DNA from: a virus
Lineage: Duplodnaviria > Caudoviricetes
Length of the DNA: 64,000 nt
Direction: 5' to 3' (one strand)
IMG/VR virus record: IMGVR_UViG_3300032167_000039
Under the pieces are notes generated by a model. The model saw only the letters and a list, made by a program, of their open reading frames with translations. It did not search any database and was not told the origin of the DNA. Within the stretch, counting starts at the first letter, position 1. The number at the start of each line of letters is the position of its first letter. Below are positions 1-64,000 of the stretch, piece after piece. A program made the translations under genes and the position numbers.

Positions 1-5
1 GCGGA

Positions 6-1253
6 ATGGCATCTCATGCTGAAGGTATGAGAACCACTGCGTCGGGACAAGGTTCTCATGCAGAGGGTTTTTCCGATGTTAGGCTTGACACATTTACAGA
101 AGACTACAGCACAAAAGAAGCGATAGAAGAGTTATGGAAAAAACAAGTTGCGGAAAAAAAGTTTTCCTGTGCTTTTGGTGATGAATCCCATGTTGAGGGT
201 GGTTGTAATTTAGCTACTGGAGTTGGTGCACATGCAGAAGGAGGCTGGACACTTGCTTCTGGGAAAAAATCTCATGCAGAAGGTTCTGGAACACAAGCAA
301 TAGGAGAAGAATCACACGCTGAAGGAGCAGGTAGTATAGCACGTGGGAATCATTCTCATGCTGAAGGAGCTGGGACGACTGCGAGTGCACAAGATTCTCA
401 CGCAGAGGGCGGTGGCACAATAGCAAGTGGACAAAATTCTCATGCCGAAGGAGCAGGAACGGAAGCCTCAGGAAGCGGATCTCATGCAGAAGGACAAGGC
501 AGTAGAGCCACGGATGGGGCTGCGCACGCAGAGGGTGCAGGCGCAATCGCTTCAGGCTGGGCATCTCATGCAGAAGGTTCTGGAACTATTGCGAGTGGAA
601 CTAATTCACATGCTGAAGGGGGAGGCAGCAGAGCGAATGGAAAAGAGTCCCATGCCGAAGGAAGTGGGACTACTGCTTCAAGCTCGTCATCTCATGCAGA
701 AGGAGGAGGAACTACTGCCTTAGGTTCTGAGTCTCATGCAGAAGGAAAAAGTACTTATAAACAATCTGATGTAATAGAAATAACAAATATGACAACAAAC
801 GATGAAATTATTGCCGCTTGGAATTCTAAAAACTTTAGTTTAGCCAAGAGCACCGGTTCGCATTGCGAAGGAATTAATACTTTGGCTCTTGGCGCAGCTT
901 CCCACGCCGCCGGTGTTAGTACAATAGCAAACAAAACTGCTCAAACTGCTGTTGGTAAATATAATACCGAAGACGTAAACGAAGATACTGAATATGGCAA
1001 ATATAGTTTTATTATTGGTAATGGTGAAGATGATGCTAACCGTTCCAATGCTTTTGCTATAGACTGGGAAGGAAATATTTATGTTAATAATAGTGAAACA
1101 GGCGTAAGTGTATTAGATCTATTAAATAGAATCAAAGCTCTTGAAAATGCAATATCTTCAAATAAGATTCTTTTAACAGACGATACAACTGGAACAATCT
1201 ATCAGCTTGGTATAAATAATGGAACAACATATTTTAAAGAATATATTGGATAA
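6..1253 (+). CDS. Tail fibre/adhesin with YadA-like head repeats (likely 5'-truncated by the window edge)
   Basis: About 20 14-aa repeats of the form xASGxxSHAEGxxT; C-terminal FIIGNG..RSNAF motif typical of phage fibre proteins. Confidence 0.8.
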   Translation: MASHAEGMRTTASGQGSHAEGFSDVRLDTFTEDYSTKEAIEELWKKQVAEKKFSCAFGDESHVEGGCNLATGVGAHAEGGWTLASGKKSHAEGSGTQAIGEESHAEGAGSIARGNHSHAEGAGTTASAQDSHAEGGGTIASGQNSHAEGAGTEASGSGSHAEGQGSRATDGAAHAEGAGAIASGWASHAEGSGTIASGTNSHAEGGGSRANGKESHAEGSGTTASSSSSHAEGGGTTALGSESHAEGKSTYKQSDVIEITNMTTNDEIIAAWNSKNFSLAKSTGSHCEGINTLALGAASHAAGVSTIANKTAQTAVGKYNTEDVNEDTEYGKYSFIIGNGEDDANRSNAFAIDWEGNIYVNNSETGVSVLDLLNRIKALENAISSNKILLTDDTTGTIYQLGINNGTTYFKEYIG

Positions 1254-1274
1254 ATATAATAAATTAGGAGGAAT

Positions 1275-1655
1275 ATGATTATGACGAAGGAAAGATTTTT
1301 CGTAGAAATTAACGATGAAAATGCTGTATATGATGGTGATACTCTTAAGGTAACACTTCCTTGCGATAAACAGAGTTGCGAAGGAGTTGATTTTTATTTC
1401 TCCAAAGAATGGACAGAAAATAAAAATCTTATAGTTGAATCTGCTTCAATCTCACCTGCACCTCTTGAGTGTTATTGGAACTGGCTTATGACATTACAAG
1501 GTGCACCTGATTATGAGGTTTATCCAAATGGTGGTAGTGTTGATATTAGTAAATATACAAGAACTGGCACTCCCGGCGCATTTGGTTTTAGCGGCCATAC
1601 ATCTGGTGAAGAGGACATCACTATTACCTTTAAAATTAAAAAATACGATCTCTAA
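1275..1655 (+). CDS. Hypothetical protein
   Basis: ORF with AGGAGG SD. Confidence 0.65.
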   Translation: MIMTKERFFVEINDENAVYDGDTLKVTLPCDKQSCEGVDFYFSKEWTENKNLIVESASISPAPLECYWNWLMTLQGAPDYEVYPNGGSVDISKYTRTGTPGAFGFSGHTSGEEDITITFKIKKYDL

Positions 1656-1680
1656 ATGATATAATATGAGAAAGAGGTTA

Positions 1681-1918
1681 ATGAACATTTTCAAATATCT
1701 TGTTCTTTTCCTAATTGGCGGCGCCACATATTTTTGAATTGAAATTTTGTGGCGCGACAATTCTCATTGGGCAAATCTGTTTGCCTTTTACTTTGATTTG
1801 GATTGTACTATCTGCTGCTATAATTGTGATGGATGATTGAGTACGATACAAGGTTTTCAATAAAGAAAAACCACATTATACGAGTCTAATTCTTAATAAA
1901 TTAAGAGGTGAGAAATAA
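1681..1918 (+). pseudogene. Decayed membrane protein gene (IGGxxY.IEILWR..SHW / GQICLPF family)
   Basis: SD+ATG; MNIFKYLVLFLIGGATYF*IEILWRDNSHW, then a frameshift into GQICLPFTLIWIVLSAAIIVMDD*VRYKVFNKEKPHY; stop overlaps the next ATG (TAATG). Confidence 0.7.
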
Positions 1919-3828
1919 TGGCTAATTTAACTTTCCAATGGGAAGGAGATATTAATGTCGTTGGTGGAGAAGTAAAGAAGGACGGAGTACCGATTAGTGC
2001 GGGTTCTTCTAGTGTGACCATTGAAGACATTAAAGGCAATTATATTGACAATAGTAATTTTAGTGTTAATAGCAATGGACAGGCTGAATATACCACTGAA
2101 CAGGGAACTAATTTATATACTGTAGATAGATGGTATATTGATGGAGGTACTCTCGTACCAAAGAGTAATGGAGTTCAGTTTACAAATAATAATGAAAATA
2201 CTGGAACAAATTCTTTGATTAGATTGAGACAAGATATTCCATATCCTTTTAGTACTTTTGCAGGTAAAATACTTACTCTTTCTGCAAAGATTAATGGAGT
2301 GGTTTATACAGGGACAAGTGAGCAGCTCCCAGCAGAAAAGCCAACAGAAGGAACAAATGGTTCAAGTGCTATTCAATATATTCAAACAACGGGTATTGCT
2401 GAACATGCTATTTGTCTCAATTATTCAGTTACCGGAGATTATTTCGTTCCATATATTGCATTGGCATATAGTCAGTCTGTAGAGATAGAATGGGTGAAAT
2501 TGGAAATTGGCGATTCAGCTACACCTTATGTTGCTCCAGACCATGCTACTGAAAAAATAAAGGCGGAATTTATGTCAGATAATGGTAGTATTTCAATGCC
2601 ATATACTAAAGAAGAAATTGATACGAAGATAGATGAAATTGAAGAACAAGTTGATGGAATTAATTCTACATCTTTAACAGTCAAAGTTAATGATAAAGAT
2701 TTCTTAATGGAAACTCGTGAAATGACTCGTTCAGAACAAGCTCATATAGTAATGAATTATTCTTCTTATGATCCTATAATCGAAATGGAGAATTTTGTAT
2801 TCATTAATGACATGTCAAGAATTACGGTAAAAGACAAGAAATCACTTGATAATACAATTGGGCAAATAACACCTGTTATTGGTGGTGCTATGTCAGTCCA
2901 AAATATCGCTTGCTTTGCAATAATTCCCTCTATGCAAGAACGCCAGGGAGGTCAAAAACTTGTTTTTAACTTGTATGTTGTAGACAGTAATACAAATTAT
3001 TTATATGCTGGAGTACTTCGTTTACAGGATTGCATTATATCGGGAAATTGGAACGTAAATGTTGATCAGGTATTCCAATTCGTAAGTTCAACACCATATT
3101 GTTTAACACAATCTAAAAATAGAGTTTATTCCTTTATAGATGAAATGATTAGAATTTTTTCTGGTACAGATATCAGAAATTTTGAAATACAAGAATTTGA
3201 GACTTTTGATCATAATATAGATCAAATTAAATGCGATCCAAATGGAGAGGTATTTGTTCATCTAACAAAAAAATACGACGTAGGAATGAGCGGATGGTGT
3301 CGTATAGAAGAACTTTCTGTGCCCGACCTTAATGAAATAAAATGGGATCCTGTAGGAATGTGTCAAAAAATAGATGATACAGAAGAGATAGAATTTATTG
3401 AATTGGAAGATATTTTTAGATGGAAAGATTATATAATAGGCACTAGCAATGGTGTTATTTATTATTACCATATATCAGAACTTCGCTCATCTCATGTGAC
3501 GGACTATGGATATAAATATATCTATGCACATAAGTTTGCAACAAACATGTTTTTATATAGCTCGAATATTTTTGTTTCTGATGATTATATCGTTGTAAAT
3601 AATAGTAGTGGAACGGCAATTTATTCTGAATTTTTTGTTGAAAATCATGTTTATGCAAACCTCTCTAAACAAACAGTAAATAATAGTGCGGCAAAAAGAA
3701 ATTCCGGTATCAGAGGTGTGATTGATACGGTTGATGGTTTATATATTATAGGAACTACGGGACAGGTAAAAGTTTTACATAGAACGTATGAACTTGATTT
3801 ACAATCAGCAATCAATTATTTGAGATAA
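1918..3828 (+). CDS. Tail-associated/receptor-binding protein
   Basis: NYIDNSNF..YTVDRW and WVKLEIGDSATPY motifs typical of Firmicute phage tail proteins. Confidence 0.65.
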   Translation: MANLTFQWEGDINVVGGEVKKDGVPISAGSSSVTIEDIKGNYIDNSNFSVNSNGQAEYTTEQGTNLYTVDRWYIDGGTLVPKSNGVQFTNNNENTGTNSLIRLRQDIPYPFSTFAGKILTLSAKINGVVYTGTSEQLPAEKPTEGTNGSSAIQYIQTTGIAEHAICLNYSVTGDYFVPYIALAYSQSVEIEWVKLEIGDSATPYVAPDHATEKIKAEFMSDNGSISMPYTKEEIDTKIDEIEEQVDGINSTSLTVKVNDKDFLMETREMTRSEQAHIVMNYSSYDPIIEMENFVFINDMSRITVKDKKSLDNTIGQITPVIGGAMSVQNIACFAIIPSMQERQGGQKLVFNLYVVDSNTNYLYAGVLRLQDCIISGNWNVNVDQVFQFVSSTPYCLTQSKNRVYSFIDEMIRIFSGTDIRNFEIQEFETFDHNIDQIKCDPNGEVFVHLTKKYDVGMSGWCRIEELSVPDLNEIKWDPVGMCQKIDDTEEIEFIELEDIFRWKDYIIGTSNGVIYYYHISELRSSHVTDYGYKYIYAHKFATNMFLYSSNIFVSDDYIVVNNSSGTAIYSEFFVENHVYANLSKQTVNNSAAKRNSGIRGVIDTVDGLYIIGTTGQVKVLHRTYELDLQSAINYLR

Positions 3829-3871
3829 AAATTATGGCGGCGAGTAATACTGCCCGCCGCCAAATTTAAAG

Positions 3872-4597
3872 GTGATGGAAATGATAAGAACGAAAAAAGA
3901 AAACTCTATTGAAGCAGCCTATTTTGCCAGACAAGGATTAGGGTTAGTACTAACAGACGAAGAAAAAATTAAATTAAAACAATTCTTAAATCAGATAGAT
4001 GATCCCATTGAAGTCTATGTCATCCCAGATAATGGTGATGATAATAATGATGGTCTTTCTAATAATAATGCTATGAAAACTTTATCCTCAGCATTTAAAA
4101 AATATCAAAATTATAACAAAATAACTTTTCATGTATTTGGACAGATTCACCCAAATATTCAAGATATTGGGGATATAGAATTAATTAATAAAGACATTGA
4201 AATTAAAAGCGGGGCAAGAGGACTTTATATTAAGGGGAAATTTAATTTAATTAATTCAAGATTAATAATTGAAGGCCCTACCCCATTAGGGTATCAGTTG
4301 CAAATTGAATCAACTGTACCTGGAAATAGCATTTTTCATTTAGATAGAAATAGTATTTTAAAATTATATTGTATAGGAATAGATTGTTCTCAAAATGGTG
4401 CCATTCCAATTATGGCGCGCTCAAGTAAAATTTATGTCCGTTCTTCTACTATTACCACAAAGGAAGACCCAGATGCAGAGGGCGGCGGCCTTATAGTTGA
4501 TGCAATTTGGGCTGAAGATCTTTGTGAGATAGCACTCCAAGAATCGTTAATAAACGGACCAATAAACACAGACAATTCTTGTACAATTATAAAATAA
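3872..4597 (+). CDS. Beta-helix (pectin-lyase-like) tail protein
   Basis: YV..DNGDDNNDGLS...MKTLSSA motif. Confidence 0.55.
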   Translation: MMEMIRTKKENSIEAAYFARQGLGLVLTDEEKIKLKQFLNQIDDPIEVYVIPDNGDDNNDGLSNNNAMKTLSSAFKKYQNYNKITFHVFGQIHPNIQDIGDIELINKDIEIKSGARGLYIKGKFNLINSRLIIEGPTPLGYQLQIESTVPGNSIFHLDRNSILKLYCIGIDCSQNGAIPIMARSSKIYVRSSTITTKEDPDAEGGGLIVDAIWAEDLCEIALQESLINGPINTDNSCTIIK

Positions 4598-4603
4598 TCA
4601 AAG

Positions 4604-4912
4604 GTGATGAAAATGAAAAAGAAAATTGAAACTTCAAAAATCTTCCTCTTTATCATAGCTCTTCTCAGTATTTTCATTACTGCTTTTTCAACTTGGTTCT
4701 GCTTTAAATATGAAACTTGTGAGCCTCTTTGCTATACCGTCCCAGCCATCTTTACAGAGCTTGGGGCGGCGACAGCAGGTTATTATTGGAAAAGTAAAAA
4801 TGAAAATAGAATTAAGATGACATTAGGAGCAGTAAAAGAAATTTCGGAATATAATGAGCTTAGTGAAGAGCAAGTTAGAATTGTAGAGGCTCTTGTTAAT
4901 ACACTGGGGTGA
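4604..4912 (+). CDS. Small membrane protein, holin-like
   Basis: Two hydrophobic segments, ETSKI..YYWKSKNEN motif. Confidence 0.55.
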   Translation: MMKMKKKIETSKIFLFIIALLSIFITAFSTWFCFKYETCEPLCYTVPAIFTELGAATAGYYWKSKNENRIKMTLGAVKEISEYNELSEEQVRIVEALVNTLG

Positions 4913-4917
4913 TGTAA

Positions 4918-5247
4918 ATGGCTTTTGAATTTAACTCAAATAATAGTTATCTTTTTAATATTAATGAATTCACAGATGATAATAGAGTCCATTATAAAAA
5001 AATTCAAGCCGTTTTAAAAACCAATCCTGAAATTAATAGCTCTGTTATCATAAAAATTATTGCCCCTGCAATTCGTAGCACAGAAGAAGGAGAAATTCAA
5101 CATAAATTTTTAAGAAGCTCTGACGAGAAATTCTTAAGTATGAAGGGAGATACTTCAATATCTCCCTTACAAACAAACTTAATAACATTTGATAATTATG
5201 AATTAATTACGGAAGATTCCTATCTTTTAATGGTGAAGGAGGGATAA
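4918..5247 (+). CDS. Hypothetical protein
   Basis: ORF in a contiguous operon. Confidence 0.6.
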   Translation: MAFEFNSNNSYLFNINEFTDDNRVHYKKIQAVLKTNPEINSSVIIKIIAPAIRSTEEGEIQHKFLRSSDEKFLSMKGDTSISPLQTNLITFDNYELITEDSYLLMVKEG

Positions 5248-5248
5248 T

Positions 5249-5743
5249 ATGGAAATAATAAGATATCAGCTAAATTATACTATCGATCAGCTTAATAATA
5301 TTTTAAGCAAGGCTGATAATATGGAAAATTATGATGATACAGAATTAAGAGCAAATTTAAATGAAATTAAAACAGAGTTAGAATCTTTAGAAGAAATTAT
5401 TACTGGATTATCAGAGAATGTAAAAATAGAAAGTGATACTTCTAGTAGTTCTATTCTTGTTTATGATTATTTGCCCGATAATAATAAAGAAATTAGAATA
5501 AATACAGCAATTGAAAAAATCAGTTTTTCAACTTTGACAGAACAGTCAGGAGAAATTTCTGATGATTATTGGGTTTTAATTATTTTTCCTAAATCAGAAA
5601 ATGTTTCTTCTTTAGAAGATTTAATTGGAAATCCAGAAATAAAGATTTTAAGCCCTGATATTGATATTTCCTCATATGAGAGAATACACTTATTATTCAC
5701 TTATGATGGAGATAATATTTGTTGTGTGGCGGCCGGCTACTGA
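5249..5743 (+). CDS. Hypothetical structural protein
   Basis: SD; coiled-coil N-terminus with YDDTEL motif. Confidence 0.6.
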   Translation: MEIIRYQLNYTIDQLNNILSKADNMENYDDTELRANLNEIKTELESLEEIITGLSENVKIESDTSSSSILVYDYLPDNNKEIRINTAIEKISFSTLTEQSGEISDDYWVLIIFPKSENVSSLEDLIGNPEIKILSPDIDISSYERIHLLFTYDGDNICCVAAGY

Positions 5744-5753
5744 GGTGGATAAA

Positions 5754-5996
5754 ATGAATGACTATCAAAAGAAAATTTTATTTTACATGTTAATACCTCA
5801 AGTAAAATCAATAGACTATATTTATGAGATTGAGAATGATTTTGCCGCGGCGCGATTTTATTTAAAAGATAAAGCTTTTGTTAAAATACCTGAATCTTTT
5901 GAAGACAAAGAAGTTAATTTAATTGAGGCAACTTGTTTTAATGGAAAGTCTTTAACGGAAGTAATAATACCAGATACAGTGAGCGAGGTGGAATAA
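5754..5996 (+). CDS. Small BspA-type LRR protein
   Basis: GAGGTG SD before ATG 5754; LTEVIIPDTV motif. Confidence 0.6.
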   Translation: MNDYQKKILFYMLIPQVKSIDYIYEIENDFAAARFYLKDKAFVKIPESFEDKEVNLIEATCFNGKSLTEVIIPDTVSEVE

Positions 5997-5997
5997 T

Positions 5998-6975
5998 ATG
6001 GCACAATCTTCTTTGGTAGTGGGAAATAGTTATGAAGATAGAAACATAAAAGGTACCGGTATAGAAACAGATCCATGGATCATTGGAGAGCTAGAAGAAA
6101 CAGAAACAGAAATGTTTAAAAATCTTCTTGATGCAGTATATACTAGTAACGCATACGTTAAACTAATTAAAGATATAGATTGCAGTAAAAGTGAAGAATA
6201 TAGAGGAGGAATTGACTACAGTCTATACTTCAAATGTGCTAAATTTTATTCAGAAAAAAATGGCGATGAAAAACCGGCCATAAAAAATTTAATAATAAAA
6301 AATCAATACGCTCTTGAAACATATGGAGCACAGGTTTTAAATATAAAATTCTTGAATATTTATCATGTTGGTAGTAATACTTTGACTTCTGAATTTATTC
6401 ATAGAAACAGTGGAAATCCTGAATTTCAATATTGTGATTTTTCAGGTCTAACTAATGCACAAAAAAAGAATTCTGTTTTTAATTCTGCTCATGTTAAATT
6501 TGCTTTTTGTGCAATTAATTATATAATTAAAAATTATGAGAATATAAGCGATCTAACAATTTTTAATGGACAGCAAAATGAGCCTTTTAATATGTGTCAA
6601 ATTCATTACGATGGACCAATTTATTCTTACCCTTATGAAACGGGTGCGAGCAGTATTTTTATAACTTATGCGAAAAAAACTGCAATAACAGGTATTTTAA
6701 AAATTCAGCCGGAAGCAGAAATTTTTACATGCATTTTTAAAGAATGTGATGGATGTTATTTTTCTGGAATGATTCAGAGTGAAGATCAAGAAAATAAACA
6801 TATCATATATAAATCAGTATCTCAAAGTAGTTTTCAAGATAATCTAATCTGTACTGAGCTTCCTGAAGATGAGTCCATAACAATGACTACAGTTTCAAAT
6901 AATATAATTACCACAATCACTCCTGAAAACCTTAAATCTAAAGAATATCTTTATAATATTGGTTTTCTTCCTTAA
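5998..6975 (+). CDS. Hypothetical tail-associated protein
   Basis: GTGIETDPWII (G.G...DPY.I-type) motif. Confidence 0.55.
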   Translation: MAQSSLVVGNSYEDRNIKGTGIETDPWIIGELEETETEMFKNLLDAVYTSNAYVKLIKDIDCSKSEEYRGGIDYSLYFKCAKFYSEKNGDEKPAIKNLIIKNQYALETYGAQVLNIKFLNIYHVGSNTLTSEFIHRNSGNPEFQYCDFSGLTNAQKKNSVFNSAHVKFAFCAINYIIKNYENISDLTIFNGQQNEPFNMCQIHYDGPIYSYPYETGASSIFITYAKKTAITGILKIQPEAEIFTCIFKECDGCYFSGMIQSEDQENKHIIYKSVSQSSFQDNLICTELPEDESITMTTVSNNIITTITPENLKSKEYLYNIGFLP

Positions 6976-6988
6976 AGAGGTGTAATTC

Positions 6989-7498
6989 ATGGCTTGGACA
7001 GACACATATTGGGAACAAGATAATGATAAAAACAATGGCTTTCCAATTCCAATTGAACTTATTTTACCAGAAGATTTTACTTTTGATTCAATCTATACCC
7101 CTTGGATTACGAATGGAGAAGAAAATCCCTATATTATATCCTCTATTTCTGACTTCACTTTTGATTCAATCTATACCCCTTGGATTACGAATGGAGAAGA
7201 AAATCCCTATATTATATCCTCTATTTCTGACTTCACTTTTGATTTAATTTATACTCCTTGGAGTTTCGATAGCACAGAAGAGTTTAATTCTGGCTATCCT
7301 TATATGCAAAAATATCCATACTTAGGTGCTTTTGCTAATTGTAGAAATCTTAAAGAGATAGTTATACCAAAAACAGTAAAGAAATTAGGGCAACATACCT
7401 TTAGAGGAACCTCTCTAACCCAAGTAACAATTGCATCTGATTGTGAATATGGGCCAGAAACATTTCCTCCGAATTGTATAATTAAATTTTATGATTGA
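6989..7498 (+). CDS. BspA-type LRR protein with internal 26-aa repeats
   Basis: GAFANCRNLKEIVIPKTVKKLG..TF motif. Confidence 0.7.
   Translation: MAWTDTYWEQDNDKNNGFPIPIELILPEDFTFDSIYTPWITNGEENPYIISSISDFTFDSIYTPWITNGEENPYIISSISDFTFDLIYTPWSFDSTEEFNSGYPYMQKYPYLGAFANCRNLKEIVIPKTVKKLGQHTFRGTSLTQVTIASDCEYGPETFPPNCIIKFYD
7072..7261 (+). repeat. 78-bp tandem repeat, ~2.4 copies
   Basis: DFTFDSIYTPWITNGEENPYIISSIS twice (near-identical DNA) plus a partial third copy. Confidence 0.9.
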
Positions 7499-7508
7499 GG
7501 TGAGATAA

Positions 7509-9530
7509 ATGGCAGAACAAGAAAATTACTTAAATATAGAAGCCACAGCGGCGCAAATTAAAAAAGGAATTGAAGAAGTTGTTAATGTTTTAACAGATAA
7601 TGTTAGAGACAATAATAATAAATTTTTATCATTAGAATTAGATGAGAACGGCCTTCCTGATGATCCAACAGATGATGAACTTTTAAATAGAGTGAAATTA
7701 GTTTTAAAAACAATTGAGGGGTCTGAACAAAAAACAATTGATGCAGAATGGAATGAAATACTTGTTGGAGATGGTCAGGGATGGGCAGCAGGAACAGATT
7801 GGTATTCAGAAGAAAGAGAATTATTTGGAAATAATTTAATTGATAATGCAGGAATTCTATATTCTCATGTTTTTGGCACTAAAGACACGGATAAAGAAGG
7901 CGCAATAACTATTTCCAATTCTTTACAACATCTTGGTTCATATAATGATGGAAGCTATATTTCTTTTTATGACGCAAATGTCCTTCAATTAGGAGAAAAA
8001 TCACATATTATTGCAAGAAAAGGCTCCGATATTATGTTTGGTAGAATAAATACTGGAACGAATGAAAGCACAAGAATTCATGTCTTCGACGGAGCAAAAA
8101 TAGACATAGATGGCGGCTTAAAAAGAGGAGGAAATGGTGCACCGGAAGTTTTTTTACATGGAGATGTAAAAATTCACATAGATGATGGAGCAGATTCAAA
8201 TGAGAAATACACTGGTGTAAACGGCGTAATGGGTGATGTAAATGGAAGTATATTACACATGCACGATAAATCTTTTTTATCTATGAATAAAGGCAGTTCT
8301 ATTATCGCTTCGAACATGGCACAGGCAAATTTTTATTCAGGTTTTTTTGCCATGCAAAGTGAAGATTTATCTGACTTATCTGACTTTAGTCGCCAGCCAA
8401 CTTTTGTAATGAATGATGGCTCAGCATTTTATTTAAATGGCGGCCCTAGGGCAGGGCAACATCTATATCATCCTTTTTTTGAATTAAATGGCGGTTCAAC
8501 AATTATATTTAATGCTTCTGATATCGATGACGAAGGCGGCGGAACTGAATATGATCCTCTTTTATTAGCAGATCCAACTGGATTTACTTTTATTGGACAG
8601 GGAAGCGAGGGAGCAAAAGCTGGAAGTACTCCGGCAGATAAATCCCCCGAGTTACCTTATGATAATACTAAACCTTTTGGTAGCAAAAGTTTTTTAGTAC
8701 CTTCAAATAAAAATCCTCGAATAAAAATTTCTGATGAAACAATGATTATGATTGATGCGGCGCAAGGCGGCGGGGCAAACTGGATTAAAATTGGAGCAGA
8801 CAACGATGGTTTAATAGAAGTATCCCTTACTGGAAATATTTTCCAACAAATGGAACATAATGCCCACTCTGAAATGCACCATAATAGTAAATTCATTATG
8901 AGAGGATTAAGTAGTGAGCATCCCTGGGAAGAAGATGGTATTTGGATACCTAGTACAGATTCAACCCATTTAAATCAAGATTGGACACGTCCCATTCATC
9001 CCATTGAACAAGACTCTCCTGTTTTGGGAATGTATGATGTATCACAGTTCATTATGAGAGGAGTATGGAATAACACTGAGCCAAATTGGAAACTGGGAAG
9101 TCTTGAGATAGATACAGATAGAACAACTGCGCCAACTTCTTTTTCTGAATTAACTATTGATGAAAAAGACCAAATTTGTAAAAGTCTAAATGCTGTAGAG
9201 ATACAAGAATCGGAAAATGATGATAATAAAACAACATTTTCTGTAAGTTCTGGAAAATTATGGATTACTAACATAGAATATCATACAAAGCCTCTTAATT
9301 GGCAAGAACACCTTAATAAAATTGAAGACCAGCCTGTTGTTGAAATTATTGAAAATGCTGATGTTCGTATCTATGGTAATTCAGAATTAAAGCTTACTAA
9401 CTATAGTATTATAGCTGATTCAAACGGCTTTACTTTTAAAGACAATTCTTCTAATGCAGAGGGTATAACCTTTTCTATGGAAGATTTAAATAAATTAAAA
9501 CAACTACTCGAAAATTCGACTATTAGCTAA
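7509..9530 (+). CDS. Large hypothetical structural protein
   Basis: 673 aa; SD; in the structural operon. Confidence 0.6.
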   Translation: MAEQENYLNIEATAAQIKKGIEEVVNVLTDNVRDNNNKFLSLELDENGLPDDPTDDELLNRVKLVLKTIEGSEQKTIDAEWNEILVGDGQGWAAGTDWYSEERELFGNNLIDNAGILYSHVFGTKDTDKEGAITISNSLQHLGSYNDGSYISFYDANVLQLGEKSHIIARKGSDIMFGRINTGTNESTRIHVFDGAKIDIDGGLKRGGNGAPEVFLHGDVKIHIDDGADSNEKYTGVNGVMGDVNGSILHMHDKSFLSMNKGSSIIASNMAQANFYSGFFAMQSEDLSDLSDFSRQPTFVMNDGSAFYLNGGPRAGQHLYHPFFELNGGSTIIFNASDIDDEGGGTEYDPLLLADPTGFTFIGQGSEGAKAGSTPADKSPELPYDNTKPFGSKSFLVPSNKNPRIKISDETMIMIDAAQGGGANWIKIGADNDGLIEVSLTGNIFQQMEHNAHSEMHHNSKFIMRGLSSEHPWEEDGIWIPSTDSTHLNQDWTRPIHPIEQDSPVLGMYDVSQFIMRGVWNNTEPNWKLGSLEIDTDRTTAPTSFSELTIDEKDQICKSLNAVEIQESENDDNKTTFSVSSGKLWITNIEYHTKPLNWQEHLNKIEDQPVVEIIENADVRIYGNSELKLTNYSIIADSNGFTFKDNSSNAEGITFSMEDLNKLKQLLENSTIS

Positions 9531-9554
9531 TATCTACGGAAGGAGGAATTAAAT

Positions 9555-9719
9555 ATGCAGAATTTTTATGGCGGCAGTGATGGAGGAAATTTCTATCCTG
9601 TTCACAATCAATATGGTGTAAATATCGGATATACAGATGGATGTCCACTGACTTTTTCTTTTAAAAAGGAGGATGATGCTGTTAATAAAATTCAGCATAT
9701 TCCTTCTAACAAAGAGTAA
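9555..9719 (+). CDS. Small hypothetical protein (54 aa, not in the ORF track)
   Basis: AGGAGG SD, MQNFYGGSDGG..., TAA stop. Confidence 0.55.
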   Translation: MQNFYGGSDGGNFYPVHNQYGVNIGYTDGCPLTFSFKKEDDAVNKIQHIPSNKE

Positions 9720-9808
9720 AATATTAAAGAATTTTGATTGAAAAATTACTTATAAATGGGGAGAGAATATCTCTCCCTATTATTTCTATTAGAGAATGAG
9801 GTGATAAA

Positions 9809-11062
9809 ATGGCAATTTTAAAACCAACTAAAGTTTATAATTGGAACGGATTAAAAGTAAATGAATTTCTTTTAACAGTTAATAATCCAAATAAGATTGA
9901 TATGCCAACAGTGGCAATGCCTAAACCGATTGGCGTTACAGTTCACAATACTGGAGCAATTAGTGTTTCTTCAAGTACAACAATGGCGGAGCAGTATACA
10001 AGAGCTACTCTTAATGGTAATATGAATACTGTAAGAGTTCATTTCTATGTTGATGATACTTGTGCTTGGCAGAATTTGCCTTTAACATTAAGCGGTTGGC
10101 ACGCTGCTGACGGTTCTGGCAATGGTAATAGAAAAACAATTTCTATTGAAGTTATTGGTAATTCTAAGAAAGCAGAGGAAAATGCCGCCAAGTTAGTAGC
10201 ATATTTGCTTGATAAGTATGATTGGAATGTAGAAGAAAACCTTTATACTCATACTCACTGGCTTAATGTAAGAGATGGCAAGAGAGGTACTGTTGCAGAA
10301 TTGAATGTAATGAAAAATTCTTATAAGATGTGCCCTATTTATATTTTGCCGCACTGGAATGATTTTAAGAAATTAGTTCAGAGTAAGCAGAAGAAAGAAG
10401 TAGTAACAGTACTTTATAGAGTTCGTAAGACTTGGGATGATGCTAAGTCTCAAATTGGTGCTTATAGTAGTCTTGAAAATGCAAAGAAGGCTTGTAAGGA
10501 AGGTTATAGCGTATTTGATGAGAATGGTAAAGCCGTTTATACAGTAGAGGCTAAACCTACATCAACCCCAGAGGCAACTCCAACAGTGAAGCCAGTTGAA
10601 ACTCCCGCCGCCAAACCTGTTGAGGATAAAATTAATGTTAAGTATCGTGCTTATGCCGGCGGAAAATGGTGGGGAGAAATTGAGAATTATAATACTACTA
10701 ATTCTAATGGTTATGCTGGCGTTGAAGGTAAATCAATTAAAGGACTTGCTATTAAACCTGAAAAAGGAACTATTAGATACCGTGTTCATATTAGAGGCGG
10801 CAGCTGGCTTGGTTGGATAACCAGTTATGATATCAATAACTGGAGAACAGGATGTGCTGGCAATAAGATAAGAGATATTGACGCAATACAGATGGATTTT
10901 AGCGGAGTAGAAGGTTATGAGATTAGATATCGAGTTTCTACCACTAATTCTAAAGATTACTTGAATTGGATCGAAGGATTTAATACTAAGAATTCTAATG
11001 GATATGCAGGTATTATTGGCCGCTCAATTGATAAGATTCAAGTTGAGATCATTAAGAAATAA
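9809..11062 (+). CDS. Endolysin, N-acetylmuramoyl-L-alanine amidase (Amidase_2) with ChW-like C-terminal repeats
   Basis: VHNT, HFYVDD, GWHAADG.G.GN..TISIEV and KMCP motifs; Trp-containing GYAG repeats. Confidence 0.9.
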   Translation: MAILKPTKVYNWNGLKVNEFLLTVNNPNKIDMPTVAMPKPIGVTVHNTGAISVSSSTTMAEQYTRATLNGNMNTVRVHFYVDDTCAWQNLPLTLSGWHAADGSGNGNRKTISIEVIGNSKKAEENAAKLVAYLLDKYDWNVEENLYTHTHWLNVRDGKRGTVAELNVMKNSYKMCPIYILPHWNDFKKLVQSKQKKEVVTVLYRVRKTWDDAKSQIGAYSSLENAKKACKEGYSVFDENGKAVYTVEAKPTSTPEATPTVKPVETPAAKPVEDKINVKYRAYAGGKWWGEIENYNTTNSNGYAGVEGKSIKGLAIKPEKGTIRYRVHIRGGSWLGWITSYDINNWRTGCAGNKIRDIDAIQMDFSGVEGYEIRYRVSTTNSKDYLNWIEGFNTKNSNGYAGIIGRSIDKIQVEIIKK

Positions 11063-11124
11063 ATATTGCCGCCTCATCATTAAAAATCTTGATGTGGCGG
11101 CACGATATAAAGGAGGTAGATTAC

Positions 11125-11427
11125 ATGTTCGAAGCATTTATTAGTATGTCCACTGGCAATGTACTCGGAGCAATCGGAATCCTCGCAGCTATTGTCAGTA
11201 TAATTACTGAACTTTTTAAGAAAATCGTCCCCGAATCTTTCCCAACAAAAGCTTTAGTAATGATTATTTCTTTAGTTATTACTCTTGGCTTTGTATTGCT
11301 TTTCTGTACGATTAGTGTTAAAATGATTTTGCTTGGAATTGTTGGAAGTTTTGTTGTAGCTTTTATTTCAATGTATGGTTGGGATACTTTTAAGGAGATT
11401 ATTGCAAGATTTAAATATCCACTTTAA
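11125..11427 (+). CDS. Holin
   Basis: Three TM segments, directly after the endolysin. Confidence 0.7.
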   Translation: MFEAFISMSTGNVLGAIGILAAIVSIITELFKKIVPESFPTKALVMIISLVITLGFVLLFCTISVKMILLGIVGSFVVAFISMYGWDTFKEIIARFKYPL

Positions 11428-11445
11428 TAAAAGCGAGGTGAGATA

Positions 11446-13818
11446 ATGAATGATTTAATTTTTGAGAATGGTGACGACTTAAGATGGGAATCTGAAAATA
11501 TTTCTGAATTAATTGATAATGAATATTATGATAACATGTACCCTGATTCAGACAATTCTATTGCCTTAAAAAATCTATTAAATGGAGATGCACAAGGCAC
11601 CAAAGAAAAAGATTACTTAGATCCAACTCCATTTATAAATAAAAAGGGAATCAACTATCTTGCAGCGAGAGCTGATGAAATAAAAGTCGGTATTGACAAC
11701 ATGGATTATACGGGACAAGATAAGGAAAATGAAAGCGATATTTTAACTACAATTTTTAATCTTTTAATGCCTCGTTATGCAAGACGAGTTGAAGTTGAAG
11801 ATTTAAATAAAAATTTCTGGGTTATTGCCCAGACAATAGATGCCATCTTAAGTGCAATTTGGGGACATGATGGAATTATTGATATTATTCAAGAAATAAT
11901 AAAAAGACAAAATAATCTTTATCTTAAAATTAATGATATTGATTATACAGTAAAAAGCTTAGATCAAACTATTTGTTTATTGAGACCTAATTTTTCAAGC
12001 TATTTTGACGATGGAACATATTTTGATTTAAATGGAGACGGATTAATCGGTCAAGATGACATGTCTTTATTATTGGCAATAGGGGCAGACTTTGGAGCAT
12101 CAAATTTTGATCTATTAAAAGAAAAGGTAGATGATTTTGTTGATAAATATTTGGTAGAAACAGAGCAGGACTTTTGCCAACAAAATCCAGACACAGAAGA
12201 GACTTTTGTTGGAGAGTGGGGAATAAGAGATTATAATAATGAGAAGGAATTTAATAGTACCATTAGAAAAAGAACTAATTTTGATCAATTAAGAATTTCA
12301 AGTGGGAAATCTCTTTGTTTTATTCGACCAAGCGGCGAAAATTTTTGTTGTGGATTATACGCACCTGGTTATAAAGAAGTTAACTTAGATTTATCTTTTG
12401 ATGACGCGAAAGAAAAAGTCAAAGAAATTTTATTACATAAAGTAATTCAATTAAGCAAATTTTTTGAATTAAATGCAAATACAGTAAGCATTATAAAAAT
12501 AAAAATAGATAATTTCCCTATTGAAAATTATCCAAATCAAACAGAAAAAATTCAATATAATTATGAAAAATTTAGAGATTTTGGATTTTTATATGAAGAT
12601 ATAATTTCAAAAGAAAGTGACATATCTCTATCTCCGCAAAAGTTTGGAGAAAAATTAATTCATTTCTTTTATCATGATTTAAAAGACAATACTGTAAATG
12701 AAGGCGGATATGCATGGGAAAGATGTGTTTACACTTCTGGATACAATTATACTGAAGGTGTTATTAAAAATAGCTGGATAACGATCCCTCATGTCTGTGC
12801 TTATCAACCAAGAAGAGATAATGTAAAAATGTTGGTTGCAGCATTCTCTAATTTTGATGTCTTTTTTAATTTTATTAAAGAAGAAGATAAAAGAGAAGAA
12901 AGAATTTCTATTTTAAGACAGCTATTATTAAATACTGAAAAAAGAATTCCTTATATTCTTTTCTCTGAAGAGTCTTATAAAAATGAAGAAATAAAAGGGC
13001 TTGCTTTCTTAACAGAAATGGAAATGAATAGTTTTGTTGAAATTCTTTTAAATGAGATAGATATTTTATCAAGTGAAGATTTTTATCAAAAATATGTTGA
13101 TCAATATCTCACAGTTGGTTCTTCGAATCGTGAGTTTCCTGCCGCTAATATTAAAGTAACATATTGGGGCGGCATAGAAAAAAATAATTATTTTGAAATT
13201 ATGAGAATAATGTCAAGAAGAATTCATTTTAATATTGCCGATGATCTTAAAACAGCAAATATACAAAATTATTGCTATCCAACAGAAGGAAATGAAGGAG
13301 AGAATTATTATCTAAGATACGATATTAGAAGAATTGCTATTTATTATTGGTGCGATGACTTCAGAATAACAAAATGCAAGAATTATTTTGGCCCTTTCCG
13401 TCTAGATAATATTGCCCGTTTTAGAGGAGAGTATTATTATACATTAAATCCTTTCTTTGTGGAAAATGATTTGTGTAAAGAAGAAGAAAAGATTTATATA
13501 AATAGAGTTCATACTGCAAGACACAATGAAGAAGATGAATGGACTCAATGCTCAGAATTCTATACGGTACAATCAAAAATAGATGAAAAACTTAGTGGGA
13601 ATTTAGGCTCTCCTCATTGTGCAGATATTACAGACAACTATATTGTAGGAACAAACTGGGAGAATCCTGCATTGCTTTCTGTTTGTAAAATTAATTTCCG
13701 TGGTCATGAGCCAGGAATTACTTACACAACAGAAATAGAAAAAACTTGGTTTTTGAATGAAGATGAGGAAGATAATTTAGAGAGTGTATTTATTGAAGGA
13801 AGTAATCTCGCATGGTAA
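11446..13818 (+). CDS. Large hypothetical protein with a dockerin/EF-hand-like motif
   Basis: DLNGDGLIGQDDMSLL. Confidence 0.6.
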   Translation: MNDLIFENGDDLRWESENISELIDNEYYDNMYPDSDNSIALKNLLNGDAQGTKEKDYLDPTPFINKKGINYLAARADEIKVGIDNMDYTGQDKENESDILTTIFNLLMPRYARRVEVEDLNKNFWVIAQTIDAILSAIWGHDGIIDIIQEIIKRQNNLYLKINDIDYTVKSLDQTICLLRPNFSSYFDDGTYFDLNGDGLIGQDDMSLLLAIGADFGASNFDLLKEKVDDFVDKYLVETEQDFCQQNPDTEETFVGEWGIRDYNNEKEFNSTIRKRTNFDQLRISSGKSLCFIRPSGENFCCGLYAPGYKEVNLDLSFDDAKEKVKEILLHKVIQLSKFFELNANTVSIIKIKIDNFPIENYPNQTEKIQYNYEKFRDFGFLYEDIISKESDISLSPQKFGEKLIHFFYHDLKDNTVNEGGYAWERCVYTSGYNYTEGVIKNSWITIPHVCAYQPRRDNVKMLVAAFSNFDVFFNFIKEEDKREERISILRQLLLNTEKRIPYILFSEESYKNEEIKGLAFLTEMEMNSFVEILLNEIDILSSEDFYQKYVDQYLTVGSSNREFPAANIKVTYWGGIEKNNYFEIMRIMSRRIHFNIADDLKTANIQNYCYPTEGNEGENYYLRYDIRRIAIYYWCDDFRITKCKNYFGPFRLDNIARFRGEYYYTLNPFFVENDLCKEEEKIYINRVHTARHNEEDEWTQCSEFYTVQSKIDEKLSGNLGSPHCADITDNYIVGTNWENPALLSVCKINFRGHEPGITYTTEIEKTWFLNEDEEDNLESVFIEGSNLAW

Positions 13819-13822
13819 ATTA

Positions 13823-13870
13823 AAGTCAAGGCTCACTGCCTTGACTTTTCTTTTTCTTTATGATATACTA
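13823..13870 (+). terminator. Terminator hairpin fused to a sigmaA promoter
   Basis: aaagtcaagg-ctcactg-ccttgactttt; its TTGACT is the -35 of a TATACT promoter. Confidence 0.7.
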
Positions 13871-13934
13871 TTTATAGAAATTTTATAAGAAATACTGTAA
13901 ATAATGTTAGAAAATTTAATGGAGGTTAATAATA

Positions 13935-14267
13935 ATGGATAGAAAATTTATTTATATCATTACGGTTATGGAAAGATTTAATAAAGAAGTAAATTATAAA
14001 AATGATGTACTTAATGTTTCTACTGGATTTACAAGAATTCCCGTTTTATGCGAGTCATTAGAAATGGCCTTAGAAATTGTTGAAAATAACATGTGTGATA
14101 TTCAAGAACGATGTTATGATTTTGCTTGCATTGAAAAAATTGAATTAAATGAATTTTACCCATGTGTAGAAGAAACAATTCTTTTTAGATATGACCACAG
14201 AAAAGAAAGATTTTATCAAATCGATAAGACTGAATTTCCAACATATACTATATGTGATGTAGGTTGA
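13935..14267 (+). CDS. Hypothetical protein
   Basis: ORF with SD. Confidence 0.6.
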   Translation: MDRKFIYIITVMERFNKEVNYKNDVLNVSTGFTRIPVLCESLEMALEIVENNMCDIQERCYDFACIEKIELNEFYPCVEETILFRYDHRKERFYQIDKTEFPTYTICDVG

Positions 14268-14319
14268 CATGAATTTAATTTTATGTTATGATAGAAAAGT
14301 TGTTAAATAAATTGGAGGA

Positions 14320-16506
14320 ATGTATATGACTTTAAATACTCGGCAAAGGAAAGTTGTTGAAGCAACTGAGAACAAAATTTTATGCCTTGCGGCGGCGGGC
14401 AGCGGAAAATGTATTCCAAATTCAATAAAAATTCCAACACCAAAAGGATGGAAAAGAGTAGATGAAGTTAAAGTAGGAGATTATCTTTTTGATAAAGAAG
14501 GTAAGCCAACAAAAGTTGTGGGAGTATATCCTCAAGGAAAAAAAGAAGTTTATGAAATTACTTTTGGAGATGGGAGAAAAGCTAAATGCAGTATTGATCA
14601 TATTTGGAGCGTAAATCGAAAAACATGGAGAGATAGTCAACAATTTAAGAATTATACATTAAAAGAAATACTGGAGGATAAATGGCAAATTATAGATAAA
14701 CGAGGACATAAATTACATAATTTTTCAATTCCTTGTGCCAAAGCAATTAATTATGAAAATGATAAAAAATTAAAAGTAAACCCTTATTTATTTGGAATCT
14801 TTTTAGGAGATGGATGTTGTCGAGATCAAGCCTTAACACTCTCATCCAATGATAAAGAACTTGTAATAAAAATCCAAAAAATACTTAATAGTCCACAAGT
14901 TTACAAAAATCAATCTAATTATAGTTGGACATTTTATAAAGAGGATGGGCATAGATTCTCTACAAAAGAGGTTTTAGGAGAATATGAAAAATTTATTTGC
15001 TGCTATTGTTATGAAAAATCAATTCCCGATGATTTTAAATACTCTTCTATAAAAGACAGGTATGAATTAATTCAAGGACTTATGGATACAGATGGTTCTA
15101 TTATTAGAGCGGATGGTAGATATCATGTAAGTTTTACAACTACAAGCTCCAAATTAAGAGATGATTTTATTGAAGTGATGGGATCTTTAGGATATGTGTG
15201 TACTTACAGAACAGATAAGAGAAGCGATAAATATACTCATGGAGAAGCATATGAAGTAAAAATAAATATTCCTAATGCGGAAAAGTATAAACTATTCTCT
15301 CTTTCAAGAAAAAAAGAAATTGCTTTGGAATGCAAAGATAAAAAACAAAATCGAAAATATGATAGAACAACAATAATTAATATAGAAAAACTTAATTATA
15401 AAGAGGAAATGACTTGTTTTTATGTTGATAATGAGGAACATTTATTCCTTATGAATGATTTTATTGTTACTCATAATACAACTGTTTTAACAGAAAGAGT
15501 TCGTTATTTAATCGAAAAGCGCAATGTTCCTCCAGAAGAAATCTGTGCAATAAGTTTCACCAACATGGCGGCAGATGAAATGAAAAAGCGATTAGGCAAT
15601 ATTGCTATTGGAGCTTTTATTGGCACAATTCATAGCCTTGCCAATAATACTTGTATTGCAAATGGAATTAGTACTGAAAAATATATTGCTGATACTGAAT
15701 TTGATATGATTCTTCGAAAGGCATTAACAATTCCAAAGGGAAGATATCCTAAATTTACCCATCTCCTCATTGATGAGTTTCAGGATACTGGTCAGCTTGA
15801 GTATAGTTTTATTGAAAGAATACCTACTAAAAATTTCTTTGTAGTTGCGGATGAGCGCCAAGCAATATATGGGTTTAAGGGCGCATCAGATATTTATGTA
15901 AGAAATCTATATCACGATGCTTTTTGTAAGGTATATTACCTAAATCAAAATTATCGTTGTGCGCCGAACATCATTTCCTATGCAGATAGTCTTATTGCTT
16001 CAATGGATAAACTAAGTCCAAAAACCGAAGCTATCAAAACAAAAGATGGCTATGTTAGTGAACATTCTACATTTGTAGATGCTCTTGATGAACTTGAATG
16101 GTCTCAGGATTGGGGTAATTGGTTTGTTCTTACAAGAACAAATAATGAACTTGCAACTGCAATGACTAAGCTTGAAGAGAGGAATATCCCTTATATTTCT
16201 TTTAAAAAGGGAGACCTTGATTTAATTGAAATGGAAGCTCTCCTTAAAGATAATCGAGTGAAGGTTTTAACAATCCATACTGCTAAGGGTTTGGAAAATA
16301 AGAATGTTATTGTTACTGGAGCAAGACTTTATAACGAAGAGGAAAGAAAAATTGCATATGTTGCCGCAACAAGAGCAGAACAGTCTCTTTATTGGTGTCC
16401 TTCTATCTGCCGCCGTGGCAAGGTTGGAAGACCAGATAACAGAGATGATGCAGATGCAGGAAAGGTATTTGAAAAAGCCGCCAAGAATATGATTTCTTTT
16501 GGGTGA
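14320..16506 (+). CDS. UvrD/Rep-family SF1 helicase containing an intein
   Basis: AAAGSGK|T, LLIDEFQD, QAIYGFKGA, QNYR, TIHTAKGLE and YVAATRA motifs. Confidence 0.92.
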   Translation: MYMTLNTRQRKVVEATENKILCLAAAGSGKCIPNSIKIPTPKGWKRVDEVKVGDYLFDKEGKPTKVVGVYPQGKKEVYEITFGDGRKAKCSIDHIWSVNRKTWRDSQQFKNYTLKEILEDKWQIIDKRGHKLHNFSIPCAKAINYENDKKLKVNPYLFGIFLGDGCCRDQALTLSSNDKELVIKIQKILNSPQVYKNQSNYSWTFYKEDGHRFSTKEVLGEYEKFICCYCYEKSIPDDFKYSSIKDRYELIQGLMDTDGSIIRADGRYHVSFTTTSSKLRDDFIEVMGSLGYVCTYRTDKRSDKYTHGEAYEVKINIPNAEKYKLFSLSRKKEIALECKDKKQNRKYDRTTIINIEKLNYKEEMTCFYVDNEEHLFLMNDFIVTHNTTVLTERVRYLIEKRNVPPEEICAISFTNMAADEMKKRLGNIAIGAFIGTIHSLANNTCIANGISTEKYIADTEFDMILRKALTIPKGRYPKFTHLLIDEFQDTGQLEYSFIERIPTKNFFVVADERQAIYGFKGASDIYVRNLYHDAFCKVYYLNQNYRCAPNIISYADSLIASMDKLSPKTEAIKTKDGYVSEHSTFVDALDELEWSQDWGNWFVLTRTNNELATAMTKLEERNIPYISFKKGDLDLIEMEALLKDNRVKVLTIHTAKGLENKNVIVTGARLYNEEERKIAYVAATRAEQSLYWCPSICRRGKVGRPDNRDDADAGKVFEKAAKNMISFG
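14410..15477 (+). mobile_element. Intein (356 aa) with LAGLIDADG endonuclease in the Walker A motif
   Basis: Starts GK|CIPN, ends VTHN|T; LFGIFLGDG and LIQGLMDTDG motifs. Confidence 0.93.
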
Positions 16507-16511
16507 TTTAG

Positions 16512-17006
16512 TTGGATAGAGTGGAGATTTATAATAATGGAGAAATCAAAGTAGAAGTTGAAGGATGGTTTCACAGATACTTAAAATCAGTTGTAATTAG
16601 AACGGTTAAACTTTCTCAAGTTCAATACCGTTTTCTATTGGAAATTGCTCTGGATAAATTAAAAGAGCAAGATATTGATTATAAGGGCTGTGTACTAAAA
16701 GCTTCATCGAGCGCGCCCATACTTGAACACTATAAAATACTGTCTTTAATTGAGCCATTTAATATTTTTGAATTTGCATTGACAACAATGGTTTCATTAG
16801 AAGATTGGGATTGTCTCGATGAACTAACTGGTCTAATAACACAACACTATAAAGAAGAAGATATTCCTTTTTATTTGGAATTCTTTAAAAAACCAGTTTA
16901 TAACATAGATGGTTTTATTGCAGCGAAATACGGCGGCGAGCTATTAATTTCTTTCTTTAAACTGGATGATGAAGAAAGAGAGGAAAATATTAGAGATATT
17001 AATTAA
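16512..17006 (+). CDS. Hypothetical protein
   Basis: ORF coupled to the helicase. Confidence 0.55.
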   Translation: MDRVEIYNNGEIKVEVEGWFHRYLKSVVIRTVKLSQVQYRFLLEIALDKLKEQDIDYKGCVLKASSSAPILEHYKILSLIEPFNIFEFALTTMVSLEDWDCLDELTGLITQHYKEEDIPFYLEFFKKPVYNIDGFIAAKYGGELLISFFKLDDEEREENIRDIN

Positions 17007-17134
17007 AAATTCTACTTAATAATATTGGAGGCTATTTTATGTTTACATCTAAAAAGAGCTAATTGCTCTTTTAAATAACAGTAATTCCGAATTTTGAAAA
17101 ACCAGTAATGGCGTATTAAAAGGAGGAAATAAAA

Positions 17135-18049
17135 ATGAATTCAAAAACAAAGAAGATTACAACTCTTGTTGTTTCTACTGTTGCAGTAATTGCTACTGTA
17201 GTTATACTTCTGATTGGTGCCCCTGCTTACTCAACAGGAGAGACAGTTGAAACAACAAATTCTGTTGCCACCACAACAGAAACAATGACAACACAGACAA
17301 TGACAGAAACAACTACATCGACGGCAGAAATCACAACTGCAACAACAGAGACAACTACAACAGTAGAAACGACCACTGAAACAACAGAGGTTGTAACAAC
17401 AAAACAAACTACAACTTTTATTGTAGAAACACAAAACCCAACTACTGAAGCGGCCTTAATTACAACCGAACCTGTAGTTACTACGACTACTACAACAACT
17501 ACAATTCCTGTAATTATAGAAGAATATGTAATATATAAGCCCGCAACGCATTATATTCATATTAATACTTGTCGTTGGGCGGCGAGTGGTGATATCTATA
17601 GAATTGAAAATACAGAAGGTATAGAAGCAAGAAGATGCTCTGAATGTAATCCCTCTATGGAAATTATCACAGAATATATTGAACCAGTTCCTGAGCCTGG
17701 GGAGCTTACTTATATAAAGCATTTCACAAGAGGAACTTATTATGCCTATGGTGGGCCAAGAAAAGGTGGCTCACAGAGGCAGTTAATTGATTGTTCTATT
17801 GGTGACGGAACAGTCAAAGGTTCAATAGCAAGTAGTTACCTTTATCGAAATTATGGGTATAACTACAATGGAAAACGCACTATGGTCTATTTGGAAATCA
17901 ATGGCTATCCACAGATGAATGGATATTACTATCTTGATGACTGTGATGCCGGCAATCCTAATGTAATTGACTTTTTCTTTCTTTATGGAAGTAATTGTCC
18001 TTTCCAGAGACAGGGTGTCGTACAAGTTGATTGTTATATAGTAAATTGA
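17135..18049 (+). CDS. Membrane-anchored Thr-rich protein with a C-terminal 3D-domain-like region
   Basis: N-terminal TM, Thr-rich linker, YYLDDCDAG..VIDFF. Confidence 0.6.
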   Translation: MNSKTKKITTLVVSTVAVIATVVILLIGAPAYSTGETVETTNSVATTTETMTTQTMTETTTSTAEITTATTETTTTVETTTETTEVVTTKQTTTFIVETQNPTTEAALITTEPVVTTTTTTTTIPVIIEEYVIYKPATHYIHINTCRWAASGDIYRIENTEGIEARRCSECNPSMEIITEYIEPVPEPGELTYIKHFTRGTYYAYGGPRKGGSQRQLIDCSIGDGTVKGSIASSYLYRNYGYNYNGKRTMVYLEINGYPQMNGYYYLDDCDAGNPNVIDFFFLYGSNCPFQRQGVVQVDCYIVN

Positions 18050-18151
18050 TTGAATTACTTATGACAACGATAAACGATTGAGCTTGGCAAACTCAATTTT
18101 GAGCAACCCAACTTTAAGAGTTGAAAATAGGCATAAGGAATTACTGTTAAT

Positions 18152-18187
18152 AAAAGGCACAGGCAATATAGTCTGTGCCTTATTTTA
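18152..18187 (+). terminator. Intrinsic terminator
   Basis: aaggcacaggc-aata-tagtctgtgcctt plus T-rich tail. Confidence 0.7.
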
Positions 18188-18238
18188 TTGACATTTTTAT
18201 GGGATTATGATATAATATTCTTATAAAGGAGGGAGAAT

Positions 18239-18745
18239 ATGAGTTATTATGTAATTGCAGATACGAAATTTAATGATAATATTACCGCGGCGCGATTAAA
18301 GATTTCTCTTGAAGACTATAACAAAATGTTGATTGAGAGATGGAATTCTATAATTACAAAAGATGATAGTATTTTTGTCTTTGGAGTTTTTGGTGTTGGG
18401 CTTGGTAAGGAATTAAAATCTATAATTGAACAATTAAATGGTGTAATTTATATTGTAAACTACATGGAAAATAAAATCTTTGACAGAGATAGATGGAAGA
18501 GACTTGGAATTCATGCAATATGGGACTGTAACTTTACTTACCCTATTGACAATGATAAAATATTCTTTCCTGCCGCCAAAAATTGTAGTGATGAAACTTG
18601 TAAATACAGAATTTTGACAGAAAAAGATGGGGCGGCGGAAGTTTATAAAGATAATAAACTTTCAATTGAAGCAAAATATTGGAATTATAAACCAATTTTA
18701 TTAAAGAATATTCCACTTATTATTAAAGAAAGGGAGGAAAATTAA
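18239..18745 (+). CDS. Degenerate metallophosphoesterase-fold protein
   Basis: YVIADTKF..LIERWNSII..DDSIFVFG; metal ligands missing. Confidence 0.55.
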   Translation: MSYYVIADTKFNDNITAARLKISLEDYNKMLIERWNSIITKDDSIFVFGVFGVGLGKELKSIIEQLNGVIYIVNYMENKIFDRDRWKRLGIHAIWDCNFTYPIDNDKIFFPAAKNCSDETCKYRILTEKDGAAEVYKDNKLSIEAKYWNYKPILLKNIPLIIKEREEN

Positions 18746-18746
18746 A

Positions 18747-19454
18747 ATGAAAGTAGAACTTATTTCATGGACAAATAATCCTATAGAAACAGTTGAAAAA
18801 GCATGCTCTGTATGTTATGATTCAACACCCGATAGAAAAATTGTAAGTCAATGTTTAGCATCAGGGCATCATTCTGTTGTTGAGCATATGAATTTTACTT
18901 TTAAGATCGAGGGCGTATCGAGAGTTTTAACTCATCAATTAGTACGCCATAGGATCGCTTCATATTCTCAACGTAGTCAACGTTATTGTAGTGAAGAGGG
19001 GGCAAAAATGGTAGTACCACCTTCTATTGAGCAAAATGATGTTGCACTAGATATTTACAACAAGATTATGTGGAGAATTGAAGAAGCATATAAAGATCTT
19101 CAGGCGCTGGAAATTCCCAATGAAGATGCTCGTTTTGTTTTACCTAATGCTTGTGAAACTACTATTTATATGACTATGAATCTTAGAACTCTTGCTCATT
19201 TTATGAATGAAAGACTTTGTACTAGAGCACAATGGGAAATTCGTAAAATGGCACAAGAAATGAAGAAAGCAATTAAAGAAAAACAATTTGAGATGCATCT
19301 CGATGATTTAGATATGGAATTAATTATGAGTGTTTGCGTCCCAAAATGTGAAGCTGGTAAGATTAAGTTCTGTCCTGAACATAAGAGCTGTGGGAGACAA
19401 AAAACAGCACAAGAAATTAAGAATGTACTTCAGGCCTATTCAGTACTTAATTAA
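18747..19454 (+). CDS. thyX: FAD-dependent thymidylate synthase
   Basis: GHHSVVEH, RHRIASYSQRSQRY, EDARFVLPNA, RAQWEIR. Confidence 0.96.
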   Translation: MKVELISWTNNPIETVEKACSVCYDSTPDRKIVSQCLASGHHSVVEHMNFTFKIEGVSRVLTHQLVRHRIASYSQRSQRYCSEEGAKMVVPPSIEQNDVALDIYNKIMWRIEEAYKDLQALEIPNEDARFVLPNACETTIYMTMNLRTLAHFMNERLCTRAQWEIRKMAQEMKKAIKEKQFEMHLDDLDMELIMSVCVPKCEAGKIKFCPEHKSCGRQKTAQEIKNVLQAYSVLN

Positions 19455-19469
19455 GGGAGGAATAAGTGA

Positions 19470-20003
19470 ATGTTAGTTGCAGCACAATTATATCAACAAG
19501 AACTCCAGCAAAAACTTCGAGCAACTTGGTATGATCTTAAATACCAATATTTCTGGCAAGGTGGTTGTGAAGACATTGATATTCCAAATAATAATTATTG
19601 GAAGAAGCAATTCGCCTTTCTTGATAATGAAGGAAATGTAACTGGATATTTTAGTTACAATTACTGTGCAGAGGCAAATTCAATTAATAATTTTGGATTA
19701 ATTAGTTTCATTGACTATAATCCTCGCTTCATTCGATCTGTAATTAAGCATCTTGAAAATATACTGTCTCAAGGACATATAAATCGAATTGAATTTTTTG
19801 CCTATGAAGACGGACCTGCAAACAAAGGCTATAAAAAATTGGTTAAGAAGTTTGGCGGCAAACAGGTTGGAAAACTAACAAAAAATTCAAGATTGCTTGA
19901 TGGTAAGCTTCATGACACTATTATCTATGAGATCCTTAGAGAAGATTATCTAAAAAAGAATTGGCCTAAGTGTGACGGCTGGCGGCGGGAGGCAAGTGAA
20001 TGA
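19470..20003 (+). CDS. GNAT (RimJ/RimL-like) acetyltransferase
   Basis: KKFGGKQVG...DGKLHD..IYEILREDY. Confidence 0.7.
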   Translation: MLVAAQLYQQELQQKLRATWYDLKYQYFWQGGCEDIDIPNNNYWKKQFAFLDNEGNVTGYFSYNYCAEANSINNFGLISFIDYNPRFIRSVIKHLENILSQGHINRIEFFAYEDGPANKGYKKLVKKFGGKQVGKLTKNSRLLDGKLHDTIIYEILREDYLKKNWPKCDGWRREASE

Positions 20004-21037
20004 CATATATCTGTATTATTTTAGGAGTATTATTACTCACTGCCATAGGTTATATAGTATATCTACTTAAACCGCCGAGTAAGCAAGGACTTTATGAAGA
20101 AGAATTTCAGAGGGCGGCGCACGAGATTGAAGAAAGATTGAGAAAAGAAAGAGAAGAACAAGTCAATTTTCAATCAGAACAAATTCGTCAAGAGATTCAT
20201 AATATGGAAATAATGCTTGAAGAAAAGGCAAAAACATATAAGCAAACTCAAAATGAATGGTTACAGCAAGTTCAAAGTCTTAAAGAGTCATATGAGAGAC
20301 AGCGAGAAGAGATTACTTCTTCTATTAAGGAACACACTTTAAAAGAACAGCAAGTAATGACTGAAAAGCTTTTACAAAAGCAGCAAGAGATTGAGAAAGA
20401 AGTTCGTATATTAGATGATAAGTACAATCTTACTGTTATAGACTATGAGAATAAAATGTTTGATATTCGCTGTAAATTTGAGACGGAAGAGCAAGACTTA
20501 AATTCTCAAATCGTCCAGAAGAGAAATGAAATTAACGCTCTTATTGAACAATTTAAGAAAGATGAAGAAGCTCGCAAAGAAGCAGATTTCTATCGTATTC
20601 CAATAACTCCTGCCGCCCAAAATGACATTAATAAATTGAAAGGCGTGGCGGCGCAATTAAATAATCCAGCAACATTATATAAGTTGATTTGGAAGGAGTA
20701 CTATGAGAATGGATTTAATGCTATGATTGGTAGAGTTTTGGGGGAAGATAAAGATTCAATTGGAATTTATAAGATTACAAACATCAAAAATCAAATGTGT
20801 TATATCGGACAAACAAAAGCGGGTTTTAAAAATCGTTGGAGAACTCATGCCAAACGTGCTGTAAAAGCAGAAGATGGAACTTCTAATCGTCTTTATCAAG
20901 ACATGTGGGAGAATGGATTGGAAAATTATACCTTCCAAATTATTGAGAAATGTACGACTGATAAATTAACTGAACGAGAAAAATTCTATATTGACTTCTT
21001 CAATTCGAAGGAATGGGGCTTTAATTCTAAAACTTAA
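20000..21037 (+). CDS. TM/coiled-coil protein with C-terminal GIY-YIG nuclease
   Basis: GIYKITN..CYIGQT..RWRTH..EREKFYI. Confidence 0.85.
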   Translation: MTYICIILGVLLLTAIGYIVYLLKPPSKQGLYEEEFQRAAHEIEERLRKEREEQVNFQSEQIRQEIHNMEIMLEEKAKTYKQTQNEWLQQVQSLKESYERQREEITSSIKEHTLKEQQVMTEKLLQKQQEIEKEVRILDDKYNLTVIDYENKMFDIRCKFETEEQDLNSQIVQKRNEINALIEQFKKDEEARKEADFYRIPITPAAQNDINKLKGVAAQLNNPATLYKLIWKEYYENGFNAMIGRVLGEDKDSIGIYKITNIKNQMCYIGQTKAGFKNRWRTHAKRAVKAEDGTSNRLYQDMWENGLENYTFQIIEKCTTDKLTEREKFYIDFFNSKEWGFNSKT

Positions 21038-21129
21038 TTTCTAAAAGAATTGATGCTGCGGCGCGCCGCGGCATCAAGCGGTTTTTGGGCTACCTTTTTG
21101 CCGTTTCAAAAACGGTAGCAATAACTTAA

Positions 21130-21240
21130 AATACCCATTATTAACAAACCGAGATACCCGATTTTAACAATCCGATATATCCACTATTAACAAACCGGAA
21201 TACCCGTTATTAACAACCGAGATACCCGATTTTAACAACG
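21130..21240 (+). repeat. Five ~23-bp iteron-like direct repeats
   Basis: ATACCCGATTTTAACAA(A)CCGAG-like unit x5. Confidence 0.85.
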
Positions 21241-21343
21241 CAAGTTTTAAAATAAAAATTACCAACGCAATTTTTTAGAATATTTTAACAAAAATTTCAC
21301 TTTATTTATGAGGCGACGAGCCATAATACTTTGAGGTGATATA

Positions 21344-21994
21344 ATGAATAATATATTAAAGAAAATTCCTTTTAGAACGGAGGAGTACATTTTGGAAAAA
21401 TTAGCTTATAATGATTGTGTTTATGCTTGGCTTTTGTTACATTCGCATTATAATGAAACAGAATCGCATAATTATATTTACAAAGAAGAGATTAATTTCA
21501 GTAAAATAGCAACATCTATACATCGTTCAAGGCAAACTGTTTCAAAAAGATTTAAAAAATTAATTGAAGATAAGATTATTCAAGAATATTTATATAATGG
21601 TAAATTTGTTTATAAATTACCATACTTCAGAGATTTTGAAGAGCTACATGGGCAGACTGTATTTCAACTTCTTTGTCTTCCCGTAGATAAGCAAAAAGAA
21701 GAGTTAATAAAAACTTACGCTTGGCTTTTAAGAAAAAAGAGAATTTCTGAAAAAGAGGGTAAACATAATTTTACCACTTCTTCTAAAGAGGCTTTAGAGA
21801 CTTTTGGGCATTCTGCATCTCATAGTAAACAATATGAAAATATGAGAGCAATATTCACTATTTTACAAGGTGCTGGAATTATTAAGTTTAAAACAACTTC
21901 TTTTGAGAAGAGAGAAGATGGAACTATTCTACCACCACAGATGATTGTATATGAAGTAAATGATAAGGCATCAGATGAATGGTTGGAGAAATAG
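21344..21994 (+). CDS. Winged-helix DNA-binding protein (initiator/regulator-like)
   Basis: SKIATSIHRSRQTVSKRFKKLIE HTH. Confidence 0.7.
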   Translation: MNNILKKIPFRTEEYILEKLAYNDCVYAWLLLHSHYNETESHNYIYKEEINFSKIATSIHRSRQTVSKRFKKLIEDKIIQEYLYNGKFVYKLPYFRDFEELHGQTVFQLLCLPVDKQKEELIKTYAWLLRKKRISEKEGKHNFTTSSKEALETFGHSASHSKQYENMRAIFTILQGAGIIKFKTTSFEKREDGTILPPQMIVYEVNDKASDEWLEK

Positions 21995-22079
21995 TATGGG
22001 ATTGCTTATTTTACTATATTGACTTTTTCTATGGTTTATTATATAATTATAGTATAAAATTGAAAGGAGATTTAAGAAA

Positions 22080-22502
22080 ATGAGTAGAGATACTACAACT
22101 GGATTAAGATTTGAAGAGAAAATTTCAATAAATATGGATGGAATTGATTTAACGAAACATAAGTTATATCAATATCTAAAGAGTAAAGGCATTAATTACA
22201 AAGAGATCATTTCTAAGAAATTATTGCCTGATGAATGTTATTTAGTTAATAATCATTTATATGTTTATGAAAAGAAATTTCAGTGCAGTGCAGGCAGCGC
22301 AGATGAAAAACCTCAAACTTGTGGGTTCAAAATTCAACAATTTAGAAAAATAGCGAAAGCCATGGGCGTAGAAGAAGTTTCATATACATATATTTTTAAT
22401 GATTGGTTTAAAAAGCCAGAATATAAAGACATGTTAGAATATATTCGCTCTATAGATGGGTGCGATTATAAATTTGAGGAGGAGATTATTAATGGCAATT
22501 AA
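22080..22502 (+). CDS. PD-(D/E)xK endonuclease
   Basis: LLPDECYL...YEKKFQ..GSADEK. Confidence 0.65.
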   Translation: MSRDTTTGLRFEEKISINMDGIDLTKHKLYQYLKSKGINYKEIISKKLLPDECYLVNNHLYVYEKKFQCSAGSADEKPQTCGFKIQQFRKIAKAMGVEEVSYTYIFNDWFKKPEYKDMLEYIRSIDGCDYKFEEEIINGN

Positions 22503-23019
22503 CAAAGGATATTTAACTGCAAAAACGGATAAGGCGTCTGATGAAGTGTATACTCCTGCTTATGCAGTAAAGCCAATTTTAAAATATATCAAACCAAATA
22601 GTACGATTTGGTGTCCTTTTGACACGGAAGATAGTGAATATGTAAGAGAGATAGTAGCCGCGGGCCATAAAGTTATTTATTCTCATATTGATAATGGTCA
22701 TAATTTCTTTGAATATGAACCAGAAGATTATGATATGATTATATCAAACCCGCCATTTTCAATTAAGGATGATATTCTTCGTCGGCTAACTGAATTGAAA
22801 AAACCCTATGCAATGCTACTCCCACTTCCAACCCTTCAAGGACAAAAACGGTTTGATTATTTAAAAGGAACGCAGGCACTTATTTTTGACAAAAGAATTA
22901 ACTTTTTTAAAGATTATAAAACAAAAGAAATTCAGAAGGGGATTAGCTTTGCTTCTATCTATATTTGTAAGGATTTTTTACCTAAGGATTTAATTTTTGA
23001 AGAATTAGAGACTAAATAA
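22492..23019 (+). CDS. N6-adenine DNA methyltransferase
   Basis: DEVYTP, IWCPFD, ISNPPFS. Confidence 0.85.
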   Translation: MAINKGYLTAKTDKASDEVYTPAYAVKPILKYIKPNSTIWCPFDTEDSEYVREIVAAGHKVIYSHIDNGHNFFEYEPEDYDMIISNPPFSIKDDILRRLTELKKPYAMLLPLPTLQGQKRFDYLKGTQALIFDKRINFFKDYKTKEIQKGISFASIYICKDFLPKDLIFEELETK

Positions 23020-23193
23020 TTTTAATAAATTCTACCTCTTGACTTTTTTGAATTTCTATGATATAATAATTATAGAATAAAAAAAGAAAAGAGGTAATTT
23101 TATTATGGCAATTATTGGAATGGCGTTGATTTTCGGCGTTATTTATGTTGGTTCACAAATTTTGTTTGATATTTTTTTTGGAGGTAAGAAGTA

Positions 23194-23718
23194 ATGAAAG
23201 TTTTAGTTTGTGTAGATTGTCAAGTTGATTTTACTACCGGAGCTCTTGCAAATCCAGTTGCAGAAGAGAGAATTCCTGCAATTAAGGAGAGAGTTGCCGC
23301 CGCGCGAGAAAATCATGAAATGGTAATCTTTACTCAGGACACACATATGGAAAATTATATGGATACTCTTGAGGGCGAGAAGCTTCCTGTTGAACATTGT
23401 ATTTACCAGACAGAAGGCTGGGAGATTGTTGAGGAACTAAGAGATGAGGCAGCACTTTGCGTCCTGAAGCCTACTTTTGGCTCTTTCGATTTGATTGATA
23501 GGGTTGTTGCATTTCGTAATGCATTTAATGAAGATGTGGAGATTGAGCTATGTGGTTTTGTGACAAGTATTTGTGTTTTAGCAAATGCTGTTTTACTTAG
23601 AGCCGCGATGCCAGATGCTAAAATTATTGTTAATTCTAAATTGTGTGCGGATGTATCTAAAGAAAAGCACGAAGCTGCTTTAGAAGTTTTAAGATCTCAG
23701 CAGATTGATGTTATATGA
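23194..23718 (+). CDS. pncA: Nicotinamidase/isochorismatase-family hydrolase
   Basis: VDCQVDF, TQDTH, HC, K, SICV motifs. Confidence 0.75.
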   Translation: MKVLVCVDCQVDFTTGALANPVAEERIPAIKERVAAARENHEMVIFTQDTHMENYMDTLEGEKLPVEHCIYQTEGWEIVEELRDEAALCVLKPTFGSFDLIDRVVAFRNAFNEDVEIELCGFVTSICVLANAVLLRAAMPDAKIIVNSKLCADVSKEKHEAALEVLRSQQIDVI

Positions 23719-24422
23719 GTAAATTAATTGATCTAACTGGACAAAGATTTGGAGATTTAGTTGTTCTTGAAAGGGACATTAATAAACCAAAAGGTCGTGC
23801 ATATTGGATATGTCAGTGTGATTGTGGGAAAATTATTAGTACTCTTGGAACTCATTTACGACAAGGTAATTCAAAAAGTTGTGGTTGTAAAAGGAATTTT
23901 AAGGATTTAACTGGACAAAAATTTGGAAAATTAATTGTAATGGAATTATCAAAAAATAGAGATAAAGATAATTGTCATAAATGGATTTGCAAGTGCGAAT
24001 GTGGAGCTATAAAAGAGATTAGTCAACATGATTTGAGAAGAGGTGTGTCTTCTTGTGGGTGTGTAAGATCAAAAGGAGAGGAAAGAATTTCTCAACTATT
24101 AACAGAAATGAATATTCTTTTTAAAAGAGAATATTATATTAATGGATTTAAATTAACAACTGGAGGAGTACCTCATTTTGATTTCGCACTCTTTAATGAT
24201 AAAAATGACTTGATTTGTTTTATTGAGTATCATGGAGAACAGCATTATCAGGCACGAGGAAATATATTTACAGAAGAAAAAGTACAAATTATAAAAAAGA
24301 GGGATAAAGAAAAAGAGGAATACTGTATTTTAAATAATGTTCCTCTAAAAATAATTCCATATACAGATTTTAAACAATTAAATTGTGAATATTTAATGAG
24401 AATTTTAGCTGATGTAATTTGA
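23715..24422 (+). CDS. Homing-type endonuclease (DLTG..CxC..SCGC repeats + Vsr/DUF559-like nuclease)
   Basis: 2 repeats; FDFA..IEYHGEQHY..D..K..YC. Confidence 0.8.
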   Translation: MSKLIDLTGQRFGDLVVLERDINKPKGRAYWICQCDCGKIISTLGTHLRQGNSKSCGCKRNFKDLTGQKFGKLIVMELSKNRDKDNCHKWICKCECGAIKEISQHDLRRGVSSCGCVRSKGEERISQLLTEMNILFKREYYINGFKLTTGGVPHFDFALFNDKNDLICFIEYHGEQHYQARGNIFTEEKVQIIKKRDKEKEEYCILNNVPLKIIPYTDFKQLNCEYLMRILADVI

Positions 24423-24435
24423 AAGGAGGAGTATT

Positions 24436-24672
24436 ATGTTTTTGAAGTTTTCAAATGGACAGTATATTCGTTCAAGATATATTGAATCTTTTAATTTTTA
24501 TGAACGAGGAGATATTGATAAGAAGACGAAGCATATTCATATTAAAACTTATAGCGGCACAATGTTTCGTTTTTCTTATTGTGGGAAAAATGATAATTTA
24601 AATGAAGTCGATTACGAAAGTGATAAAGCAATGCTTGAAGATCTTGCTGAAGATAGAATGAAGGAGGATTAA
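24436..24672 (+). CDS. Hypothetical protein
   Basis: ORF with SD. Confidence 0.55.
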   Translation: MFLKFSNGQYIRSRYIESFNFYERGDIDKKTKHIHIKTYSGTMFRFSYCGKNDNLNEVDYESDKAMLEDLAEDRMKED

Positions 24673-24673
24673 T

Positions 24674-24922
24674 ATGAGAAATAAGATTAACTTGGTAACT
24701 ATGACTGATATTACTGAATTTGTAAGAATTTGCGAAAGTATTGAAGGACGAGTAGAACTCTTTTGTGGCAAGAAGGGGTATCGTGTAAATGCTCGTTCTA
24801 TGCTTGGCTGTCTTGCCGCTCTTGAATTTGATGAAATGTGGGTAGATTCTGATAAGGATATCTATGACCAGATTGAAAAGTTTATTGTAATAGGCGAAGA
24901 TGGCAACTATATCCATGAATAA
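24674..24922 (+). CDS. HPr-like protein
   Basis: VNARSMLG (Ser46 motif); no His15 motif. Confidence 0.7.
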   Translation: MRNKINLVTMTDITEFVRICESIEGRVELFCGKKGYRVNARSMLGCLAALEFDEMWVDSDKDIYDQIEKFIVIGEDGNYIHE

Positions 24923-24969
24923 GAATTTTGGCGGCGAGCAATCGTCGCCTAATCGTGTTGGAGGTATTT

Positions 24970-25383
24970 ATGCATAAAGTATCTTTGGAGGAAGTGAGAC
25001 ATCTCTGTAGAGAAGTTATTACTGGAATGAGAATTAAAGAAAAGGATGAGAGATATAGTGATAGCCTTAATTTTTATCTTACCAACGATTTTTTCTTTGA
25101 AGAATGCTGGAATCTTGATATGACTCTTTCCGCACTGATTTTATTAAGACTTATCTATTTTAGAGATAATCATTCTGGCGCACCAAGTTGTCTTTTTGAA
25201 TATGATGAATTTGATCATATTAAAGAAGAAGATGGCTTTAAAAAATGGAATGAGATTCTTGATAAAATGATATGGGCATTTTATCTTTATATCAAAGAAG
25301 AAGACTATAACGAAGAAAATGGCAGGCAAATTGATGAAGGACTGGAGCTTTTTGCAAAATATTTTAGAGATCTATGGGACTAA
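24970..25383 (+). CDS. Conserved phage hypothetical protein
   Basis: WNLD..WNEILDKMIWAF..GLELFAKYFRDLWD. Confidence 0.65.
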   Translation: MHKVSLEEVRHLCREVITGMRIKEKDERYSDSLNFYLTNDFFFEECWNLDMTLSALILLRLIYFRDNHSGAPSCLFEYDEFDHIKEEDGFKKWNEILDKMIWAFYLYIKEEDYNEENGRQIDEGLELFAKYFRDLWD

Positions 25384-25395
25384 GGAGGTATTATA

Positions 25396-25665
25396 ATGGG
25401 ATTAGATACTATTAATCTTAGTATGAAATCAAAAGGTCTTATGTTCATTTCTTATTATGAGAAAAATGAAGATAAGATGATTAAAGTTGATGAGGTAATT
25501 ACAAAATGTAAGAGAAAGGATTTGGAGAACTCAATCGCTGGAACGAAAGTTTCTGTAGAATATGTTATTGCACGCCCTGAGAGGTTTCAATTAAATACTC
25601 TTTATGTCTTAAGAACGCCGCCCGGACGTCCAGATTATATTTATCTGCATGCTATCAAGGATTAA
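25396..25665 (+). CDS. Hypothetical protein
   Basis: AGGAGGT SD. Confidence 0.55.
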   Translation: MGLDTINLSMKSKGLMFISYYEKNEDKMIKVDEVITKCKRKDLENSIAGTKVSVEYVIARPERFQLNTLYVLRTPPGRPDYIYLHAIKD

Positions 25666-25705
25666 CCTAAAATTTTAGAGAATAATTAAATAAAAAATAC
25701 TTTAT

Positions 25706-25792
25706 AGTAGAAGAAATAGATAGGAAGTCATGAGCCTATTGACAAGCATCCTCTCCATGCTTTTCTTCTACTTTTATTTATATAGGAGAGAA
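25706..25792 (+). promoter_or_regulatory. Structured leader upstream of an endonuclease gene
   Basis: agtagaagaaa/tttcttctact stem, inner atagg/cctat hairpin, loop cctctcc complementary to downstream ggagag. Confidence 0.55.
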
Positions 25793-25818
25793 AATATAAA
25801 CAGGAAGGTGTTTATTAT

Positions 25819-26748
25819 ATGGGAAGATTAATTGATTTAACTGGGCAGAAATTTGGAAGATTAACTGTATTGGAAAGAGACTTAAGTAGAAAAGGAGCGT
25901 ATTGGATTTGTCGATGTGATTGTGGCAATATTAAGAGCATCTTGGGACAACATCTTAGGTCTAAGCATACACAGTCTTGTGGATGTCTACAAAAAGAGCG
26001 AACTTCTGAAGCAAATCTAAAAAATTTAGTGGGAGAACGTTTTGGAAAGCTAATAGTATTAAAAATTGATGATTCAAAAAAGGGGAATCAAGGTCAACTT
26101 TATTGGATTTGTCAGTGCGACTGTGGAAAAATAAAAAGTATATTAGGTACTGCATTGAAAAATGGAGATACAATTAGTTGTGGATGTTCACAAGAAGCAC
26201 ACAGACGAGCATTAATGGAAGAGTATGACTTATCTGGACAAACCTTTGGAAAACTAATTGTGGTAGAAAGAGATGAAATAGTATCAGGGGAAAGAAAGAG
26301 AGCACATTATTTATGTCAATGTGAATGTGGGAATGCTGTTATTGTAAGTGGGCAACATTTACGCAGTGGACATACTACCTCATGCGGTTGTAGTCTTTCA
26401 AAAGGAGAGTTAAAAATAATCGAAATACTTAAAAATCAAAAAATTAGTTTTAAAACACAATTTTCTTTTGATAATCTGAAAGGAGATAATAAAAAATTGC
26501 GTTTTGATTTTGCGATTATAAAAGATAAAGAATTAATATGTTTGATTGAGTATCAAGGCAAACAGCATTATAATAATTTAGATTTTTTTGGTGGAGAAAG
26601 TGCTTTAAAAAAACAGAAAAGATATGATGATTTAAAAAGAGAATATTGCAAAAATAATAATATTAAGTTAATTGAAATCCCATATTGGGATTATAATAAG
26701 ATAAATGCAGAATATCTGCTACAAAAAATTTTTGAGAGGGGTGAATAG
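25819..26748 (+). CDS. Homing-type endonuclease (3 repeats + Vsr/DUF559-like nuclease)
   Basis: Paralogue of 23715. Confidence 0.8.
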   Translation: MGRLIDLTGQKFGRLTVLERDLSRKGAYWICRCDCGNIKSILGQHLRSKHTQSCGCLQKERTSEANLKNLVGERFGKLIVLKIDDSKKGNQGQLYWICQCDCGKIKSILGTALKNGDTISCGCSQEAHRRALMEEYDLSGQTFGKLIVVERDEIVSGERKRAHYLCQCECGNAVIVSGQHLRSGHTTSCGCSLSKGELKIIEILKNQKISFKTQFSFDNLKGDNKKLRFDFAIIKDKELICLIEYQGKQHYNNLDFFGGESALKKQKRYDDLKREYCKNNNIKLIEIPYWDYNKINAEYLLQKIFERGE

Positions 26749-26813
26749 AAGTGCCGCAAAGTGACTTAGTACAAAATTCCGAATTGGCAAGAAGACCTTG
26801 TGGAGGTGATAAT

Positions 26814-27254
26814 ATGGCAAATACAAACAACAATACAAATTGTTCTTGTGGGTGTGGCGAAAATACTTATCCCGGATATTGGATGCCGCCGAATTGTCCT
26901 CCACCGCCTTATCCTGAATATCCTTATCCTTGTCCACCGGTTAACACTGGAACAAGCTCTACTGAAGCACAGATTGCTAAACTTGCAAAGAAGAGTTCTG
27001 TAATTAGAAAAATGATTTCAAATCTTACACAAAAAAATAAATCTATTGTGATTTCGATAGGCCAAGGAGCGACATATAATTTTGGATGTTATTTAGACGG
27101 TGAAGGCACAGAAACTGAATATGGCACAGCGATTCTTGAAATTCTGCAAGCTGAGTTAGACGCTATTAAAGTAAAAATCACAGAATTGACTGCCGACCTT
27201 GAAGCCGAGACAGAAACTACTGGCGGAATAGAAGGCACCGTTACTTCTCCTTAA
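26814..27254 (+). CDS. Pro/Cys-rich hypothetical protein
   Basis: GGAGGTG SD. Confidence 0.6.
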   Translation: MANTNNNTNCSCGCGENTYPGYWMPPNCPPPPYPEYPYPCPPVNTGTSSTEAQIAKLAKKSSVIRKMISNLTQKNKSIVISIGQGATYNFGCYLDGEGTETEYGTAILEILQAELDAIKVKITELTADLEAETETTGGIEGTVTSP

Positions 27255-27308
27255 TTTTTTGAGAGGGCGGCAATAGTCGCCCTTGATTTTTTTATTGGAG
27301 GAATTATT

Positions 27309-27545
27309 TTGGATAGTTTACTTATTATTATCTCTATAATTGCGTTAATCCTTTCTTTAACAGGAAATATAATGGTTAATTTTAAAAAGAGAAGCGGTTT
27401 TATTGTATGGGGAGTTAGTAATATTGCTTGGATTGTGGTGAATTTAATCGGCCCAATTAACGTGCCACAGATTATTATGTATTTAGTGTATATGGGTTTA
27501 AATACTCATGGTTTTATTTTATGGCGGCCTAAAGATAAGAAGTAA
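27309..27545 (+). CDS. PnuC-like small membrane transporter
   Basis: Three TM segments, GFIVWGVSNIAWI..GFILW. Confidence 0.6.
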   Translation: MDSLLIIISIIALILSLTGNIMVNFKKRSGFIVWGVSNIAWIVVNLIGPINVPQIIMYLVYMGLNTHGFILWRPKDKK

Positions 27546-27608
27546 GTTGACTTTTTTCATGGATTGTGTTATAATTATATTATAAAATAAAGAAAGGCGG
27601 ATTAAATT

Positions 27609-27911
27609 ATGTTTAAAATTCCTAATGTTACAGAGGCAAATGAAATGACAAAGAATATGACTCGGGCGCAGATTATGGCATTTCATTATGTATCGAATTA
27701 TATTATTCAAAAAAGAACATATGATAAAAATGAAGCAATTGAATGGCGAAGAGCGAAAGACATTGAACCATCTTATTTAGTTGATCTTGAAAGAGAATTA
27801 AATTCTCTTGGATTTAAAATGACTGTAGACTACGATATCAAAAAATATGGAAATGATCATGAAAATCATATTTATATGAAAATTAAGGTCTTTCCCGCTG
27901 AAAATACCTAA
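27609..27911 (+). CDS. Hypothetical protein
   Basis: Promoter + SD. Confidence 0.55.
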   Translation: MFKIPNVTEANEMTKNMTRAQIMAFHYVSNYIIQKRTYDKNEAIEWRRAKDIEPSYLVDLERELNSLGFKMTVDYDIKKYGNDHENHIYMKIKVFPAENT

Positions 27912-27985
27912 TAAAATGCTGTGACTTGACATTTTTCTTAAAATATGATACAATTATATTGTAAGATTAAGAAAGGGGAATTTAA

Positions 27986-28189
27986 ATGAAACAAATCTAT
28001 ATTGTTCTTGAACATTATAAAGAACATCATTATGGCGATGTTCATGATCAGACTTATGCAGATGGTGTTTTTGAAAGTATTGAAGACGCAAAAGCTTATA
28101 TTAAGAGCAGACGCTTTCCTGACAATTATGAACTTGTTGATTGGGTAGATTACTATGAATCTGGAGCAAGGGAGAGATTTGGATGGTAA
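27986..28189 (+). CDS. Hypothetical protein
   Basis: Promoter + SD. Confidence 0.55.
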   Translation: MKQIYIVLEHYKEHHYGDVHDQTYADGVFESIEDAKAYIKSRRFPDNYELVDWVDYYESGARERFGW

Positions 28190-28422
28190 TTACAGTACAA
28201 TTTAAAGACCGCAATAAGAATTTTCGAGGAAGAACCTATGACTATCTTCTCCATAAGGAAGAGGATATTCCAAAGAATGGCGATATTATTCGCATGATGG
28301 ATGAAAGCTACGGTTATTTATATCACGGCACAAGAGTTAAGGTAATTAGCCTTCGTCATTCTGTGCCTTCAGATAAAGAAAAACTTTCGGTTATCCGCTA
28401 TGTGGCGGCGACCCTTGATTAA
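28183..28422 (+). CDS. Hypothetical protein
   Basis: Coupled ORF; resembles the N-terminus of ORF 42000. Confidence 0.55.
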   Translation: MVITVQFKDRNKNFRGRTYDYLLHKEEDIPKNGDIIRMMDESYGYLYHGTRVKVISLRHSVPSDKEKLSVIRYVAATLD

Positions 28423-28720
28423 GGAGGAATTAAAATGGAAGAGATTTTTGAGCTTGTATGTCAGGAATGTAGCAAGACTTTTGAAAGCACAGATGTAAAT
28501 GCAGAAATTTGCGAAGATTGCTGGGAAAAGCTTGTAGGCGCAGAACTTGAAAATGAAGGTGAGTAACCCACCCACTTGACTTTTCTTTCAAAGTATGATA
28601 TAATAAATTATAGAATTAAAAAGGAAGTTTGATTAAGACCTTCTTCCTTTATAAACAAGACTTTCTGTCAAAAGATGGAGAGGAATTAAATCACCATTGT
28701 CCTCCAGCTTTGGTGATTAT

Positions 28721-28787
28721 GAGGGATAAAGTTAGAGCCTCCACGTGGTGTCCCTTGGTAATGGTTGATAACCAGCAGAATTCTAAC
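28721..28787 (+). ncRNA. HDV-like self-cleaving ribozyme
   Basis: P1 gagggat/gtccctt (G1.U), P2 gttaga/tctaac, P3 gcc/ggt, L3 tccacgt, P1.1 gg, P4 tggtt/aacca, J4/2 gCagaa. Confidence 0.85.
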
Positions 28788-29115
28788 GATTTAGTAGGTT
28801 GACAAATTTTCAGAAATATGATATAATTATATTAATGAAAGTGAGAAATTATTATGCTTGAATTTGCTTATTTCGTAGTGAAATGTGAAATGTGGTATGG
28901 CAGTATTGATTATTAAATATATCGCTGAAACGATTCAAGTTTTCGGTGGCGGATGCAAAGCAAGTGAAAATTCTTTACTTAGACAATATATTCGATCCAG
29001 ACTTTCTGCCAAGGAATCTTGGAACAAAGAAAAACTACAATAAGATGGAAAGATTGAGATAGTTGACAAAAATCACGAAATGTGATATAATATTTATAGA
29101 AAGTTAAAAATAGAT

Positions 29116-29191
29116 TGGAATGTCGGCAAGTGGCTAAGCCAGCAGGTTTTGATCCTGCCATTCGGGGGTTCGAATCCCTCCATTCCAACCA
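29116..29191 (+). tRNA. tRNA-Gln(UUG)
   Basis: Cloverleaf, CCA. Confidence 0.92.
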
Positions 29192-29229
29192 ACCAACCAA
29201 CTATTAATTACTTATTAAAGGTGATATTA

Positions 29230-29637
29230 ATGCAGACAAAAATTTGTACAAAATGTGGAAAGGAATATTCAATTGAAGAGTTTAATTGGAGAGATAAGAA
29301 AAAAGGAAGTCGCAGATCTGAATGTAAATATTGTCATTCTAAATATATGAGAGATAAATATGCACAGAAACAAAAGATAGTACAAGAATTGAAAAAAGAT
29401 TCTTATTGTGCGAAGTGCGGTGATACAAGAGAATATATCTTAGATTATCATCATATTGACCCTTCTATAAAAGAAAATACAGTAGCGAGATTGGTTAGTA
29501 ATTCATATGGTATGGATAAAGTTTTAGCTGAAATTGATAAGTGTATTTTACTTTGTGCAAATTGCCATAGAGAATTCCATTATTTTAATAAGGAGAAGAA
29601 TATTTCTTTAGAAGATTATTTAAAACAACTCACTTGA
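29230..29637 (+). CDS. HNH endonuclease
   Basis: CxxC pairs, LDYHHIDP..CILLCANCHREFH. Confidence 0.85.
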   Translation: MQTKICTKCGKEYSIEEFNWRDKKKGSRRSECKYCHSKYMRDKYAQKQKIVQELKKDSYCAKCGDTREYILDYHHIDPSIKENTVARLVSNSYGMDKVLAEIDKCILLCANCHREFHYFNKEKNISLEDYLKQLT

Positions 29638-29683
29638 CAAAAATCACGAAATGTGATATAATATTTATAGTGAGTTAAGAAAT

Positions 29684-29759
29684 GCGGGCGTAACTCAGTT
29701 GGTAGAGTATCGTCTTGATAAGGCGGAAGTCACAGGTTCAATCCCTGTCGCCCGTACCA
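29684..29759 (+). tRNA. tRNA-Ile(GAU)
   Basis: Cloverleaf, CCA. Confidence 0.92.
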
Positions 29760-29818
29760 TACTCTATTTGTTAGGTCTCTTAGGACACCAAGACCGGTGT
29801 CGGCAGATAGGGTAACCA
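29760..29818 (+). ncRNA. Small ACCA-ended pseudoknotted hairpin RNA
   Basis: 13-bp closing stem + ACCA; gacacc/ggtgtc hairpin whose loop aagacc pairs with ggtct. Confidence 0.5.
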
Positions 29819-29821
29819 AAT

Positions 29822-29898
29822 GCCGCGGTAGCTCAGTTGGTAGTAGCAGAGGACTGAAAATCCTCGTGTCGGCAGTTCGATTCTGCCCCGCGGCACCA
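29822..29898 (+). tRNA. tRNA-Phe(GAA)
   Basis: Cloverleaf, CCA. Confidence 0.93.
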
Positions 29899-29955
29899 AT
29901 AAAATCTTTGGCTCGGCGGTAGCCATTGATACCGCCACAACCTCTTTCTGAAGAT

Positions 29956-30033
29956 GCAGGTGTAGCATAATTGGTGAATGCACTCCCCTTATAAGAGAGC
30001 GATTGCTGAGTTCGAATCTCGCCACCTGTACCA
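29956..30033 (+). tRNA. tRNA-Ile(UAU)
   Basis: Loop CTTATAA, CCA. Confidence 0.85.
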
Positions 30034-30035
30034 TA

Positions 30036-30171
30036 AAGACATTAATAGCAAAGAACGGTCAGTAAAACCGCCGACGAAAGTCTACGCTAGTTCGAATCCA
30101 TGCCTTCCTCACCATTATATGAGGAAGTAGTCAAGTGGTTAAAGACAGCGGTCCGAACTAATAATGTCTTG
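30036..30171 (+). ncRNA. Y-like cassette 1: permuted tRNA-Tyr
   Basis: aagacatta/taatgtctt stem; GTA loop, variable arm, T arm, cttcctcACCA, linker, gaggaag, D arm, gcggtc. Confidence 0.85.
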
Positions 30172-30235
30172 AGTAATTAACCCACTTGACTTTTTATAAA
30201 AATTATGTTATAATATTTATAGAGAGTTGAGAAAT

Positions 30236-30310
30236 GCACCCATAGTTTAGTTGGAAAAACGGTAGATTTGTAATCTTCTGTCCCCTGTTCGAGTCAGGGT
30301 GGGTGCTCCA
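30236..30310 (+). tRNA. tRNA-Thr(UGU)
   Basis: Cloverleaf, CCA. Confidence 0.9.
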
Positions 30311-30375
30311 AAATTTCGCCAAGAAAACTTACCACGAAGAAGTTTAAATGGTTTATAATCGTGGAACCTCTTTCT

Positions 30376-30451
30376 GCGCCCGTAACTCAGTTGGTAGAGT
30401 ATCACACTTTTAATGTGAGAGTCACGAGTTCGAGCCTCGTCGGGCGCACCA
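30376..30451 (+). tRNA. tRNA-Lys(UUU)
   Basis: Cloverleaf, CCA. Confidence 0.93.
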
Positions 30452-30458
30452 TTTAAAT

Positions 30459-30534
30459 GCATCTTTAGCTTAGTTGGTAAAGCAACTGACTCTTAATCAG
30501 AAGACCATAGGTTCAAATCCTGTAAGATGCACCA
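30459..30534 (+). tRNA. tRNA-Lys(CUU)
   Basis: Cloverleaf, CCA. Confidence 0.92.
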
Positions 30535-30617
30535 GTCGAAAGGCGATATGAAAAGGATGGCGAGTGTTGGAGTAAGAAACAACCTCAACCCTGTCAACTT
30601 GGGTTAAAGTTGAATAT

Positions 30618-30712
30618 GGTGATGTGGGTGAGTCAGGCTTAAACCAGCAGATTGCTAATCTGTCGTCCGTCTTTATGGCGGACCGAAGGTTCGAATCCTT
30701 CCATCACCGCCA
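30618..30712 (+). tRNA. tRNA-Ser(GCU)
   Basis: Long variable arm, GCCA. Confidence 0.93.
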
Positions 30713-30713
30713 T

Positions 30714-30776
30714 AAGGCACATACAGCAAAATCTTAAGGAATAGTATTTTAAGCTGTGAATCTAAAGAGTGTCTTG
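30714..30776 (+). ncRNA. Y-like cassette 2: His-like anticodon hairpin
   Basis: aaggcac-atacagcaa...gtgtcttg; loop CTGTGAA. Confidence 0.7.
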
Positions 30777-30829
30777 ACTTTTTAAGAATTTTATGTTATA
30801 ATTATTACATAAAATTAAATATTAAACAT

Positions 30830-30902
30830 GGCGGGCTAGAGAAACGGTATCTCACCACCCTCATAAGGTGGAAATAAGTGGTTCGACTCCACTGCTCCGC
30901 AA
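30830..30902 (+). tRNA. tRNA (CAU) without encoded CCA
   Basis: ccacc-ctcataa-ggtgg, T arm; ends GCAA directly before a ribozyme. Confidence 0.8.
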
Positions 30903-30997
30903 CAGCATTTTCTTTACAAACCTCCACGTGGTAATGCTGGGGCAACGACACAATGGACGTGGGCTAGACACGACTCCACAGTGCGGCGAATGTAAAG
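30903..30997 (+). ncRNA. tRNA-adjacent HDV-like (theta-type position) ribozyme
   Basis: P1 cagcatt/aatgctg, P2 ctttaca/tgtaaag, P3 acc/ggt, L3 tccacgt, J4/2 ggCgaa. Confidence 0.85.
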
Positions 30998-31187
30998 CGT
31001 AATCTTTTCTACGATACAGAAAAGTGACTTCTGAGACTAACTAAGAAGGACTCATGGTTCAATAGGAGCTTAAAAATATAATCTTAGCGGAGACGGTTAC
31101 AATATTTCTGAGTCACGAAACGACAGGAAAGAAAATTAAAGATAGCTATCGGGTCGGTACACCTTGCTGCGGCAGAAGATACTACAT

Positions 31188-31262
31188 ACGGGTTTAGTTT
31201 AATGAAAAATGCCGACCTCCAAAGTCGTAAGATGATGGGTTCAAGTCCCTCAGCCCGTGCCA
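31188..31262 (+). tRNA. tRNA-Trp(CCA)
   Basis: Loop CTCCAAA, GCCA end. Confidence 0.85.
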
Positions 31263-31283
31263 AATACTTTGATAAAGTAATAT

Positions 31284-31362
31284 CGCCTCGTAGTTCAATT
31301 TTGGCTAGAGCATCGGATTGTCTCTCCGAAAGTTGTGGGTTCGAATCCCATCGGGGTGGCCA
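31284..31362 (+). tRNA. tRNA-Asp(GUC)
   Basis: tcgga-ttgtctc-tccga, GCCA end. Confidence 0.85.
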
Positions 31363-31437
31363 TAGGTTGTTTATTTCTCAATATTAGATTGAAGGGGTTC
31401 TCCAACCTTCGTAAAAAGAAGAACACATACATATATT

Positions 31438-31547
31438 AAGACACATACAGCCAAAGATTATTTATAATCTATTGTAGGTTCGATTCCTATCTTTTCAATT
31501 ATTTCGAAAAGTCGCCTAATGGTAGGGCAATTATTTAATGTGTCTTG
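31438..31547 (+). ncRNA. Y-like cassette 3: permuted tRNA body
   Basis: aagacacat/atgtgtcttg; T arm, loop-closed acceptor cttttc/gaaaag, D arm gcctaatggtagggc. Confidence 0.85.
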
Positions 31548-31553
31548 TTTTAT

Positions 31554-31631
31554 GGGGTAGTAGACGAGTGGTATTAAGTCATCACCCTCTCAAGGTGAAG
31601 ATCGTGGGTTCAAATCCCGCCTGCCTCACCA
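31554..31631 (+). tRNA. tRNA-Glu(CUC)
   Basis: Cloverleaf, CCA. Confidence 0.9.
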
Positions 31632-31638
31632 TTTAAAT

Positions 31639-31716
31639 GGCGCCATAGACGAGCGGTATAAGTCGCCACCCCTTCAAGGTGGAGAGCGTTGGGTTCAAAT
31701 CCCACTGGCGTCACCA
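31639..31716 (+). tRNA. tRNA-Glu(UUC), C at position 33
   Basis: ccacc-ccttcaa-ggtgg, CCA. Confidence 0.82.
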
Positions 31717-31717
31717 T

Positions 31718-31790
31718 TAGACACTTTCCAGCAATAAAATTTTAAGCTCTATTTATAAAAAGAACACTGCTTATCGTTCGAAGGTGTCTT
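31718..31790 (+). ncRNA. Y-like cassette 4
   Basis: agacacttt-ccagcaa...aaggtgtctt; inner loop TTTATAA. Confidence 0.7.
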
Positions 31791-31795
31791 ATTAT

Positions 31796-31869
31796 CGAGG
31801 AGTAGTTTAACGGTAAAATACTAGTTTTGGGAACTAGAGTCGGGGTTTCGACTACCCCCTCTTCGACCA
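31796..31869 (+). tRNA. tRNA-Pro(UGG)
   Basis: Cloverleaf, CCA. Confidence 0.88.
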
Positions 31870-31875
31870 ATAGAT

Positions 31876-31952
31876 GTGGTAGGTAGCTTAATTGGTAAAG
31901 CGCATGGTTGTGGCCCATGAAGCTGCGAGTTCGAATCTCGTCCTTCCACCCA
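31876..31952 (+). tRNA. tRNA-His(GUG)
   Basis: G-1:C73, CCA. Confidence 0.9.
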
Positions 31953-31986
31953 TACTATCTATAATTATTATGGAAAGTTAAGAAAT

Positions 31987-32069
31987 GCGGATATGGTGGA
32001 ATTGGTAGACACGCTGTCTTGAGGGGGCAGTGAGCAATCGTTCGGGTTCAAATCCCGATATCCGCACCA
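31987..32069 (+). tRNA. tRNA-Leu(GAG)
   Basis: Cloverleaf, CCA. Confidence 0.92.
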
Positions 32070-32184
32070 TTAACTTAGACGGCCGACTAAGTATAAATAA
32101 AGGGGTGCATGACGTTTTGCTGTTTTCCGAAGAGGGCATTAAAGACAGAAAAAACAGCATACTAAATAGAAAGGAGAGGTAGCT

Positions 32185-32688
32185 GTGAATACTAAAATAT
32201 TTCATCGAGGTAATGGCGAGCCTGTTACTTATAGTGAAATGATGAAGTTAATTGCAGACTATATTAGCAAAGATACAAATCAAGAGTATGAAATCACTGT
32301 TGGTACAGATAGCCAAAACCATAGTAAAACAAAAATGGTAGAAGTTATCGCAATCCACTGTGTTGGACATGGCGGCATCTTCTTCTATCGGACGGATTTT
32401 ATTCGAAAGATTAAATCTCTTAAAGAAAAGATATTTGAAGAGACTTCAAGAAGTCTTGAGAATGCTCAAGGATTACTTGATGAAGTTGGATTTATTCTTC
32501 TTGAAAAGGAAATTGATATTGAAGAGTTAAATCTTCATTTTAAAATCCATTGTGACATTGGTCATTATGGAAAGACTTCAACTCTAATTAAAGAGATTGT
32601 GTCTTGGGTTCATTCTTGTGGTTACGAAGCGGTAATTAAACCTGATAGTTACGCCGCCTCAGGAATTGCAAATAAGATTAGCAAATAA
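32185..32688 (+). CDS. RNase H-like YkuK/DUF458 family protein
   Basis: VGTDSQ, GGIFFY, EETSRSL, IHCDIG, IKPDSYAAS.IA. Confidence 0.85.
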   Translation: MNTKIFHRGNGEPVTYSEMMKLIADYISKDTNQEYEITVGTDSQNHSKTKMVEVIAIHCVGHGGIFFYRTDFIRKIKSLKEKIFEETSRSLENAQGLLDEVGFILLEKEIDIEELNLHFKIHCDIGHYGKTSTLIKEIVSWVHSCGYEAVIKPDSYAASGIANKISK

Positions 32689-32699
32689 AGGAGAATTAT

Positions 32700-32888
32700 A
32701 TGACAGATAAAGAGAAGCTTGATGCATTTTTTGAATATACTCTTGATGCTGAAAGATACTGGCGGCAAAGAGCAAAAGATGGATTTGATAAATACGTATG
32801 TGCTTATCATTTAATGGCTATACAGGATATTCTCCAGTTCGCAGAAGTGGAATTGGGTATACCATATAAGCAATTACCGCTTAATTAA
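32700..32888 (+). CDS. Small protein, paralogue of 33382
   Basis: MTDKEKLD..AIQDILQFAE. Confidence 0.6.
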   Translation: MTDKEKLDAFFEYTLDAERYWRQRAKDGFDKYVCAYHLMAIQDILQFAEVELGIPYKQLPLN

Positions 32889-33032
32889 ATAATGCTGCCC
32901 GTCCCGGGGCGTGCCCCTTCTCCATGCGACCCTCCTGTGTGGGCATAAATTGCGATGCAAATGTGGATATAATACGGGGAACTGATGTACAAGCAAGGGT
33001 TTCTATTTTGTCGTCATTTGGCGGCGAAAGAT

Positions 33033-33111
33033 GCGGGATTGATGGAATTTAGGTATACATACTTGCCTTAGAAGCAAGGTTTTAGGGGTTCGAGTCCCCT
33101 ATCCCGTACCA
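33033..33111 (+). tRNA. tRNA-Leu(UAG), short variable arm
   Basis: cttgc-cttagaa-gcaag, ACCA. Confidence 0.88.
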
Positions 33112-33113
33112 TT

Positions 33114-33238
33114 AAGACCTATACTGCAAACTTTCTTATATGCTTTGGGAGCCGTAGGTTAGAGGTTCGAGCCCTCTTCTCTCCACCAATATGGGGAGAT
33201 AGCTCAATTGGATAGAGCGACGTATTTAATGGGTCTTG
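33114..33238 (+). ncRNA. Y-like cassette 5: permuted tRNA with Pro (UGG) loop
   Basis: aagaccta/tgggtcttg; TTTGGGA, T arm, tctctccACCA, atat, ggggaga, D arm. Confidence 0.85.
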
Positions 33239-33243
33239 TTTAT

Positions 33244-33321
33244 GGCGGCGTAGCATAGTTGGTCAAATGCGACTGCTTCATACGCAGTAGACCATAGGTT
33301 CGAATCCTATCGCCGCCACCA
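33244..33321 (+). tRNA. tRNA-Met(CAU)
   Basis: Cloverleaf, CCA. Confidence 0.92.
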
Positions 33322-33381
33322 GTATGTTGACAAAACTTCCGAAATATGATATAATATTTATAGTGATTAAGAAAAGAGGTT

Positions 33382-33597
33382 ATGAAAATGAGTGATACAG
33401 AAGCACTTGATATTCTTCTTTCTTACATAGAAAGACTTGAGGATAATTATATTCAAATTTTATCAGAATGTAGTAATGAAGCATATCCTTTGTATAGCGG
33501 AGGACTTTCTGCGATTATGGATATATTAAATTTTGCAGAAAAGGATTTGGGATTGTTAGTTAAATGTAACCCACTTGACTTTTCTTCTGAAATATGA
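33382..33597 (+). CDS. Small protein, paralogue of 32700
   Basis: MSDTEALD..AIMDILNFAE. Confidence 0.6.
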   Translation: MKMSDTEALDILLSYIERLEDNYIQILSECSNEAYPLYSGGLSAIMDILNFAEKDLGLLVKCNPLDFSSEI

Positions 33598-33623
33598 TAT
33601 AATATTTATAGTGATTAAGAAAT

Positions 33624-33747
33624 GCGATTGTAGCCCAACAGGCAGAGGCAATGGACACAGGATTAAAAGACTTTGATTGGGGCAGTACCAATATCCTGTA
33701 CCATTAAAATCCATTTAGTGTGGGTTCGAATCCCATCAATCGCACCA
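33624..33747 (+). tRNA. tRNA-Leu(UAA) interrupted by a 47-nt insert between positions 32 and 33
   Basis: Removing 33657-33703 restores atgga-cttaaaa-tccat and a complete cloverleaf. Confidence 0.88.
33657..33703 (+). ncRNA. Nested mini-tRNA (acceptor stem + T arm + ACCA)
   Basis: acaggat/atcctgt 7 bp, attgg-ggcagta-ccaat, ACCA. Confidence 0.8.
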
Positions 33748-33749
33748 AT

Positions 33750-33826
33750 CTTCCATTAGCCCAATTGGTAGAGGCAATATGCTCAAACCGTATTCAGTCT
33801 CAGTTCGAATCTGAGATGGAAGACCA
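33750..33826 (+). tRNA. tRNA-Leu(CAA), short variable arm
   Basis: Loop CTCAAAC, ACCA. Confidence 0.85.
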
Positions 33827-33830
33827 TTCT

Positions 33831-33966
33831 AAGACCTTTACAGCGAAAAACTTTTTCTAAAAGAATTGCTTGTTAAGCCGTGTGTTGGAGGTTCGAATCC
33901 TTCCTCTGGATATGATCCAGAGTAGCTCAAGTGGTAGAGCAACGACCCTCTTAAGAAAAGGTCTTG
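33831..33966 (+). ncRNA. Y-like cassette 6: permuted tRNA-Asn
   Basis: aagaccttt/aaaggtcttg; TTGTTAA, T arm, ctctgga-tatga-tccagag, D arm. Confidence 0.87.
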
Positions 33967-33972
33967 TTAATT

Positions 33973-34048
33973 GGCTCTATAGCCAAGTGGGTTAAGGCGT
34001 CTGACTGCAAATCAGAAGTCCCCTGTTCGAATCAGGGTAGAGCCTCCA
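33973..34048 (+). tRNA. tRNA-Cys(GCA)
   Basis: U73-CCA. Confidence 0.92.
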
Positions 34049-34055
34049 ATTAAAT

Positions 34056-34130
34056 GCCCTCATAATACAAAGGATAGTATAGGGACCTTCTAAGTCTCAT
34101 ATTCCAGTTCAATTCTGGATGAGGGTACCA
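34056..34130 (+). tRNA. tRNA-Arg(UCU)
   Basis: Cloverleaf, CCA. Confidence 0.9.
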
Positions 34131-34133
34131 AAT

Positions 34134-34223
34134 GGCTGGGTGCCCAAGTGGTCATAAGGGCGTAGACCTGAAATCTTCTGTGGTGTAACAGCCCCGTGGG
34201 TTCGAATCCCACCCCAGCCGCCA
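34134..34223 (+). tRNA. tRNA-Ser(UGA), C at position 33
   Basis: Long variable arm, loop CCTGAAA, GCCA. Confidence 0.82.
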
Positions 34224-34371
34224 TAAACAATCGCCCGCCGCCGAAATTATTAGAGGAAGTTATTTACTTTTTCTAAAATTTTTTACAAAGAAAGTTCGGC
34301 GGCGAGTAGGTTGACAAAATTTTCAAAATATGCTATAATAGTTATAGTAAAGTTCGAAAGGAGAAATTAAG

Positions 34372-34503
34372 ATGAAGAGACGAGAAGATATTGTTTTGAG
34401 AATTGAGAAGTTGAAGACCAAGCCTGTGGAAAACGCAAGACTTATCCGTAAGTGGGAACGTATTCTGCGAAATTTCGATAGGGTTGATAATTCAAATACT
34501 TGA
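34372..34503 (+). CDS. Small basic protein (43 aa)
   Basis: Promoter + AAGGAG SD; MKRREDIVLRIEKLK... Confidence 0.55.
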   Translation: MKRREDIVLRIEKLKTKPVENARLIRKWERILRNFDRVDNSNT

Positions 34504-34539
34504 CTTTTCTTACGGAATGTGATTTAATTATATTAATGA

Positions 34540-34599
34540 AAGACGAAAACAGCAATCTTAAACATCTGATTTGGGATCTGATAAGTTAAATTCGTCTTG
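34540..34599 (+). ncRNA. Y-like cassette 7: Pro-like anticodon hairpin
   Basis: aagacgaa-aacagcaa...ttcgtcttg; loop TTTGGGA. Confidence 0.75.
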
Positions 34600-34605
34600 A
34601 TATTT

Positions 34606-34682
34606 GGGATAGTAGCTCTAACGGTTAGAGCAGGAAGCTGTTAACTTCAAGGCTATAGGTTCGAATCCTATCTATCCCGCCA
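34606..34682 (+). tRNA. tRNA-Asn(GUU)
   Basis: Cloverleaf, GCCA. Confidence 0.9.
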
Positions 34683-34686
34683 ATAT

Positions 34687-34760
34687 GCAGCATTGGTGTA
34701 ACGGTAACATCTCTGCCTTCCAAGCAGATGTTGGGGGTTCGAGTCCCCTATGCTGCTCCA
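34687..34760 (+). tRNA. tRNA-Gly(UCC)
   Basis: Cloverleaf, TCCA. Confidence 0.92.
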
Positions 34761-34765
34761 TTTAT

Positions 34766-34900
34766 GGGAGATAGCCTCACGCCCAGACCTAACCAGTCAA
34801 TAGGAAAACAACCTTGTAGGAACGGGCGGTAACTGGCGCCGTATAGTCCAGACGATTGTTGCTGTGATTGTTGGCAAGCGAAAGTAGGAGTGGTTCTCCA
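34766..34900 (+). ncRNA. Unknown structured RNA ending in CCA
   Basis: ggaga/tctcc closing stem; cgccc/gggcg and ccagt/actgg crossing helices. Confidence 0.5.
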
Positions 34901-34913
34901 AACAATCAAATAT

Positions 34914-35000
34914 GGGTAGATAAACCGTAAGTGGTAGCGGGTGTGACTGTAAATCACATGCCTTTGTGCTCGGGTGGTTCGACTCCATCTCTGCCCACCA
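34914..35000 (+). tRNA. tRNA-Tyr(GUA)
   Basis: Variable arm, ACCA. Confidence 0.9.
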
Positions 35001-35039
35001 TAGAGTTTATTGGTTTTCTCCATAGCAAAAACCAAATTA

Positions 35040-35138
35040 AAGACAGTACCAGCCACTTTATTATAATTTTTAAAATGATATAGTGAAAATATTTTTAATC
35101 AGGTTTGTCCTCCTGACATAGTTTATAATACTGTCTTG
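35040..35138 (+). ncRNA. Y-like cassette 8: Asp-like hairpin
   Basis: aagacagta-ccagcca...tactgtcttg; tcagg/cctga with GTC in the loop. Confidence 0.7.
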
Positions 35139-35338
35139 TAAAAATTAAATGAACTTAGCACGCCTCTTATTAATGCGGACCACGCTAAGTCTTATAGGTC
35201 GGCAGTGGGTAAAACCTTGGAAGTGCCTTACCCTTAAAAGTTAAATATTCCTAATTAGTTAGTCACGGACTTGTGCTGCTGTAGTTCGTGCCGCCCAAAC
35301 AGCAGTGGGTGCAATTGGTTGAAAGTCCAAGGAAATTA

Positions 35339-35410
35339 TTCGCTGTAGTTTAATAAAAACCTACTTCTGTCAAAAGGGAGTATAATGCGAGTGTGGCCTC
35401 GTCGGCTAAT
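35339..35410 (+). pseudogene. Degenerate tRNA-Asp-like sequence
   Basis: D arm, CTGTCAA loop, non-canonical T loop, no CCA. Confidence 0.45.
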
Positions 35411-35478
35411 AATTTCTAAAATGACACTAAAGAGAAATACTTTCACGAGGTAGTGTTGTTCTTACTAAACTTTCTCAA

Positions 35479-35564
35479 AAGACGGTTTCAGCAAACTTTA
35501 AATGGTTAAATAAAAATTCTTTTGTAAAATTTTTAGAGAAGGTTCAATTCCTTCAATCGTCTTG
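35479..35564 (+). ncRNA. Y-like cassette 9: Tyr-like loop + T arm
   Basis: aagacggtt-tcagcaa...aatcgtcttg; TTGTAAA; gaagg-ttcaatt-ccttc. Confidence 0.75.
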
Positions 35565-35585
35565 TTAATAATTTAATAATTAATA

Positions 35586-35668
35586 AGACAAAGAGTAAAT
35601 AAGAGTAATTAACTTATGATGAGGTTCCTCATAGCCTTCTCTTTGTCTTTTTATTTTATATGAGGAAA
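35586..35668 (+). promoter_or_regulatory. Structured leader upstream of an endonuclease gene
   Basis: aagacaaagag/ctctttgtctt stem; loop ttcctcata complementary to downstream tatgaggaa. Confidence 0.55.
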
Positions 35669-35690
35669 TAAATATTATGAGGTGTTTATT

Positions 35691-36578
35691 ATGAGAAAGT
35701 GGGAAGCTTTTTCAGAGGAAGAATTGAGAGAAATTTATAATCAAAGCGCAAATAAACAAACTTTTGCTAAATTATTAGGGTACAAAGGTACAGACACTCG
35801 TTTTATTAAAGAAATACAAAGTGTCTATCCTTGGTTAATTTTTTTAAGGCATGAAGATTTAACAGGAAAGGTTTTTGGTAAATTAACTGTTCTATCAAAA
35901 AATAATGAATTTGGAGGTTCTAATCACTCATATTGGGATTGTCGGTGTGAATGCGGAAAAATAACAACAGTAAGAAGAGATGCTTTAATAGAAGGTAAAA
36001 CAAAATCTTGCGGTTGTAATTCTTATCGTGTGGCGGGCATTAAAAATATGGATGATTTAACTGGAAAGAAGTTTGGTAAACTAACTGTAATCAATAGAGA
36101 CTTTGAAAAAACAGACGCGAGTAAACAAGCATTTTGGTGGTGTGTTTGTGATTGTGGAGAAAAAATTTCTGTTGGAAGAGGCTCTTTAAAAAGTGGAGCA
36201 ACTCGTTCTTGTGGGTGCTTGAAATCAAAGGGAGAAGAAAAAATTTCTAAAATTCTTAATGATAATAAAATTCCTCATATAAAAGGATATACTTTTAATG
36301 ATTTAAAAGGAAAGAGAAATAAATTAAAATTTGATTTTGCTATTTTTGATTCCTTTCAATCTTTAATTTGTTTGATCGAATTTCAAGGTATACAACATTT
36401 TCAAGATATGATTGCTTGGCAAGGCTCTCTTACAGTTGATGAGCAAAAAGAGAATGATAAAAAGAAGAGGGAATATTGCCTAAAGAATAATATTCCTCTT
36501 ATTGAAATTTCATGTGAAGACTATGAAGAAATAAGTGCAGATTATTTATTGAGTTTAATATATCAAAAAGGAGAGTAA
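35691..36578 (+). CDS. Homing-type endonuclease (2 repeats + Vsr/DUF559-like nuclease)
   Basis: Paralogue of 23715/25819/59803. Confidence 0.8.
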   Translation: MRKWEAFSEEELREIYNQSANKQTFAKLLGYKGTDTRFIKEIQSVYPWLIFLRHEDLTGKVFGKLTVLSKNNEFGGSNHSYWDCRCECGKITTVRRDALIEGKTKSCGCNSYRVAGIKNMDDLTGKKFGKLTVINRDFEKTDASKQAFWWCVCDCGEKISVGRGSLKSGATRSCGCLKSKGEEKISKILNDNKIPHIKGYTFNDLKGKRNKLKFDFAIFDSFQSLICLIEFQGIQHFQDMIAWQGSLTVDEQKENDKKKREYCLKNNIPLIEISCEDYEEISADYLLSLIYQKGE

Positions 36579-36582
36579 TAAT

Positions 36583-38019
36583 ATGAGTTTTGTAGATGGA
36601 TTTAATGCAATGACAACCATGAAGACTACGGAAAATGGCGCGGTAGCTTATTCTAAACTTGATAGTGATGTTTTATCTCTTTTTGCCGTAGTTGGCGGTA
36701 TGAGAAAGCGTGATGAAGCTGATATTGTTCAGATGTATCATGCGGCTCGTAAGGAAGACAAGGAGCTTGCTGACAAGATTGTCCTCTATGCTCGTGATGT
36801 GCGTGGAGTAGGTCTTGGTGAGCGTAGAATCGGTAAGATTCTTCTTAAGGCTCTTGCTTATATTGATCGTGCAAAGGTGGAGAGAAATTTCCAGACCTTT
36901 GTAATGAATGGTCGTTTCGATGACCTTTATGCCCTTGAGGGAACCCCTGCAGAGACTGCTATGTGGCAGTTTATGAAGGATACTCTTCTTAAGGATGCGG
37001 CAGCAATGAAGGTTGGTAAGCCTATTAGTCTCGCCGCAAAGTGGATGAAGTCTATTAACACTTCTTCTGCTGAATCTAAGAGACTTGCAAGAAAGTTCTG
37101 TACTGTTGCAGGTATCTCTGAGAGAACTTATCGTAAGACCCTTGCGGCCCTTCGTAAGTATTCTAATGTAGTTGAGGTTAAGATGTCTACTAATGAGTGG
37201 GAGGCTATCAACTTCGAGGCAGTACCTTCTGTCGCAATGAAGAGATATTCTACTGCTTTTGGCAAGCATTGTCCTAATGCTTTTACTCAGTATAAGCACG
37301 AGCTGACTACTGGTGAAGCAAAGGTAAATGCTCAGACTCTTTATCCTTATGACATCACCTACCAGTTCATGTACGGTGGCAATGCCGATAAGGCTATCCT
37401 TGAAGCTCAATGGAAGGCACAAAAGAATTGGTTCAAGGAAGATGCTAAGATTGTAGTTGCAGCAGATGTTTCTGCTTCTATGACCGGAATGCCTATGGCG
37501 GCGTCAGTGGGTCTTGCAATGTATGCAGCAACTTTTAATCAAGGGTCCTATCACGGATATTATCTTACTTTTACAGATAAGCCTTATTTTTACAAGATTG
37601 ATGAAAATGAGAGTCTTGAAACTAATATTAGAAAAGTTATGAGAAACGTTGGGTATAATACTGAAATGGATAAAATGTTTGAAGCTATTTATGAAATGGC
37701 AGTAAGAGAAAATGATGCACCTGACGCGCTTGTTATTGTTTCTGATATGGAGATTGATAGATTTATGAGAGCCAATGCTTGTGATGATATCATTACAAAA
37801 TGGGTGAATAAGTTCAGAAATGCTGGGCTTGAATGTCCAAAGATGATTCTTTGGAATGCAGAGAGTAGACAGAACACATATCTTGCCCGTTCTAATAATC
37901 CTTATGTTGCTTTTGTAAGCGGTTGTTCTGCTAGTACTTTTGGTAATCTTACTGAATTAATTTCAATGAGTGCTTACGAAGCAATGGTTAAGATTCTTAG
38001 CCAGTACGAGTTTGTATAA
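36583..38019 (+). CDS. TROVE/vWA Ro60-like protein (DUF2828 type)
   Basis: TENGA, YARDVRG.GLGER, LAAKW, VPSVAM, LYPYD, MIDAS DVSASM and SDME, WN. Confidence 0.85.
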   Translation: MSFVDGFNAMTTMKTTENGAVAYSKLDSDVLSLFAVVGGMRKRDEADIVQMYHAARKEDKELADKIVLYARDVRGVGLGERRIGKILLKALAYIDRAKVERNFQTFVMNGRFDDLYALEGTPAETAMWQFMKDTLLKDAAAMKVGKPISLAAKWMKSINTSSAESKRLARKFCTVAGISERTYRKTLAALRKYSNVVEVKMSTNEWEAINFEAVPSVAMKRYSTAFGKHCPNAFTQYKHELTTGEAKVNAQTLYPYDITYQFMYGGNADKAILEAQWKAQKNWFKEDAKIVVAADVSASMTGMPMAASVGLAMYAATFNQGSYHGYYLTFTDKPYFYKIDENESLETNIRKVMRNVGYNTEMDKMFEAIYEMAVRENDAPDALVIVSDMEIDRFMRANACDDIITKWVNKFRNAGLECPKMILWNAESRQNTYLARSNNPYVAFVSGCSASTFGNLTELISMSAYEAMVKILSQYEFV

Positions 38020-38076
38020 AAACATTGCGGCGGTGTTTTTATCCGTTCTCATCGCCGTTAAATGTTCTTCATAAAA

Positions 38077-38317
38077 AAGACCTTTAATCAGCAATCTTAT
38101 AGATGATAACAGAGAAAATACATTATTTCATGACTATTTGTCAGTGGGAGCGCGTAGCCTAAGCGAGATATTAGGACTTTATCTTCGGATAATGGAGTAC
38201 CAATACTTATTATTGGCGTTCTATAGAACGAGAACTATAGCGTTTTCTTGGAGCGAGATACTAAGACGGCGGATCGCTTGTAAAGATACCTAAAGTCTCA
38301 TAGAGCAGAAGGTCTTG
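38077..38317 (+). ncRNA. Y-like cassette 10 (long, multi-hairpin payload)
   Basis: aagacctt-taatcagcaa...aaggtcttg directly after the TROVE gene. Confidence 0.7.
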
Positions 38318-38318
38318 T

Positions 38319-38350
38319 GGGTAGTAGTTTTTCTACTACCCTCTTTTTAT
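38319..38350 (+). terminator. Intrinsic terminator closing the TROVE/cassette-10 unit
   Basis: gggtagtag/ctactaccc + T-rich tail. Confidence 0.8.
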
Positions 38351-38482
38351 ACTCTGTCGCCGCCCCAAGATTTGAGACAATGGATAGAGAGAAATTTTGA
38401 TTCGGCGGCCACAAGGATATTGACTTTCTTTTTAGAGTGTGGTATAATTATTATAGAAAATGAGAAAAGGAGATAAATTATA

Positions 38483-39091
38483 GTGAATACTTTAGAAATA
38501 CTTAATAAAATGAATTATGAATCTTATTGTGATTTTTTAATAAAAAAATATGGCCAACCTGATCGACCATATTTTACAAATTCTAATTGTAAATCAAAAC
38601 CAAAAGAAAATTCAAGAACCAAGGAAGGATTATGTATACACCACATTTGGGAAGACCAAATTATTCGATTAAGTGATCCTAGGATTGCTAAAATGATGCC
38701 ATTTGAACTACAAATGCCAAAAAATTTATTGTATTGTGATTATGTTGAACATTTAATTCTTCACATTAAAATTACAGAAGAATCAGATGGAACAGAATTG
38801 TTTAAGGTTGGTGTAGGAGGGGTTAAGTTGCTAATCCCTACCATTAATGATTTTTTGTGTAAAGAATATACTTGTTGGAGACAATGGCCTTCTAAGGTCG
38901 TAAAATCAAAAGAAGAGGATTATATGGTTATCTTAAAATATCTCTTAAGACATCCTTTTAGATACACTAAATTTAAGGATATATCAAACACAACTTTTTT
39001 ATCCTCCAGTTATAGCGGAGAAACATATAATAAGATTTTAGAACAAATTAGACCTAACCGAGAGTTTTTAAATAAAGTGCAATGGGATTGA
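38483..39091 (+). CDS. Hypothetical protein, possible HNH-like
   Basis: GLCIHHIWED..NL.YC...EHLILH. Confidence 0.5.
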   Translation: MNTLEILNKMNYESYCDFLIKKYGQPDRPYFTNSNCKSKPKENSRTKEGLCIHHIWEDQIIRLSDPRIAKMMPFELQMPKNLLYCDYVEHLILHIKITEESDGTELFKVGVGGVKLLIPTINDFLCKEYTCWRQWPSKVVKSKEEDYMVILKYLLRHPFRYTKFKDISNTTFLSSSYSGETYNKILEQIRPNREFLNKVQWD

Positions 39092-39193
39092 AAATAAATA
39101 AATAAATGGCATTATTTTCTTTAATATTTGATTTTTTTCCTTCCAATTTGAAGTCTAATTATTATAGAAAATGAGAGAAAAGAGGTTGTAAAT

Positions 39194-39445
39194 ATGATTT
39201 ATTCTAAATTAGAAGAATGTCCCGTCTTAAGAACAGAAATTGAATTGATTGCGTTCTTTCGACACAAAGGATTGTATATGTGTCATGCATATTATAAAGA
39301 CCATACAGAACGATTTAATTTCTACTTGACAGAGAAAAATGAATTTCTTACAAAAGGACAAGCAAGGAAGAGATTACAAGAATTATTTCCAAATGCAATA
39401 ATTAAGAAATTTGTAGTACCTCGAAATTCGAGAAGTTGTTATTAA
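39194..39445 (+). CDS. Hypothetical protein
   Basis: ORF with SD. Confidence 0.55.
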   Translation: MIYSKLEECPVLRTEIELIAFFRHKGLYMCHAYYKDHTERFNFYLTEKNEFLTKGQARKRLQELFPNAIIKKFVVPRNSRSCY

Positions 39446-39470
39446 ATATTTTTAAGAAAGGAAAAGAATA

Positions 39471-40124
39471 ATGGAATTAAAATGTTTATCAATTATTACA
39501 AATTTTGGGTGTCATTATAAGTGCCCTTATTGTATTGTAAAAAAGAATGGTATCAACATTCCAAAAACAACAGTGAAATCTCTTGATACTCTATTAGAAA
39601 CTTATAAATCAGGAGGATATGATTACATTTCAATTTCAGGTGGCGGCGATCCGATGTTTGAATTTGATAAACACAAAGATTTTTATGATAGATTGTTTTC
39701 GATTTGCAGAGAAAATGATATAAAAATCGAGCTTCACACTTCTTACATCAAAGAAATTGAAAATAAACTTCCTCTTGAATTATTTAATAGAATTGTTTTT
39801 CACTGCAATACAATTGATGATGTTTTTGAAGCGGAACAGACGGATTGTAGAGACATTCTTAAAAGAGTGGTTTTTGTTATAGAAGACAGAATGACTATTG
39901 ATTATTTACTGACTATTCGTAATGTTGTTAACAATAGTAAAACAATTGATCAATTGTCTTTTAGACAAAGAGTAGATGAAAATTACAATATTTCATATCA
40001 TTTACATGACGCCTTAAAAATGGGACACTTATATAAACAATGGTATTATATCGAACAAGCGGATTACAATACCTACTTCGTAGATGGGCAAACTAAGAAA
40101 AAATATGAGGATTTTAAGAAGTAA
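39471..40124 (+). CDS. Radical SAM protein
   Basis: CHYKCPYC, ISGGGDP. Confidence 0.85.
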   Translation: MELKCLSIITNFGCHYKCPYCIVKKNGINIPKTTVKSLDTLLETYKSGGYDYISISGGGDPMFEFDKHKDFYDRLFSICRENDIKIELHTSYIKEIENKLPLELFNRIVFHCNTIDDVFEAEQTDCRDILKRVVFVIEDRMTIDYLLTIRNVVNNSKTIDQLSFRQRVDENYNISYHLHDALKMGHLYKQWYYIEQADYNTYFVDGQTKKKYEDFKK

Positions 40125-40135
40125 TTGGAGGCAAT

Positions 40136-40810
40136 ATGAATAGAACATTTATTACAGGAGATCTTCATCAATCAATTGACATCTGTAAACTTGCAGTTCG
40201 TCGTTTTCCGATTCAAAAAGAATTGGATAAGTCTGATGTTATGATTGTTTGTGGCGATGCGGGATTGGTGTGGGATGGTTCTAAAGAAGATAAATATTGG
40301 CAGGAATGGCTTGATGAAAGAAATTTTACTACTTTTTGTTGCCTTGGAAATCATGAGGGTTATAATCTTATTAACGATTATCCCATTGTAGAAATTTTTG
40401 GCGGCAAGGCTCGTGAAATTCAGCCATCTGTTTTTTATGCTATTGGTGGAGAAATTTATACAATTAATGGAAAGAAAATGCTTTTTATTAATGGTGCGGA
40501 TAGCCATGATAAGGAGTGGAGAACTGAGGGTAAGTCCTGGTGGCCGCAGGAACAGATTACTTCAATAGATATTTCCCATGCACTTTACAATCTTGAACAA
40601 CATGATTTTTATATTGATTACATTATTTCTCACACTGGTGGCAGTGAGGTTTGTAGACAATTAGGTTTTGCGCCCACCGTAAGTGATAAAATGTTGGACA
40701 AGGCTCTTGAGACGGCACGGTATAGCGAACATTATTGTGGACATTATCACGTTGATAAATGGGTCGGAGACAGTCGTATTATTTATGATGATATTTTAGA
40801 ACTACGCTAA
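40136..40810 (+). CDS. Calcineurin-like metallophosphoesterase
   Basis: GDLH, GD, GNHE, SH, GHYH. Confidence 0.9.
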   Translation: MNRTFITGDLHQSIDICKLAVRRFPIQKELDKSDVMIVCGDAGLVWDGSKEDKYWQEWLDERNFTTFCCLGNHEGYNLINDYPIVEIFGGKAREIQPSVFYAIGGEIYTINGKKMLFINGADSHDKEWRTEGKSWWPQEQITSIDISHALYNLEQHDFYIDYIISHTGGSEVCRQLGFAPTVSDKMLDKALETARYSEHYCGHYHVDKWVGDSRIIYDDILELR

Positions 40811-40875
40811 TACTTGACTTTTTCTCCAATCTATGATATAATAATTATAGAAAAGTGAGAAAGAGGTAGGAAGAA

Positions 40876-41981
40876 ATGAGTAATGTAAGTAAAGTATTGG
40901 CAGAGCAAACGCTCGCAAAAAAGTTCGACTTCATTATGTTTATTGTAAACGAATTCGGAGAAGAGAAGTGCCAAACAAAAAAGGAAACAAAGAAAAAGTT
41001 TCTTGCAAGTTTTGGAGATAGTGATAGTTTTCGTGTAAAACTTGTTGATCGTTATCCCGAAATAATGGAGAATGATATCTTTTATATCGCAAAGAATGGC
41101 AAGGCAGTATGGATTAGAGAGGAGCTTGAGTAATGGCGAGAGTAAAGATTACAGACGAAGTGATTGAGCAGATTAATGAGCTTTACTGTGAGCTTAAGGT
41201 TAAATCTCATGTTGCCAAAGCTCTTGGAATTTCTGCTTCAACCGTAAGTAAGTATATCGTCCCAAATTATATCTGTAAAGCAGATAGAGTTGTTGAAGCG
41301 TTTAGCGGCCGCCCCAGCATAATTTCTATGGATAAGATTGCGTCATTTGACGGGGCGGCGCACTTGGGATATTTCCTTACTCATATTATGGACGATGAAA
41401 AGGAAGACATGGAGAAACTCCAGAAAGGAATTTTTATATGAGAGCATTTATGGTTAGTGAAGCTTGTAATGAAGGCGAATATATGGTGAGACTTACAGAT
41501 GAAATGTTCTCTCTGATGGGATGTCAGTCTGGAAGTTTTAACATTGTAGCGGCGAGAATTTTGGGATTTAGTTATCCTGACTATCTTCGATATGTGAGAG
41601 ATAATCACAATGCAATACTTAAGGGGAAGCAAGGCTATTCTTATGCGATTTATAAGGATAGAAAAGATTGTGTTGCAGTTGTAACATTGCTCAATGATAC
41701 TTGGAGAAAAGTTGAGGCGGCGATTATTAGTAAGATGAATGAGGTGACGAAAGGAGAGAATGGTTAATACATTAACAAGAATTGAATCGTGCATTGCTGA
41801 GCGCTCTTTCATTATTCCTGTTGGTAATAGCAAAGGGATTTCTCCCGAAGATATTGTACAAACAGTTTACATTGATCTCGCGACAGGGCGGCCCTATCAG
41901 GATGGTGCATTTGTTGCAAAAGGCGAAACATTTTGGAAGTGGACTCGTTCTGATGCTTGTAATGACAACATACCAGAGTAA
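40876..41981 (+). other. Operon of four small CDS (40876-41133, 41133-41441 HTH-like, 41438-41767, 41760-41981)
   Basis: Overlapping start/stop codons after a sigmaA promoter. Confidence 0.6.
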
Positions 41982-41999
41982 GAGAAAGGAGAAAAGGAA

Positions 42000-43346
42000 T
42001 TGAATGGAACGATAATTTATTGTAGATTTGAAACTGCAAAGGGAGAGTTTAATGAGCACACAAAAGAATATGCTTATTATGTTGCGGCGAGTCCTGAAGA
42101 TTGTATAATTAAAGAAGGAACTATCTTCAAAGTATGGAATATGGACAAAAATATACCAGAATATAACGGCACAAGGTTGCGATGCGACAGAATTGTTGGC
42201 GTAGAGAATAAAGCAGATGCAGAACTTCTGGAAAGCAAGTCACTTAAGACTATTGAGAGGATTAAGATTGCTGGAGAAAAAGTTTCAACAAATAAAAAAT
42301 ATATTAATCCATGGGTTTTAAATAAAATCGAAGACAATATGATAAAAACAATTGGAACAAAGAGTGCTGGTTTTACTCTTGGTGAAGCTGGTAAAGGAAA
42401 GGGTTTTACTTTTGGCGAAGAAATAATAGGCTTTACCCCTACTGGAGATGCGATTGATGCGATTGATGTATCAAAGGGAATTATCTCATATGATAAGATT
42501 GATGATACTGGCTATGCTTATAGTTGTGATGAAAATAAAATAAATACAATTAATTCAGGAGGAAATAATATGAATACAAATATGTTTGGCAATATGTTTA
42601 AGAATATGAAGTTTGGTAAAATTAAGACCGATGAAATCAAGTATTCAATGAAAGGAATCGCTATTGAGACAAATGATCATGACTATGTATGTTATAATCC
42701 TGATCTTACTTTTACCAATGTTGGCAATATGGTAATGGATATTCCAGTTTTTGCAATGCCTGTTAGCAAGGAGCAGATTAAGATTGGTGATGTAATTAGA
42801 CATAATGATCTTTGGGTAATCGTGAACTCTGTAACGCCCACTGAAATTAAGGTTGCAAGACCTTATACCAGAGAAATTGTAAGCGTAATTCCTGAGACTT
42901 CTATCTTTGGTTTTAGCTTCTACACAAAGGTAATGAATCCTTTTGAGAACCTTGGTGCTACTGCAACTGCTGATAATCCTTTTGGTAATATGCTTCCTTT
43001 TATGCTTATGAGTGGCGGCGATACTAAGAATTCTGATGATATGCTTATGATGATGCTTGCCTTTGGCGGCGGGAAGATTGATTTTAGTAATCCTATGATG
43101 ATGTATATGCTTATGGGAGATAAGAGTAATACAAATGATATGCTTATGATGATGATGCTCAGTGGCAACAACCCTTTTGAGCAGAAGCATGAGTGTAAGT
43201 GTGGTTGTAAAGCAGGAGATTATGTTGTTACTCCAAATAATTCTATTGATCCTTACTTTGGGGTAGACTGTGATTGGACACAGTTTGTGCCGACGAATGA
43301 GATTAAGATTGATGAAAGTGCTATGGATATTGAAACAGATAAGTAA
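42000..43346 (+). CDS. Hypothetical protein with Met-rich C-terminal half and in-frame internal start at 42570
   Basis: GGAGG SD before ATG 42570; poly-Met runs. Confidence 0.6.
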   Translation: MNGTIIYCRFETAKGEFNEHTKEYAYYVAASPEDCIIKEGTIFKVWNMDKNIPEYNGTRLRCDRIVGVENKADAELLESKSLKTIERIKIAGEKVSTNKKYINPWVLNKIEDNMIKTIGTKSAGFTLGEAGKGKGFTFGEEIIGFTPTGDAIDAIDVSKGIISYDKIDDTGYAYSCDENKINTINSGGNNMNTNMFGNMFKNMKFGKIKTDEIKYSMKGIAIETNDHDYVCYNPDLTFTNVGNMVMDIPVFAMPVSKEQIKIGDVIRHNDLWVIVNSVTPTEIKVARPYTREIVSVIPETSIFGFSFYTKVMNPFENLGATATADNPFGNMLPFMLMSGGDTKNSDDMLMMMLAFGGGKIDFSNPMMMYMLMGDKSNTNDMLMMMMLSGNNPFEQKHECKCGCKAGDYVVTPNNSIDPYFGVDCDWTQFVPTNEIKIDESAMDIETDK

Positions 43347-43439
43347 AATTAAAAGTCAACTCTCAAAAGGGAGTTGACTTTTTCTATATTTTATGGTATA
43401 ATTATTATAGTAAATGAGAAAAAAAGGAGTGATGTATAA

Positions 43440-44363
43440 GTGGCTGCGATTATCGAAATGTTAATCGGGCTTCCTTAGCCTGGTTGCGGTAAATCAACAT
43501 ATGCAAAAAATCTTATGAAGCAGAATCCCAATATTGTAGTTGTATCTTCCGATGCAATTCGCAAGGAGCTTTATGGTTCTGAAGAGGATCAGTCTCATAA
43601 TCAGGAGGTCTTTAACGAAGTTTTCAAAAGAACTTGCGCTGCGATTAAGAATAATAAGCATTGTATTATTGACGCAACTAATCTTTCTCGTAAGCGTAGA
43701 ATTGCTTTTCTTAAGCAGTTCAATAACTGCGAGAAGAGAGCTACTGTATTTGCAATCCCTTTTGAGGTTTGTTGTGAGCGTAATAATTCTCGTGAAAGAA
43801 CTGTTCCTCAGTATGCAATGGATAGAATGTATCGCTCTTTTGAGCCGCCGCACTGGGCAGAGGGATTTGATTTTATTGAAGTAATTCATTATGAGAACCC
43901 GGCCCTTTCTATTGAAGACGTGCTTGCAGAGAATATCAAGTGTGAACACGATAATCCCCATCATTCTCTTAGCTGTGGAAAGCATTGTCTTGCCGCAGAG
44001 GAAGCCGCAGGAATTATTTGTGAGAATGAATATTGGGATTCAGTAACGACTCATCTCATTGCCAAGGCAGCACGCTATCATGATATGTCTAAGTATAAGT
44101 GTAAGGTATTTCATAATATGAAGGGCGAACCTACAGATATTGCTCATTACTATAATCATGAGAATGTTTCTGCATATGACTATATGGCATATGAGGCGGG
44201 GATGGAGCCGGAGTATGATACAATTGTTATTGCAAACTTGATTGCAAATCATATGGTATTCTATACTGGTGAAGCGGCAATCCAGAAGAGAAGAGATATT
44301 TATGGAGTAGGATTTTGGTCAATGCTCGAGGTTTTGAATAGAGCCGACAGGGCAGCGCACTAA
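43440..44363 (+). CDS. Polynucleotide kinase (AAA_33) + HD domain, with in-frame TAG in the P-loop
   Basis: SD+GTG 43440, MLIGLP*PGCGKST, SSDAIR, IIDATN, HD, HE. Confidence 0.85.
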
Positions 44364-44521
44364 GGAGGTTTAAATGAAAACATATAGAGTTACACTGACA
44401 TACCTTATGGAACTTGAAGTTCCTGATGAATATGAAAAGAATGATATTTATAATCAGGCAGTAACTGAAATTGCCGCAGACTTGTGGCTTCCTAATGATT
44501 GTAAGATTGAGGTAGTAGAAA

Positions 44522-45621
44522 ATGAAAATATGGAATAAATTTAAAGTCTGGATCATACATAAATTTGGCGGCAAGACACAAGAGGAATATGACATTGATA
44601 TAAAAAATTTTAAAGCAGAGTACGATATGGCGCACCCTGCCGCAGTCCGCTATGTTGATCGCTATCCTCGAAAAGAAATCTTTAAATATGATTTTATCAT
44701 ACCAAATGAATCTGTATATGATATGGATGAATTTAGAGTCTCAGAAGAGGCTTGTAAAATAAGAAGGGATATTATTTTTGGAATTGCCGAAGCATTATTT
44801 GATGGAGGTTATGTTCATTTTGAAGAGAATATAGATTTTCTTCATTATGAGAAGAATATGAGAGCAACTTTATGTATTCTTAAATGGGAGGAATAAAAAT
44901 GGGAGTACTTTATTGTTATAACGCAGAGATTGGATATCATATTTATGATTCTGTTTATGATTATCTTGTCGATGTAATTAATGAAGATTATATCAATGAA
45001 ATCCTTGACGATTGTTATGAAGATGTTGAAATTCCTATTGTTGGAATAAAGAAAATGAGAGATATTATTGAAGCATTTAACTACATGGATTATTTAATTG
45101 AAGGAGAAATTGAAACAAAGGAAGATGAAATCATTGGTTGCCTAGAAGGCGGCGATGATACCTATGAATTCATGAGTGATATTCTGTCTTTTAGTGAAGA
45201 AAAGTTGAGAGCTGAAGTAGAAGGTAGTTGACATTTTTCATGGAATGTGATATAATATTTATAGAAATTAAGAAAAGGAGAAACTTATATGAAACATTAT
45301 CATTGCTACGAAGCAAGCGAAATTGCTCGTATTTTTGATGTTGATATTGAGGATATTAGAATTCTGTTTCATGAAAATGGACAAACTTTTGACCTTGTAG
45401 ATTTAGATTCTTTTGAGGATATAACTCTTGATGAAGCAAATCTTGTTTTAGAAGACGCAAGGGATGAGGGCAAATGTTCATTAAACTGTAAAAACTGTAA
45501 AGATGAAACATGTGAATATAGAAACTATATTAAGATTGCAAGACTGGGTGAAAAAATTCTTAAAGCATGGATGGATGGTAAAATTATTAATCCATATTTT
45601 TTAATTCAGTGGGATTATTAA
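44522..45621 (+). other. Three hypothetical CDS (44522-44896, 44899-45231, 45289-45621)
   Basis: ORFs with SD/promoter. Confidence 0.55.
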
Positions 45622-45642
45622 TTATTAAAAGGAGAGATTTGT

Positions 45643-46719
45643 ATGCTTAATTTGCAGACTTTTATTCGTGAAAATGAAAACTGGAGAGAGCTTATTTCTG
45701 AGAAGCCCTATTGCATTAAGGTAACTGAAAAGGAAGATCTGGTCTGCTTTAAGTATTCTCAGATTGATTCCGATTTTAAGGAGCCTTTGGTAAGAGAGTG
45801 CCGCGGCATTATTCTTGAAAAGGATACTTGGAATGTAGTGGCCTATGCTTTCAATAAGTTCGGTAACTATGGAGAGTCTTACGCAGACGAAATCGACTGG
45901 GCTTCTGCTCGTGTTCTTGAAAAGGTAGATGGCTCTCTTATTAAGGTTTATTTCCATAATGGCGCTTGGTGTGTAGGTACCAATGGAACCATTGATGCAA
46001 GCGATGCAGAACTTTCTGCGCCGCCCTATGAAACCTTTATGGAATTATTCGATGTTGCGGCAGATGTGTGCGGTCTTGATTATGATAGACTTGATCCTCA
46101 TTATACCTACATCTTTGAACTTCGTTCTCCTTACAATAAGGTTGTAGTACCTTATGAAGATATTCGTATCGTCCATATCGGTACTCGTAACAACATTACT
46201 TATGAGGAAGTGGAGGTAGATATTGGTATTGAAAAGCCTAAGCAGTATATGCTTTCTTCTCTTGATGATTGTATTGCTATGGCGGCGACTTTTGACTTTA
46301 CACAGGAAGGCTTTGTCGTAGTTGATAAGAACTATCATCGTGTCAAGGTTAAATCTGAAGATTATGTTCGTGTACATCGTCTTGCCAATAACGGCTCTAT
46401 TACACTTGAAAAAGCGATTGACCTTATTCGTACAAATGAACTGGAAGAATTTCTTGTATATTGCCCTCAGTATACAGATTTTATCAATAATGTTCGTCTT
46501 CGTCTTGATAAATTCCATTCTGATATTTATTTTAATGTTAATATGGCACTGATCGAAAAAATGGATTGTGAAACTCGTAAGGATTTTGCGGCGGTAGCGA
46601 AAACCTTTAAGTATCCTATGGTATGGTTTAAAGTTTATGAAACAAAGTCTTTTGATATTGATGCATGGATTAACTCTTTAACTACAGCAAAGCTAGCTAC
46701 ATATCTTGAAAAGTATTAA
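45643..46719 (+). CDS. T4 Rnl1-type RNA ligase
   Basis: RECRGIIL, KFGN, EKVDGS, FEL, EGFVV, RVKVK. Confidence 0.9.
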   Translation: MLNLQTFIRENENWRELISEKPYCIKVTEKEDLVCFKYSQIDSDFKEPLVRECRGIILEKDTWNVVAYAFNKFGNYGESYADEIDWASARVLEKVDGSLIKVYFHNGAWCVGTNGTIDASDAELSAPPYETFMELFDVAADVCGLDYDRLDPHYTYIFELRSPYNKVVVPYEDIRIVHIGTRNNITYEEVEVDIGIEKPKQYMLSSLDDCIAMAATFDFTQEGFVVVDKNYHRVKVKSEDYVRVHRLANNGSITLEKAIDLIRTNELEEFLVYCPQYTDFINNVRLRLDKFHSDIYFNVNMALIEKMDCETRKDFAAVAKTFKYPMVWFKVYETKSFDIDAWINSLTTAKLATYLEKY

Positions 46720-46801
46720 GGCATAGGATAACTATGCCTCTTGACTTTTTCTATAAAATATGTTATAATATATATAGAAAGTTAAGAAAAGGAGAACATT
46801 T

Positions 46802-47509
46802 ATGACACTTACTAATGAAAAGATTGAGTTTCTTTATCGTTTCCTTGATAAGGTTTTTGAAGGAATGGGCGATTGTCTTTATATTTCAGATTGTGATACT
46901 GGAATAACCGATTTAATGACTTCTACAGAGCATCAAACTGTTATAGACTATTCTCAAATTGAAAGTGGCGAGTTTGAAGGAGTTAAATTTGATGGCTTCT
47001 TTGGATGTACAAAAGCTGTGTTTTTGTTTGAAGGCTGGAATATTGTAATTAAGATTCCTTACAATGGAAATTATTGTTTTGATTATGAGACAGATAATCC
47101 TATTTTCACCGAAATGCCTAATCACATTATTATGGAAGATGAAATTTATGAAGAAGCTTCTGATAATATGAGAAAAATTCTTTTAAAAAATGAATATCTT
47201 TTTAATTATAATAATTTAGAAGTTTATGCCCAGCCAGCAATCGCAGAAACAGAAAGTAATAGAGTACATTCTATTTTAACTCCAGAATTGCTGAATAAAG
47301 TGCAAGCGGCTCGAGATTCAAGACCTTATGGTTATAAAAGTCCGGGTAATCATTTCTTGGCTGCGATTATGCTGCAATATCCTGATACTTATGAAGATAT
47401 CTTTGATGAACTTTGCAATATTGAAGATTTGCATTGTGATAATTATGGCTATCTTGCAAATGGAATGGTAGCAATTCATGATTATGCTGGTTTTAGTGAG
47501 TGCATTTAA
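46802..47509 (+). CDS. Protein-kinase-like fold protein
   Basis: G.TK.V, VIKIP, E, DLHCDNYG, HDYAG. Confidence 0.55.
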   Translation: MTLTNEKIEFLYRFLDKVFEGMGDCLYISDCDTGITDLMTSTEHQTVIDYSQIESGEFEGVKFDGFFGCTKAVFLFEGWNIVIKIPYNGNYCFDYETDNPIFTEMPNHIIMEDEIYEEASDNMRKILLKNEYLFNYNNLEVYAQPAIAETESNRVHSILTPELLNKVQAARDSRPYGYKSPGNHFLAAIMLQYPDTYEDIFDELCNIEDLHCDNYGYLANGMVAIHDYAGFSECI

Positions 47510-47576
47510 ATTCTAATGAGTTGACATTTTTATTAAAATGTGATATAATTATATATGTAAGGTTGAGAAAGGAGTA

Positions 47577-48093
47577 ATGACTATGAGTTTTGATTATAAT
47601 CCTCAGGTAGAAGATATGACAGAATACGAGGAGTATCTTGCTATGAAGCAGTATTATGATGAAATGGAGTCTGCTGTTAAATTTGCTGTAACACAACTTA
47701 TCGGTTACAAGAGAGTTGTTAGTTATGCGGCTTATGAGGCGGCGGTACAGGAGTCTTGGAGAGAGTCTGATGTAGAAATGAGAGATTTTCTTGCGGGCTT
47801 TGGCATTACTACTTGTGAAGACTTTGAAATTTATATTGCAGGAGTGGAACTTGGAATGAAGATTGGAGGTAACTATGGCGGCGAAGGATAAGCAGGGAAA
47901 GTACAAGGATTATGTTCCCTATGAGAAGTCGAGTAAGAAAGAGAAGAAGCGTCGTGATAGTGAGAAGCGAAACACTTGGGAAATTCCACCTTATACAAAG
48001 GTAGAACCCGACAAGAAAAAGAAGAAAGACCGAAGAGATAAGAGGAAGAGGGATAGATATTACGATGATGAATGGTGCGATGACTACGATTAA
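47577..48093 (+). other. Two small CDS (47577-47891; basic 47875-48093)
   Basis: Promoter, SD. Confidence 0.55.
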
Positions 48094-48185
48094 AGAATTT
48101 TCTTGGCGACTAAATACTTTCTGTCCTTATTGGACAGAAACACTTGCACTATTCATTAACTGGATTTGCGAAAGGAGTTAAGAAA

Positions 48186-49124
48186 ATGAGTGAGATGAAG
48201 AAGTATGTAGATATTGAAAGAGTTAAGGAGTCTTATGCTTCTACTTTTGAAGAGGGAGAGAATATTGTAATTCAGGTTAAGATCGATGGCTCCAACGCAT
48301 CTATCGCATATGACGAGGAGAACGACTGTCTTGTGGCATTTTCTCGCCGCCAAAAGCTCAATGAGCAGAACATACTCAATGGCTTTTGGAATTGGGTTCA
48401 GACGCTCAATGTAGAGCATTTTAAGAAGATTCTTGGCACTCGTTATATCATTTTTGGCGAGTGGCTTACGCCCCATAGTGTAAAGTATCCCGAAGATATG
48501 TATAAGAAGTTCTATATGTTTGATGTGTGGGATAAGGAAACAGAGCAGTATCTCCCACAGGAAGATGCACTTAATATTTATGATGCTCTCCACTATTATC
48601 TCCCTCATTATGTTTGGACGCTTTATAGTGGTCCTTTCGTATCTTGGGAACATACCCTTGGTTTTCTTAAGGAGAATATCTATGGTGAGTCTCCTTGTAT
48701 GGAGGGTATCGTAATTAAGCGTCAGTCTAAGCTGTGGTCTAAGTCTTCTCGCTTGCCTTACTATGTTAAGATTGTAAATGAGAAGTTTTCTGAGGTTCAT
48801 AGCTCTAAGCCTAAGGTAATTGACCCCGCAAAGCTCGCGGCAAAGGAAGCTGAGCAGGCGGCAGTAGCAGAGATTGTTACAAAGCGTCGTTGCGAAAAGC
48901 AGATTCAGAAGTTTATCGAAGACGGTATTATCCCCGAGGATTGGGGCGGCGAGTCTATGAAGGAAATTTCTAAGCGTTTGCCTAAGGCTATCTATGAGGA
49001 TTGTCGTAAGGAAGAGCCTGAGATTGTGGCGGCGAACGAGAACTTCGGTAAGATTTGTGCAAGTCTTGCTATGAAGCATGCTCGTGAAATGCTTGATGAT
49101 AAGTCTAAGTTTTTAGGGACTTGA
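48186..49124 (+). CDS. Rnl2-type RNA ligase
   Basis: KIDGSN, FGEW, FDV, EGIVIK, K..NEKFSE. Confidence 0.88.
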   Translation: MSEMKKYVDIERVKESYASTFEEGENIVIQVKIDGSNASIAYDEENDCLVAFSRRQKLNEQNILNGFWNWVQTLNVEHFKKILGTRYIIFGEWLTPHSVKYPEDMYKKFYMFDVWDKETEQYLPQEDALNIYDALHYYLPHYVWTLYSGPFVSWEHTLGFLKENIYGESPCMEGIVIKRQSKLWSKSSRLPYYVKIVNEKFSEVHSSKPKVIDPAKLAAKEAEQAAVAEIVTKRRCEKQIQKFIEDGIIPEDWGGESMKEISKRLPKAIYEDCRKEEPEIVAANENFGKICASLAMKHAREMLDDKSKFLGT

Positions 49125-49182
49125 CTTTTTAAATAAATTATGATATAATTATTTTATAATAAGAATAAAGGAGGAATTTATT

Positions 49183-49638
49183 ATGGAAACAAAGGTTTAT
49201 GTATGTCCTGAGTGTGGTAGAAAGTATGGTGATTTGGCTAAGGTGCAGTCTTGTATTTCTAATCATCTTGCAGATGCTAAGGCAAAGGAAGATGCAGAAA
49301 AGGCAAAGAGAGAGAAGGAGATTGAAGTACTTCAGCTTCAGAATGCAAAGCTTATCGAGCAGGTTCGAGAGAATTGTAGAAAGCTTCGTGGTCTTGGTGT
49401 GAGTGCATCTGTAACTTATCTTGAAAATGTTGGTACAAAGACAACAAGAGTTAATGTCAAGGAAGATCCAATTCCTACTTGTGCAAAGGAGAACGTAAGA
49501 AATAAGGAAGATGCTTTGAGTAAGTTTCTTGTAGAGCTGATCGAGCTTGAAAAGAGCTTGGAAGCAAAGATGACTCCCGAAGAGAAGAAGGAAGCTGAAG
49601 ATGCTGAAAAGCTTCTTAAGACTATGTTCGGATTTTAA
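49183..49638 (+). CDS. Zn-finger/coiled-coil protein
   Basis: YVCPECG..C..H. Confidence 0.55.
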   Translation: METKVYVCPECGRKYGDLAKVQSCISNHLADAKAKEDAEKAKREKEIEVLQLQNAKLIEQVRENCRKLRGLGVSASVTYLENVGTKTTRVNVKEDPIPTCAKENVRNKEDALSKFLVELIELEKSLEAKMTPEEKKEAEDAEKLLKTMFGF

Positions 49639-49673
49639 TCTTCTTATAAATTCAAAGAAAGGAGGTTAAGATT

Positions 49674-50135
49674 ATGATGAATTGGAAACCAGTTATGGAC
49701 GCTCTGCCAGATAATGACAGAGAAGTCCTTTGTATGCTTGAGGATTATCCTGACCCCGTTATGGGGTATTTTCTTGATGGTAAATGGATAACAGATATCC
49801 CTGATACTGAAGTTATTTCTTGGTGTGAAACGCCACCTCGCTACAAAGAACGAGCATTAAATTTTCGTTCTGCATGGGAAGCCCATCATCTTGCAAGCAA
49901 AATTAAAACAACAGGCAAGGCAGCGGAAGACGATTTTAAGACAATGTTTTATCATGTTCGTGGTCGAATTTATGATGCATCAACAGATGGTTTGTTTTCA
50001 ATCGTCATTAATTACCCTCCAAGAGAGGATATTGTACAAATGCTACAAGAAAAAGGTTTTCGAGTGGAAACCTACGATACAAAATTTGATATTTCTTGGC
50101 TTAATCCAAAAGGCCAGCCGAGAATTAATGATTAA
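49674..50135 (+). CDS. DUF551-like protein
   Basis: WKPV..LP...VISW. Confidence 0.5.
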   Translation: MMNWKPVMDALPDNDREVLCMLEDYPDPVMGYFLDGKWITDIPDTEVISWCETPPRYKERALNFRSAWEAHHLASKIKTTGKAAEDDFKTMFYHVRGRIYDASTDGLFSIVINYPPREDIVQMLQEKGFRVETYDTKFDISWLNPKGQPRIND

Positions 50136-50155
50136 GTATAAAGGAGAATAAATAA

Positions 50156-53100
50156 ATGGAACTGAATGTACCGAAGTTTAAGCAGACTTTTAATGTTGAG
50201 TATAAGTTTTATAATGATAATAAGGTAGTAGAATGTTTTGTGACACCTCGAAAGAGACTTGAGTATCTCTGGGCAGATTTAAATCTTTGTGGAGATTTTA
50301 TTTCTGCTCTTAGTGCGGACCGAGAGTGTGACGGTAAAGACTATTTCTGGAGTGGCAAGGCGGTTCTTAAGCCAGGGGATGTAATGGATATTGAAGCCGC
50401 AAAGAGCATCGCTCTCAAGAAGGCAATGCGCTCTTATTACAATGAAGTAAAGTGGAGATATCGTGAAGTATGGGAGAAGATTTCAAGAATTGCCGCAGAG
50501 CGTCTTGTTTATATTGAAAAGGCAGAAGCAAAGGCAAGTGACCTTACTCTCGAAATTGTTGAAATGACAAAGCAGTAAATAAAAATTAAGAAAGTCAAGG
50601 GCGATGGCTCTTGACTTTTTTTGTGTTTTGTGATATAATATATATAGAAAGTTAAGAAAGGGAGAGATTTATATATGAAAAAGAAAACAATGATTGTACT
50701 GGATGCATATGAACTTGAATGTGAAATTGCTCGTAGACTTGGATTTACTTACCACTATAATACAGATGTAAGACAAGCTTTGTTTGGTGATAACTATCAG
50801 AACGATTGCTGCAAATATTGCTCGGCAGAATGGATTGAAGAAAATTTTTATTATGATATGGATGAAAAAGAAAGAAGTGTTCTCGAAGAACTTCTGAAGA
50901 TTCTTAAGGAAGAAGGAATTGAAGGAGATTTTCTTGTTGATGTAAGCTGGTAAGGAGGAGCGATATGGAAAGAGCAACAAAATTTAATAAAACCTATTCT
51001 TTTACAGAAGGTGAGATCTCAAGATTTTCTAAAGCTTTTAAAACTCATCTCGAAACCTGCGGTGACGATGGAAATAGTGGACGATATAAAATTCCGAAGC
51101 ATTGGATGAAGTTTGTTGCATATATCCCGCCGAGATCAGGTATTTTGTATAAAGGAATAGAATGTCCTTGTGGTTGGTCTTGTATACTTTCTTTTGTGTG
51201 AAAAGGATAACTGTCCTATTGTTCATCCTAAGTTACTGTCCGCCGCCAAAAAGAAGAGCGATAAAGTCTGTCTCTGGTGCGGCGGCAAGTTAAAAAATGA
51301 TAACGACAGTTTCTGTAGTGTTTATTGTGTCAGTATGTGGAACGGCGAAGGGGATTGACTTTTTGGATAATTTGTGATATAATTATTATAGAAAATAAGA
51401 AAGGAAGAGGTTATAAATGACTTTAACAATTATTAAGTTTATTTGCTTATTTGTTGGAATTTGGCTTTCTATCGTAGATGTGGGGCGCATAAAGTGCAAG
51501 CAAGATGTTTCCGCAGCAACTATATTTTTCCAAGCTTTGGGAATCACAGGTTTTATTTTCTTACAATTCTTGATGTAAAGGAGAGATTTTATGAGATTTT
51601 ATCAGGCAGTTTTTATAAATAAGATGGATATGAGTCTGGAGGGATGCTAATGGTTAAACTTTATCTTGCTCGACATAAGCGATATGATATGTATTGGGGA
51701 AGAAAATACGATAGAGATATGTGGACAAATGATTTGCACGCCGCCATACTTTTAACGAAAGAACAATGGGAAGAGATTATGGCGGCAGATGATGAATTCA
51801 AAGATAACATAATTCTTTATGAGAGGAGATATGAGGTATGATTAAAACTCTTTTAATTATTGGTGGAGTTATTCTTTTTGGCGGGTTTTGTCTTGTAATA
51901 TGGGCTTGTTGTAAGGCGGCGGGCGATGCTGACAGAGAAATGGGATGCGAGTATATTACTGAAGAAGACTTGGAGGCAATGTAATGACAAGTACTTGTTG
52001 GATTGTATTAGCAGCAATTTGTGTCATACTAGGCGTTCCTTCTCTTATAATTGGTATAAGCAAAAGTGATGTAACTTTTAATTATGTGGCAGGCATCTGT
52101 ATGGTATTAACTGTTCTTTTTTGGAGTCTTTCAGAAGGTAATAAAGAAAGAGAAGGTAAAGTTTTACAAGTTCTTGTGACACAAGACTCTTGTGTTCAAT
52201 CTCTTAATGAAGAAGGTGAACTCGTTTTTGTGCCTACATACTGCTATTTAATTGTATTTGAAGCAGATGATGGAGAATATAGAACATATACTACATTTGA
52301 GGATAGTTACAAGGAAGGAGATATTATCGTATACAAGTATAATGAGACAAAATCTATTACCATAAATGATTAAATAAAGGAGGAATAATGAGTACATTTT
52401 TGTTTATTATAGCTGACGACATGTGATACTGATAAAGAATTGGGAGGTTATGTAATGTTTTTCTATATATTTTTAACTTTTGGATTTATTTTTGCAATAT
52501 TTTTTTTGATGTGTCTTATTTATTCCATAACAGAAAAAGATTTTGAAACGCTTCCTTGTGCGTTTATCTCACTATTTTTTACAGTTACTTTTATTGGAGT
52601 ATCAATCCTTTTAAAGGAAAAAGTTGGAACAGTATGTAGTGTTGAAAAAGTTCAAACATCTTATATTCAAACAATAAAAGATGGAGAGATTGAACAAGTT
52701 CCCAGCTATTCTTATCTAATTCTTTTTCAAACGGAAAGTGGCGAATACAGAACTTTTACTACAACAAATGTTAATTATGGCATTCTTAAAGAAAGAGATC
52801 CTATTACTTATACACTTGATGGAACAGAAAAAATTAAGGAGGAATAATAATGAGTACATTTTTGTTTATCGTAGCTGGCGGACTGGTATTGCTAACTCTT
52901 TCAGGACTAATTTCTGCAATTAAAAACCGAGATGCTTCAGCAGGCTTCGTTTCTATAATTTTCCTATTTATTGCATTTGTACCAGCTTACTTTGGTTATA
53001 TGCAGATGGATCTTGTTGGTACTGTGGAATATGTGGATTACGTAGAGATTGGCAAAGACGAATTCGGAACTATGAGACGTAAATATACTGCAACAATTCG

Positions 53101-53736
53101 GAATAAAGACGGCGAGCAAGATATTGTTACCTGGACAGGTCTCCCTAATGATGAAAGATATGCAGATGCTAAGGCGGCAGTAAATCCTGAGATTGATAAT
53201 ACAGCAGGGGAAGCAAGTTTGTTTGAATATAAGCGTTATGAGATTCAGTAAGGAGAGATAATATGGGACTTGATAATAGTATTACTTTTAAAATTAAATG
53301 TCCTTCACTTGGCATTCACTGGAAAGAATATGACGTTTGTTATTTTAGAAAATATTGGGGATTAAGAGGACAGATGCTCAAAGTTATTGGATCTTTTGAT
53401 AGAGACGACTATGAGTATTCTCTCACCAGAGAAAATATTTATGATTTTGCTGATTTACTTGAGAAATATACCAAGATTGATAATGTAAGAGGAGCAGATT
53501 TGTCAACTATTTGGGACGAAATCCAAGAATGTTATCATATAAGAGATGAGTATAGTAAGATTAAATTTGCAGAAGATTTTTATAATGAAAAGATTTCTCT
53601 TTATGAGTTTATTTATGTACTTTCTATTTGGAATGGAGAAGATAAAGTAAATCAAGTTCTTTTAGATTTGCTTAGTAAAGGAGAAGAACTTCCAAAAGAT
53701 TTTGAATGGGCATTTTGTTTTTCTGATAGTTATTAA
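50156..53736 (+). other. Run of small hypothetical CDS, including three membrane-protein paralogues (51984, ~52455, 52850)
   Basis: + strand ORFs with SD and promoter cassettes. Confidence 0.55.
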
Positions 53737-54131
53737 ATTAAAAGTCAGGCGGAGAACCCGCTTGACTTTTTCTGCGTTTTGTGGTATAATATATATAGAA
53801 GGTTAAGAAAAGGAGAAAAATTTTATGAATATTTATGTACGAAGAAATATGGTAGACCAGTGGTGGGAGATGTGTATTGAAACTAATCGTAATAATTGGT
53901 TTCCTATTATGAATCATCAGACCACGGATTTTATGGAGACAATGGATCCAGAGATTATCAAAATCGATGCAAGACATTTATGGGGCGGCGCCGTTGATGA
54001 TTGTTCGATTCTTATGGCTCCTCCAATAAGAGAGTATGAAAATACACATGGCTATTATAATTAAATATCTTGATTTTTCCCATAAACTGTGATATAATTA
54101 TTATAGTAAAGAAAGAAAAGAGGTTGATTTT

Positions 54132-54686
54132 ATGTCACTTGCACTTGGAAGAATTAGTGAATATGATGTTGAGGATTTTGATATTTTTAATCATCAGAAC
54201 ACTCGTACAGAAGAGGATATTAAGAACTCTACAAGTTGTTACAATTGTATGGCATATGCATTTGGTGCATATGAGTGGCTTTTTCCTCTTGATACTTGGA
54301 ACGAAGACGCTGGAGATATTCTTGAAGAGCTTGGTATTAGATATACTGAAGAACTTTGCAACAGAATTTGGGATGCTCTTGAATATGGTGTTTACGAAGA
54401 TAATATTCTTATGAAACTTGCCATCGAGAGAATGCTGGCTATGTTCCCTGATCTTCGTCGTATTAAATCTTTCGATGAACTTGAAGATGATGAGTATGGT
54501 ATTGTTTATGCAGCCGGTGGTGGAGATTTCCACTTCGGACGATATGAAGATGAAGTATGGACTCATAAGATGGGTAATCTTCGTATTGAAGAAGTAGACT
54601 GTGAAGATGATATTTTTGGTAGTAAATATGATAGCAAAAGATTTTATTTTGCAATGAAAAAAGGTGAGGTAAGATATGAGTGTTAA
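54132..54686 (+). CDS. Papain-like fold protein (Cys-His)
   Basis: YNCMAYAF..DFHF..WTHKMG. Confidence 0.5.
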   Translation: MSLALGRISEYDVEDFDIFNHQNTRTEEDIKNSTSCYNCMAYAFGAYEWLFPLDTWNEDAGDILEELGIRYTEELCNRIWDALEYGVYEDNILMKLAIERMLAMFPDLRRIKSFDELEDDEYGIVYAAGGGDFHFGRYEDEVWTHKMGNLRIEEVDCEDDIFGSKYDSKRFYFAMKKGEVRYEC

Positions 54687-56569
54687 GGAAAAGATTTTCA
54701 AGATTATGGAGCAGTATGAGGAGCATGGTATCTATCGTGAAATTGAAATAAATGGCGAGTGGGAAGAAGTAGGTCTTGAAGAAGAGATTGAGGAAATTCT
54801 TAGTAAAGAAGAGTCTGTTACTGAATTTCAGGTTGAGGCGACGAATATGTTTGAGAATCCCGGTATTGATGTTTATTCTGTTTCTATTGTATGGATTGAA
54901 AATGGAAAATTGGAAACCATTCTTAATTATGAGATTGATAGAATTTAAAGGGGAAGTTTTATGAGATATATCTATAATTTTGCATTGCTTTGTTTAACAA
55001 TCTATATGTGCATCAATTATAGCTATTGGTGGTTACTATTGATATTTTTCTTCTGGTCGTTCAAAGAGAACTAAGTTGACTTTTTTCGTAAAATGTGATA
55101 TAATTATATTGTAAGGTTAAGAAAGGAGCGAATGAAATGAAGTCTAATGCACATAAGAAACGAACTTTTGAAGATAAGTTCGCACGACATTTTTACTGTA
55201 ACCATGCAAGACTAAATTCTCTTCGTTCCGATAAGAAACAATGCCGCCGCAAGGAGCGACATTATGGAAAATCTTTATGTAATGAAAGTGAGGTTACTAT
55301 GGCTAAGATTGATTGGCATTATGCGGCTGCCCGTATTGCTAAGATTTATGGAACTCAGTATGAGTGTTCTGCTATGTATGATGGCGATGAAGATGATTTC
55401 ATTGTATGCGGAGAATGCGGCGAGCCTATTTATTTAGATGATTATCCCGAATTTGATGGGGCGGCGGACAAGAGTTTTTGTATGTGTCCCATTTGTGAGC
55501 AGAGACTGGATTTGATCTAAGAAAGGGGAATGGATATGTGGATAATTGAAGATTACGATGGTGTTCGTAAGGTATGTGCAACAAAAGAAATTGCTTTGAA
55601 AGAAGTTCTTCGAATGCTTAAAGAATTTTATAAAGAAAATCCTAATGATGAGCAGGAACTTAAGGATTATCGAGAATTGACGGAAGAGTATTTCTCTCCT
55701 TACAGAGAGGGCTTCTATGTAGATGGGTTTTGCTGGGTTTCTAAAGCAGAATTTATTGATGAGTAAGGACTTCAAGGATATTGACTTTTCTTTCAGAATG
55801 TGATATAATATATATGTAAGGTTAAGAAAGACGCTACGACTTAAAGGAGGAGTTCCTATGGGAAGATTCATCAGAGAGTTTGCAGAGTTTGATATGGCGA
55901 AGAACTTCGCCGCCACAGTAAATGCAGAGGTCATCACCAGATATGACTGGGATTCCTTTGTTGGACGTATCGTAAAAACCTACAGAGTTACCTACTCTGT
56001 TTCTTAAGGAGGGATGGGAATGGCATATTGTGATGTATGTGGAACTCCTGTTCATGAGGAGGATTACTATGAAGAGTATGACATGTATGTTTGTCCCGAT
56101 TGTCTCTCTGCTCTTGAAGAAGAGTTGATGTGGCTTGATGAACAGGGTTGACTTTTTTGACAGAATGTGATATAATAAATATAGAAAAGATGAAAGAGAG
56201 GAAATCCAAATGGGATATTACACAAGATTCAATATTGAGATTAAGACTCCAATGACGAGAGAGCGTGCAGAGCAGATTGTTAGTCGTCTTAATACAATCA
56301 TGGACTATGGAGATTGTTTTGAGGTTGCTGGTTCAAGTGGTAGATTCAGAGACATTACACTTGAGACTTGGAGTCTTGAACCTTGTGACGAGTTGAAGTG
56401 GTATGACTGGGAAGAAGATATGTCTCAGCTTGCAGATGAGTTTCCTGATGTTGAATTCCGCGTTGAGGGAGACGGAGAAGATAGGGATGATTGGTGGATT
56501 GCTCTCTTTAAAGGCGAAAGAAAGCAAATCAAGTATTGCTCGCCGCCAAGTGATGAGTGGGATGATTAA
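54676..56569 (+). other. Small acidic hypothetical CDS in promoter cassettes
   Basis: 54676, 55137, 55530, 56210 and others, each with SD. Confidence 0.55.
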
Positions 56570-56611
56570 GGTGGTTGACAAATTTCACGGAATGTGATAT
56601 AATATTTATAG

Positions 56612-57280
56612 AAAGTCAAGGAAAAGACTTAAAAACCCGTTAGCACAGGACGTGAACGAATAGTGTATCGCAGGTTACGAGGTAAGCTTAGGAGACGAAG
56701 CGGAAGCGGTAATGACCGCCAAGGCGATTAAGAAATTGCTCGGGTTAGGATGCTTAACCGTGTGAAATAAGCTGACAAGGAAAAGTCATTAAAACCTCTC
56801 AGTTATCCGAGTATAGAGATAGCAGCGGAGCAATTAACGCAATAGAGATTGCCGGACTGTGTTGGCTCGATGACCGCCACCTGCTAAAGACAAAGCAGTT
56901 AGAGTAAATGTGAAAAGATGCGAACAGCAAGATAACTGGTATGCAAGGCAGGAAACTCTAAGTAACATTTATTCTGTCTAATAATTAAAATGAAAGCGGA
57001 GTCATGACCGTTAGTAAGACTCGGTGGGTATTTTCCGAGGATAAAGAAGAAGAAATATCTGGCTGATTAGAAAGGTAATCAGACTTTTCATACTTTTCAA
57101 CAGGAAAAGTTTCGTGTAGTACGAAACACTACCGCAAGAAAAAGCGAAGAATATCCCTAATGAACGAGGGTTTTCTTAAGTCTATAGATTAAGAAAACAA
57201 CAGTTCTGATTAAGTTAAGTTAATTATTAAATAAATATATTGAGAGCCGAACTCGTAAAAACGGAGAAAGTTTGAGGTAA
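56612..57280 (+). ncRNA. Large structured non-coding RNA candidate
   Basis: sigmaA promoter at 56575; no ORF of 60 aa or more; many hairpins and repeated motifs. Confidence 0.6.
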
Positions 57281-57284
57281 GATT

Positions 57285-57707
57285 ATGATGAATTTTGTTG
57301 AGACTAAGGATTATTCCGCTACTAAGATCAAGGCTGAGGCGAAGGCTTGGGCTACTGAAGCCATCATGACTGCTCTTGCAGAGGTTCTTGGTGCTGAGAA
57401 TGTTGGTATGGTTCGTACTGGTACAAGCGATTCTAAGAAGAATGAGATTGGTGCTGTGATCGGTACTGTTGAGGTTAATGGTGCTGAGGTGCCTATCGCA
57501 GTGGCTATCAATGTCGCCGCTAAGCCTTACACTAATGCTCCTGCGACCGTTAAGCGCCAGTACGATGCATTCGACTTCGTTGCTGCTCGTCAGGCTTATA
57601 ACGACTATGTGGCTGATAAGGAGGCTAAGGCTGCCGAGAAGGCTCAGGCTAAGGCGGCTAAGATCGCCAAGGACGAGGCAAAGCGTAAGGAGATTGCTGA
57701 GGGCTAA
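57285..57707 (+). CDS. Hypothetical protein with strong codon bias; distant paralogue of 61503
   Basis: GCT/AAG-rich codons; NEI..YD.F..A.AY..K.AK motifs shared. Confidence 0.7.
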   Translation: MMNFVETKDYSATKIKAEAKAWATEAIMTALAEVLGAENVGMVRTGTSDSKKNEIGAVIGTVEVNGAEVPIAVAINVAAKPYTNAPATVKRQYDAFDFVAARQAYNDYVADKEAKAAEKAQAKAAKIAKDEAKRKEIAEG

Positions 57708-57711
57708 TTAA

Positions 57712-57741
57712 TTGGGGAGCTTAGTCTCCCCTTTCCTTTTA
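57712..57741 (+). terminator. Intrinsic terminator
   Basis: ggggag-cttagt-ctcccc + T-rich tail. Confidence 0.8.
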
Positions 57742-57754
57742 TGGAGGGATTAAT

Positions 57755-59584
57755 ATGAAAGTTTATGTAATGAATATAGAAACTAATGAAATTGTTTATC
57801 AGAACGATGAAATATTTTCAGTGCGGCGCCGCACGATTTATAAGAATGATGAGAAGACTAAGTATTTTGAAGTAGAAGAGAGAAGTGGATATCAGTTACT
57901 TTTTGAAGTCGCAAAACATAGAGTCTTTAAGGAGGTTTTTGTTTAATGACTTGAAGACTTATTGAAATGAGAATAGAAATTGAGTAATTACGTGAGGTAA
58001 AAGAAGTATGAGATGTGAATGCTGTGGAAAATGTAGGATGCCAGATGGGCTTGTAATTAAGCCCGATGGCGAGAATGAACTTGATCCGTGTATTTATGAA
58101 CCGGTTGAGGAATATGGTAATGTCACTGTAACAATTAGCAGATGTGTTAATTGCGGACACATTGATATCTCGTGGCGGCGACAGGAAGATACTGTTGATT
58201 TAACTGAATTGCTGTAAAAATGAAAGTCAATCCTTTAGAAGAGGGTTGACTTTTTCTGCGTTTTGTGATATAATATATATAGAAAGTTAAGAAAAAAAGT
58301 TAAATAAAAGAGGTAATATTATGAATAATGTTTATTTACTTTACGGTGTGCGTTCCTTCTTTGACGGAGATTATGCCGAGCCTGATTTTACTCTTCTTGC
58401 TATCTATGATTCAAGAGAAAAAGCTGAGGCGGCAAAAGTAGATTGGGAAAGCGAAAGTGATATGTATGATGAATATAAAATTATGAACTGGAAAGTGCAG
58501 TAATAGAGAGGAGAATTATTTATGTTCGATAAGAAGTATGAAGTTTATCTCAGTGGACATATTCTTCTTTGTGGAGAATTTGAAGGGATTCATTCTTTTG
58601 TAGAAAATTATTTCTATACTCATGAAATTCATCGGGAATGGTTGGAAGATATGAAAGAAGAAAACATTGATAATACTCTGATTGAAGAGGATTATTCTTA
58701 TGAAGATAGTGTTCAGTTCTATGTTGATGATATTAAAGCTTGGGCTACACCTGCTCTTGATGGTTTTGAGTGGAGTGGCTATTATTTTAAGGAGGTAAGA
58801 TAATATGGATAAGATTATGGTAGGGGATATTGTTAAGGTTAATCCCAATAATGCGGGGCATAGTTATTCAGTATATTTGGAATGGTTTAGGTTCTATAAG
58901 GTAAGAGACGAAAAATTTGAACCTAAACTCCCTACACTTAAGGAGCATATTAATGCCCATGATGAAGATTACACTGTAAAATGGATTGCACCACATCTTC
59001 GTTGTGATAAAATGCTTTGTGCAATCGAAGGTATTGATACTGGAAGAGTTTTTCTTGTTGATAGAGATGTTATTGCTGGGTATTATCATACAGAAAATTC
59101 TACTGATTATTGTTATGATGTTAATGAAAGACTACTTGTACAAGAGATTATCCGTCTTAATTCAAAAATTGATACACTTAAAGAGGAAGTAATTTCTCTA
59201 AAGGAAAAGACGAAAGAATTGGATAATACAGATGCAGAAGCCGATCCCATGCCGCCCCTTGAAAATGGTTGGTTTGGCTTCATTAGAAAGTATGATGAAT
59301 GTGGTAATATTGAGAAAGAAAATAAAGACGATTGGTTTGTTGTAATTAAGACAGAAGATAAATGTAGTATGATTTACAGAAACGGCGAAGCAGACGAGTT
59401 TGTTAATGAAGATTGTGCTCCTTTCTGTTTTGAAAATGATGGAATTATCATGGACGAAGATAACCAAGTAATGGCGATGATTGTTTATTTATGCAAGGCG
59501 AGAAGCTTTGATGCTGCGCAGTATATGTATGAGAACAATCTTAAAACTTGTTTTATTGATGATAAGGAGATCTGGAGAAGATAA
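57755..59584 (+). other. Small hypothetical CDS (57755, 58008, 58321, 58522, 58805)
   Basis: ORFs with SD. Confidence 0.55.
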
Positions 59585-59802
59585 AAATATATTGACTTTT
59601 TCCATGAATTGTGGTATAATAAATATAGAAAATGAAAAGAAACAGAAATAATAATCTACCAAATTGCAGATAGTTTTGTTGATGGAAATCGGAACTCATC
59701 TGATTAGTTGGTTCAATTATAATAAGCAAAGTATATATACTTTAACAATCTGATTTTATTATAATTTTATATCTTCAATCCCACATTTATTTAAAGGAGG
59801 GG

Positions 59803-60714
59803 ATGAAAATGGAAAAATGGAGAAAATTTTCTAAAGAACAAATTTTTGCCTTTTATAATCAAGCGAAAAATAAAACAAATTTTTTAGAATTAATGGGATA
59901 TAAATGCTATAATAAAAGTGCTTTGAAAAATATTGCTAATGAATATCCAGAGTTAGACCTTGAAGCTCTTTCTGCAAACAGATTTCAAGACTTAACTAAC
60001 CAATCATTTGGACGTTTAACTGTTTTATATAAAGATGAATTTAATTATAAAGATAGTAATATAACTCATTGGATTTGTCAGTGTTCCTGTGAGAATAAAA
60101 CAATTTTATCTGTTAGTCGTTCACACTTAATAAGTGGTCATACTAAATCTTGTGGTTGTCTTTCAAAAGAAAAGCATAGCAAAGATAAAAGAAAAAATTT
60201 AAAGGGGCAAAGGTTTGGAAAATTAATTGTGAAAGATATATCTCCAAGCAAAATTTCTCCAAATGGACGAAGTCATGCATGTTGGTATTGTGATTGTGAT
60301 TGTGGTAGAAAAAATATTATTGTTTCTACGGATGCTTTAAGACAAGGAAAAGAATCTTGTGGTTGTTCTTTCTCAAAAGGGGAGGAACGAATAGAGAGAT
60401 GGTTAATTGAAAATAATTTTAATTATCAAAAACAATTCTCTTTTGTGGAACTAAAGGGAAAGAATAAAGAGCTAAGATTTGATTTTGCAGTTTTTGAAAA
60501 CAATTCTCTGTTATGTTTAATAGAATATCAAGGTGAACAACATTATCAAGTAGTTGATATTTTTGATGGTGAAACGGGTTTTAAACAAAGACAATTAAAT
60601 GATCAAAAAAAGAGAGATTATTGTGATAAAAATAATATTTATTTATTAGAAATTCCTTATTGGAGTTATTCAAAAATAGAAAATATTCTCGAAGATGAAT
60701 TGATGGAGGGGTAA
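59803..60714 (+). CDS. Homing-type endonuclease (2 repeats + Vsr/DUF559-like nuclease)
   Basis: Paralogue; N-terminus shared with 35691. Confidence 0.8.
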   Translation: MKMEKWRKFSKEQIFAFYNQAKNKTNFLELMGYKCYNKSALKNIANEYPELDLEALSANRFQDLTNQSFGRLTVLYKDEFNYKDSNITHWICQCSCENKTILSVSRSHLISGHTKSCGCLSKEKHSKDKRKNLKGQRFGKLIVKDISPSKISPNGRSHACWYCDCDCGRKNIIVSTDALRQGKESCGCSFSKGEERIERWLIENNFNYQKQFSFVELKGKNKELRFDFAVFENNSLLCLIEYQGEQHYQVVDIFDGETGFKQRQLNDQKKRDYCDKNNIYLLEIPYWSYSKIENILEDELMEG

Positions 60715-60863
60715 GATGGAAAGACTTAAAGAGAAACTTATTGAACGAATGATGTCTGTGGTTAGAAGCCTTGACAATTCTTGTCTTAATGATAATCGAA
60801 TAGCCGCTTATTCAAAAGAACTTGAAGCATTGGCAAAAGCGTATGCTGTATTGGAGGGAAAGG

Positions 60864-61328
60864 ATGTTACATTATAAAGTTGGAAATTTATTGAATGCGC
60901 CCCAGAAGGTTATCGCTCACCAAGTAAATTGTCAAGGTAAGATGGGAAGTGGAGTTGCAAAAGCAATTCGAGATAAGTATCCTAAGGTTTATAAAGATTA
61001 TCTTACAGTTTGCAAATCAATCCCTCCAAAGGGTTTATGTGGACTGGCGCAAATAATCACAGATTCAGAGCGTGTTGTTGTAAATTTATTTGGACAAGAG
61101 TATTATGGGTATGATGGTAAAAGATATACTTCTTATGCATACCTTACTAAAGCCCTGGATAGAATGTTTTTCCTTTTAGATGATGCTGGCGATAGAGAAG
61201 TCGCTATTCCTTATAAAATGGGCTGTGATCGTGGTGGTGCTAATTGGGCATTTGTAGAGGAATTACTTAATGACTATAGTGAACTTTATAATGTCGATGT
61301 CTATATTTATTCTTTGGAGGGGTATTAA
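60864..61328 (+). CDS. Macro domain protein (ADP-ribose binding/hydrolase)
   Basis: IAHQVNCQGKMGSGVAKAI, MGCDRGGANW. Confidence 0.88.
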   Translation: MLHYKVGNLLNAPQKVIAHQVNCQGKMGSGVAKAIRDKYPKVYKDYLTVCKSIPPKGLCGLAQIITDSERVVVNLFGQEYYGYDGKRYTSYAYLTKALDRMFFLLDDAGDREVAIPYKMGCDRGGANWAFVEELLNDYSELYNVDVYIYSLEGY

Positions 61329-62541
61329 TGTATATTGAACCGGAATTAAAAGAGTGGCTACCTCAAGATGTGTCAGAAAGTGAATTAGTCGCCGCCATGA
61401 AGTCATTTAATGAGGCGGCGAAAGAATACGGTGCAAGTGTTATACAGGTAATAAATGAAATAAATGAAGAAGCAGTATATGAGAGTAAGTGGAGGAGAGA
61501 TAATGAAATTTTCGATTGAAAGTTGTAAGAATACTACTGCAATGAGAAACCAGATTAGATCTGATATGACTAATCTTCTCTTTGAATTTCTAAAGTCGAA
61601 ATTTGAAGATGAGGAGGGTGATGTTCTTCAAGTAGGAACAAATGAGATTGCAGTTTGTGTTGCACTTGCTGACGACCCCGATGGTTTTCCTTGTGAGGTT
61701 AATATGATTATTAAAGCAGAGACTAAACCTCATCTTGATTCAGTAGGAGCGAAGGGCAGAGAAGTTAAGGCTTATGACAGATTTACTGAAGCTGAAGCTT
61801 ATGAAGCTGAGCTGAAGGCTAAGGCGGCGAAGAGAAAGGGGAGTAAGTAATTATGGGAAATATGTTTAGAAGAGCTTACGGAGATGAGACTCCGAATTAT
61901 TATATTGATCCTTCGGATTATTATATCAATCCTTTTGGAGAACGAGAAATAAGAGAAGGAACGATAATTCAGTATGAGAGAGATTTTCCTACTGCTATGG
62001 AGATGAGAGAACGAGAGAATTCTCTTACTGATGCAGATAATTTGGTTTTGGATGAAATTGAGAAACTTCTTAATGAGGCACATGATTGTACCTCAGTCAC
62101 TTATGAGGGGTGTCTTTCCTCGGCGGTTAAGAAATTTCTTTGTGAGAAAGGGTATAAGATTAGTGCTGATCGACAGTACAATACTGATTATACAATAATT
62201 TCTTGGAGAAAATAAATAATAAGGAGGGATATGATGTGTGTGATGTAAATAAGTCAGAACAGAGAATGACGAGAGAACATTCAGTAGCTTTTTTGTTTGA
62301 TAATTTCCTGTCCCCTGATGAACTAAGGGGTCGGAATCTTGAATTAAATCTTTCTGACTACTATGTTCTTGAAGAGATTGAGGCTTTATTGGAATCTACT
62401 GAAGATGATCAATATGCGGTTCTCTATGAAGGTTTTGTTGGTCATAATGTAATGAGATTCTTAATTGCAAAAGGATACAGAGTCCGTTATGTTCGTAATA
62501 AGACGCGTGGAGAATGTACTCAAATTTCTTGGAGTAAGTAA
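61328..62541 (+). other. Four hypothetical CDS (61328, 61503, 61853, ~62231); last two paralogous
   Basis: Shared VL.EIE.LL..YEG..KGY..ISW. Confidence 0.55.
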
Positions 62542-62721
62542 TATGTGTGATTGTGAAAGAGAATGGGAAGACAACGAAGAAGAGTTCAGCGCGTATGACA
62601 TAGATGATGATTTCATTTACGAAGATGATGATAAATAAAAGATGCCGCCTTAAGATTTGGCGGCATTCTTTATAAAAAGACTTTTCTATTGTATTTGTAT
62701 TTTATATATTTATTATTTCTC

Positions 62722-62882
62722 TACTAAATTTATTCCTATATTTTGGAATAATTTTACCGTTTCCTCCTGTAAAATTTTTCCTATGATTTGGAAAGAACGT
62801 TCTAATGGAATAACTTTTCCAAGCGGTAAATTTATTCCAAATTTAAGAAAATTTTTCTCAATTTTTTAGAAAGTTTTTTCCA
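62722..62882. repeat. Array of ~8 imperfect palindromes (GGWAAWTTTTWCC-like)
   Basis: ggaataattttacc, ggaataacttttcc, ggtaaatttattcc, spaced ~20-23 bp. Confidence 0.6.
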
Positions 62883-62915
62883 AAATTCTACTTATATATA
62901 GGAGGTGAGGGAAGA

Positions 62916-63452
62916 ATGTCGAGTTATCCTAATCAAAAATTATATACTATACACAAGAAAATAGAGGAGGGTGATATTTTTATTATGCTTAGATGGGAAG
63001 AATACTGTGCGGCGGCAAAAGAATTATCGCCGTCAGCTTTAAATTTATATATGTATCTTGCAAAGAATAAAGATGGATATGAATTCTTTTTTAGTTCAAA
63101 AGATTATTGTCAAACATTCGGAGTTGTAGATAAGACCTATAGAAATGCAAAAACAGAATTAATAAATAAAGGATATTTAAGAGAAGAGGAAAAGAACAAA
63201 GTTCAATTCAGTTCTTCAGCGGCGTTTAAGGAGACAAAAGAATCATTACAGGAAGAGTTAAAGAGATTAACGGGAGTGCTCAAAATTCAAGACGAAAGTG
63301 TTTATATGGACTTTTTAGATAAAGTTGCAGAGGCAGGTCTAAAGAAAATCGAGAATGAAGGAATATATAAATCTGAAATTAAAAAGTTAATTTCTTTTGC
63401 AGAGGATTTGTTGAAGGAGTTTGCAAGAAAAGATATCTCAGATCTACTATAG
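62916..63452 (+). CDS. Winged-helix DNA-binding protein
   Basis: LSPSALNLYMYL..TYRNAKTELINKGYL. Confidence 0.65.
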   Translation: MSSYPNQKLYTIHKKIEEGDIFIMLRWEEYCAAAKELSPSALNLYMYLAKNKDGYEFFFSSKDYCQTFGVVDKTYRNAKTELINKGYLREEEKNKVQFSSSAAFKETKESLQEELKRLTGVLKIQDESVYMDFLDKVAEAGLKKIENEGIYKSEIKKLISFAEDLLKEFARKDISDLL

Positions 63453-63462
63453 GGGGTATATA

Positions 63463-63795
63463 ATGGAAGACTTTAAGATAGTAGAAACTAAAGAAGCATT
63501 AGAAAAAATGGGGGTATCAATTCCAGAATGGCGGCATAATTTCGTTTATAATAAAGTTGGTAGTCTCTATTCTTGTGGCGGCGGTATTCTTCACATTGAA
63601 TTCTCAGAGGGTAATGTTCGTAAGGTTAAGTCTAAGAACGTAGCAAAAACCCTCGACAACATAATCTACCAACTAATGGCGCCACTCTATGTGAAAAGAA
63701 AGAATAAGTGGATTGATGAGCTTCTTGAGGGGCGGCACCCGTATACAATAGAAGAAATTGAGAAGCTAAAGATTTGGGTTATATTAGATGTCTGA
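63463..63795 (+). CDS. Hypothetical protein
   Basis: ORF. Confidence 0.5.
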   Translation: MEDFKIVETKEALEKMGVSIPEWRHNFVYNKVGSLYSCGGGILHIEFSEGNVRKVKSKNVAKTLDNIIYQLMAPLYVKRKNKWIDELLEGRHPYTIEEIEKLKIWVILDV

Positions 63796-63878
63796 AAAAT
63801 TTATAGATTTTTCTTAGAAATATACATATTATATGTAATAAGAAATTAAATATAATAATTATAATAATATTTTAATAA

Positions 63879-63985
63879 GAGGGGTAGGCACTGGAACGAA
63901 AGTTCTGGTGCTATTTTTGTAGGGGGTAGGTTAGTTTTGAGTAGAGGGGTAGGTAGTAGTAAGTAGTAAGTAGAGGGGTAGGAAA
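63879..63985 (+). repeat. Four GGGGTAGG repeats with GTA/GTAG microrepeats
   Basis: Direct inspection. Confidence 0.75.
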
Positions 63986-64000
63986 GTTTAGGAGTAGTAG

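What the first reader, a model, noticed from the sequence alone, without database searches (positions are those of the whole stretch)
30036..33966. Circularly permuted tRNA bodies opened at the anticodon loop
Seen: cassettes 1, 3, 5 and 6 read anticodon loop - T arm - 3' acceptor strand - linker - 5' acceptor strand - D arm. Cassette 1 is recognisably Tyr (variable arm, gcggt/accgc) and cassette 6 is Asn (TCC/GGA acceptor). Cassettes 1 and 5 keep ACCA before a 4-6 nt linker; 3 and 6 close the acceptor with a loop and lack CCA. Established: permuted tRNA genes in some algae and archaea mature through circular intermediates. Inference: 1 and 5 could mature via phage ligases plus RNase P/Z. Alternatively the set is an evolutionary series from captured tRNA to pure mimic, which is favoured because intact Tyr, Pro and Asn tRNAs are also encoded.
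Basis: partly seen in the sequence, partly recalled or inferred. Interest (0 to 1): 0.85.

Follow-up and report, generated by a model that had tools for sequence, protein, structure and literature searches.

The report
Phage Y-RNA-like tRNA mimics
The "inside-out tRNAs" scattered through this phage's tRNA gene cluster are real, but they are most likely Y-RNA-type tRNA mimics that partner a Ro60-shaped phage protein encoded just downstream, not tRNA genes awaiting re-joining.

Summary
Cassettes 1, 3, 5 and 6 read T arm, 3' acceptor strand, linker, 5' acceptor strand, D arm. Each is closed by a helix between its own two ends. This is the architecture of YrlA, the tRNA-like Y RNA of bacterial and phage Ro60. 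Rfam's YrlA model matches cassettes 6, 5 and 3 significantly but below its curated cut-off.

The 478-aa ORF at 36583-38019 (Pfam DUF2828+DUF7788) folds like Ro60. A shared "handle" (7-10 bp clamp helix plus ACAGCAA) travels with this gene in both directions. It gives 164 hits on the gene's strand against 3 on the other across 84 related loci. All 10 phage genomes found by the RNA pattern alone encode the protein.

Helices covary: 14 of 16 pairs in 25 sequences from very different phages.

Maturation into working tRNAs through circles is not supported. RNase P nicking of the CCA-bearing cassettes 1 and 5 is plausible from the Mycobacterium smegmatis YrlA precedent.

The scan has flagged this handle-RNA family before on other DNA, in at least 36 genomes. 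I found no paper describing the handle or the arrays.

The parts
30036..30171 (+). Cassette 1, a Tyr-like tRNA mimic.
- Clamp helix: 30036-30044 with 30162-30170.
- Handle motif variant AUAGCAA: 30045-30051.
- Anticodon-arm-like hairpin: 30055-30071, with loop CAGUAAA.
- Variable-arm hairpin: 30073-30082.
- Degenerate T region: 30086-30103.
- 3' acceptor strand: 30104-30110.
- ACCA: 30111-30114.
- Linker: 30115-30120.
- 5' acceptor strand: 30121-30127.
- D arm: 30130-30146.
- Second copy of the anticodon-stem 5' strand: 30148-30152.
   Evidence: Orthologues: L006:3683-3818, and L009:9287-9432, which folds as a full cloverleaf inside the clamp.
30714..30776 (+). Cassette 2. It has the handle only, plus a hairpin with a Lys(UUU)-like 7-nt loop. 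There is no tRNA body.
31438..31547 (+). Cassette 3, a tRNA mimic.
- Clamp helix: 31438-31446 with 31538-31546.
- Handle motif: 31447-31454.
- V-type hairpin: 31455-31470.
- T arm: 31474-31490.
- 6-bp acceptor hairpin: 31491-31511, with a 9-nt loop and no CCA.
- D arm: 31514-31528.
- No anticodon stem.
   Evidence: Rfam YrlA 27.3 bits, E 0.012, full length.
31718..31790 (+). Cassette 4. It has a clamp helix and a CCAGCAA motif. There is no tRNA body.
33114..33238 (+). Cassette 5, a tRNA mimic.
- Clamp helix: 33114-33122 with 33229-33237.
- Handle motif variant ACUGCAA: 33123-33129.
- Hairpin with the 7-nt loop of tRNA-Pro(UGG): 33142-33152.
- T arm: 33161-33177.
- 3' acceptor strand: 33178-33184.
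- ACCA: 33185-33188.
- Linker AUAU: 33189-33192.
- 5' acceptor strand: 33193-33199.
- D arm: 33202-33218.
   Evidence: Rfam YrlA 32.8 bits, E 3e-4.
33831..33966 (+). Cassette 6, an Asn-like tRNA mimic.
- Clamp helix: 33831-33839 with 33957-33965.
- Handle motif ACAGCGAA: 33840-33847.
- Anticodon-arm-like hairpin: 33865-33881.
- T arm: 33887-33903.
- 7-bp acceptor hairpin: 33904-33922, with a 5-nt loop.
- D arm: 33925-33940.
- Alternative anticodon-stem strand: 33942-33946.
   Evidence: Rfam YrlA 45.1 bits, E 8e-8, model positions 1-114. ARAGORN reads Asn(GUU) after un-permutation. Also.
34540..34599 (+). Cassette 7. It has the handle plus a hairpin with a Pro(UGG)-type 7-nt loop.
35040..35138 (+). 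Cassette 8. It has a clamp helix and a CCAGCC motif, with an AT-rich payload and a hairpin.
35479..35564 (+). Cassette 9. It has the handle plus a T arm only.
36583..38019 (+). Gene for a 478-aa Ro60-like protein (HEAT-repeat ring plus vWA domain). It is the proposed protein partner of the cassettes.
   Evidence: - Pfam: DUF2828 + DUF7788.
- PHROG 850, 'RNA-binding protein'.
- AF2 model with pLDDT 89.
- The 12 best Foldseek PDB matches (E 6e-9 to 9e-5) are all Ro60/TROVE structures; the best 11 have E 6e-9 to 1.5e-6, mostly TM 0.5-0.6 (D. radiodurans Rsr 0.34), over the full length.
- 31-33% identical to mycobacteriophage proteins annotated 'Ro-like RNA binding protein'.

Best explanation
The cassettes are small non-coding RNAs of the Y-RNA kind, closest to YrlA. 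They are transcribed together with the phage tRNAs.

**Release (inferred).** The enzymes that trim the neighbouring tRNAs set them free. RNase P cutting at the next tRNA's 5' end, 5-6 nt after the cassette, would define the 3' end.

**Structure (shown).** Each RNA closes on itself through a 7-10 bp clamp helix. Next to the clamp on the 5' strand lies a single-stranded ACAGCAA-type motif. I call the two together the handle.

**Partner (inferred).** The handle is the binding site for the phage's Ro60-like ring protein, encoded at 36583-38019.

**Payload (shown).** In cassettes 1, 3, 5 and 6 the variable payload is a tRNA elbow: T arm stacked on an acceptor-like hairpin, plus a D arm. It is wired in the YrlA order because the ends leave the body where the anticodon arm would be.

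**Function (inferred).** The payload lets the particle engage host or phage proteins that recognise tRNA. Candidates are PNPase, as in known Ro-Y RNA-PNPase machines, tRNA-targeting defence nucleases, or the phage's own RNA-repair enzymes.

**Nicking of cassettes 1 and 5 (inferred).** These keep a 7-bp acceptor stem, NCCA and a tRNA-spacer-like linker. RNase P probably nicks them at the 5' acceptor strand. That would give a two-piece RNA with a CCA end, as reported for M. smegmatis YrlA.

**Origin (inferred).** The junction of two tandem tRNA genes (3' half, CCA, spacer, 5' half) was captured inside a handle.
For: **Architecture**
- The Rfam YrlA model aligns cassette 6 over its whole length (45.1 bits, E 8e-8), and also cassettes 5 and 3.
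- A mycobacteriophage RNA directly behind an annotated Ro-like gene scores no better (38.3 bits).

**Structure**
- RNAalifold on an unfitted alignment of 25 bodies gives T arm, acceptor hairpin and D arm. The bodies come from gut phages and from Mycobacterium, Escherichia, Enterococcus and Bacillus phages. 14 of 16 pairs show double compensatory changes.
- Acceptor pairs picked by flanking anchors alone are 79-96% paired, against 42-56% with shuffled partners.
- Clamp positions 6 and 7 are 98% paired, against 50% and 44%, and use all four Watson-Crick pair types.

**Partner**
- The ORF folds like Ro60.
- The 5' handle motif occurs 164 times on the gene's strand against 3 on the other in 84 loci with 37-96% identical proteins. 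141 against 0 have the 3' clamp strand downstream.
- In the reverse direction, loci were found by the RNA pattern alone. Of 55 matches with a proper clamp, 17 have the gene inside the short locus, against 2 of 68 chance-like matches. All 10 whole records tested encode it.
- The handle also lies beside the gene in cultured phages.

**Processing context**
- 58 of 123 distinct cassettes abut a tRNA within 12 nt, with a preferred 5-6 nt gap to the next tRNA.

**Precedents**
- YrlA beside Ro60 in 254 bacteria and 22 phages, and RNase P cleavage plus a CCA end in M. smegmatis (PMC4201824).
- Thermus phage Ro60 binds two phage Y-like RNAs and host PNPase (PMC12135203).
- Bas63 gp130, Ro60-like and placed next to tRNA genes, counters the Ppl defence (PMC11482910).

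**Origin**
- The linker of cassette 5 (AUAU) equals the natural spacer between tRNA-Asn and tRNA-Gly at 34683-34686.
- Cassettes 1 and 6 and L009:9287 carry two alternative 5' strands for one anticodon stem.
Against: - No cassette reaches Rfam's YrlA gathering score of 69 bits.
- The published Ro-binding motif GNCGAAN0-1G is not present as such. ACAGCAA stands in its place.
- By sequence, the protein is not detectably Ro60. Pfam gives DUF2828/DUF7788 and not TROVE. A profile of 21 relatives finds no Ro60 chain in the PDB. Only the predicted fold links them.
- Binding of handle to protein is inferred from co-occurrence only.
- Cassettes 1 and 3 lie 6.4 and 5.0 kb from the gene, beyond the 4 kb used in the 2014 survey.
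- All four tRNA-like cassettes of this window deviate by one base from the ACAGCAA consensus.
Confidence: 0.8

Rival explanations
1. True circularly permuted tRNA genes. The transcript is cut and its ends are joined (phage Rnl1/Rnl2 plus PNK). RNase P and 3' trimming then open the acceptor, giving a working Tyr, Pro or Asn tRNA.
For: - The 3' half precedes the 5' half.
- Cassettes 1 and 5 encode NCCA and a spacer-like linker.
- The phage encodes PNK-like, Rnl1-like and Rnl2-like enzymes.
- Un-permuted cassette 6 is called tRNA-Asn by ARAGORN.
Against: - The flanks form a plain helix with no bulge-helix-bulge.
- The same clamp and motif close cassettes with no tRNA body.
- The RNA ends lie outside the handle, so ligation would give a circle containing the handle, not a 7-nt anticodon loop.
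- Cassette 3 has no anticodon stem.
- Cassette 1 has A instead of the near-universal U33 and a degenerate T stem.
- After un-permutation the other 12 recognised bodies give aberrant anticodon arms, most with 'introns' of 3-27 nt, and their anticodon calls look arbitrary.
- Anticodon identity is not kept among orthologues of cassette 6 (GUU here; UUU in L001 and L006).
Confidence: 0.03
2. Decoys or sponges that work without the Ro60-like protein. The tRNA parts soak up host tRNA-targeting nucleases or modification enzymes, and the clamp only stabilises the RNA against exonucleases.
For: - Payloads include exact anticodon-loop look-alikes (Lys UUU, Pro UGG, Tyr GUA, Asn GUU types), and these recur in several lineages.
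- Phages are known to carry tRNAs that counter tRNA-cleaving defences (general knowledge).
Against: - This does not explain the invariant single-stranded ACAGCAA next to a clamp whose sequence varies freely.
- It does not explain the two-way genomic linkage with the Ro60-like gene.
- The loose hairpin test is only moderately above shuffles (86 against a mean of 53.5, maximum 68), and it includes T arms.
Confidence: 0.1
3. Cis-acting punctuation of the tRNA operon. On this reading the cassettes are structured spacers that guide RNase processing of the polycistronic tRNA transcript, and they have no life of their own.
For: 47% of distinct cassettes abut tRNAs within 12 nt, with a fixed 5-6 nt gap downstream.
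Against: - In Mycobacterium phage Krypton555 three handle RNAs follow the Ro-like gene, with no tRNA within 2.6 kb.
- Many cassettes are more than 300 nt from any tRNA.
- tRNA-like T and D loops are conserved far beyond what a spacer hairpin needs.
Confidence: 0.04
4. Decaying remnants of tandem tRNA duplications, with no present function.
For: - Cassette 1 has a degenerate T stem.
- The window's cassette 3 has lost CCA.
- The linkers look like tRNA spacers.
Against: - Compensatory changes keep every helix across phages whose partner proteins are only 37-50% identical.
- The strand bias is strict, 164 against 3.
Confidence: 0.03

Closest known systems
YrlA, the tRNA-like Y RNA of bacterial and phage Ro60/Rsr (Rfam RF02553; Chen et al. 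2014, PMC4201824)
   Same: - A terminal helix made by the two ends.
- The order: V-type hairpin, T arm, acceptor-like hairpin, D arm.
- Conserved T-loop and D-loop letters.
- Encoded on the same strand near a Ro60-type gene.
- Some members carry a 7-bp acceptor stem that RNase P can cut, giving a CCA end.
   Different: - Scores fall below Rfam's cut-off.
- The strand motif next to the clamp is ACAGCAA, not GNCGAAN0-1G.
- The partner is the DUF2828/DUF7788 branch, which is Ro60-like only by fold.
- There are nine or more copies per genome, interleaved with tRNA genes.
- Payloads are interchangeable: a full elbow, a T arm alone, or an anticodon-arm look-alike.
- CCA and a spacer are often encoded rather than added.
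Thermus phage phiLo Ro60 with Yrl1 and Yrl2 (PMC12135203; PDB 9KOP, 9L5Y)
   Same: - A phage-encoded Ro60-fold protein with phage-encoded Y-like RNAs beside the gene.
- That protein is among the top fold matches of the window's protein.
   Different: - phiLo has two RNAs, which were picked by a CGAA motif in an internal bulge.
- No tRNA-array context or tRNA-like payload is described in the text I read.
Permuted tRNA genes of Cyanidioschyzon merolae and some other algae and archaea (recalled from memory; not read here)
   Same: The 3' half of the cloverleaf is encoded upstream of the 5' half, joined by a short linker at the acceptor ends.
   Different: - Those genes carry a bulge-helix-bulge that is cut by the splicing endonuclease.
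- They circularise and yield a complete tRNA.
- Here there is a plain clamp helix plus a conserved single-stranded motif, and no complete anticodon arm after un-permutation.
Class I RNAs of dictyostelid amoebae (Rfam RF01414; Kjellin et al. 2021, PMC7919456)
   Same: The design is the same: a short helix joining the 5' and 3' ends that covaries freely, a conserved unpaired motif next to its 5' strand, and a variable remainder. In that motif positions 3, 6, 9, 10 and 11 are T, C, C, A, A, which is compatible with ..ACAGCAA.
   Different: - They are eukaryotic and 42-65 nt long.
- They have no tRNA-like payload.
- The reported partner is an RRM protein.
- Rfam's model gave no match in 28800-35400 at E up to 10.
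- This lead came from earlier scan notes and is only partly checked.

Membership tests
YrlA / Y RNA-like (RF02553) | The 5' and 3' ends pair to form a terminal helix. | tested here: met
   All six cassettes in 30036-33966 fold with an 8-10 bp terminal helix. Helix positions 6-7 covary in 123 distinct cassettes.
YrlA / Y RNA-like (RF02553) | A tRNA-like module in the order T arm, acceptor-like hairpin, D arm, with conserved T- and D-loop letters. | tested here: met
   See the Rfam alignments. The RNAalifold consensus of 25 sequences has compensatory changes in 14 of 16 pairs. Cassette 1 has a degenerate T stem.
YrlA / Y RNA-like (RF02553) | Reaches the curated Rfam gathering score of 69 bits. 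| tested here: not met
   Scores are 45.1, 32.8 and 27.3 bits for cassettes 6, 5 and 3. Cassette 1 is not reported. A mycobacteriophage RNA beside an annotated Ro-like gene also reaches only 38.3 bits.
YrlA / Y RNA-like (RF02553) | A GNCGAAN0-1G motif near the 5' end, the proposed Ro60 contact. | tested here: not met
   The conserved motif is ACAGCAA. Only cassette 6 (ACAGCGAA) contains CGAA.
YrlA / Y RNA-like (RF02553) | Encoded near a Ro60 orthologue and on the same strand. | tested here: met
   The Ro60-fold gene lies at 36583-38019 on the same strand, 2.6 to 6.4 kb downstream of the four cassettes. The linkage holds in both directions in other phages.
YrlA / Y RNA-like (RF02553) | Bound by Ro60 in vivo; carries tRNA-type modifications. 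| not testable with these tools
   This needs immunoprecipitation and modification mapping.
Permuted tRNA genes | The 3' half is encoded upstream of the 5' half. | tested here: met
Permuted tRNA genes | Un-permutation restores a complete tRNA with a normal anticodon arm. | tested here: not met
   ARAGORN recognises 13 of 16 un-permuted bodies, but most carry 'introns' of 3-34 nt or odd loops. Cassette 1 is not recognised, and cassette 3 has no anticodon stem.
Permuted tRNA genes | A bulge-helix-bulge at the processing site and a circular intermediate. | tested here: not met
   The flanks form a continuous 8-10 bp helix without the two 3-nt bulges.
Dictyostelid Class I RNA (RF01414) | A match to the Rfam covariance model. 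| tested here: not met
   No RF01414 match at E up to 10 in 28800-35400. Only the design and the conserved motif positions agree.
Ro60 / TROVE protein (the partner) | A HEAT-repeat ring plus a C-terminal vWA domain. | tested here: met
   The AF2 model has pLDDT 89. The 12 best Foldseek PDB matches (E 6e-9 to 9e-5) are Ro60/TROVE structures over the full length; plain vWA domains follow.
Ro60 / TROVE protein (the partner) | Sequence match to Pfam TROVE or to solved Ro60 chains. | tested here: not met
   Pfam gives DUF2828 + DUF7788 only. Neither phmmer nor a 21-sequence profile finds a Ro60 chain.

The most novel reading that the evidence does not exclude
The handle (clamp helix plus ACAGCAA) is a universal address tag. 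It loads many different tRNA-derived 'baits' onto one Ro60-like ring: whole elbows, CCA-ended split bodies and bare anticodon arms of Lys, Pro, Tyr and Asn type. The phage would then carry a programmable panel of tRNA look-alikes. These could capture or misdirect host tRNA-cleaving defence nucleases, or bring broken tRNAs to the phage's ligases. The CCA-bearing ones would be nicked by RNase P and perhaps even charged.
Probability: 0.25. Interest if true: 0.85.

Novelty: new variant of a known kind. Interest (0 to 1): 0.6.

Why it matters
Ro60 and Y RNAs are an old puzzle, from human autoimmunity to bacterial stress. What the tRNA-like part of bacterial Y RNAs is for remains open.

Here one phage carries at least nine RNAs with a common protein-binding handle and swappable tRNA-derived payloads, next to RNA-repair genes. 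The family is present in culturable Escherichia, Bacillus, Enterococcus and Mycobacterium phages. That makes the question directly testable by asking which host proteins each payload recruits, and whether this counters tRNA-targeting defences.

It also corrects annotation. These stretches are neither tRNA pseudogenes nor permuted tRNA genes.

Tried and rejected
- **Own tRNAs as source.** Local alignment of each cassette half against the 25 intact tRNAs of the window gave no clear parent. Recent capture of the phage's own Tyr, Pro or Asn tRNA is rejected.
- **Close cultured relative.** Megablast of the array against INPHARED found only a 57-nt tRNA-Phe match.
- **Whole genome.** None is held for this window.
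- **Sequence link to Ro60.** phmmer and a profile search against the PDB found nothing. Only the fold search did.
- **Expression, ends and circles.** Junction reads and RNase P nicks remain untested.
- **Chen 2014 supplementary alignments and phage table.** They are not held as text.
- **Anticodon-arm look-alikes.** My loose hairpin definition finds 86 of 126 cassettes, against a mean of 53.5 (maximum 68) in mononucleotide shuffles, and it includes T arms. I therefore treat 'payloads display anticodon loops' as suggestive only. The recurrence of exact Lys, Pro, Tyr and Asn loops partly reflects orthology.
- **GGUCCGA in cassette 1.** This exact animal Ro60-contact heptamer lies at 30150-30156, on the 3' side. 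It is not kept in the orthologues L006 and L009, so I do not use it.
- **Two-piece tmRNA.** Rejected: there is no tag reading frame and no tmRNA match.
- **Literature.** Searches on YrlA, TROVE, DUF2828, Ro60 with phage, and anticodon-nuclease decoys found no description of the ACAGCAA handle or of such arrays.

Full report
**What is there.** The window is a phage genome segment. A 6-kb array of 25 tRNA genes lies on the + strand at 29116-35000. Between the tRNAs lie repeated cassettes.

Each cassette begins with AAGAC plus 2-5 variable bases. A single-stranded motif close to ACAGCAA follows. Each ends with the complement of the first 7-10 bases followed by G. I count nine with the motif:
- 30036-30171
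- 30714-30776
- 31438-31547
- 31718-31790
- 33114-33238
- 33831-33966
- 34540-34599
- 35040-35138
- 35479-35564

Two further clamp-like hairpins lack the motif (35585-35649 and 38173-38316). All six cassettes inside the flagged range fold with the terminal helix.

**The observation.** Cassettes 1, 3, 5 and 6 contain, in this order, a T arm, a 3' acceptor strand, a loop or linker, a 5' acceptor strand and a D arm. Exact coordinates are in 'parts'.
- Cassettes 1 and 5 have ACCA directly after a 7-nt 3' strand, then a 6-nt or 4-nt linker.
- Cassettes 3 and 6 close the stem with 9-nt and 5-nt loops and have no CCA.

When I placed each 5' half in front of its 3' half, ARAGORN called 13 of 16 such bodies a tRNA over the full length. 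The bodies came from this window and from other phages. Cassette 6 became tRNA-Asn(GUU) with a 34-nt insert.

Two details need correction.
- **Where the body opens.** Cassettes 1 and 6 are not cut open in the anticodon loop. Upstream of the T arm they keep a whole anticodon-arm-like hairpin. Its 7-nt loop holds GUA in cassette 1 and GUU in cassette 6. After the D arm they carry a second strand that can pair with the same 3' strand. In the orthologue L009:9287-9432 the minimum-energy fold is a full cloverleaf sitting inside the clamp. Cassette 3 has no anticodon stem at all.
- **Cassette 1's T stem.** It has only 3 of 5 pairs.

None of the bodies is a close copy of the phage's own tRNAs.

**What it is.** Rfam's YrlA model (RF02553, 'Y RNA-like') matches three cassettes:
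- cassette 6 over all 114 model positions (45.1 bits, E 8e-8);
- cassette 5 (32.8 bits, E 3e-4);
- cassette 3 (27.3 bits, E 0.012).

All are below the curated 69 bits. The model's consensus is terminal stem, T arm, hairpin, D arm, terminal stem. That is exactly the 'permuted tRNA' order.

Chen et al. 2014 (PMC4201824) described this class beside Ro60 genes in 254 bacteria and 22 phages. They showed tRNA-type modifications. For M. smegmatis YrlA, which has a 7-bp acceptor stem, they showed RNase P cleavage and a CCA end.

**The partner protein.** The 478-aa ORF at 36583-38019 is DUF2828+DUF7788 in Pfam and PHROG 850 'RNA-binding protein'. Sequence searches do not connect it to solved Ro60 chains.

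Its AlphaFold model has pLDDT 89 and was built from 21 relatives. The 12 best Foldseek matches (E 6e-9 to 9e-5) are all Ro60/TROVE structures over the full length. They include frog and human Ro60, Deinococcus Rsr and Thermus phage phiLo Ro60. The best 11 have E between 6e-9 and 1.5e-6. TM is 0.5-0.6 for most and 0.34 for Deinococcus Rsr.

It is 31-33% identical to mycobacteriophage proteins annotated 'Ro-like RNA binding protein'. It has relatives in 707 cultured phage records. Downstream lie several RNA-repair-type genes:
- a metallophosphoesterase;
- a PNK-like kinase;
- an Rnl1-like ligase;
- an Rnl2-like ligase.

**Linkage of handle and gene.** I collected 84 loci with relatives of the protein at 37-96% identity.
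- The 5' handle pattern occurs 164 times on the gene's strand and 3 times on the other.
- 141 against 0 have the matching 3' end 35-210 nt downstream.
- Without my asking for it, clamp positions 6 and 7 are paired in 98%. With shuffled partners the figures are 50% and 44% (maxima 59% and 54%). All four Watson-Crick types occur.

In the reverse direction I scanned IMG/VR for the RNA pattern alone.
- Matches with a proper clamp carry a T loop in 42 of 55. The gene lies inside the short locus in 17 of 55.
- For chance-like matches the figures are 9 of 68 and 2 of 68.
- Ten further whole records reached only through the RNA all encode the protein, with E between 1e-62 and 1e-110.

The handle also lies beside the gene in cultured phages:
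- Bacillus phage vB_BcoS-136 (about nine copies);
- Escherichia phage Alf5 (four copies);
- Enterococcus phage EFDG1 (two copies);
- Mycobacterium phage Krypton555 (three copies directly after the gene).

In these phages the clamp sequence differs but ACAGCAA stays the same. The tRNA-like member in Krypton555 scores 38.3 bits with Rfam YrlA. The window's cassettes are therefore as good 'phage YrlA' as that one.

**Structure support for the tRNA-like body.** I took acceptor strands purely by position relative to T-loop and D-arm anchors. They are 79-96% paired, against 42-56% with shuffled partners.

RNAalifold on a plain MAFFT alignment of 25 bodies from all these phage groups predicts three elements. 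These are a 5-bp T stem with a 7-nt loop, an abutting 7-bp hairpin and a 4-bp D stem. 14 of 16 pairs show changes on both sides that keep the pair.

**How it most likely works.**

Shown:
- the fold;
- the covariation;
- the linkage to a Ro60-fold gene;
- the tight packing against tRNAs.

On the last point, 58 of 123 distinct cassettes lie within 12 nt of a tRNA. The gap to the next tRNA is typically 5-6 nt.

Inferred:
- The cassettes are co-transcribed with the tRNAs and freed by tRNA end-processing.
- The handle binds the Ro60-like ring.
- The tRNA elbow recruits tRNA-recognising proteins. Known Ro-Y RNA particles tether PNPase in this way (PMC4201824, PMC12135203).
- A Ro60-like protein next to the tRNA genes of phage Bas63 counters the Ppl defence (PMC11482910).
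- Cassettes 1 and 5 look to RNase P exactly like a normal tRNA junction, with a 7-bp stem, NCCA and a spacer. They would probably be nicked into two pieces held together by the acceptor and clamp helices, as in M. smegmatis.

**Origin.** In the 31 parsed bodies, roughly a third have NCCA directly after the 3' strand, followed by a 3-8 nt AU-rich linker (4 of 24 in the stricter anchor set). The linker of cassette 5 is the same four bases as the natural spacer between tRNA-Asn and tRNA-Gly at 34683-34686.

Together with the duplicated anticodon-stem strand, this fits capture of the junction of two tandem tRNA genes. The orthologues of cassette 3 in L001 and L002 still have CCA where the window has lost it.

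**Why not real permuted tRNAs.**
- There is no bulge-helix-bulge.
- The same clamp closes cassettes that carry only a hairpin or a T arm.
- Joining the ends would include the handle.
- Un-permuted bodies lack normal anticodon arms.
- The 'anticodon' differs among orthologues of cassette 6.

**Novelty.** The architecture and the Ro60 link are known. The following I did not find in the papers searched:
- the ACAGCAA handle;
- the DUF2828 branch as its partner;
- arrays of nine or more copies interleaved with tRNA genes;
- swappable tRNA-derived payloads;
- encoded CCA-plus-spacer junctions.

Earlier notes of this scan describe the same family on other DNA in at least 36 genomes. They also gave the lead to dictyostelid Class I RNAs. 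That paper's text is compatible with the motif, but Rfam's model does not match here.

Noticed in passing
window 33624-33744: A tRNA gene (Rfam tRNA, 44.9 bits) carries a 53-nt insertion in the anticodon loop. The insert ends in ACCA.
   Followed up: no
window 30831-30997: A CCA-less, 71-nt tRNA-Met-like gene (30831-30901) is followed at once by a sub-threshold match to the HDV-like ribozyme of F. prausnitzii (RF02682; 34.2 bits against cut-off 44; E 0.0015) at 30903-30997. This may be a self-cleaving 3' processing element.
   Followed up: no
window 32185-32688; L009:7480-7983: A 167-aa RNase H-like protein (PF04308, E 2e-47) is encoded in the middle of the tRNA/cassette array. A gene of the same family sits inside the array of a phage whose Ro60-like protein is only 51% identical.
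   Followed up: partly
window 39471-49124: An RNA-repair-type gene set lies downstream of the Ro60-like gene:
- radical SAM (39471-40124);
- metallophosphoesterase (40136-40810);
- PNK-like AAA_33 (43515-44363);
- Rnl1-like ligase (45643-46719);
- Rnl2-like ligase (48144-49124).

Related phages add Thg1-like and Band-7 genes.
   Followed up: partly
window 14320-16506: A UvrD-type helicase gene is interrupted by an intein with a LAGLIDADG homing endonuclease domain.
   Followed up: no
window 30150-30156 and 31772-31783: The 3' side of cassette 1 holds GGUCCGA, the exact heptamer contacted by animal Ro60. Cassette 4 has a close relative of the human Y1 5' strand. Neither is kept in orthologues, so both may be chance or remnants of an anticodon arm.
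   Followed up: partly
window 30769-30805: The 3' end of cassette 2 (…GTCTTGAC) overlaps the -35 box of the next TTGAC…TATAAT promoter. Several such promoters are spread through the array, for example at 29636-29665 and 30187-30216.
   Followed up: no
cassettes 2 and 7 of the window; L053:7266, L012:6757, L017:5828, L009:3569/4017: Short cassettes carry hairpins whose 7-nt loops equal or nearly equal the anticodon loops of tRNA-Lys(UUU) and tRNA-Pro(UGG). Some have A in place of U33.
   Followed up: partly
L088:6110-6460 (Enterococcus phage EFDG1): A full tmRNA gene (140.6 bits) sits inside this phage's tRNA array, 3.5 kb upstream of its Ro60-like gene.
   Followed up: no
window 38173-38316: A 144-nt stretch just after the Ro60-like gene is closed by an 8-bp AGGAC…GTCTT helix. 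It has no ACAGCAA motif. It may be a divergent member of the family.
   Followed up: no

What the first reader, a model, noticed from the sequence alone, without database searches (positions are those of the whole stretch)
30036..35564. Cassette payloads display all four GUN (queuosine-family) anticodons
Seen: payload loops are CAGTAAA and TTGTAAA (Tyr), CTGTGAA (His), TTGTTAA (Asn) and TTGTCCT (Asp), plus TTTGGGA twice (Pro) and TTTATAA twice (Ile UAU). CTGTCAA (Asp) also occurs at ~28665 and ~35367. Established: Tyr/His/Asn/Asp tRNAs are the substrates of TGT and of colicin E5-type anticodon nucleases. Inference: the cassettes are decoys for a GUN-specific nuclease or modifier. Caveat: several stems are imperfect, and short AT-rich loops can arise by chance.
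Basis: inference. Interest (0 to 1): 0.75.

Follow-up and report, generated by a model that had tools for sequence, protein, structure and literature searches.

The report
Phage Y-like RNAs displaying anticodon arms

Summary
Only some sit in credible anticodon-type loops: c1, c5, c6 and c7, and c9 only in relatives. The Asp loop has no closing pair and is not conserved, and the His loop is marginal. Within this window, "all four GUN" is not above chance.

The cassettes are Y RNA-like genes. Each has a constant handle (a covarying terminal stem plus ACAGCAA[A]) around tRNA-derived cargo. They are punctuated by tRNA genes and flank a gene whose predicted fold matches Ro60 (TROVE + vWA).

Across 148 cassette clusters from viral metagenomes, hairpins with a CU-NNN-AA loop occur 27 times against 0.6 in shuffles, so anticodon-arm mimicry is real. 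The triplets are diverse: GUU, UUU and GAA are commonest, and GUG and GUC are absent. As a class GUN is not enriched (9 of 72 against 9.4 expected). Orthologues toggle GUU/UUU, GUG/GUU and UGG/UAG.

A broader role as decoy or tether in the conflict over tRNA cleavage stays plausible but untested.

This scan has noted the same handle-plus-cargo family on other phage DNA several times. I found no paper describing it.

The parts
30036..30170 (+). Cassette c1. Handle AAGACAUUA/UAAUGUCUU plus AUAGCAAA. Cargo is a circularly permuted tRNA-like body: hairpin CGGU-CAGUAAA-ACCG, a long variable-arm hairpin, a degenerate T arm, a 7-bp closed acceptor with encoded ACCA, and a D arm.
   Evidence: Homologues in six other phage contigs keep the CAGUAAA loop and show compensatory changes at 31:39. 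It starts 3 nt after tRNA-Ile(UAU).
30714..30775 (+). Cassette c2, short: handle plus one weak hairpin UUAAG-CUGUGAA-UCUAA (the His-like loop).
   Evidence: R1 56 bits; it is a training sequence. The positional homologue L001:1840-1901 has a perfect AUAGA-CUGUUAA-UCUAU. L228 keeps the loop but loses the closing pairs.
31438..31546 (+). Cassette c3: handle plus a permuted tRNA-like body. The pre-T hairpin is AGAUU-AUUUAU-AAUCU with a 6-nt loop.
   Evidence: YrlA 27 bits; R1 E = 2.7e-5.
31718..31790 (+). Cassette c4, short: handle UAGACAC/GUGUCUU plus CCAGCAA. It has no convincing anticodon-type hairpin around UUUAUAA.
   Evidence: R1 E = 0.022. It lies between tRNA-Glu and tRNA-Pro with gaps of 1 and 5 nt.
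33114..33237 (+). Cassette c5: handle plus a permuted tRNA-like body with encoded ACCA. The anticodon arm is composite (3 bp in trans, 2 bp in cis) with loop UUUGGGA.
   Evidence: (YrlA 33 bits). The loop is UUUAGGA in L225.
33831..33965 (+). Cassette c6, a paralogue of c5, with loop UUGUUAA. It gives the best Rfam YrlA match in the window.
   Evidence: 45 bits against a threshold of 69. Relatives L001-L003 have UUUUUAA, with compensatory changes in the acceptor stem, the T stem and the ACG/CGU pairing.
34540..34598 (+). Cassette c7, short: handle plus AUCUGA-UUUGGGA-UCUGAU (5 of 6 pairs).
   Evidence: R1 58 bits; it is a training sequence. It ends 7 nt before tRNA-Asn.
35040..35137 (+). Cassette c8: handle plus two hairpins.
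   Evidence: Relatives have AGUUGG-CAAAU-CCAACU at this place instead.
35479..35563 (+). Cassette c9: handle, then a hairpin with a 9-nt loop CUUUUGUAA, then a T-arm-like hairpin GAAGG-UUCAAUU-CCUUC.
   Evidence: R1 E = 4.5e-6. Relatives have a 7-nt CUGUAAA loop on a 7-bp stem.
38077..38316 (+). Cassette 10: the same handle (AAGACCUUU ... AAGGUCUU, with AUCAGCAA) around a cargo of about 215 nt, directly downstream of the Ro60-like gene.
   Evidence: Read. It is 87-89% identical in relatives.
36583..38019 (+). Ro60-like RNA-binding protein (DUF2828 + DUF7788; TROVE-type ring plus a vWA domain with a DxSxS MIDAS motif). It is the presumed partner of the cassettes.
   Evidence: Pfam; PHROG 850; AlphaFold2 pLDDT 91.7; top Foldseek matches are Ro60 1YVR/2I91, Rsr 2NVO and phage phiLo Ro60 9L5Y at probability 1.0; invariant D295, S297 and S299.
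29116..35000 (+). tRNA array: 25 ARAGORN tRNAs plus one interrupted tRNA at 33624-33744. Cassettes c1-c7 lie inside it and c8-c9 follow directly (35040-35563).
43515..44363 (+). Polynucleotide kinase-like gene (RNA repair context).
45643..46719 (+). T4 Rnl1-family RNA ligase gene.
48144..49124 (+). Rnl2/DRB0094-type RNA ligase gene.

Best explanation
The cassettes are a phage family of Y RNA-like small RNAs.

Constant part (the handle): a 9-10-bp helix formed by the RNA's two ends (AAGAC-NNNN / NNNN-GUCUU), followed on the 5' strand by single-stranded ACAGCAA(A). I infer that this handle docks the RNA on the Ro60-like TROVE+vWA protein encoded at 36583-38019.

Variable part (the cargo): built from tRNA parts. 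It can be a bare anticodon stem-loop, an anticodon arm plus a T arm, or a whole tRNA body that is circularly permuted so that the handle leaves from the anticodon stem and the acceptor end is closed.

Release: the RNAs are made as parts of the tRNA polycistrons and are freed by the processing of the neighbouring tRNAs.

The 'payload loops' are therefore genuine tRNA-type anticodon loops (C/U32, U33, NNN, A37, A38). The triplet is a free, fast-changing variable, with at least 15 different anticodons in the family, and is not a GUN set.

Likely mechanism (inferred): as in known Ro60/Y RNA particles, the handle binds the ring protein and the cargo recruits or occupies another factor. Here that factor would be a protein that reads anticodon arms or tRNA bodies. 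In a phage carrying 25 tRNAs, a kinase and two RNA ligases, that factor is most probably a host tRNA-cleaving defence nuclease, which would be trapped or diverted, or a host RNA-processing enzyme.

Shown: the handle, its covariation, the tRNA-type loops, the Ro60 fold, and the linkage. Inferred: binding, and the decoy or tether action.
For: Handle and covariation:
- All ten cassettes share the stem and the CAGCAA-type motif.
- In 20 short members, 6 of 9 handle pairs and 5 of 5 anticodon-stem pairs change on both sides. 94% of cells are paired, against 35-57% when the partner is slid (these sequences were chosen for pairing).
- Among raw pattern matches that did not require pairing, 88 of 197 had at least 4 of 5 variable stem positions paired. 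Chance would give about 7% by my own estimate.

Restriction to this region: covariance model R1 finds only the known cassettes in the 64-kb window.

Linkage:
- 118 of 149 viral loci with a validated cassette hold tRNAs and 46 hold a DUF2828 gene. For 71 loci with an unpaired pattern match the numbers are 21 and 11.
- R1 finds the handle beside the DUF2828/Ro-like gene of Bacillus phage Tsamsa, Mycobacterium phage Krypton555, Enterococcus phage EFDG1 and E. coli phage Alf5.

Protein: the fold matches Ro60.

Resemblance to YrlA: c6, c5 and c3 score 45, 33 and 27 bits on Rfam YrlA. The model aligns the T arm, closed acceptor stem and D arm.

Anticodon-type loops: 27 of 148 clusters have CU-NNN-AA on at least 5 bp, against 0.64 in shuffles. 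Orthologues keep the stems through compensatory changes while the triplet changes.

Punctuation: cassette ends lie 1-7 nt from tRNA ends.

Literature:
- Y RNA-like RNAs lie near Ro60 genes in bacteria and 22 phages (PMC4201824).
- Thermus phage phiLo Ro60 binds two phage-encoded Y-like RNAs and forms a complex with host PNPase (PMC12135203).
- A Ro60-like protein of phage Bas63, encoded next to its tRNA genes, counters the ppl defence (PMC11482910).
Against: - Nothing here shows binding or expression.
- The handle motif (ACAGCAA) is not the published GNCGAA(N)G or CGAA motif.
- All YrlA scores are below Rfam's threshold.
- S. Typhimurium YrlA has no anticodon loop (10.1101/312249), so these RNAs depart from the described family.
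- In this window several anticodon arms are imperfect (c2, c7, c9), and the c1 T stem is degenerate.
- In Tsamsa the cargo is plain hairpins, so an anticodon arm is not obligatory.
Confidence: 0.7

Rival explanations
1. One reading: the cassettes are decoys specifically for a nuclease or modifier that recognises the four GUN (queuosine-family) anticodons, such as a colicin E5-type nuclease or TGT.
For: - GUA-type loops occur in c1 and c9, GUU in c6 and GUG in c2.
- Asn GUU is the commonest triplet in the family: 6 of 30 against 0.9 expected.
- CUGUUAA and CUGUAAA are identical to the loops of this phage's own tRNA-Asn and tRNA-Tyr.
Against: - The Asp loop has no closing pair in that frame and is not conserved. 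The His stem is weak and loses its closing pairs in a close relative.
- As a class GUN is at background, 9 of 72 against 9.4. GUG and GUC are 0 against 4.85.
- Orthologues switch GUU/UUU three separate times, and also GUG/GUU.
- Half of the credible loops in the window and relatives are Pro, Leu, Lys or Ile-like.
- The c1 lineage conserves A33.
- There is no TGT homologue in a complete relative.
Confidence: 0.05
2. The tRNA-bodied cassettes (c1, c5, c6, c3) are circularly permuted or split tRNA genes. After RNase P and 3' processing, and perhaps ligation by the phage ligases, they would give working tRNAs, so the triplets would be real decoding anticodons.
For: - c1 and c5 encode a 7-bp acceptor stem followed by ACCA.
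- M. smegmatis YrlA is cut by RNase P and receives CCA (PMC4201824).
- c1 has a long variable arm, as bacterial tRNA-Tyr does.
- The phage encodes Pnk, Rnl1 and Rnl2.
- Some family members are called as tRNAs by ARAGORN.
Against: - All displayed anticodons duplicate tRNAs the phage already encodes.
- c6 and c3 lack CCA.
- c1 has A33 and a degenerate T stem.
- c5 has G1-C72, unlike this phage's own tRNA-Pro, which has C1-G72.
- Five of the nine cassettes have no tRNA body at all yet share the same handle. The handle follows the Ro60-like gene even where the cargo is a plain hairpin.
Confidence: 0.1
3. The stems are only processing or insulating punctuation of the tRNA transcripts, such as nuclease sites or terminator-like hairpins. 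On this reading the loops have no function of their own and there is no link to Ro60.
For: - The cassettes abut tRNAs and promoters.
- Several cargo hairpins are poorly conserved, for example c8 and c4.
Against: - The single-stranded ACAGCAA motif is conserved from actinobacterial to proteobacterial phages, always next to a DUF2828 gene.
- The cargo is enriched about 40-fold for tRNA-type loops and more than 100-fold for T loops.
- The RNA elements are 92-97% identical between phages whose Ro60-like proteins are 76-80% identical.
Confidence: 0.07
4. The anticodon-like loops are chance products of short AT-rich hairpins.
For: - In the window alone the pattern is not significant.
- The 7-mers are common in the window.
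Against: - At family level, CU-NNN-AA loops on at least 5 bp occur 27 times against 0.64 +/- 0.8 in shuffles. Non-tRNA-type 7-nt loops are at chance.
- The stems covary in orthologues.
Confidence: 0.03

Closest known systems
YrlA-type bacterial and phage Y RNAs with Ro60/Rsr (Rfam RF02553; Chen et al. 2014, PMC4201824; Wang et al. 2018, bioRxiv 10.1101/312249)
   Same: - Encoded within a few kb of a Ro60-type gene, on the same strand.
- The 5' and 3' ends pair into a stem with a conserved purine-rich motif on the 5' strand.
- The cargo is a tRNA-like domain with a T arm, closed acceptor stem and D arm.
- Some members carry a 7-bp acceptor and CCA, like M. smegmatis YrlA.
   Different: - The motif is ACAGCAA, not GNCGAA(N)G.
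- Scores are below Rfam's threshold (45 against 69 bits).
- The partner is a DUF2828-type Ro60-like protein, not a Pfam TROVE protein.
- There are up to ten copies per genome, interleaved with tRNAs.
- Many members carry a true 7-nt anticodon-type loop, which S. Typhimurium YrlA lacks, or nothing but an anticodon arm.
Thermus phage phiLo Ro60 with its Y-like RNAs Yrl1 and Yrl2 (PMC12135203)
   Same: A phage-encoded Ro60 ring protein binds phage-encoded small RNAs that have a terminal stem and an internal conserved motif. An anti-defence role through a host factor (PNPase) has been proposed.
   Different: - There are two RNAs with a CGAA bulge.
- No tRNA-part cargo or anticodon arms are described.
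- The protein fold is the same (9L5Y is among the top matches), but sequence identity is only about 15%.
Phage tRNAs as counter-defence against anticodon nucleases: T5 tRNA-Lys, Thr and Asn against PARIS AriB (PMC12409363); eLife 2023 e85183, seen by title and abstract only
   Same: - Located in a tRNA array of a large phage.
- Anticodon arms of the types most often attacked (Lys UUU, Asn GUU, Thr) are the ones most often displayed.
- Changes concentrate in and around the anticodon loop.
   Different: Those are complete, chargeable tRNAs that replace cleaved host tRNAs. The cassettes have no free acceptor end in most cases and carry a protein-docking handle, so they cannot simply substitute in translation.
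Circularly permuted tRNA genes of red algae (Cyanidioschyzon merolae; from my own knowledge)
   Same: The 3' half of a tRNA body precedes the 5' half, and the two are joined by a short linker across the acceptor end.
   Different: - Those mature through a bulge-helix-bulge endonuclease and a circular intermediate into working tRNAs.
- No such motif is seen here.
- The same handle also carries cargo that is not a tRNA body.
GUN-anticodon recognisers: tRNA-guanine transglycosylase and colicin E5
   Same: Some cassettes show U33-G34-U35 in a 7-nt loop: c6, c2, and c9 in relatives.
   Different: - There is no specificity for the four GUN triplets in the window's lineage or in the family.
- c1 has A33.
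- A complete relative has no phage TGT gene.

Membership tests
YrlA / Y RNA-like (Rfam RF02553) | Encoded within about 4 kb of a Ro60 orthologue, on the same strand | tested here: met
   c8 and c9 lie 1.0-1.5 kb upstream and cassette 10 lies 58 nt downstream of the Ro60-like gene. c1-c7 lie 2-6.5 kb upstream. All are on the + strand.
YrlA / Y RNA-like (Rfam RF02553) | Score at or above Rfam's gathering threshold (69 bits) | tested here: not met
   The best scores are 45.1 bits (c6), 32.8 (c5) and 27.3 (c3). The short cassettes have no match at E up to 5.
YrlA / Y RNA-like (Rfam RF02553) | Terminal stem with the GNCGAA(N)G motif near the 5' end | tested here: inconclusive
   The stem is present and covaries. 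The motif is ACAGCAA(A), which agrees with the published motif at C and AA and has purine-for-purine changes elsewhere. c6 has AGCGAA. Rfam instead aligns c6's GAAUUGC to that part of the model.
YrlA / Y RNA-like (Rfam RF02553) | tRNA-like domain: T arm, closed acceptor-like stem, D arm | tested here: met
   Met for c1, c3, c5 and c6. Not met for c2, c4, c7 and c8. c9 has a T-arm-like hairpin only.
YrlA / Y RNA-like (Rfam RF02553) | Bound by the Ro60 orthologue | not testable with these tools
   Needs immunoprecipitation or gel shift.
Ro60 / TROVE proteins (for ORF 36583-38019) | HEAT-repeat ring plus a vWA domain with a MIDAS motif | tested here: met
   The model has pLDDT 91.7 and pTM 0.90. 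The top 13 Foldseek matches are Ro60, Rsr or phage Ro60, with TM up to 0.63 over the whole length. DxSxS is invariant in 32 homologues. There is no sequence-level match to PDB or to Pfam TROVE.
Anticodon stem-loop mimic | A stem of about 5 bp closing a 7-nt loop with U33 and a purine at 37 | tested here: met
   Family: 54 of 148 clusters against 15.9 +/- 3.7 in shuffles. For CU-NNN-AA, 27 against 0.64. Window: c5 and c6 (composite stem), c7 (one mismatch), and c1 (4 bp, but with A33). c9 meets it only in relatives.
GUN (queuosine-family) anticodon display | All four GUN triplets sit in sound anticodon-type loops | tested here: not met
   GUC lies in an 8-nt loop with no closing pair in that frame. 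GUG has one contiguous closing pair.
GUN (queuosine-family) anticodon display | Triplets conserved in homologous cassettes | tested here: not met
   c6 changes GUU to UUU, c2 changes GUG to GUU, c5 changes UGG to UAG, and the c8 loop is replaced. Two further GUU/UUU toggles occur in other lineages.
GUN (queuosine-family) anticodon display | GUN enriched over other anticodons in the family | tested here: not met
   9 of 72 against 9.4 expected (P = 0.61). 7 of 30 in the strict set (P = 0.09), which is six Asn and one Tyr. His and Asp together are 0 against 4.85.
GUN (queuosine-family) anticodon display | Substrate of, or competitor for, TGT or a colicin E5-type nuclease | not testable with these tools
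   Needs biochemical assays. Indirectly, there is no TGT homologue in the complete relative G001.

The most novel reading that the evidence does not exclude
The Ro60-like protein and its handle RNAs form a programmable trap. Each RNA shows the anticodon arm of one tRNA species to the host's tRNA-cleaving defence nucleases (PrrC-, AriB- or RloC-like). The Ro60-like ring then holds, blocks or hands over the captured enzyme or the cut RNA. Specificity would be reset by single-base changes in the displayed triplet, which would explain the repeated Lys/Asn toggles. This would be an RNA-based, modular anti-defence system carried by many unrelated large phages.
Probability: 0.25. Interest if true: 0.85.

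Novelty: new variant of a known kind. Interest (0 to 1): 0.6.

Why it matters
Ro60/Y RNA particles are known in animals, bacteria and a few phages, but what the variable part of a bacterial or phage Y RNA engages is largely open.

Here the variable part is readable. It consists of tRNA pieces, often a bare anticodon arm, whose triplet changes between close relatives while the rest is held. The RNAs sit in the tRNA arrays of phages that also carry RNA-repair enzymes.

This gives a concrete, testable idea for the function of a protein family (DUF2828) found in at least 707 sequenced phage records. Those records include cultured phages of E. coli, Bacillus, Enterococcus, Listeria, Staphylococcus and Mycobacterium. 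It also ties that family to the active field of tRNA-targeting phage defence.

The work also removes a tempting but wrong lead: queuosine/GUN specificity.

Tried and rejected
- **Window-only enrichment of GUN.** Not significant.
- **Taking loops from minimum-free-energy folds.** This missed many AT-rich anticodon arms. I replaced it with an explicit stem-plus-7-nt-loop scan with shuffles.
- **First, looser cassette definition.** It let in reverse-strand palindromes and one plain tRNA (L104). I tightened the motif and re-ran.
- **A simple fixed motif search in the window.** It was uninformative: 24 matches against 17.5 expected.
- **Nearest sequenced phages.** None share the region at DNA level.
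- **phmmer of the protein against PDB.** No match. The Ro60 relation needed a fold comparison.
- **Whole genome of the window.** Not held. I therefore sought TGT only in one complete relative; QueC, QueD and QueE were not searched.
- **The radical-SAM gene at 39471-40124.** It is not a recognisable QueE.
- **The Annual Review on bacterial Ro60 (PMC10870794).** Not held.
- **Literature searches** for DUF2828, phage RNA decoys and Y RNAs with anticodon loops. They found no description of this family. The library is incomplete, so this is weak evidence of novelty.
- **Mobile-element reading (terminal inverted repeats).** Rejected: beyond AAGAC/GTCTT the two arms differ between copies but stay complementary, as expected for an RNA helix.

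Full report
**What is at the coordinates**

The window is a 33%-GC phage-like sequence. It holds 25 tRNA genes between 29116 and 35000, plus an interrupted tRNA at 33624-33744. Nine elements lie among and just after these tRNA genes, and a tenth lies at 38077-38316. All share one frame:
- a terminal helix AAGAC-NNNN / NNNN-GUCUU;
- a CAGCAA-type motif directly 3' of the first strand.

**Are they anticodon loops, and is the GUN set more than chance?**

In the window alone the answer is mixed. Contiguous closing pairs around each 7-mer are 4 for c1; 2 for c5, c6 and c7; 1 for c2, c3 and c9; and 0 for c4 and c8.
- c5 and c6 gain three more pairs in trans (ACG with CGU). This gives a composite 5-bp stem at exactly the tRNA distance from the T arm, and the pairing covaries in relatives.
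- c7 has 5 of 6 pairs.
- c3 has a 6-nt loop, c8 an 8-nt loop and c9 a 9-nt loop.

The 7-mers are common in this AT-rich DNA. With the lenient rule of at least 2 closing pairs, 19% of shuffles of the nine cassettes contain all four GTN triplets. The real cassettes lack GTC under that rule.

**What the cassettes are**

Rfam gives sub-threshold matches to YrlA, the bacterial Y RNA-like family, for c6 (45 bits), c5 (33) and c3 (27). The T arm, closed acceptor stem and D arm are aligned.

The ORF at 36583-38019 is DUF2828 + DUF7788 and PHROG 850, 'RNA-binding protein'.
- Its AlphaFold2 model has pLDDT 91.7.
- The model matches Ro60 of Xenopus and human, Rsr of Deinococcus and the Ro60 of Thermus phage phiLo. 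Probability is 1.0 and TM reaches 0.63 over the full length.
- The vWA MIDAS motif DxSxS is invariant in 32 homologues.

A covariance model built on the handle plus an anticodon arm (R1) finds only the known cassettes in the 64 kb.

Cassette ends lie 1-7 nt from the ends of neighbouring tRNAs. tRNA processing would therefore release them as discrete RNAs.

Downstream lie a polynucleotide kinase, an Rnl1-type ligase and an Rnl2-type ligase.

**Relatives**

Four IMG/VR contigs with 76-80% identical Ro60-like proteins carry the same array. So do pig-gut contigs with 89-92% identical proteins.

- 149 of these loci hold cassettes with a paired stem.
- Of those 149, 118 hold tRNAs and 46 hold a DUF2828 gene within the few kb retrieved.
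- Of the 71 loci with an unpaired pattern match, 21 hold tRNAs and 11 hold a DUF2828 gene.

R1 also finds the handle beside the DUF2828/Ro-like gene of four cultured phages from three bacterial phyla:
- Bacillus phage Tsamsa;
- Mycobacterium phage Krypton555, with a UUUCA-CUGCUAA-UGAAA arm;
- Enterococcus phage EFDG1;
- E. coli phage Alf5.

None of these elements is annotated in those records.

**Anticodon-arm mimicry is real at family level**

I reduced the cassettes to 148 clusters with a strict motif. None coincides with a plain tRNA.

| Hairpin type (stem of at least 5 bp, 7-nt loop) | Observed clusters | Dinucleotide shuffles |
|---|---|---|
| U33 and R37 | 54 | 15.9 +/- 3.7 |
| CU-NNN-AA | 27 | 0.64 +/- 0.8 (maximum 3 of 200) |
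| Other 7-nt loops | 58 | 57 |
| T loops | 55 | 0.3 |

Cargo types range widely:
- a bare anticodon arm (RNAs of about 60 nt);
- an anticodon arm plus a T arm;
- whole tRNA bodies in at least three circular permutations.

S. Typhimurium YrlA is described as lacking an anticodon loop (10.1101/312249). This is therefore a departure from the described family.

**The GUN test**

In the strict set the triplets are GUU 6, UUU 4, GAA 4, UCC 3, GGU 2 and GUA 1, plus single cases of ten others. There is no GUG or GUC.

In the wider set, GUN is 9 of 72. The 1231 tRNAs of the same loci predict 9.4 (P = 0.61). Asn alone is enriched (P = 0.002). His and Asp together are depleted, 0 against 4.85 (P = 0.007).

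Orthologous cassettes change the triplet while keeping the rest:
- c6 is GUU in the window, L225 and L228, and UUU in L001-L003. The acceptor stem, the T stem and the trans ACG/CGU pairing show compensatory changes.
- c2 is GUG on a weak stem in the window, and GUU on a perfect stem in L001.
- c5 is UGG in the window and UAG in L225.
- The c8 hairpin is replaced.
- In other lineages, GUU/UUU toggles occur twice more, and UAU/UCU once.

The c1 lineage keeps CAGUAAA, with A33, in six phage lineages, and shows covariation at 31:39.

A complete 167-kb relative has no TGT homologue.

It is met.

**How it probably works**

Shown:
- a conserved, covarying handle;
- tRNA-type cargo;
- a Ro60-fold neighbour;
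- linkage of the three across distant phages.

Inferred by analogy with Ro60/Y RNA particles: the handle docks on the ring protein and the cargo engages a second factor. Three published cases support the analogy:
- Bacterial Y RNA tethers Rsr to PNPase (PMC4201824).
- Phage phiLo Ro60 binds two phage-encoded Y-like RNAs and forms a complex with host PNPase (PMC12135203).
- A Ro60-like protein of phage Bas63, encoded next to its tRNAs, counters the ppl defence (PMC11482910).

The cargo is an anticodon arm or a tRNA body. The most frequent triplets are Asn GUU and Lys UUU, with Thr also present. These are among the known targets of anticodon-directed defence nucleases such as PARIS AriB (PMC12409363). 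I therefore think the factor is most probably a tRNA-reading host enzyme, which is diverted, trapped or recruited. I give the decoy/trap version about 25-30%. The identification as Ro60-partner Y-like RNAs with a non-GUN anticodon display I put at about 70%.

**Rivals**

- **Working permuted tRNAs.** This is possible for c1 and c5, which have a 7-bp acceptor plus ACCA. It does not explain the shared handle on cargo without a tRNA body.
- **Mere processing punctuation.** This does not explain the conserved single-stranded motif, its fidelity to DUF2828 genes, or the tRNA-type loops.
- **Chance.** This is excluded at family level.

**Limits**

- There are no expression or binding data.
- The covariation count used sequences selected for pairing. 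Searches give less biased orthologue comparisons.
- The literature library is incomplete.

**Earlier notes of this scan**

Follow-ups on other phage DNA describe the same handle-plus-tRNA-cargo family next to DUF2828. I reached the same reading before seeing those notes, and I tested the handle-DUF2828 linkage myself.

Noticed in passing
window 35140-35478: This noncoding stretch is 93-97% identical to relatives whose proteins are only 76-80% identical. It is probably another structured RNA. Rfam gives only a weak abiF-like hit at 35154-35190. One of the two CTGTCAA sites (35367) lies in it.
   Followed up: partly
window 30036-30170 and homologues L199, L144, L224, L166, L178: The 3' strand of the c1 anticodon stem (ACCGC here, UCCGU in the others) can pair with either of two 5' strands. 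One is a cis strand just upstream (ACGGU / AUGGA). The other is a trans strand after the D arm (GCGGU / GCGGA). Both partners co-vary with it at 31:39, which suggests a two-state fold. The window's own c1 has a degenerate T stem, and the L001 copy is decayed.
   Followed up: partly
L031 vs L096; L044 vs L058; window c6 vs L001:6217-6349: Three independent orthologue pairs differ by a Lys(UUU)/Asn(GUU) switch at position 34 of the displayed loop. The stem is unchanged.
   Followed up: partly
L230:6423-6482, 6812-6872, 4261-4309, 5845-5929; L233:5679-5733, 5477-5527; L232:3809-3875; L231:5712-5779, 5878-5937: Unannotated handle RNAs lie next to the DUF2828/Ro-like genes of four cultured phages: Tsamsa, Krypton555, EFDG1 and Alf5. 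These phages are usable as experimental systems.
   Followed up: partly
window 30903-30997 and 28721-28786: There are two sub-threshold HDV-like ribozyme matches, at 34 and 26 bits against a threshold of 44. The first directly follows the tRNA-Met at 30831-30901.
   Followed up: no
window 33624-33744: Rfam calls a tRNA of 121 nt here (45 bits) that ARAGORN misses. It has an insert of about 47 nt in the anticodon loop region.
   Followed up: no
window 32185-32688: A PF04308 (YkuK-type RNase H-like) gene sits inside the tRNA/cassette array. It recurs in relatives at the same place.
   Followed up: no
window 14320-16506: A UvrD-type helicase gene is interrupted by an intein with a LAGLIDADG endonuclease domain.
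   Followed up: no
L006:158-447: A phage contig that carries cassettes also encodes a tmRNA (Rfam 82 bits).
   Followed up: no

Follow-up and report, generated by a model that had tools for sequence, protein, structure and literature searches.

A 64,000-nucleotide stretch of DNA from an uncultured gut phage (IMG/VR record IMGVR_UViG_3300032167_000039; hereafter the window) carries, at 33624-33747 on the plus strand, a tRNA-Leu(UAA) gene that has a promoter to itself and is split in the anticodon loop by an insert of 47 nucleotides, and the insert itself looks like part of a tRNA. Several questions arise. Is the interrupted gene real and in use, or is it a relic or an error of assembly? What kind of element is the insert, and does it occur elsewhere? 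By what route might it be removed? Is it new?

The genome of the window phage is AT-rich (34% GC), and no GenBank phage is closely related to the window. At default settings ARAGORN finds 25 tRNA genes in approximately 6 kb of the window and makes no call for 33624-33747. A 26th is provided by the tRNA model of Rfam (RF00005), which matches 33624-33744 over its whole length with 44.9 bits against a cut-off of 29, the alignment placing a single 53-nt insertion inside the anticodon loop. With introns allowed ARAGORN reports 33624-33747 as tRNA-Leu(taa) with a 47-nt intron. We caution that this mode misplaces boundaries and anticodons, a Gln gene being labelled 'Glu' and an Asn gene 'His'; the boundaries and anticodons of genes miscalled in this way were re-derived from uninterrupted orthologs. 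The gene serves a codon that the sequence-only reading had described as very common, and TTA does make up 35% of the leucine codons, approximately 25 per 1000 codons, in the long ORFs of the window. The interrupted gene that ARAGORN misses by default is the only phage tRNA for UUA in the window. The parts of the gene and its surroundings are as follows.

33575..33603, + strand: sigma-70-type promoter, TTGACT, 17-nt spacer and TATAAT, with TG before the -10 (11/12 consensus matches)
33624..33656, + strand: exon 1, comprising the acceptor 5' strand, D arm, anticodon-stem 5' strand and C32 (from the Rfam alignment)
33704..33747, + strand: exon 2, comprising U33, UAA, the anticodon-stem 3' strand, a short variable loop, the T arm, the acceptor 3' strand and an encoded ACCA
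33750..33826, + strand: tRNA-Leu(CAA), paralogous, with a short variable arm, 2 nt downstream of the interrupted gene

The -10 element is of the extended type and near consensus. The promoter ends 20 nt upstream of the first base of the tRNA, and the same layout lies upstream of an uninterrupted allele in a related locus, L032. A small ORF upstream of the tRNA gave no match in an exact-protein look-up. Exon 1 reads GCGATTG TA GCCC..GGC A ATGGA C and exon 2 reads TTAAAA TCCAT TTAGT GTGGG TTCGAAT CCCAT CAATCGC ACCA. Taking out the insert leaves a 77-nt cloverleaf with the loop CUUAAAA, in which every stem pair is formed, 7/7 in the acceptor and 5/5 each in the anticodon and T stems.

The insert occupies 33657-33703, between C32 and U33, and reads ACAGGAT / TAAAAGACTTTG / ATTGG GGCAGTA CCAAT / ATCCTGT / ACCA. 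It is built from the following elements.

33657..33663, + strand: 5' strand ACAGGAT of an acceptor-like 7-bp stem, pairing perfectly with 33693-33699
33664..33675, + strand: unstructured 12-nt linker TAAAAGACTTTG, in place of the D and anticodon arms of a tRNA
33676..33692, + strand: T-arm-like hairpin ATTGG GGCAGTA CCAAT, a perfect 5-bp stem with a G-C closing pair and a 7-nt loop
33693..33699, + strand: 3' strand ATCCTGT of the acceptor-like stem, adjoining the T-like stem to give a 12-bp stack
33700..33703, + strand: ACCA tail, a discriminator plus CCA, with the 3' intron boundary directly after it

Both the D arm and the anticodon arm are absent, and fold prediction for the insert alone returns the same arrangement of 7-bp stem, linker, 5-bp hairpin and ACCA tail. 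The main structural claims made earlier from the sequence hold up well. The placement of the insert between C32 and U33 agrees with the uninterrupted allele in L032, and its length of 47 nt with ARAGORN in intron mode; the 7-bp stem, the 5-bp T arm with the loop GGCAGTA, the ACCA end and the lack of D and anticodon arms are found both by folding and by parsing; and exact removal restores the tRNA, with the full stem pairing given above. The description of a T arm needs qualifying, in that the 5-bp stem and 7-nt loop are present but the loop of the window copy departs from the usual T-loop at positions 54 and 58, most family members having TGCAA. An alternative pairing of AAUGG with CCAUU, the latter made from the tail with U33 and U34, is absent in members of the family that interrupt tRNA-Gln and is not a conserved feature.

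Is the interrupted gene then an artefact or a dead gene? Related loci were reached via the neighbouring Ro60-like (DUF2828) gene and were drawn from IMG/VR (L005-L008) and from ENA/Logan assemblies, largely of pig-gut metagenomes (L029-L042). The sequence-only reading had looked to relatives for alleles with and without the insert, and both kinds exist. In L032/L033, where the Ro60-like protein is 89% identical, the tRNA at 6835-6910 lacks the insert, with acceptor stem, anticodon stem and the loop CTTAAAA unchanged, and exon 1 matches it save for a one-base indel in the D loop. In L036 (71% Ro60 identity) and L039 (62%) a 47-nt insert of diverged sequence stands at the identical site. Alignment of the window with L032 displays a clean 47-nt indel. 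The junction of the uninterrupted or spliced form is ...GGCAAUGGAC joined to UUAAAAUCCAU... (ATGGAC|TTAAAA), and because the L032 allele reads ATGGAC TTAAAA the boundaries C32|A...A|U33 are fixed to the base. Since diverged copies are found at the same site in three independent assemblies an assembly artefact, which the earlier reading had named among the outcomes that would refute it, is excluded.

The insert evolves as a structure. In L039 the outer stem is ATGAGAT/ATCTCAT as opposed to ACAGGAT/ATCCTGT in the window, three pairs being changed on both sides, and an insert in a tRNA-Glu gene of L032 (2323-2369) has the same block lengths with stem sequences that are almost wholly different. 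A formal count over four aligned members of equal length gives pairing in 48/48 cells, with 7/12 pairs compensatory; sliding the partners by 1-3 columns reduces pairing to 31-44% and no shuffle reaches the observed score. Members with other linker lengths were parsed by structure in scripts.

The exons are conserved as a tRNA. Those of L039 differ from those of the window in 5/7 acceptor pairs and one T-stem pair, every difference being compensated, and the joined exons of each intron-bearing Leu allele retain 7/7, 5/5 and 5/5 pairing and the loop CUUAAAA. Bacillus phage P59 encodes a tRNA-Leu(UAA) of the ordinary kind that shares the D arm, the short variable loop and the anticodon loop, indicating that the exons belong to a genuine phage leucine tRNA family. 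As the exons keep a perfect cloverleaf via compensatory pairs the interrupted gene is under selection as a tRNA. The compensated stems and the kept cloverleaf dispose of a pseudogene, and with it of a decaying tRNA. Judged by comparison of sequences, the interrupted gene is neither an artefact nor a dead gene, and from the conservation we infer that the precursor must almost certainly undergo splicing to yield a working tRNA.

The insert is not confined to leucine tRNA. The same architecture appears in tRNA-Gln, Glu, Asn and Lys genes, and in a second type of Leu gene, of related gut-phage contigs. The family was assembled with a structure-based scan and a split-tRNA finder applied to all fetched loci, and the occurrences beyond those at the window's own site are listed here.

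L008 5398-5448 and L027 5664-5714: tRNA-Gln(UUG) introns, identical to one another
L032, and L027, L039 and L041: tRNA-Glu(UUC) introns of two lineages, the latter three with a 63-nt form that has a small D-arm-like hairpin
L027, L036 and L039: tRNA-Asn(GUU) introns, that of L039 being a long form
L008: tRNA-Lys(UUU) intron
L037: intron of a long-variable-arm tRNA-Leu(UAA)

A BLAST search of the insert against 50,697 GenBank phages produced nothing meaningful, an exon-anchored pattern scan of IMG/VR gave only chance matches inside a coding sequence (L001-L004) and a first scan with the intron-core pattern found the contig of L008 and one chance match (L009), nothing else. A pattern scan of genome contigs returned 13 chance matches in GC-rich genes and one true match (L015), in a 29.6-kb MAG contig of which L027 is a longer stretch. 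A metagenome search with the Ro60-like protein retrieved one uninformative 1.7-kb contig.

A common layout is shared by 15 parsed members in six tRNA species, all from one clade of phages of approximately 165 kb. The 7-bp stem starts from the first intron base in all 15, with 76/77 cells paired; the inner 5-bp stem pairs in 54/55 cells, and its closing G-C pair is invariant in 11/11 distinct members. The loop is of 7-8 nt, mostly TGCAA plus two bases, a T-loop pattern with G at position 55 and with the equivalents of C56 and A57 conserved. The TGCAA loop is also seen in complete, ordinary phage tRNAs (L045, L051). A four-nucleotide NCCA tail (ACCA, TCCA or GCCA) ends 10 of the 11 distinct members and ATCA the other one, and the linker ranges from 12 to 826 nt across relatives. 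In every parsed member removal of the element leaves a loop of 7 nt whose anticodon is that of the uninterrupted ortholog, for example CTTT|GAC in a Gln gene compared with CTTTGAC in L005, and likewise for Lys and Glu genes compared with L027 and L040. The insertion site is 32/33 in the window and 35/36 in most others; it is 36/37 in L044 and 34/35 in L049, two members that come from a further IMG/VR scan and were read by eye. Because the insertion point varies in this way, the boundaries follow the helix ends of the intron itself and no fixed site of the interrupted tRNA. In L049, a single case, there is no CCA and the 3' boundary lies directly after the discriminator-like base, the canonical RNase Z site.

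Among close relatives the presence of the insert is patchy. It occurs in the window, L036 and L039 and is missing from L032, and presence and absence are likewise seen for tRNA-Gln (L008 and L027 as opposed to L005), tRNA-Lys and tRNA-Glu. Three members are long, the Lys (729 nt) and Glu (861 nt) introns of L008 and the Asn intron of L039 (427 nt); they keep the standard ends and carry an ORF inside the linker. One ORF encodes a clear GIY-YIG endonuclease (E = 2.3e-11), and the other two have HNH motifs, for which the Pfam matches are weak (E = 0.003 and 0.06). The window copy has no ORF. The Gln introns of L008 and L027 are identical at 51/51 positions, in exons that differ at 14/72 positions by hand count. 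Patchy presence, endonuclease ORFs in the linker and an identical intron within diverged exons together point to a mobile family with ORF-less derivatives. Such mobility did not figure in the earlier reading. We conclude that the insert is very probably a genuine intron, one of a mobile family of tRNA-derived 'mini-tRNAs' that reside in the anticodon loops of phage tRNAs.

Another explanation is that the precursor is never spliced. The insert might be selfish DNA lodged in a dispensable tRNA, or the product might be a CCA-ended minihelix, for instance a decoy for tRNA 3'-end enzymes or toxins, with the tRNA halves serving as a scaffold. A phage can often spare its tRNAs, the insert is lacking in a close relative, and other relatives rely instead on a long-arm tRNA-Leu(UAA); the homing-endonuclease ORFs speak of selfish spread, and an intron identical at 51/51 positions over exons differing at 14/72 may be of some use in itself. 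Against this, intron-bearing alleles preserve flawless cloverleaf exons by compensatory changes and a strong promoter is kept. Once the insert is removed the loop always numbers exactly 7 nt and has the same anticodon as the uninterrupted ortholog; a pure scaffold would have no need of an intact anticodon loop. We regard the absence of splicing as improbable, and continue with a spliced intron.

To which class might the intron belong? Two established classes had been set aside from the sequence, and we concur. At 47 nt it is too small for the core of a group I intron (approximately 200 nt or more, P3-P9); no Rfam model of a group I intron or other ribozyme matches the 33624-33747 region, whether at the gathering threshold or with E relaxed to 10, and the group I model finds no match in the long family members at E up to 1. 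In a bulge-helix-bulge intron the junctions lie in 3-nt bulges with a 4-bp helix between them. Here the 5' junction, preceded by one unpaired C, adjoins a 7-bp helix and the 3' junction is placed in single-stranded sequence of 10 nt, a geometry that is wrong for that class. Genes for EndA and RtcB were sought and none was found in the complete 167-kb related phage G001, nor in G003 or G004, nor among the 10 window ORFs that were covered. The complete 167-kb relative also has no RNase Z-like gene, and with no EndA, RtcB or RNase Z-like gene in that genome the cutting enzymes would be those of the host.

A very small self-cleaving or self-splicing RNA is a further idea, prompted by a size within the range of small self-cleaving ribozymes and by the HDV-like ribozymes that are common in these tRNA clusters. 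We consider it most improbable. Even with E allowed up to 10 the region matches no ribozyme family, and the long members match no group I model; the conserved bases are only the T-loop-like CA, the closing G-C pair and the CCA, the stems being free to covary and the linker showing no conservation. Moreover, two precise cuts and a ligation would be demanded of one small fold.

The form of the insert directs attention instead to enzymes that process tRNA ends. A 12-bp acceptor/T stack, capped by a T-loop-like loop and followed by a 3' NCCA, is the minimal shape read by RNase P and tRNase Z. Bacterial RNase P cleaves acceptor/T-arm minihelices with a 3' RCCA at +1, pairing with the RCCA tail. The CCA enzyme also reads the part of tRNA that the insert mimics. 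The intron ends coincide with the +1 position and the CCA end of a mimic of the tRNA top half, as predicted if enzymes that read tRNA structure in end processing define them. Model minihelices used with RNase P and tRNase Z, and mascRNA from MALAT1, are alike in having a 12-bp stack, a T-loop-like cap and a 3' NCCA. They differ in being released from the ends of transcripts, whereas the two flanks of the insert would need to be rejoined, a step that is not known from any system.

The earlier reading, which we find partly supported, had the insert excised by RNase P at its 5' end and by a cut after CCA. We propose the following route. The precursor would be transcribed from its own promoter. 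Host RNase P would read the 12-bp stack and NCCA as a pre-tRNA and cut at the first intron base (33656|33657), leaving a 3'-OH on exon 1. A tRNA 3'-end endonuclease would then cut directly after the CCA and leave a 5'-phosphate on exon 2; in members that lack CCA the 3' cut would follow the discriminator. The exon halves would be held together by the acceptor and anticodon stems of the tRNA, with a nick in the anticodon loop, which an Rnl1-like or Rnl2-like phage ligase would seal with no kinase step. We infer every step of this route and advance it tentatively, rating its likelihood somewhat under even; a combination of RNase P, a tRNA 3'-end endonuclease and a ligase is not known from the splicing of any tRNA. 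The 3' boundary of L049, at the discriminator, fits a 3' cut by the tRNA 3'-end machinery, again as a single case.

Candidates for the last step are encoded in the window, together with a kinase-like gene.

43440..44363, + strand: polynucleotide kinase (PNK)-like gene with an in-frame TAG in the P-loop (PF13671 on 43515-44363)
45643..46719, + strand: T4 Rnl1-like RNA ligase, a candidate sealing enzyme (PF09511, E = 1.5e-12)
48144..49124, + strand: Rnl2-type RNA ligase, a candidate sealing enzyme (PF09414, E = 2.2e-22)

The only ligases seen are of the 3'-OH/5'-P type, and sealing nicks in anticodon loops is the classic task of T4 Rnl1. The earlier reading had the tRNA halves joined by phage PNK and ligase. 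Dependence on the kinase is doubtful because the P-loop of the window PNK, GLP*PGCGKS, is broken by an in-frame stop, compared with an intact ALPGAGKS in a relative. Nor would a kinase be needed, since hydrolytic cuts of the RNase P type leave the 3'-OH and 5'-phosphate that a ligase can seal.

Which enzyme might make the 3' cut? There is precedent for hydrolytic cleavage exactly after CCA, by Thermotoga maritima tRNase Z (Minagawa 2004, as cited in PMC3161902) and by E. coli RNase E on proline tRNAs (PMC5291269), and both would give a 5'-phosphate on exon 2. Most bacterial RNase Z enzymes, on the other hand, are inhibited by CCA (PMC3161902), and to name any 3' cutter is to guess. As for the host, relatives encode dockerin-domain proteins, a hint of cellulosome-bearing Clostridia.

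Further details of the intron bear on RNase P. The 7+5 bp stack and the ACCA tail are features of its substrates; the loop is only T-loop-like, and GGCAGTA in the window copy is atypical. The base before the 5' cut is C, not the U that RNase P prefers, and pairing of the -1 base with the discriminator is conceivable in four members and might shift the cut there. One family member has an ATCA tail in place of NCCA.

The main rival to the RNase P route is a dedicated endonuclease, of phage or host, that reads the mini-tRNA shape and leaves a 2',3'-cyclic phosphate and a 5'-OH, ends that a kinase/phosphatase would heal and an Rnl1-like ligase would seal, as in the yeast and T4 route. Genes for RNA repair form a complete set in these phages (PNK-like, two metallophosphoesterases, Rnl1-like and Rnl2-like, with Thg1-like genes in relatives), and many small nuclease genes (PD-(D/E)XK, GIY-YIG, DUF2726) lie within the tRNA cluster. 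Against this scheme, the kinase-like gene of the window has the in-frame stop in its P-loop, and a complete relative has no EndA-like nuclease. A dedicated enzyme would not require a CCA tail and T-loop on its substrate. The repair genes also occur in relatives without the intron, and may be there on account of the HDV-like ribozymes found behind CCA-less tRNAs. The extra 5' sequence of the related introns of Lak phages, described below, does suggest that something besides RNase P sets the 5' site. On balance we judge a dedicated nuclease followed by healing and sealing to be unlikely.

As a whole, a mini-tRNA intron removed by RNase P, a cut after CCA and a ligase is the best explanation available, and we hold it to be about as probable as all others together. 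A fuller proposal, that mobile introns are cut-down tRNAs spliced by RNase P, a 3' endonuclease and Rnl, with homing endonucleases in the position of the lost anticodon arm, is one we put forward with reserve, as possible rather than probable; the released mini-tRNA may then have a job of its own.

Does the window intron represent a new type, as had been claimed from the sequence? It shares with the group I introns of tRNA-Leu(UAA) in cyanobacteria, plastids and some bacteria the same tRNA, a position in the anticodon loop and mobility when an ORF is present. Those introns exceed 200 nt, are self-splicing and are placed at 34/35, whereas that of the window has 47 nt, is placed at 32/33 and matches no group I model. 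Archaeal and eukaryal bulge-helix-bulge introns, processed by EndA/Sen with RtcB or Trl1, are alike in being small and spliced by proteins, with non-canonical positions possible, and yeast Trl1 offers a parallel for sealing of the T4 Rnl1/PNK kind; they differ in that the window junctions lack the 3-nt bulge, 4-bp helix and 3-nt bulge.

The closest comparison is with introns already reported in phages. Devoto et al. (2019, PMC6784885) described 'enigmatic' introns in the tRNAs of Lak megaphages and wrote of one that it 'may itself encode a tRNA', and a jumbo-phage survey of 2026 noted that such introns 'could encode another tRNA' (PMC13037316). The Lak introns too are inserts in phage anticodon loops with a tRNA-like acceptor/T-arm element by the 3' boundary, they too have alleles with and without the insert, and their sequences are highly conserved across samples. 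In contrast to the window intron they measure 79-114 nt, open with a separate 5' hairpin followed by an A-rich spacer, reach the tRNA-like part only after these, and stop 2-3 nt past the stem without CCA where that of the window ends in ACCA. The window intron consists of the top half of a tRNA only, flush from +1 to CCA, in a gut phage of approximately 165 kb with ORF-bearing relatives. The extra 5' hairpin of the Lak introns would survive a simple RNase P cut, so the mechanism may be a different one, or may differ between the families. Remnants in the linker of several members (TA GTTTAA..) and a full inner cloverleaf in one Lak intron suggest that the introns descend from whole tRNA genes.

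The claim of a new intron type was therefore overstated, tRNA-like introns being known (PMC6784885, PMC13037316); what stands is a novel, minimal variant of an uncharacterised kind. Neither of those two papers describes the minimal, flush design, its covariation, forms with an ORF or a mechanism, and full-text literature searches found no other that does.

For the phages themselves, sets of tRNA genes may be under-counted, because ARAGORN at default settings skips the gene at 33624-33747. If the proposed route is true the implications would be wider. Protein-dependent splicing of tRNA would have been put together from ordinary tRNA end-processing enzymes and an RNA ligase, in bacteria and their viruses, and would constitute a third way of splicing tRNA beside group I self-splicing and EndA/Sen. 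The phage ligases Rnl1 and Rnl2 would acquire a routine job beyond the repair of tRNA damage inflicted by the host. The 'enigmatic' introns of Lak and jumbo phages would be explained, and tRNA genes would be seen as able to become mobile introns.

Interruption of tRNA genes in the related phage loci is not confined to the mini-tRNA type. In the tRNA-Gly(UCC) gene of L005 (8573-8674), and also in L006, L007 and L036 (about 8268-8370), the anticodon loop carries a hairpin insert that, unlike the mini-tRNA introns, is not tRNA-like. The insert, with its flanks CTTCC|TGAGCACA..TGTGTGTTGAGG|AA, is 31 nt long in L005, L006 and L007 and 29 nt in L036; the orthologue in the window (34687-34760) is uninterrupted. 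In L032 (3321-3900) a tRNA-Pro(UGG)-like gene is split by about 480 nt, nearly all of which is an open reading frame for a PD-(D/E)XK endonuclease (PF11645, E = 1e-20), and the ends of this insert are of no obvious mini-tRNA type.

The tRNA-Leu genes with UAA and CAA anticodons, in the window (33624-33826) and in L012 (268-422), have a short variable loop of 5 nt, whereas a long variable arm is typical of bacterial tRNA-Leu. Relatives L005 to L008 have a normal long-arm tRNA-Leu(UAA) instead, in the same cluster region. The anticodon loop of tRNA-Glu genes in the window (31554-31716) and in L007 (3113-3188) is CCTTCAA, and CCTCTCA in the CUC gene, placing C at position 33 where U is near-universal. 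ARAGORN assigns a tRNA of L008 (8357-8429) the anticodon UCA ('SeC'), and this is possibly a suppressor reading TGA.

Between tRNA genes on both sides, positions 33859-33973 of the window match the Y RNA-like family YrlA with 45 bits (E = 6e-9), below the Rfam cut-off of 69 bits, and the match includes a tRNA-like module.

A Ro60-like (DUF2828/DUF7788) gene at 36583-38019 lies 2.6 kb downstream of the YrlA-like match.

The tRNA cluster region of L008 (7465-7550) and L027 (7864-7947) holds a c-di-GMP-I riboswitch aptamer, scoring 69-72 bits.

The polynucleotide kinase-like gene of the window (43440-43517) has an in-frame TAG and an additional proline codon within its Walker A motif, GLP*PGCGKS; the corresponding motif in relative L029 (18621 onward) is ALPGAGKS. 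The window gene is either broken or dependent on read-through or hopping. Relatives encode Thg1-like proteins near the RNA-repair genes (L036 1-462, L039 17949-18785 and L040 17250-18086), and they encode NAD-salvage genes and dockerin-domain proteins too. Thg1-like proteins carry out 3'-5' nucleotide addition at tRNA 5' ends.

Matches to an HDV-like ribozyme (RF02682), at 30-34 bits, below the cut-off, occur at L008 5488-5555, L008 9612-9668 and L027 5329-5395. Both of those in L008 begin directly 3' of tRNAs that lack CCA and bear introns, and these tRNAs would therefore need splicing, 3'-end healing and CCA addition.

Follow-up and report, generated by a model that had tools for sequence, protein, structure and literature searches.

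The window analyzed here is the whole of a 64,000-nucleotide stretch from a virus of the Caudoviricetes (IMG/VR record IMGVR_UViG_3300032167_000039), an AT-rich phage DNA (34% GC) in which nearly all genes lie on the plus strand and an array of 25 tRNA genes occupies 29.1-35.0 kb. On the plus strand at positions 43,440 to 44,363, frame and domain matches identify a polynucleotide-kinase-like gene of 307 codons that joins an AAA_33 P-loop kinase domain to a C-terminal half of the HD type, and that is interrupted by one in-frame TAG. Directly upstream of this gene, where no endonuclease gene is present, stands a strong sigma-70-like promoter (TTGACT-17-TATAAT with a TG extension, 11 of 12 consensus matches; 43,374-43,402, plus strand), and the end of the preceding gene is marked by a terminator-like hairpin with a T-run (43,351-43,382, plus strand). 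The same promoter context is found in four related contigs (L006, L008, L018, and L023), and in L015 it stands upstream of an endonuclease remnant that is discussed below.

The match of the gene to PF13671 (AAA_33) scores 88.7 bits against a cut-off of 27, and the structures nearest to its kinase domain by sequence are those of Clostridium thermocellum Pnkp kinase, PSTK, and T4 Pnk. Scores against the Pnkp and PSTK equivalog models fall far under their cut-offs, so the substrate and activity of the kinase are best regarded as putative. A gene for a T4 Rnl1-family RNA ligase, recognized by its domain match, lies 1.3 kb downstream (45,643-46,719, plus strand) as the probable partner of the kinase in RNA repair, and on the basis of this proximity and domain content the two genes are taken as an RNA-repair module. 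The resemblance to Pnkp or T4 Pnk-type kinases that work with Rnl1-type ligases thus lies in the AAA_33 domain and the nearby ligase, whereas T4 Pnk carries a HAD-type phosphatase domain rather than the HD-type C-terminal domain found here. The phage GenBank collection contains no DNA match and only distant protein matches (30-34% identity), and IMG/VR contains a single relative. One related contig carries the label gut metagenome.

The kinase frame opens with a GTG at 43,440 behind a Shine-Dalgarno sequence (AAGGAG, 43,424-43,429), and this start alternates between ATG and GTG at one position among relatives, as would fit a genuine start codon. Twelve codons, V/M-AAIIEMLIGLP, lead to the TAG at codon 13, after which the frame remains open up to the TAA at 44,363. 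The stop (43,476-43,478) is flanked by identical proline codons, CCT at 43,473-43,475 (Pro12, the proposed take-off codon) and CCT at 43,479-43,481 (the proposed landing codon), and the remaining Walker A codons follow at 43,482-43,499 (GGT TGC GGT AAA TCA ACA, encoding GCGKST), where changes among stop-bearing contigs are mostly synonymous. An initial annotation had described this start, frame, and pair of proline codons, and a rereading of the window letters finds that description exact. It had also noted that removal of 6 nt restores the P-loop, and the resulting GLPGCGKST indeed fits the Walker A pattern [AG]x4GK[ST]. The motif by itself means little. Matched codons flank a stop at seven sites in the window, which is about the chance expectation; the others lie at 421, 32,167, and 41,979 on the plus strand and at three positions on the minus strand, and those at 32,167 and 41,979 were rejected as hop candidates on finding that they are ordinary stop-SD-start junctions. 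The significance of the kinase site therefore depends on comparative data.

A search of 5.8 billion proteins yielded more than 1000 relatives of the kinase. Most close relatives have 305 residues and read ...IGI-PGCGKST, ...IAL-PAAGKST, or ...IGL-PASGKT, so that the stop-less forms are shorter by two codons exactly at the insert point. Some relatives instead have 307 residues and read GLPQPGCGKST; for the three such "LPQP" proteins whose DNA was looked up, the glutamine arises only when TAG is translated as Q. Other protein records begin at an internal methionine just past the P-loop. In all, the stop is present in about 26 of 98 close protein clusters (90% identity). None of the 98 clusters has the two extra codons with a genuine sense codon in place of the stop, and none of the roughly 70 stop-less clusters has any two-residue insert at this point of the P-loop. 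One uninterrupted relative with the same leader, P0060, reads MAAIIEMLIGLPGCSKST, which is the junction predicted for a hop.

At the DNA level, the stop-bearing set comprises 15 sequences (the window, L001-L006, L008, L014-L018, L022, and L023) drawn from the Logan, ENA, IMG/VR, and JGI projects. The initial annotation had proposed aligning homologs for the 6-nt insert, and the insert proves not to be unique to this genome: it recurs in 14 further contigs and in about a quarter of the close protein clusters. Eleven contigs obtained from different samples and with different assemblers (the window, L001-L006, L008, and L014-L016) agree in the site CCT-TAG-CCT, and the DNA of the ten relatives among them shows the same ATCGGGCTTCCTTAGCCTGG as the window. 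A first variant, CCT-TAG-CCA, occurs in L022, which reads CCT TAG CCA GGT TCT GGA AAG. A second, CCT-TAA-CCG, is found in L017, L018, and L023, which form a lineage about 57% identical in protein and read ATG CCA GCA AAA TTA ATT ATT TTA GTT GGC ATT CCT TAA CCG GGA TGC GGA AAG AGT, or in translation MPAKLIILVGIP-stop-PGCGKSS. Across the 15 sequences, the codon before the stop is invariably CCT, the stop is TAG or TAA and is always followed by C, and the codon after it is CCT, CCA, or CCG, all synonymous. Six further contigs retrieved with short patterns (L007, L009, L010, and L019-L021) were set aside as chance matches that lie in unrelated genes.

Several observations bear on whether the interrupted gene is still in use. 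All 15 stop-bearing DNA sequences are otherwise intact, with 307-315 codons, and the open reading frame is intact in all 26 stop-bearing clusters as well. Stop-less proteins share 82 columns with a conservation of 95% or more, and at these columns deviations amount to 0.94% in stop-bearing and 0.71% in stop-less sequences (p 0.31), and in the kinase-domain columns to 0.57% and 0.65%, respectively. The TAG- and TAA-type 5' ends differ at about a third of their nucleotides, and over codons 10-19 (G, L/I, P, stop, P, G, C, G, K, S) seven codons differ between the two types, with L to I as the sole change that is neither synonymous nor stop-to-stop. In the TAA lineage (L017, L018, and L023), the stretch from the stop to the first internal start contains a 3-nt indel. 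These synonymous and stop-to-stop changes, together with the intact frames, the alternation of ATG and GTG, and the indel of a whole codon's length, argue from the sequences that leader and P-loop are translated as one protein. Two qualifications apply to the intactness of these genes. The homolog search was limited by length, so that more damaged gene fragments would fall outside its range and the sample is biased accordingly. Furthermore, since the 5' end spreads horizontally (see below), part of the purifying-selection signal downstream may predate each acquisition of the stop, and the intactness could reflect recency. In L003 and P0060, GCSKS stands in place of GCGKS, a change that may by itself impair the kinase.

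The 5' end of the gene behaves as a near-invariant module. When contigs are compared, it extends from 43,421 to 43,483 on the plus strand of the window and comprises the Shine-Dalgarno sequence AAGGAG, a spacer, the start, the 12 leader codons, the TAG, and CCT GG. Across the 11 CCT-TAG-CCT contigs, this TAG-type module of about 66 nt varies only in the A or G of the start codon wherever it is covered (L005 begins inside the module and was compared over its covered part). It lies behind at least three unrelated upstream contexts, the flanks and the downstream codons vary, and divergence sets in right after it. In L022 the module shows two more differences, one in a spacer base and the other in the third base of the landing codon, before divergence begins. 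Stop-bearing alleles are scattered on the tree of the gene body, well-supported branches of which force at least 10 state changes, and L014 consists of a TAG module joined to a P0017-like gene body.

In relatives, this module adjoins an endonuclease gene or what is left of one. L002 carries at 8733-9695 a gene of 320 aa with PHROG matches to HNH endonuclease, homing endonuclease, and intron-encoded nuclease families (E 3e-34, 9e-30, 2e-22, and 3e-16), whose TAA abuts the GTG of the kinase, and L003 has the same gene beside its kinase. The endonuclease is reduced to its last 46-48 codons in L014-L016 and to a C-terminal 45-codon remnant (73% identical) in L017. In L015 the remnant comes after the same promoter and has TATAGTAAA repeats on both sides, so the endonuclease-free arrangement of the window looks like a deletion derivative. 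By sequence match, the window does contain a paralog of the kinase-abutting enzyme (25,786-26,748, plus strand) and further endonuclease paralogs at 23,709-24,422, 35,664-36,578, and 59,746-60,714, none of them beside the kinase. We are highly confident that the insert is conserved and that it is linked to a mobile element. The distance between it and the stop codon of the endonuclease is 36 nt, and this geometry, together with the precedent of MobA in phage T4, suggests by analogy that the endonuclease may cut insert-less alleles near this point and that the insert may confer immunity. The initial annotation had listed an intron or intein scar among its alternatives. The footprint of a mobile element is indeed present; the element appears to be a homing-endonuclease cassette, not an intron or intein. 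The data likewise point to such a cassette rather than to the purpose first imagined for the stop, a coupling of kinase synthesis to tRNA or release-factor status, for which no support was found.

How ribosomes might pass the stop can be judged in part from the product. Removal of the insert gives G-LPGC-GKS, which fits the Walker A pattern [AG]-x4-G-K-[ST]. The readthrough product P-XPGC-GKS does not, since proline would then occupy the position that opens the Walker A motif, which is G, A, or S in relatives. The phage encodes a tRNA-Pro(UGG) (31,796-31,869, plus strand), an isoacceptor of a type able to pair with CCU, CCA, and CCG, which can therefore read each of the take-off and landing pairs CCT/CCT, CCT/CCA, and CCT/CCG and might be the tRNA that hops. 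It does not appear to be a specialized molecule, being an ordinary cloverleaf with a 7-nt anticodon loop and G37. In E. coli, a C-terminal proline and a C after the stop each weaken or slow termination, and slow termination at a Pro-stop-C context would allow time for re-pairing.

No clear stimulator of hopping was found when a nascent-peptide signal, a take-off stem-loop, and a Shine-Dalgarno sequence in the gap were considered. The nascent peptide, at 12 residues, is too short for an exit-tunnel signal. Folding predicts a local hairpin at 43,462-43,486 on the plus strand, UAAUCGGGCU-UCCUU-AGCCUGGUUG, whose loop contains the take-off codon and whose 3' arm contains both the stop and the landing codon (dG -12 kcal/mol, z -4.2 on 29 nt), the significance of which is uncertain. 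For hairpins around the stop, z is -2.7 in the window, -2.3 in L017 (in a different register), and 0.08 in L022, and the hairpin of L002 is weak. The structure is not consistently kept, being absent in L022, which speaks against a conserved RNA element at the stop; an Rfam search returned sub-threshold noise only. The hairpin would in any case be unfolded with a ribosome sitting on the stop site.

The explanation that most seriously competes with decoding of the insert is that the allele is simply null. According to this account, translation ends at codon 13, the endonuclease has driven a killed but dispensable kinase gene through the population by super-Mendelian homing, at most a fragment with the HD domain is made by reinitiation, and the intact genes represent recent conversions. 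We consider this unlikely, albeit well short of far-fetched. It would agree with the tie between the module and a homing endonuclease, with the many gene backgrounds and near-invariance in nucleotides that a recent spread would give, and with the internal ATG or GTG codons that most alleles possess. The polynucleotide kinase of T4 is, moreover, dispensable on most hosts. A null allele does not, however, account for two diverged module types that both keep the stop, its flanking prolines, and the P-loop while differing almost exclusively by synonymous changes, nor for a landing codon that varies only synonymously. The endonuclease is decayed or gone in most carriers, yet the kinase reading frame persists in every DNA sequence and stop-bearing cluster and its conserved columns show no excess of changes. 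Conserved reinitiation at the internal ATG (43,515) was rejected, as L003 and L022 lack that codon and no other internal start is conserved. Finally, the account leaves unexplained why both lineages have the form of a stop plus a repeated codon.

The remaining alternatives accept that a protein is made, or deny that the stop is real. Readthrough, in which a near-cognate or suppressor tRNA would decode UAG or UAA and yield a working P-loop two residues longer (G-L-P-X-P-G-C-G-K-S), perhaps at a low and regulatory level, is in our estimation improbable. It would keep the frame just as hopping does, it would profit equally from the poor Pro-stop-C termination context, and gene callers do place Q at the stop under code 15. 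Nevertheless, UAG and UAA both occur at the site; UAA is the commonest terminator in this phage and the least leaky stop in bacteria, and no suppressor is found among the 25 tRNAs of the window. The product would also violate the Walker A pattern, and if residue X were tolerated, sense codons would be expected in some lineage, and none is seen. Genome-wide reassignment of TAG to glutamine, as in code 15, is scarcely credible, even though TAG ends only 3 of 71 plus-strand frames of at least 100 codons, pipelines called relatives with TAG as Q, and recoded phages are common in gut samples. A window-wide scan finds no gene in the 64 kb other than the kinase that requires TAG as a sense codon, the three long frames that stop at TAG include an endonuclease paralog, and there is no CUA-anticodon tRNA among the 25. 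Instead of a CAA or CAG codon at the site, relatives have none. In the sister lineage the orthologous site carries TAA, the terminator of 52 of the 71 plus-strand frames, so a codon-specific reassignment fails as an explanation; together with the scan and the tRNA list, this rules out recoding. It is very improbable that the 6 nt are removed before translation, whether by cutting of the mRNA and resealing by the phage ligase or by DNA slippage at the CCT repeats in part of the population. The gene does belong to an RNA-repair module with a ligase, the insert does lie in or beside a hairpin loop, and P0060 is a natural uninterrupted form that shares the leader. Against this, we know of no enzyme that cuts 6 nt out of an mRNA, and the direct repeat is a mere 3 nt and is missing from the CCT/CCG and CCT/CCA variants. 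An assembly or sequencing error, or a pseudogene private to this genome, both entertained in the initial annotation, had in its favor only the prior expectation for any in-frame stop and can practically be dismissed, because the 14 other contigs that share the insert were assembled independently and vary in sequence around it.

Hopping over the insert has survived every comparative test applied to it: the stop varies, the landing codon changes only synonymously, the extra codons are always accompanied by the stop, the hop junction exists in P0060, and the genes are intact. The comparisons favor a hop over readthrough on the combined weight of the absence of the extra codons wherever the stop is absent, the misplaced proline in Walker A, the use of both TAG and TAA, the single tRNA-Pro(UGG) that can read both codons, and the P0060 junction. 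To this extent the stop-codon hop proposed in the initial annotation is supported in part; the hop itself is what we infer from these patterns. Decoding of the insert by a +6 hop is the best-supported reading, and we would assign it a probability of about one half. The same even odds apply to the fuller proposal that the 6 nt shield the cassette from its own endonuclease and that a +6 hop of peptidyl-tRNA-Pro skips them.

The sequence of events envisaged is as follows. A stop and a proline codon, 6 nt in all, would have been inserted long ago into the DNA that encodes the P-loop of a phage RNA-repair kinase and inherited since then. The mobile cassette would consist of the freestanding homing-endonuclease gene right upstream of the kinase start and a replacement 5' end for the kinase. 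By analogy with T4 gene 60 and MobA, the insert would break an endonuclease target in conserved P-loop DNA, leaving carriers uncut, and homing with co-conversion would then carry the module into many kinase backgrounds. The endonuclease might later be lost, as in the window, with the insert retained. For the kinase to stay functional, some ribosomes would have to escape termination. When the P site holds peptidyl-tRNA-Pro paired to CCU and the A site holds the stop with a C after it, the tRNA would unpair and pair again with the CCU, CCA, or CCG that lies 6 nt further downstream, and decoding would restart at GGN. Nine nucleotides would thus yield one proline, and the product would be the canonical G-L-P-G-C-G-K-S-T.

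To our knowledge, bypassing is in actual use only in T4 gene 60 and its relatives, in yeast mitochondria, and probably in a Streptomyces phage terminase. In T4 gene 60, the bypass insert disrupts the MobA recognition site, blocks self-cleavage, spreads with the endonuclease, and outlives it (bioRxiv 10.1101/2022.08.31.505936). The stop-bearing module with its abutting endonuclease appears to parallel that cassette in many respects: a phage gene for a conserved enzyme carries a noncoding insert that is absent from homologs, the take-off codon is followed at once by a stop and is matched by the landing codon, a freestanding homing endonuclease adjoins the gene (here in relatives), the distribution is patchy and mosaic, and the endonuclease decays while the insert stays. 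There are also clear differences. The gap measures 6 nt here against 50 in gene 60, take-off and landing use proline codons (CCU to CCN) rather than glycine (GGA), and the host gene is a kinase with the insert in its P-loop rather than a topoisomerase. Unlike in gene 60, the 12-residue leader leaves no room for a long exit-tunnel signal, and neither a Shine-Dalgarno sequence in the gap nor a well-conserved take-off stem-loop was found at the kinase. Although its PHROG matches fall in the same "HNH/homing endonuclease" families, the kinase-linked endonuclease carries a Vsr/PD-(D/E)XK-like C-terminus with EFDGxxH and is at most a candidate Mob homolog. In contrast to the bypass in gene 60, the hop at the kinase is a prediction.

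Stop hops have precedents of another kind. Synthetic constructs in E. coli (Weiss, Dunn, Atkins and Gesteland 1987, summarized in PMC5009743) likewise placed matched codons around a stop, turned 9 nt into one amino acid, and gave a product two residues shorter than that of readthrough. These were engineered, low in efficiency, and used by no gene, and Atkins et al. (2016; PMC5009743) reviewed the field with no natural in-frame stop hopping known; our search of the literature found no later report of one. The low efficiency reported for synthetic hops without stimulators counts against a hop at the kinase, where no clear stimulator was found either. The closest natural short bypass is the 10-nt one proposed for the terminase of Streptomyces phage Hau3, which is triggered by UUA (PMC10732093). 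That case shares with ours a short insert in a phage gene that is missing in counterparts and a proposed skip at a slow A-site codon, whereas its trigger is a rare sense codon and its skip restores the frame, and the kinase would have a stop as trigger and an in-frame hop. Gut phages that read TAG as glutamine resemble the window in having an in-frame TAG in a gut phage to which pipelines assign Q; the window differs in that a single site is affected, the sister lineage has TAA, no suppressor tRNA was found, and TAG still terminates genes.

The new elements presented here are the endonuclease gene or remnant that abuts the kinase start in relatives and the occurrence of the stop-bearing 5' module in many gene backgrounds. 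Somewhat short of even odds, we would venture the complete interpretation that this is the first in-frame stop hop in natural use (CCU-UAR-CCN), that it builds the Walker A motif of a kinase, that its gap provides self-immunity to an endonuclease, and that the whole represents a minimal and independently evolved counterpart of the gene 60/MobA system. If so, it would be the first natural example of a one-codon stop hop, an event familiar since 1987 from engineered constructs only, and bypassing would have been recruited more than once by homing endonucleases for self-immunity. Annotators would also be warned that such genes are miscalled as truncated, as pseudogenic, or as "code 15". Should the allele instead prove null, it would clearly exemplify how a selfish endonuclease can drive an allele that has lost its function through a population of phages. 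If the hop is real, a module of about 66 nt with a 12-residue leader would offer a minimal system for the choice a ribosome makes between termination and re-pairing.

The homing endonuclease of related contig L002 (8733-9695, 320 aa), whose TAA abuts the GTG of the kinase gene, has four paralogues in the window at 34-38% identity (23709-24422, 25786-26748, 35664-36578 and 59746-60714), all of which match PHROG HNH/homing-endonuclease families. These proteins carry repeated Cys-rich modules at the N-terminus and a Vsr/PD-(D/E)XK-like motif, EFDGxxH...IRIPY, at the C-terminus. Immediately 3' of the paralogue at 59746-60714 is a region (60716-60870) in which a short ORF begins at ATG 60716, and in a different frame lies a phosphatase-like gene (phrog_335) that has a strong SD-ATG near ~60864 and whose profile match begins only at position 51. 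This region may represent a second target gene rearranged beside an endonuclease.

In three other contigs with a stop-bearing kinase gene, only C-terminal remnants of the endonuclease, each approximately 45-48 codons without a start codon, are found (L015 430-660, L014 94-237 and L017 9760-9894). In L015 the remnant is flanked on both sides by TATAGTAAA repeats and is overlapped, across an A-run, by a short ORF (MSFIEERGEMKQKIIIVFLIISH*) in a different frame. The arrangement looks like endonuclease decay rather than frameshifting.

Another in-frame stop lies upstream of the kinase gene, where ORFs of 73 and 448 codons share a frame (window 41760-43346) and are split by GAG TAA GAG, with the TAA at 41979-41981. 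The counterpart in contig L004, which carries the kinase stop, is a single 567-codon ORF that reads ...EEKGEKEL.... Since a good SD and a TTG start come after the window's TAA, the two ORFs are probably separate genes meeting at an ordinary junction, and L004 probably carries a fused form.

Some kinase alleles differ in the P-loop itself. GCSKST, in which Ser replaces the invariant Gly preceding Lys, stands in place of GCGKST in both the stop-bearing L003 allele (620-640) and the stop-less protein P0060, and the related protein P0033 has GCEKST. Such alleles could encode inactive kinases, or the differences could be sequencing variants. Phage contig L018 encodes a BrxL-like (BREX) ATPase (37-1458), with the stop-bearing kinase gene following 1.5 kb further downstream.

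The tRNA array of the window (29116-35000) comprises 25 genes that together serve most amino acids; tRNA-Pro(UGG) and tRNA-Ile(UAU) are among them, and none is a suppressor tRNA. In addition to the Rnl1-type ligase, relatives encode another RNA ligase (PF09414), as well as Metallophos phosphoesterases and a DUF2828 (Ro-like RNA-binding) protein, for which the loci, listed jointly, are L011 14810-15748, L017 3237-4169 and L002 13204-13545. Taken together, the genes for these ligases, the phosphoesterases and the DUF2828 protein make the predicted RNA-repair repertoire unusually rich.
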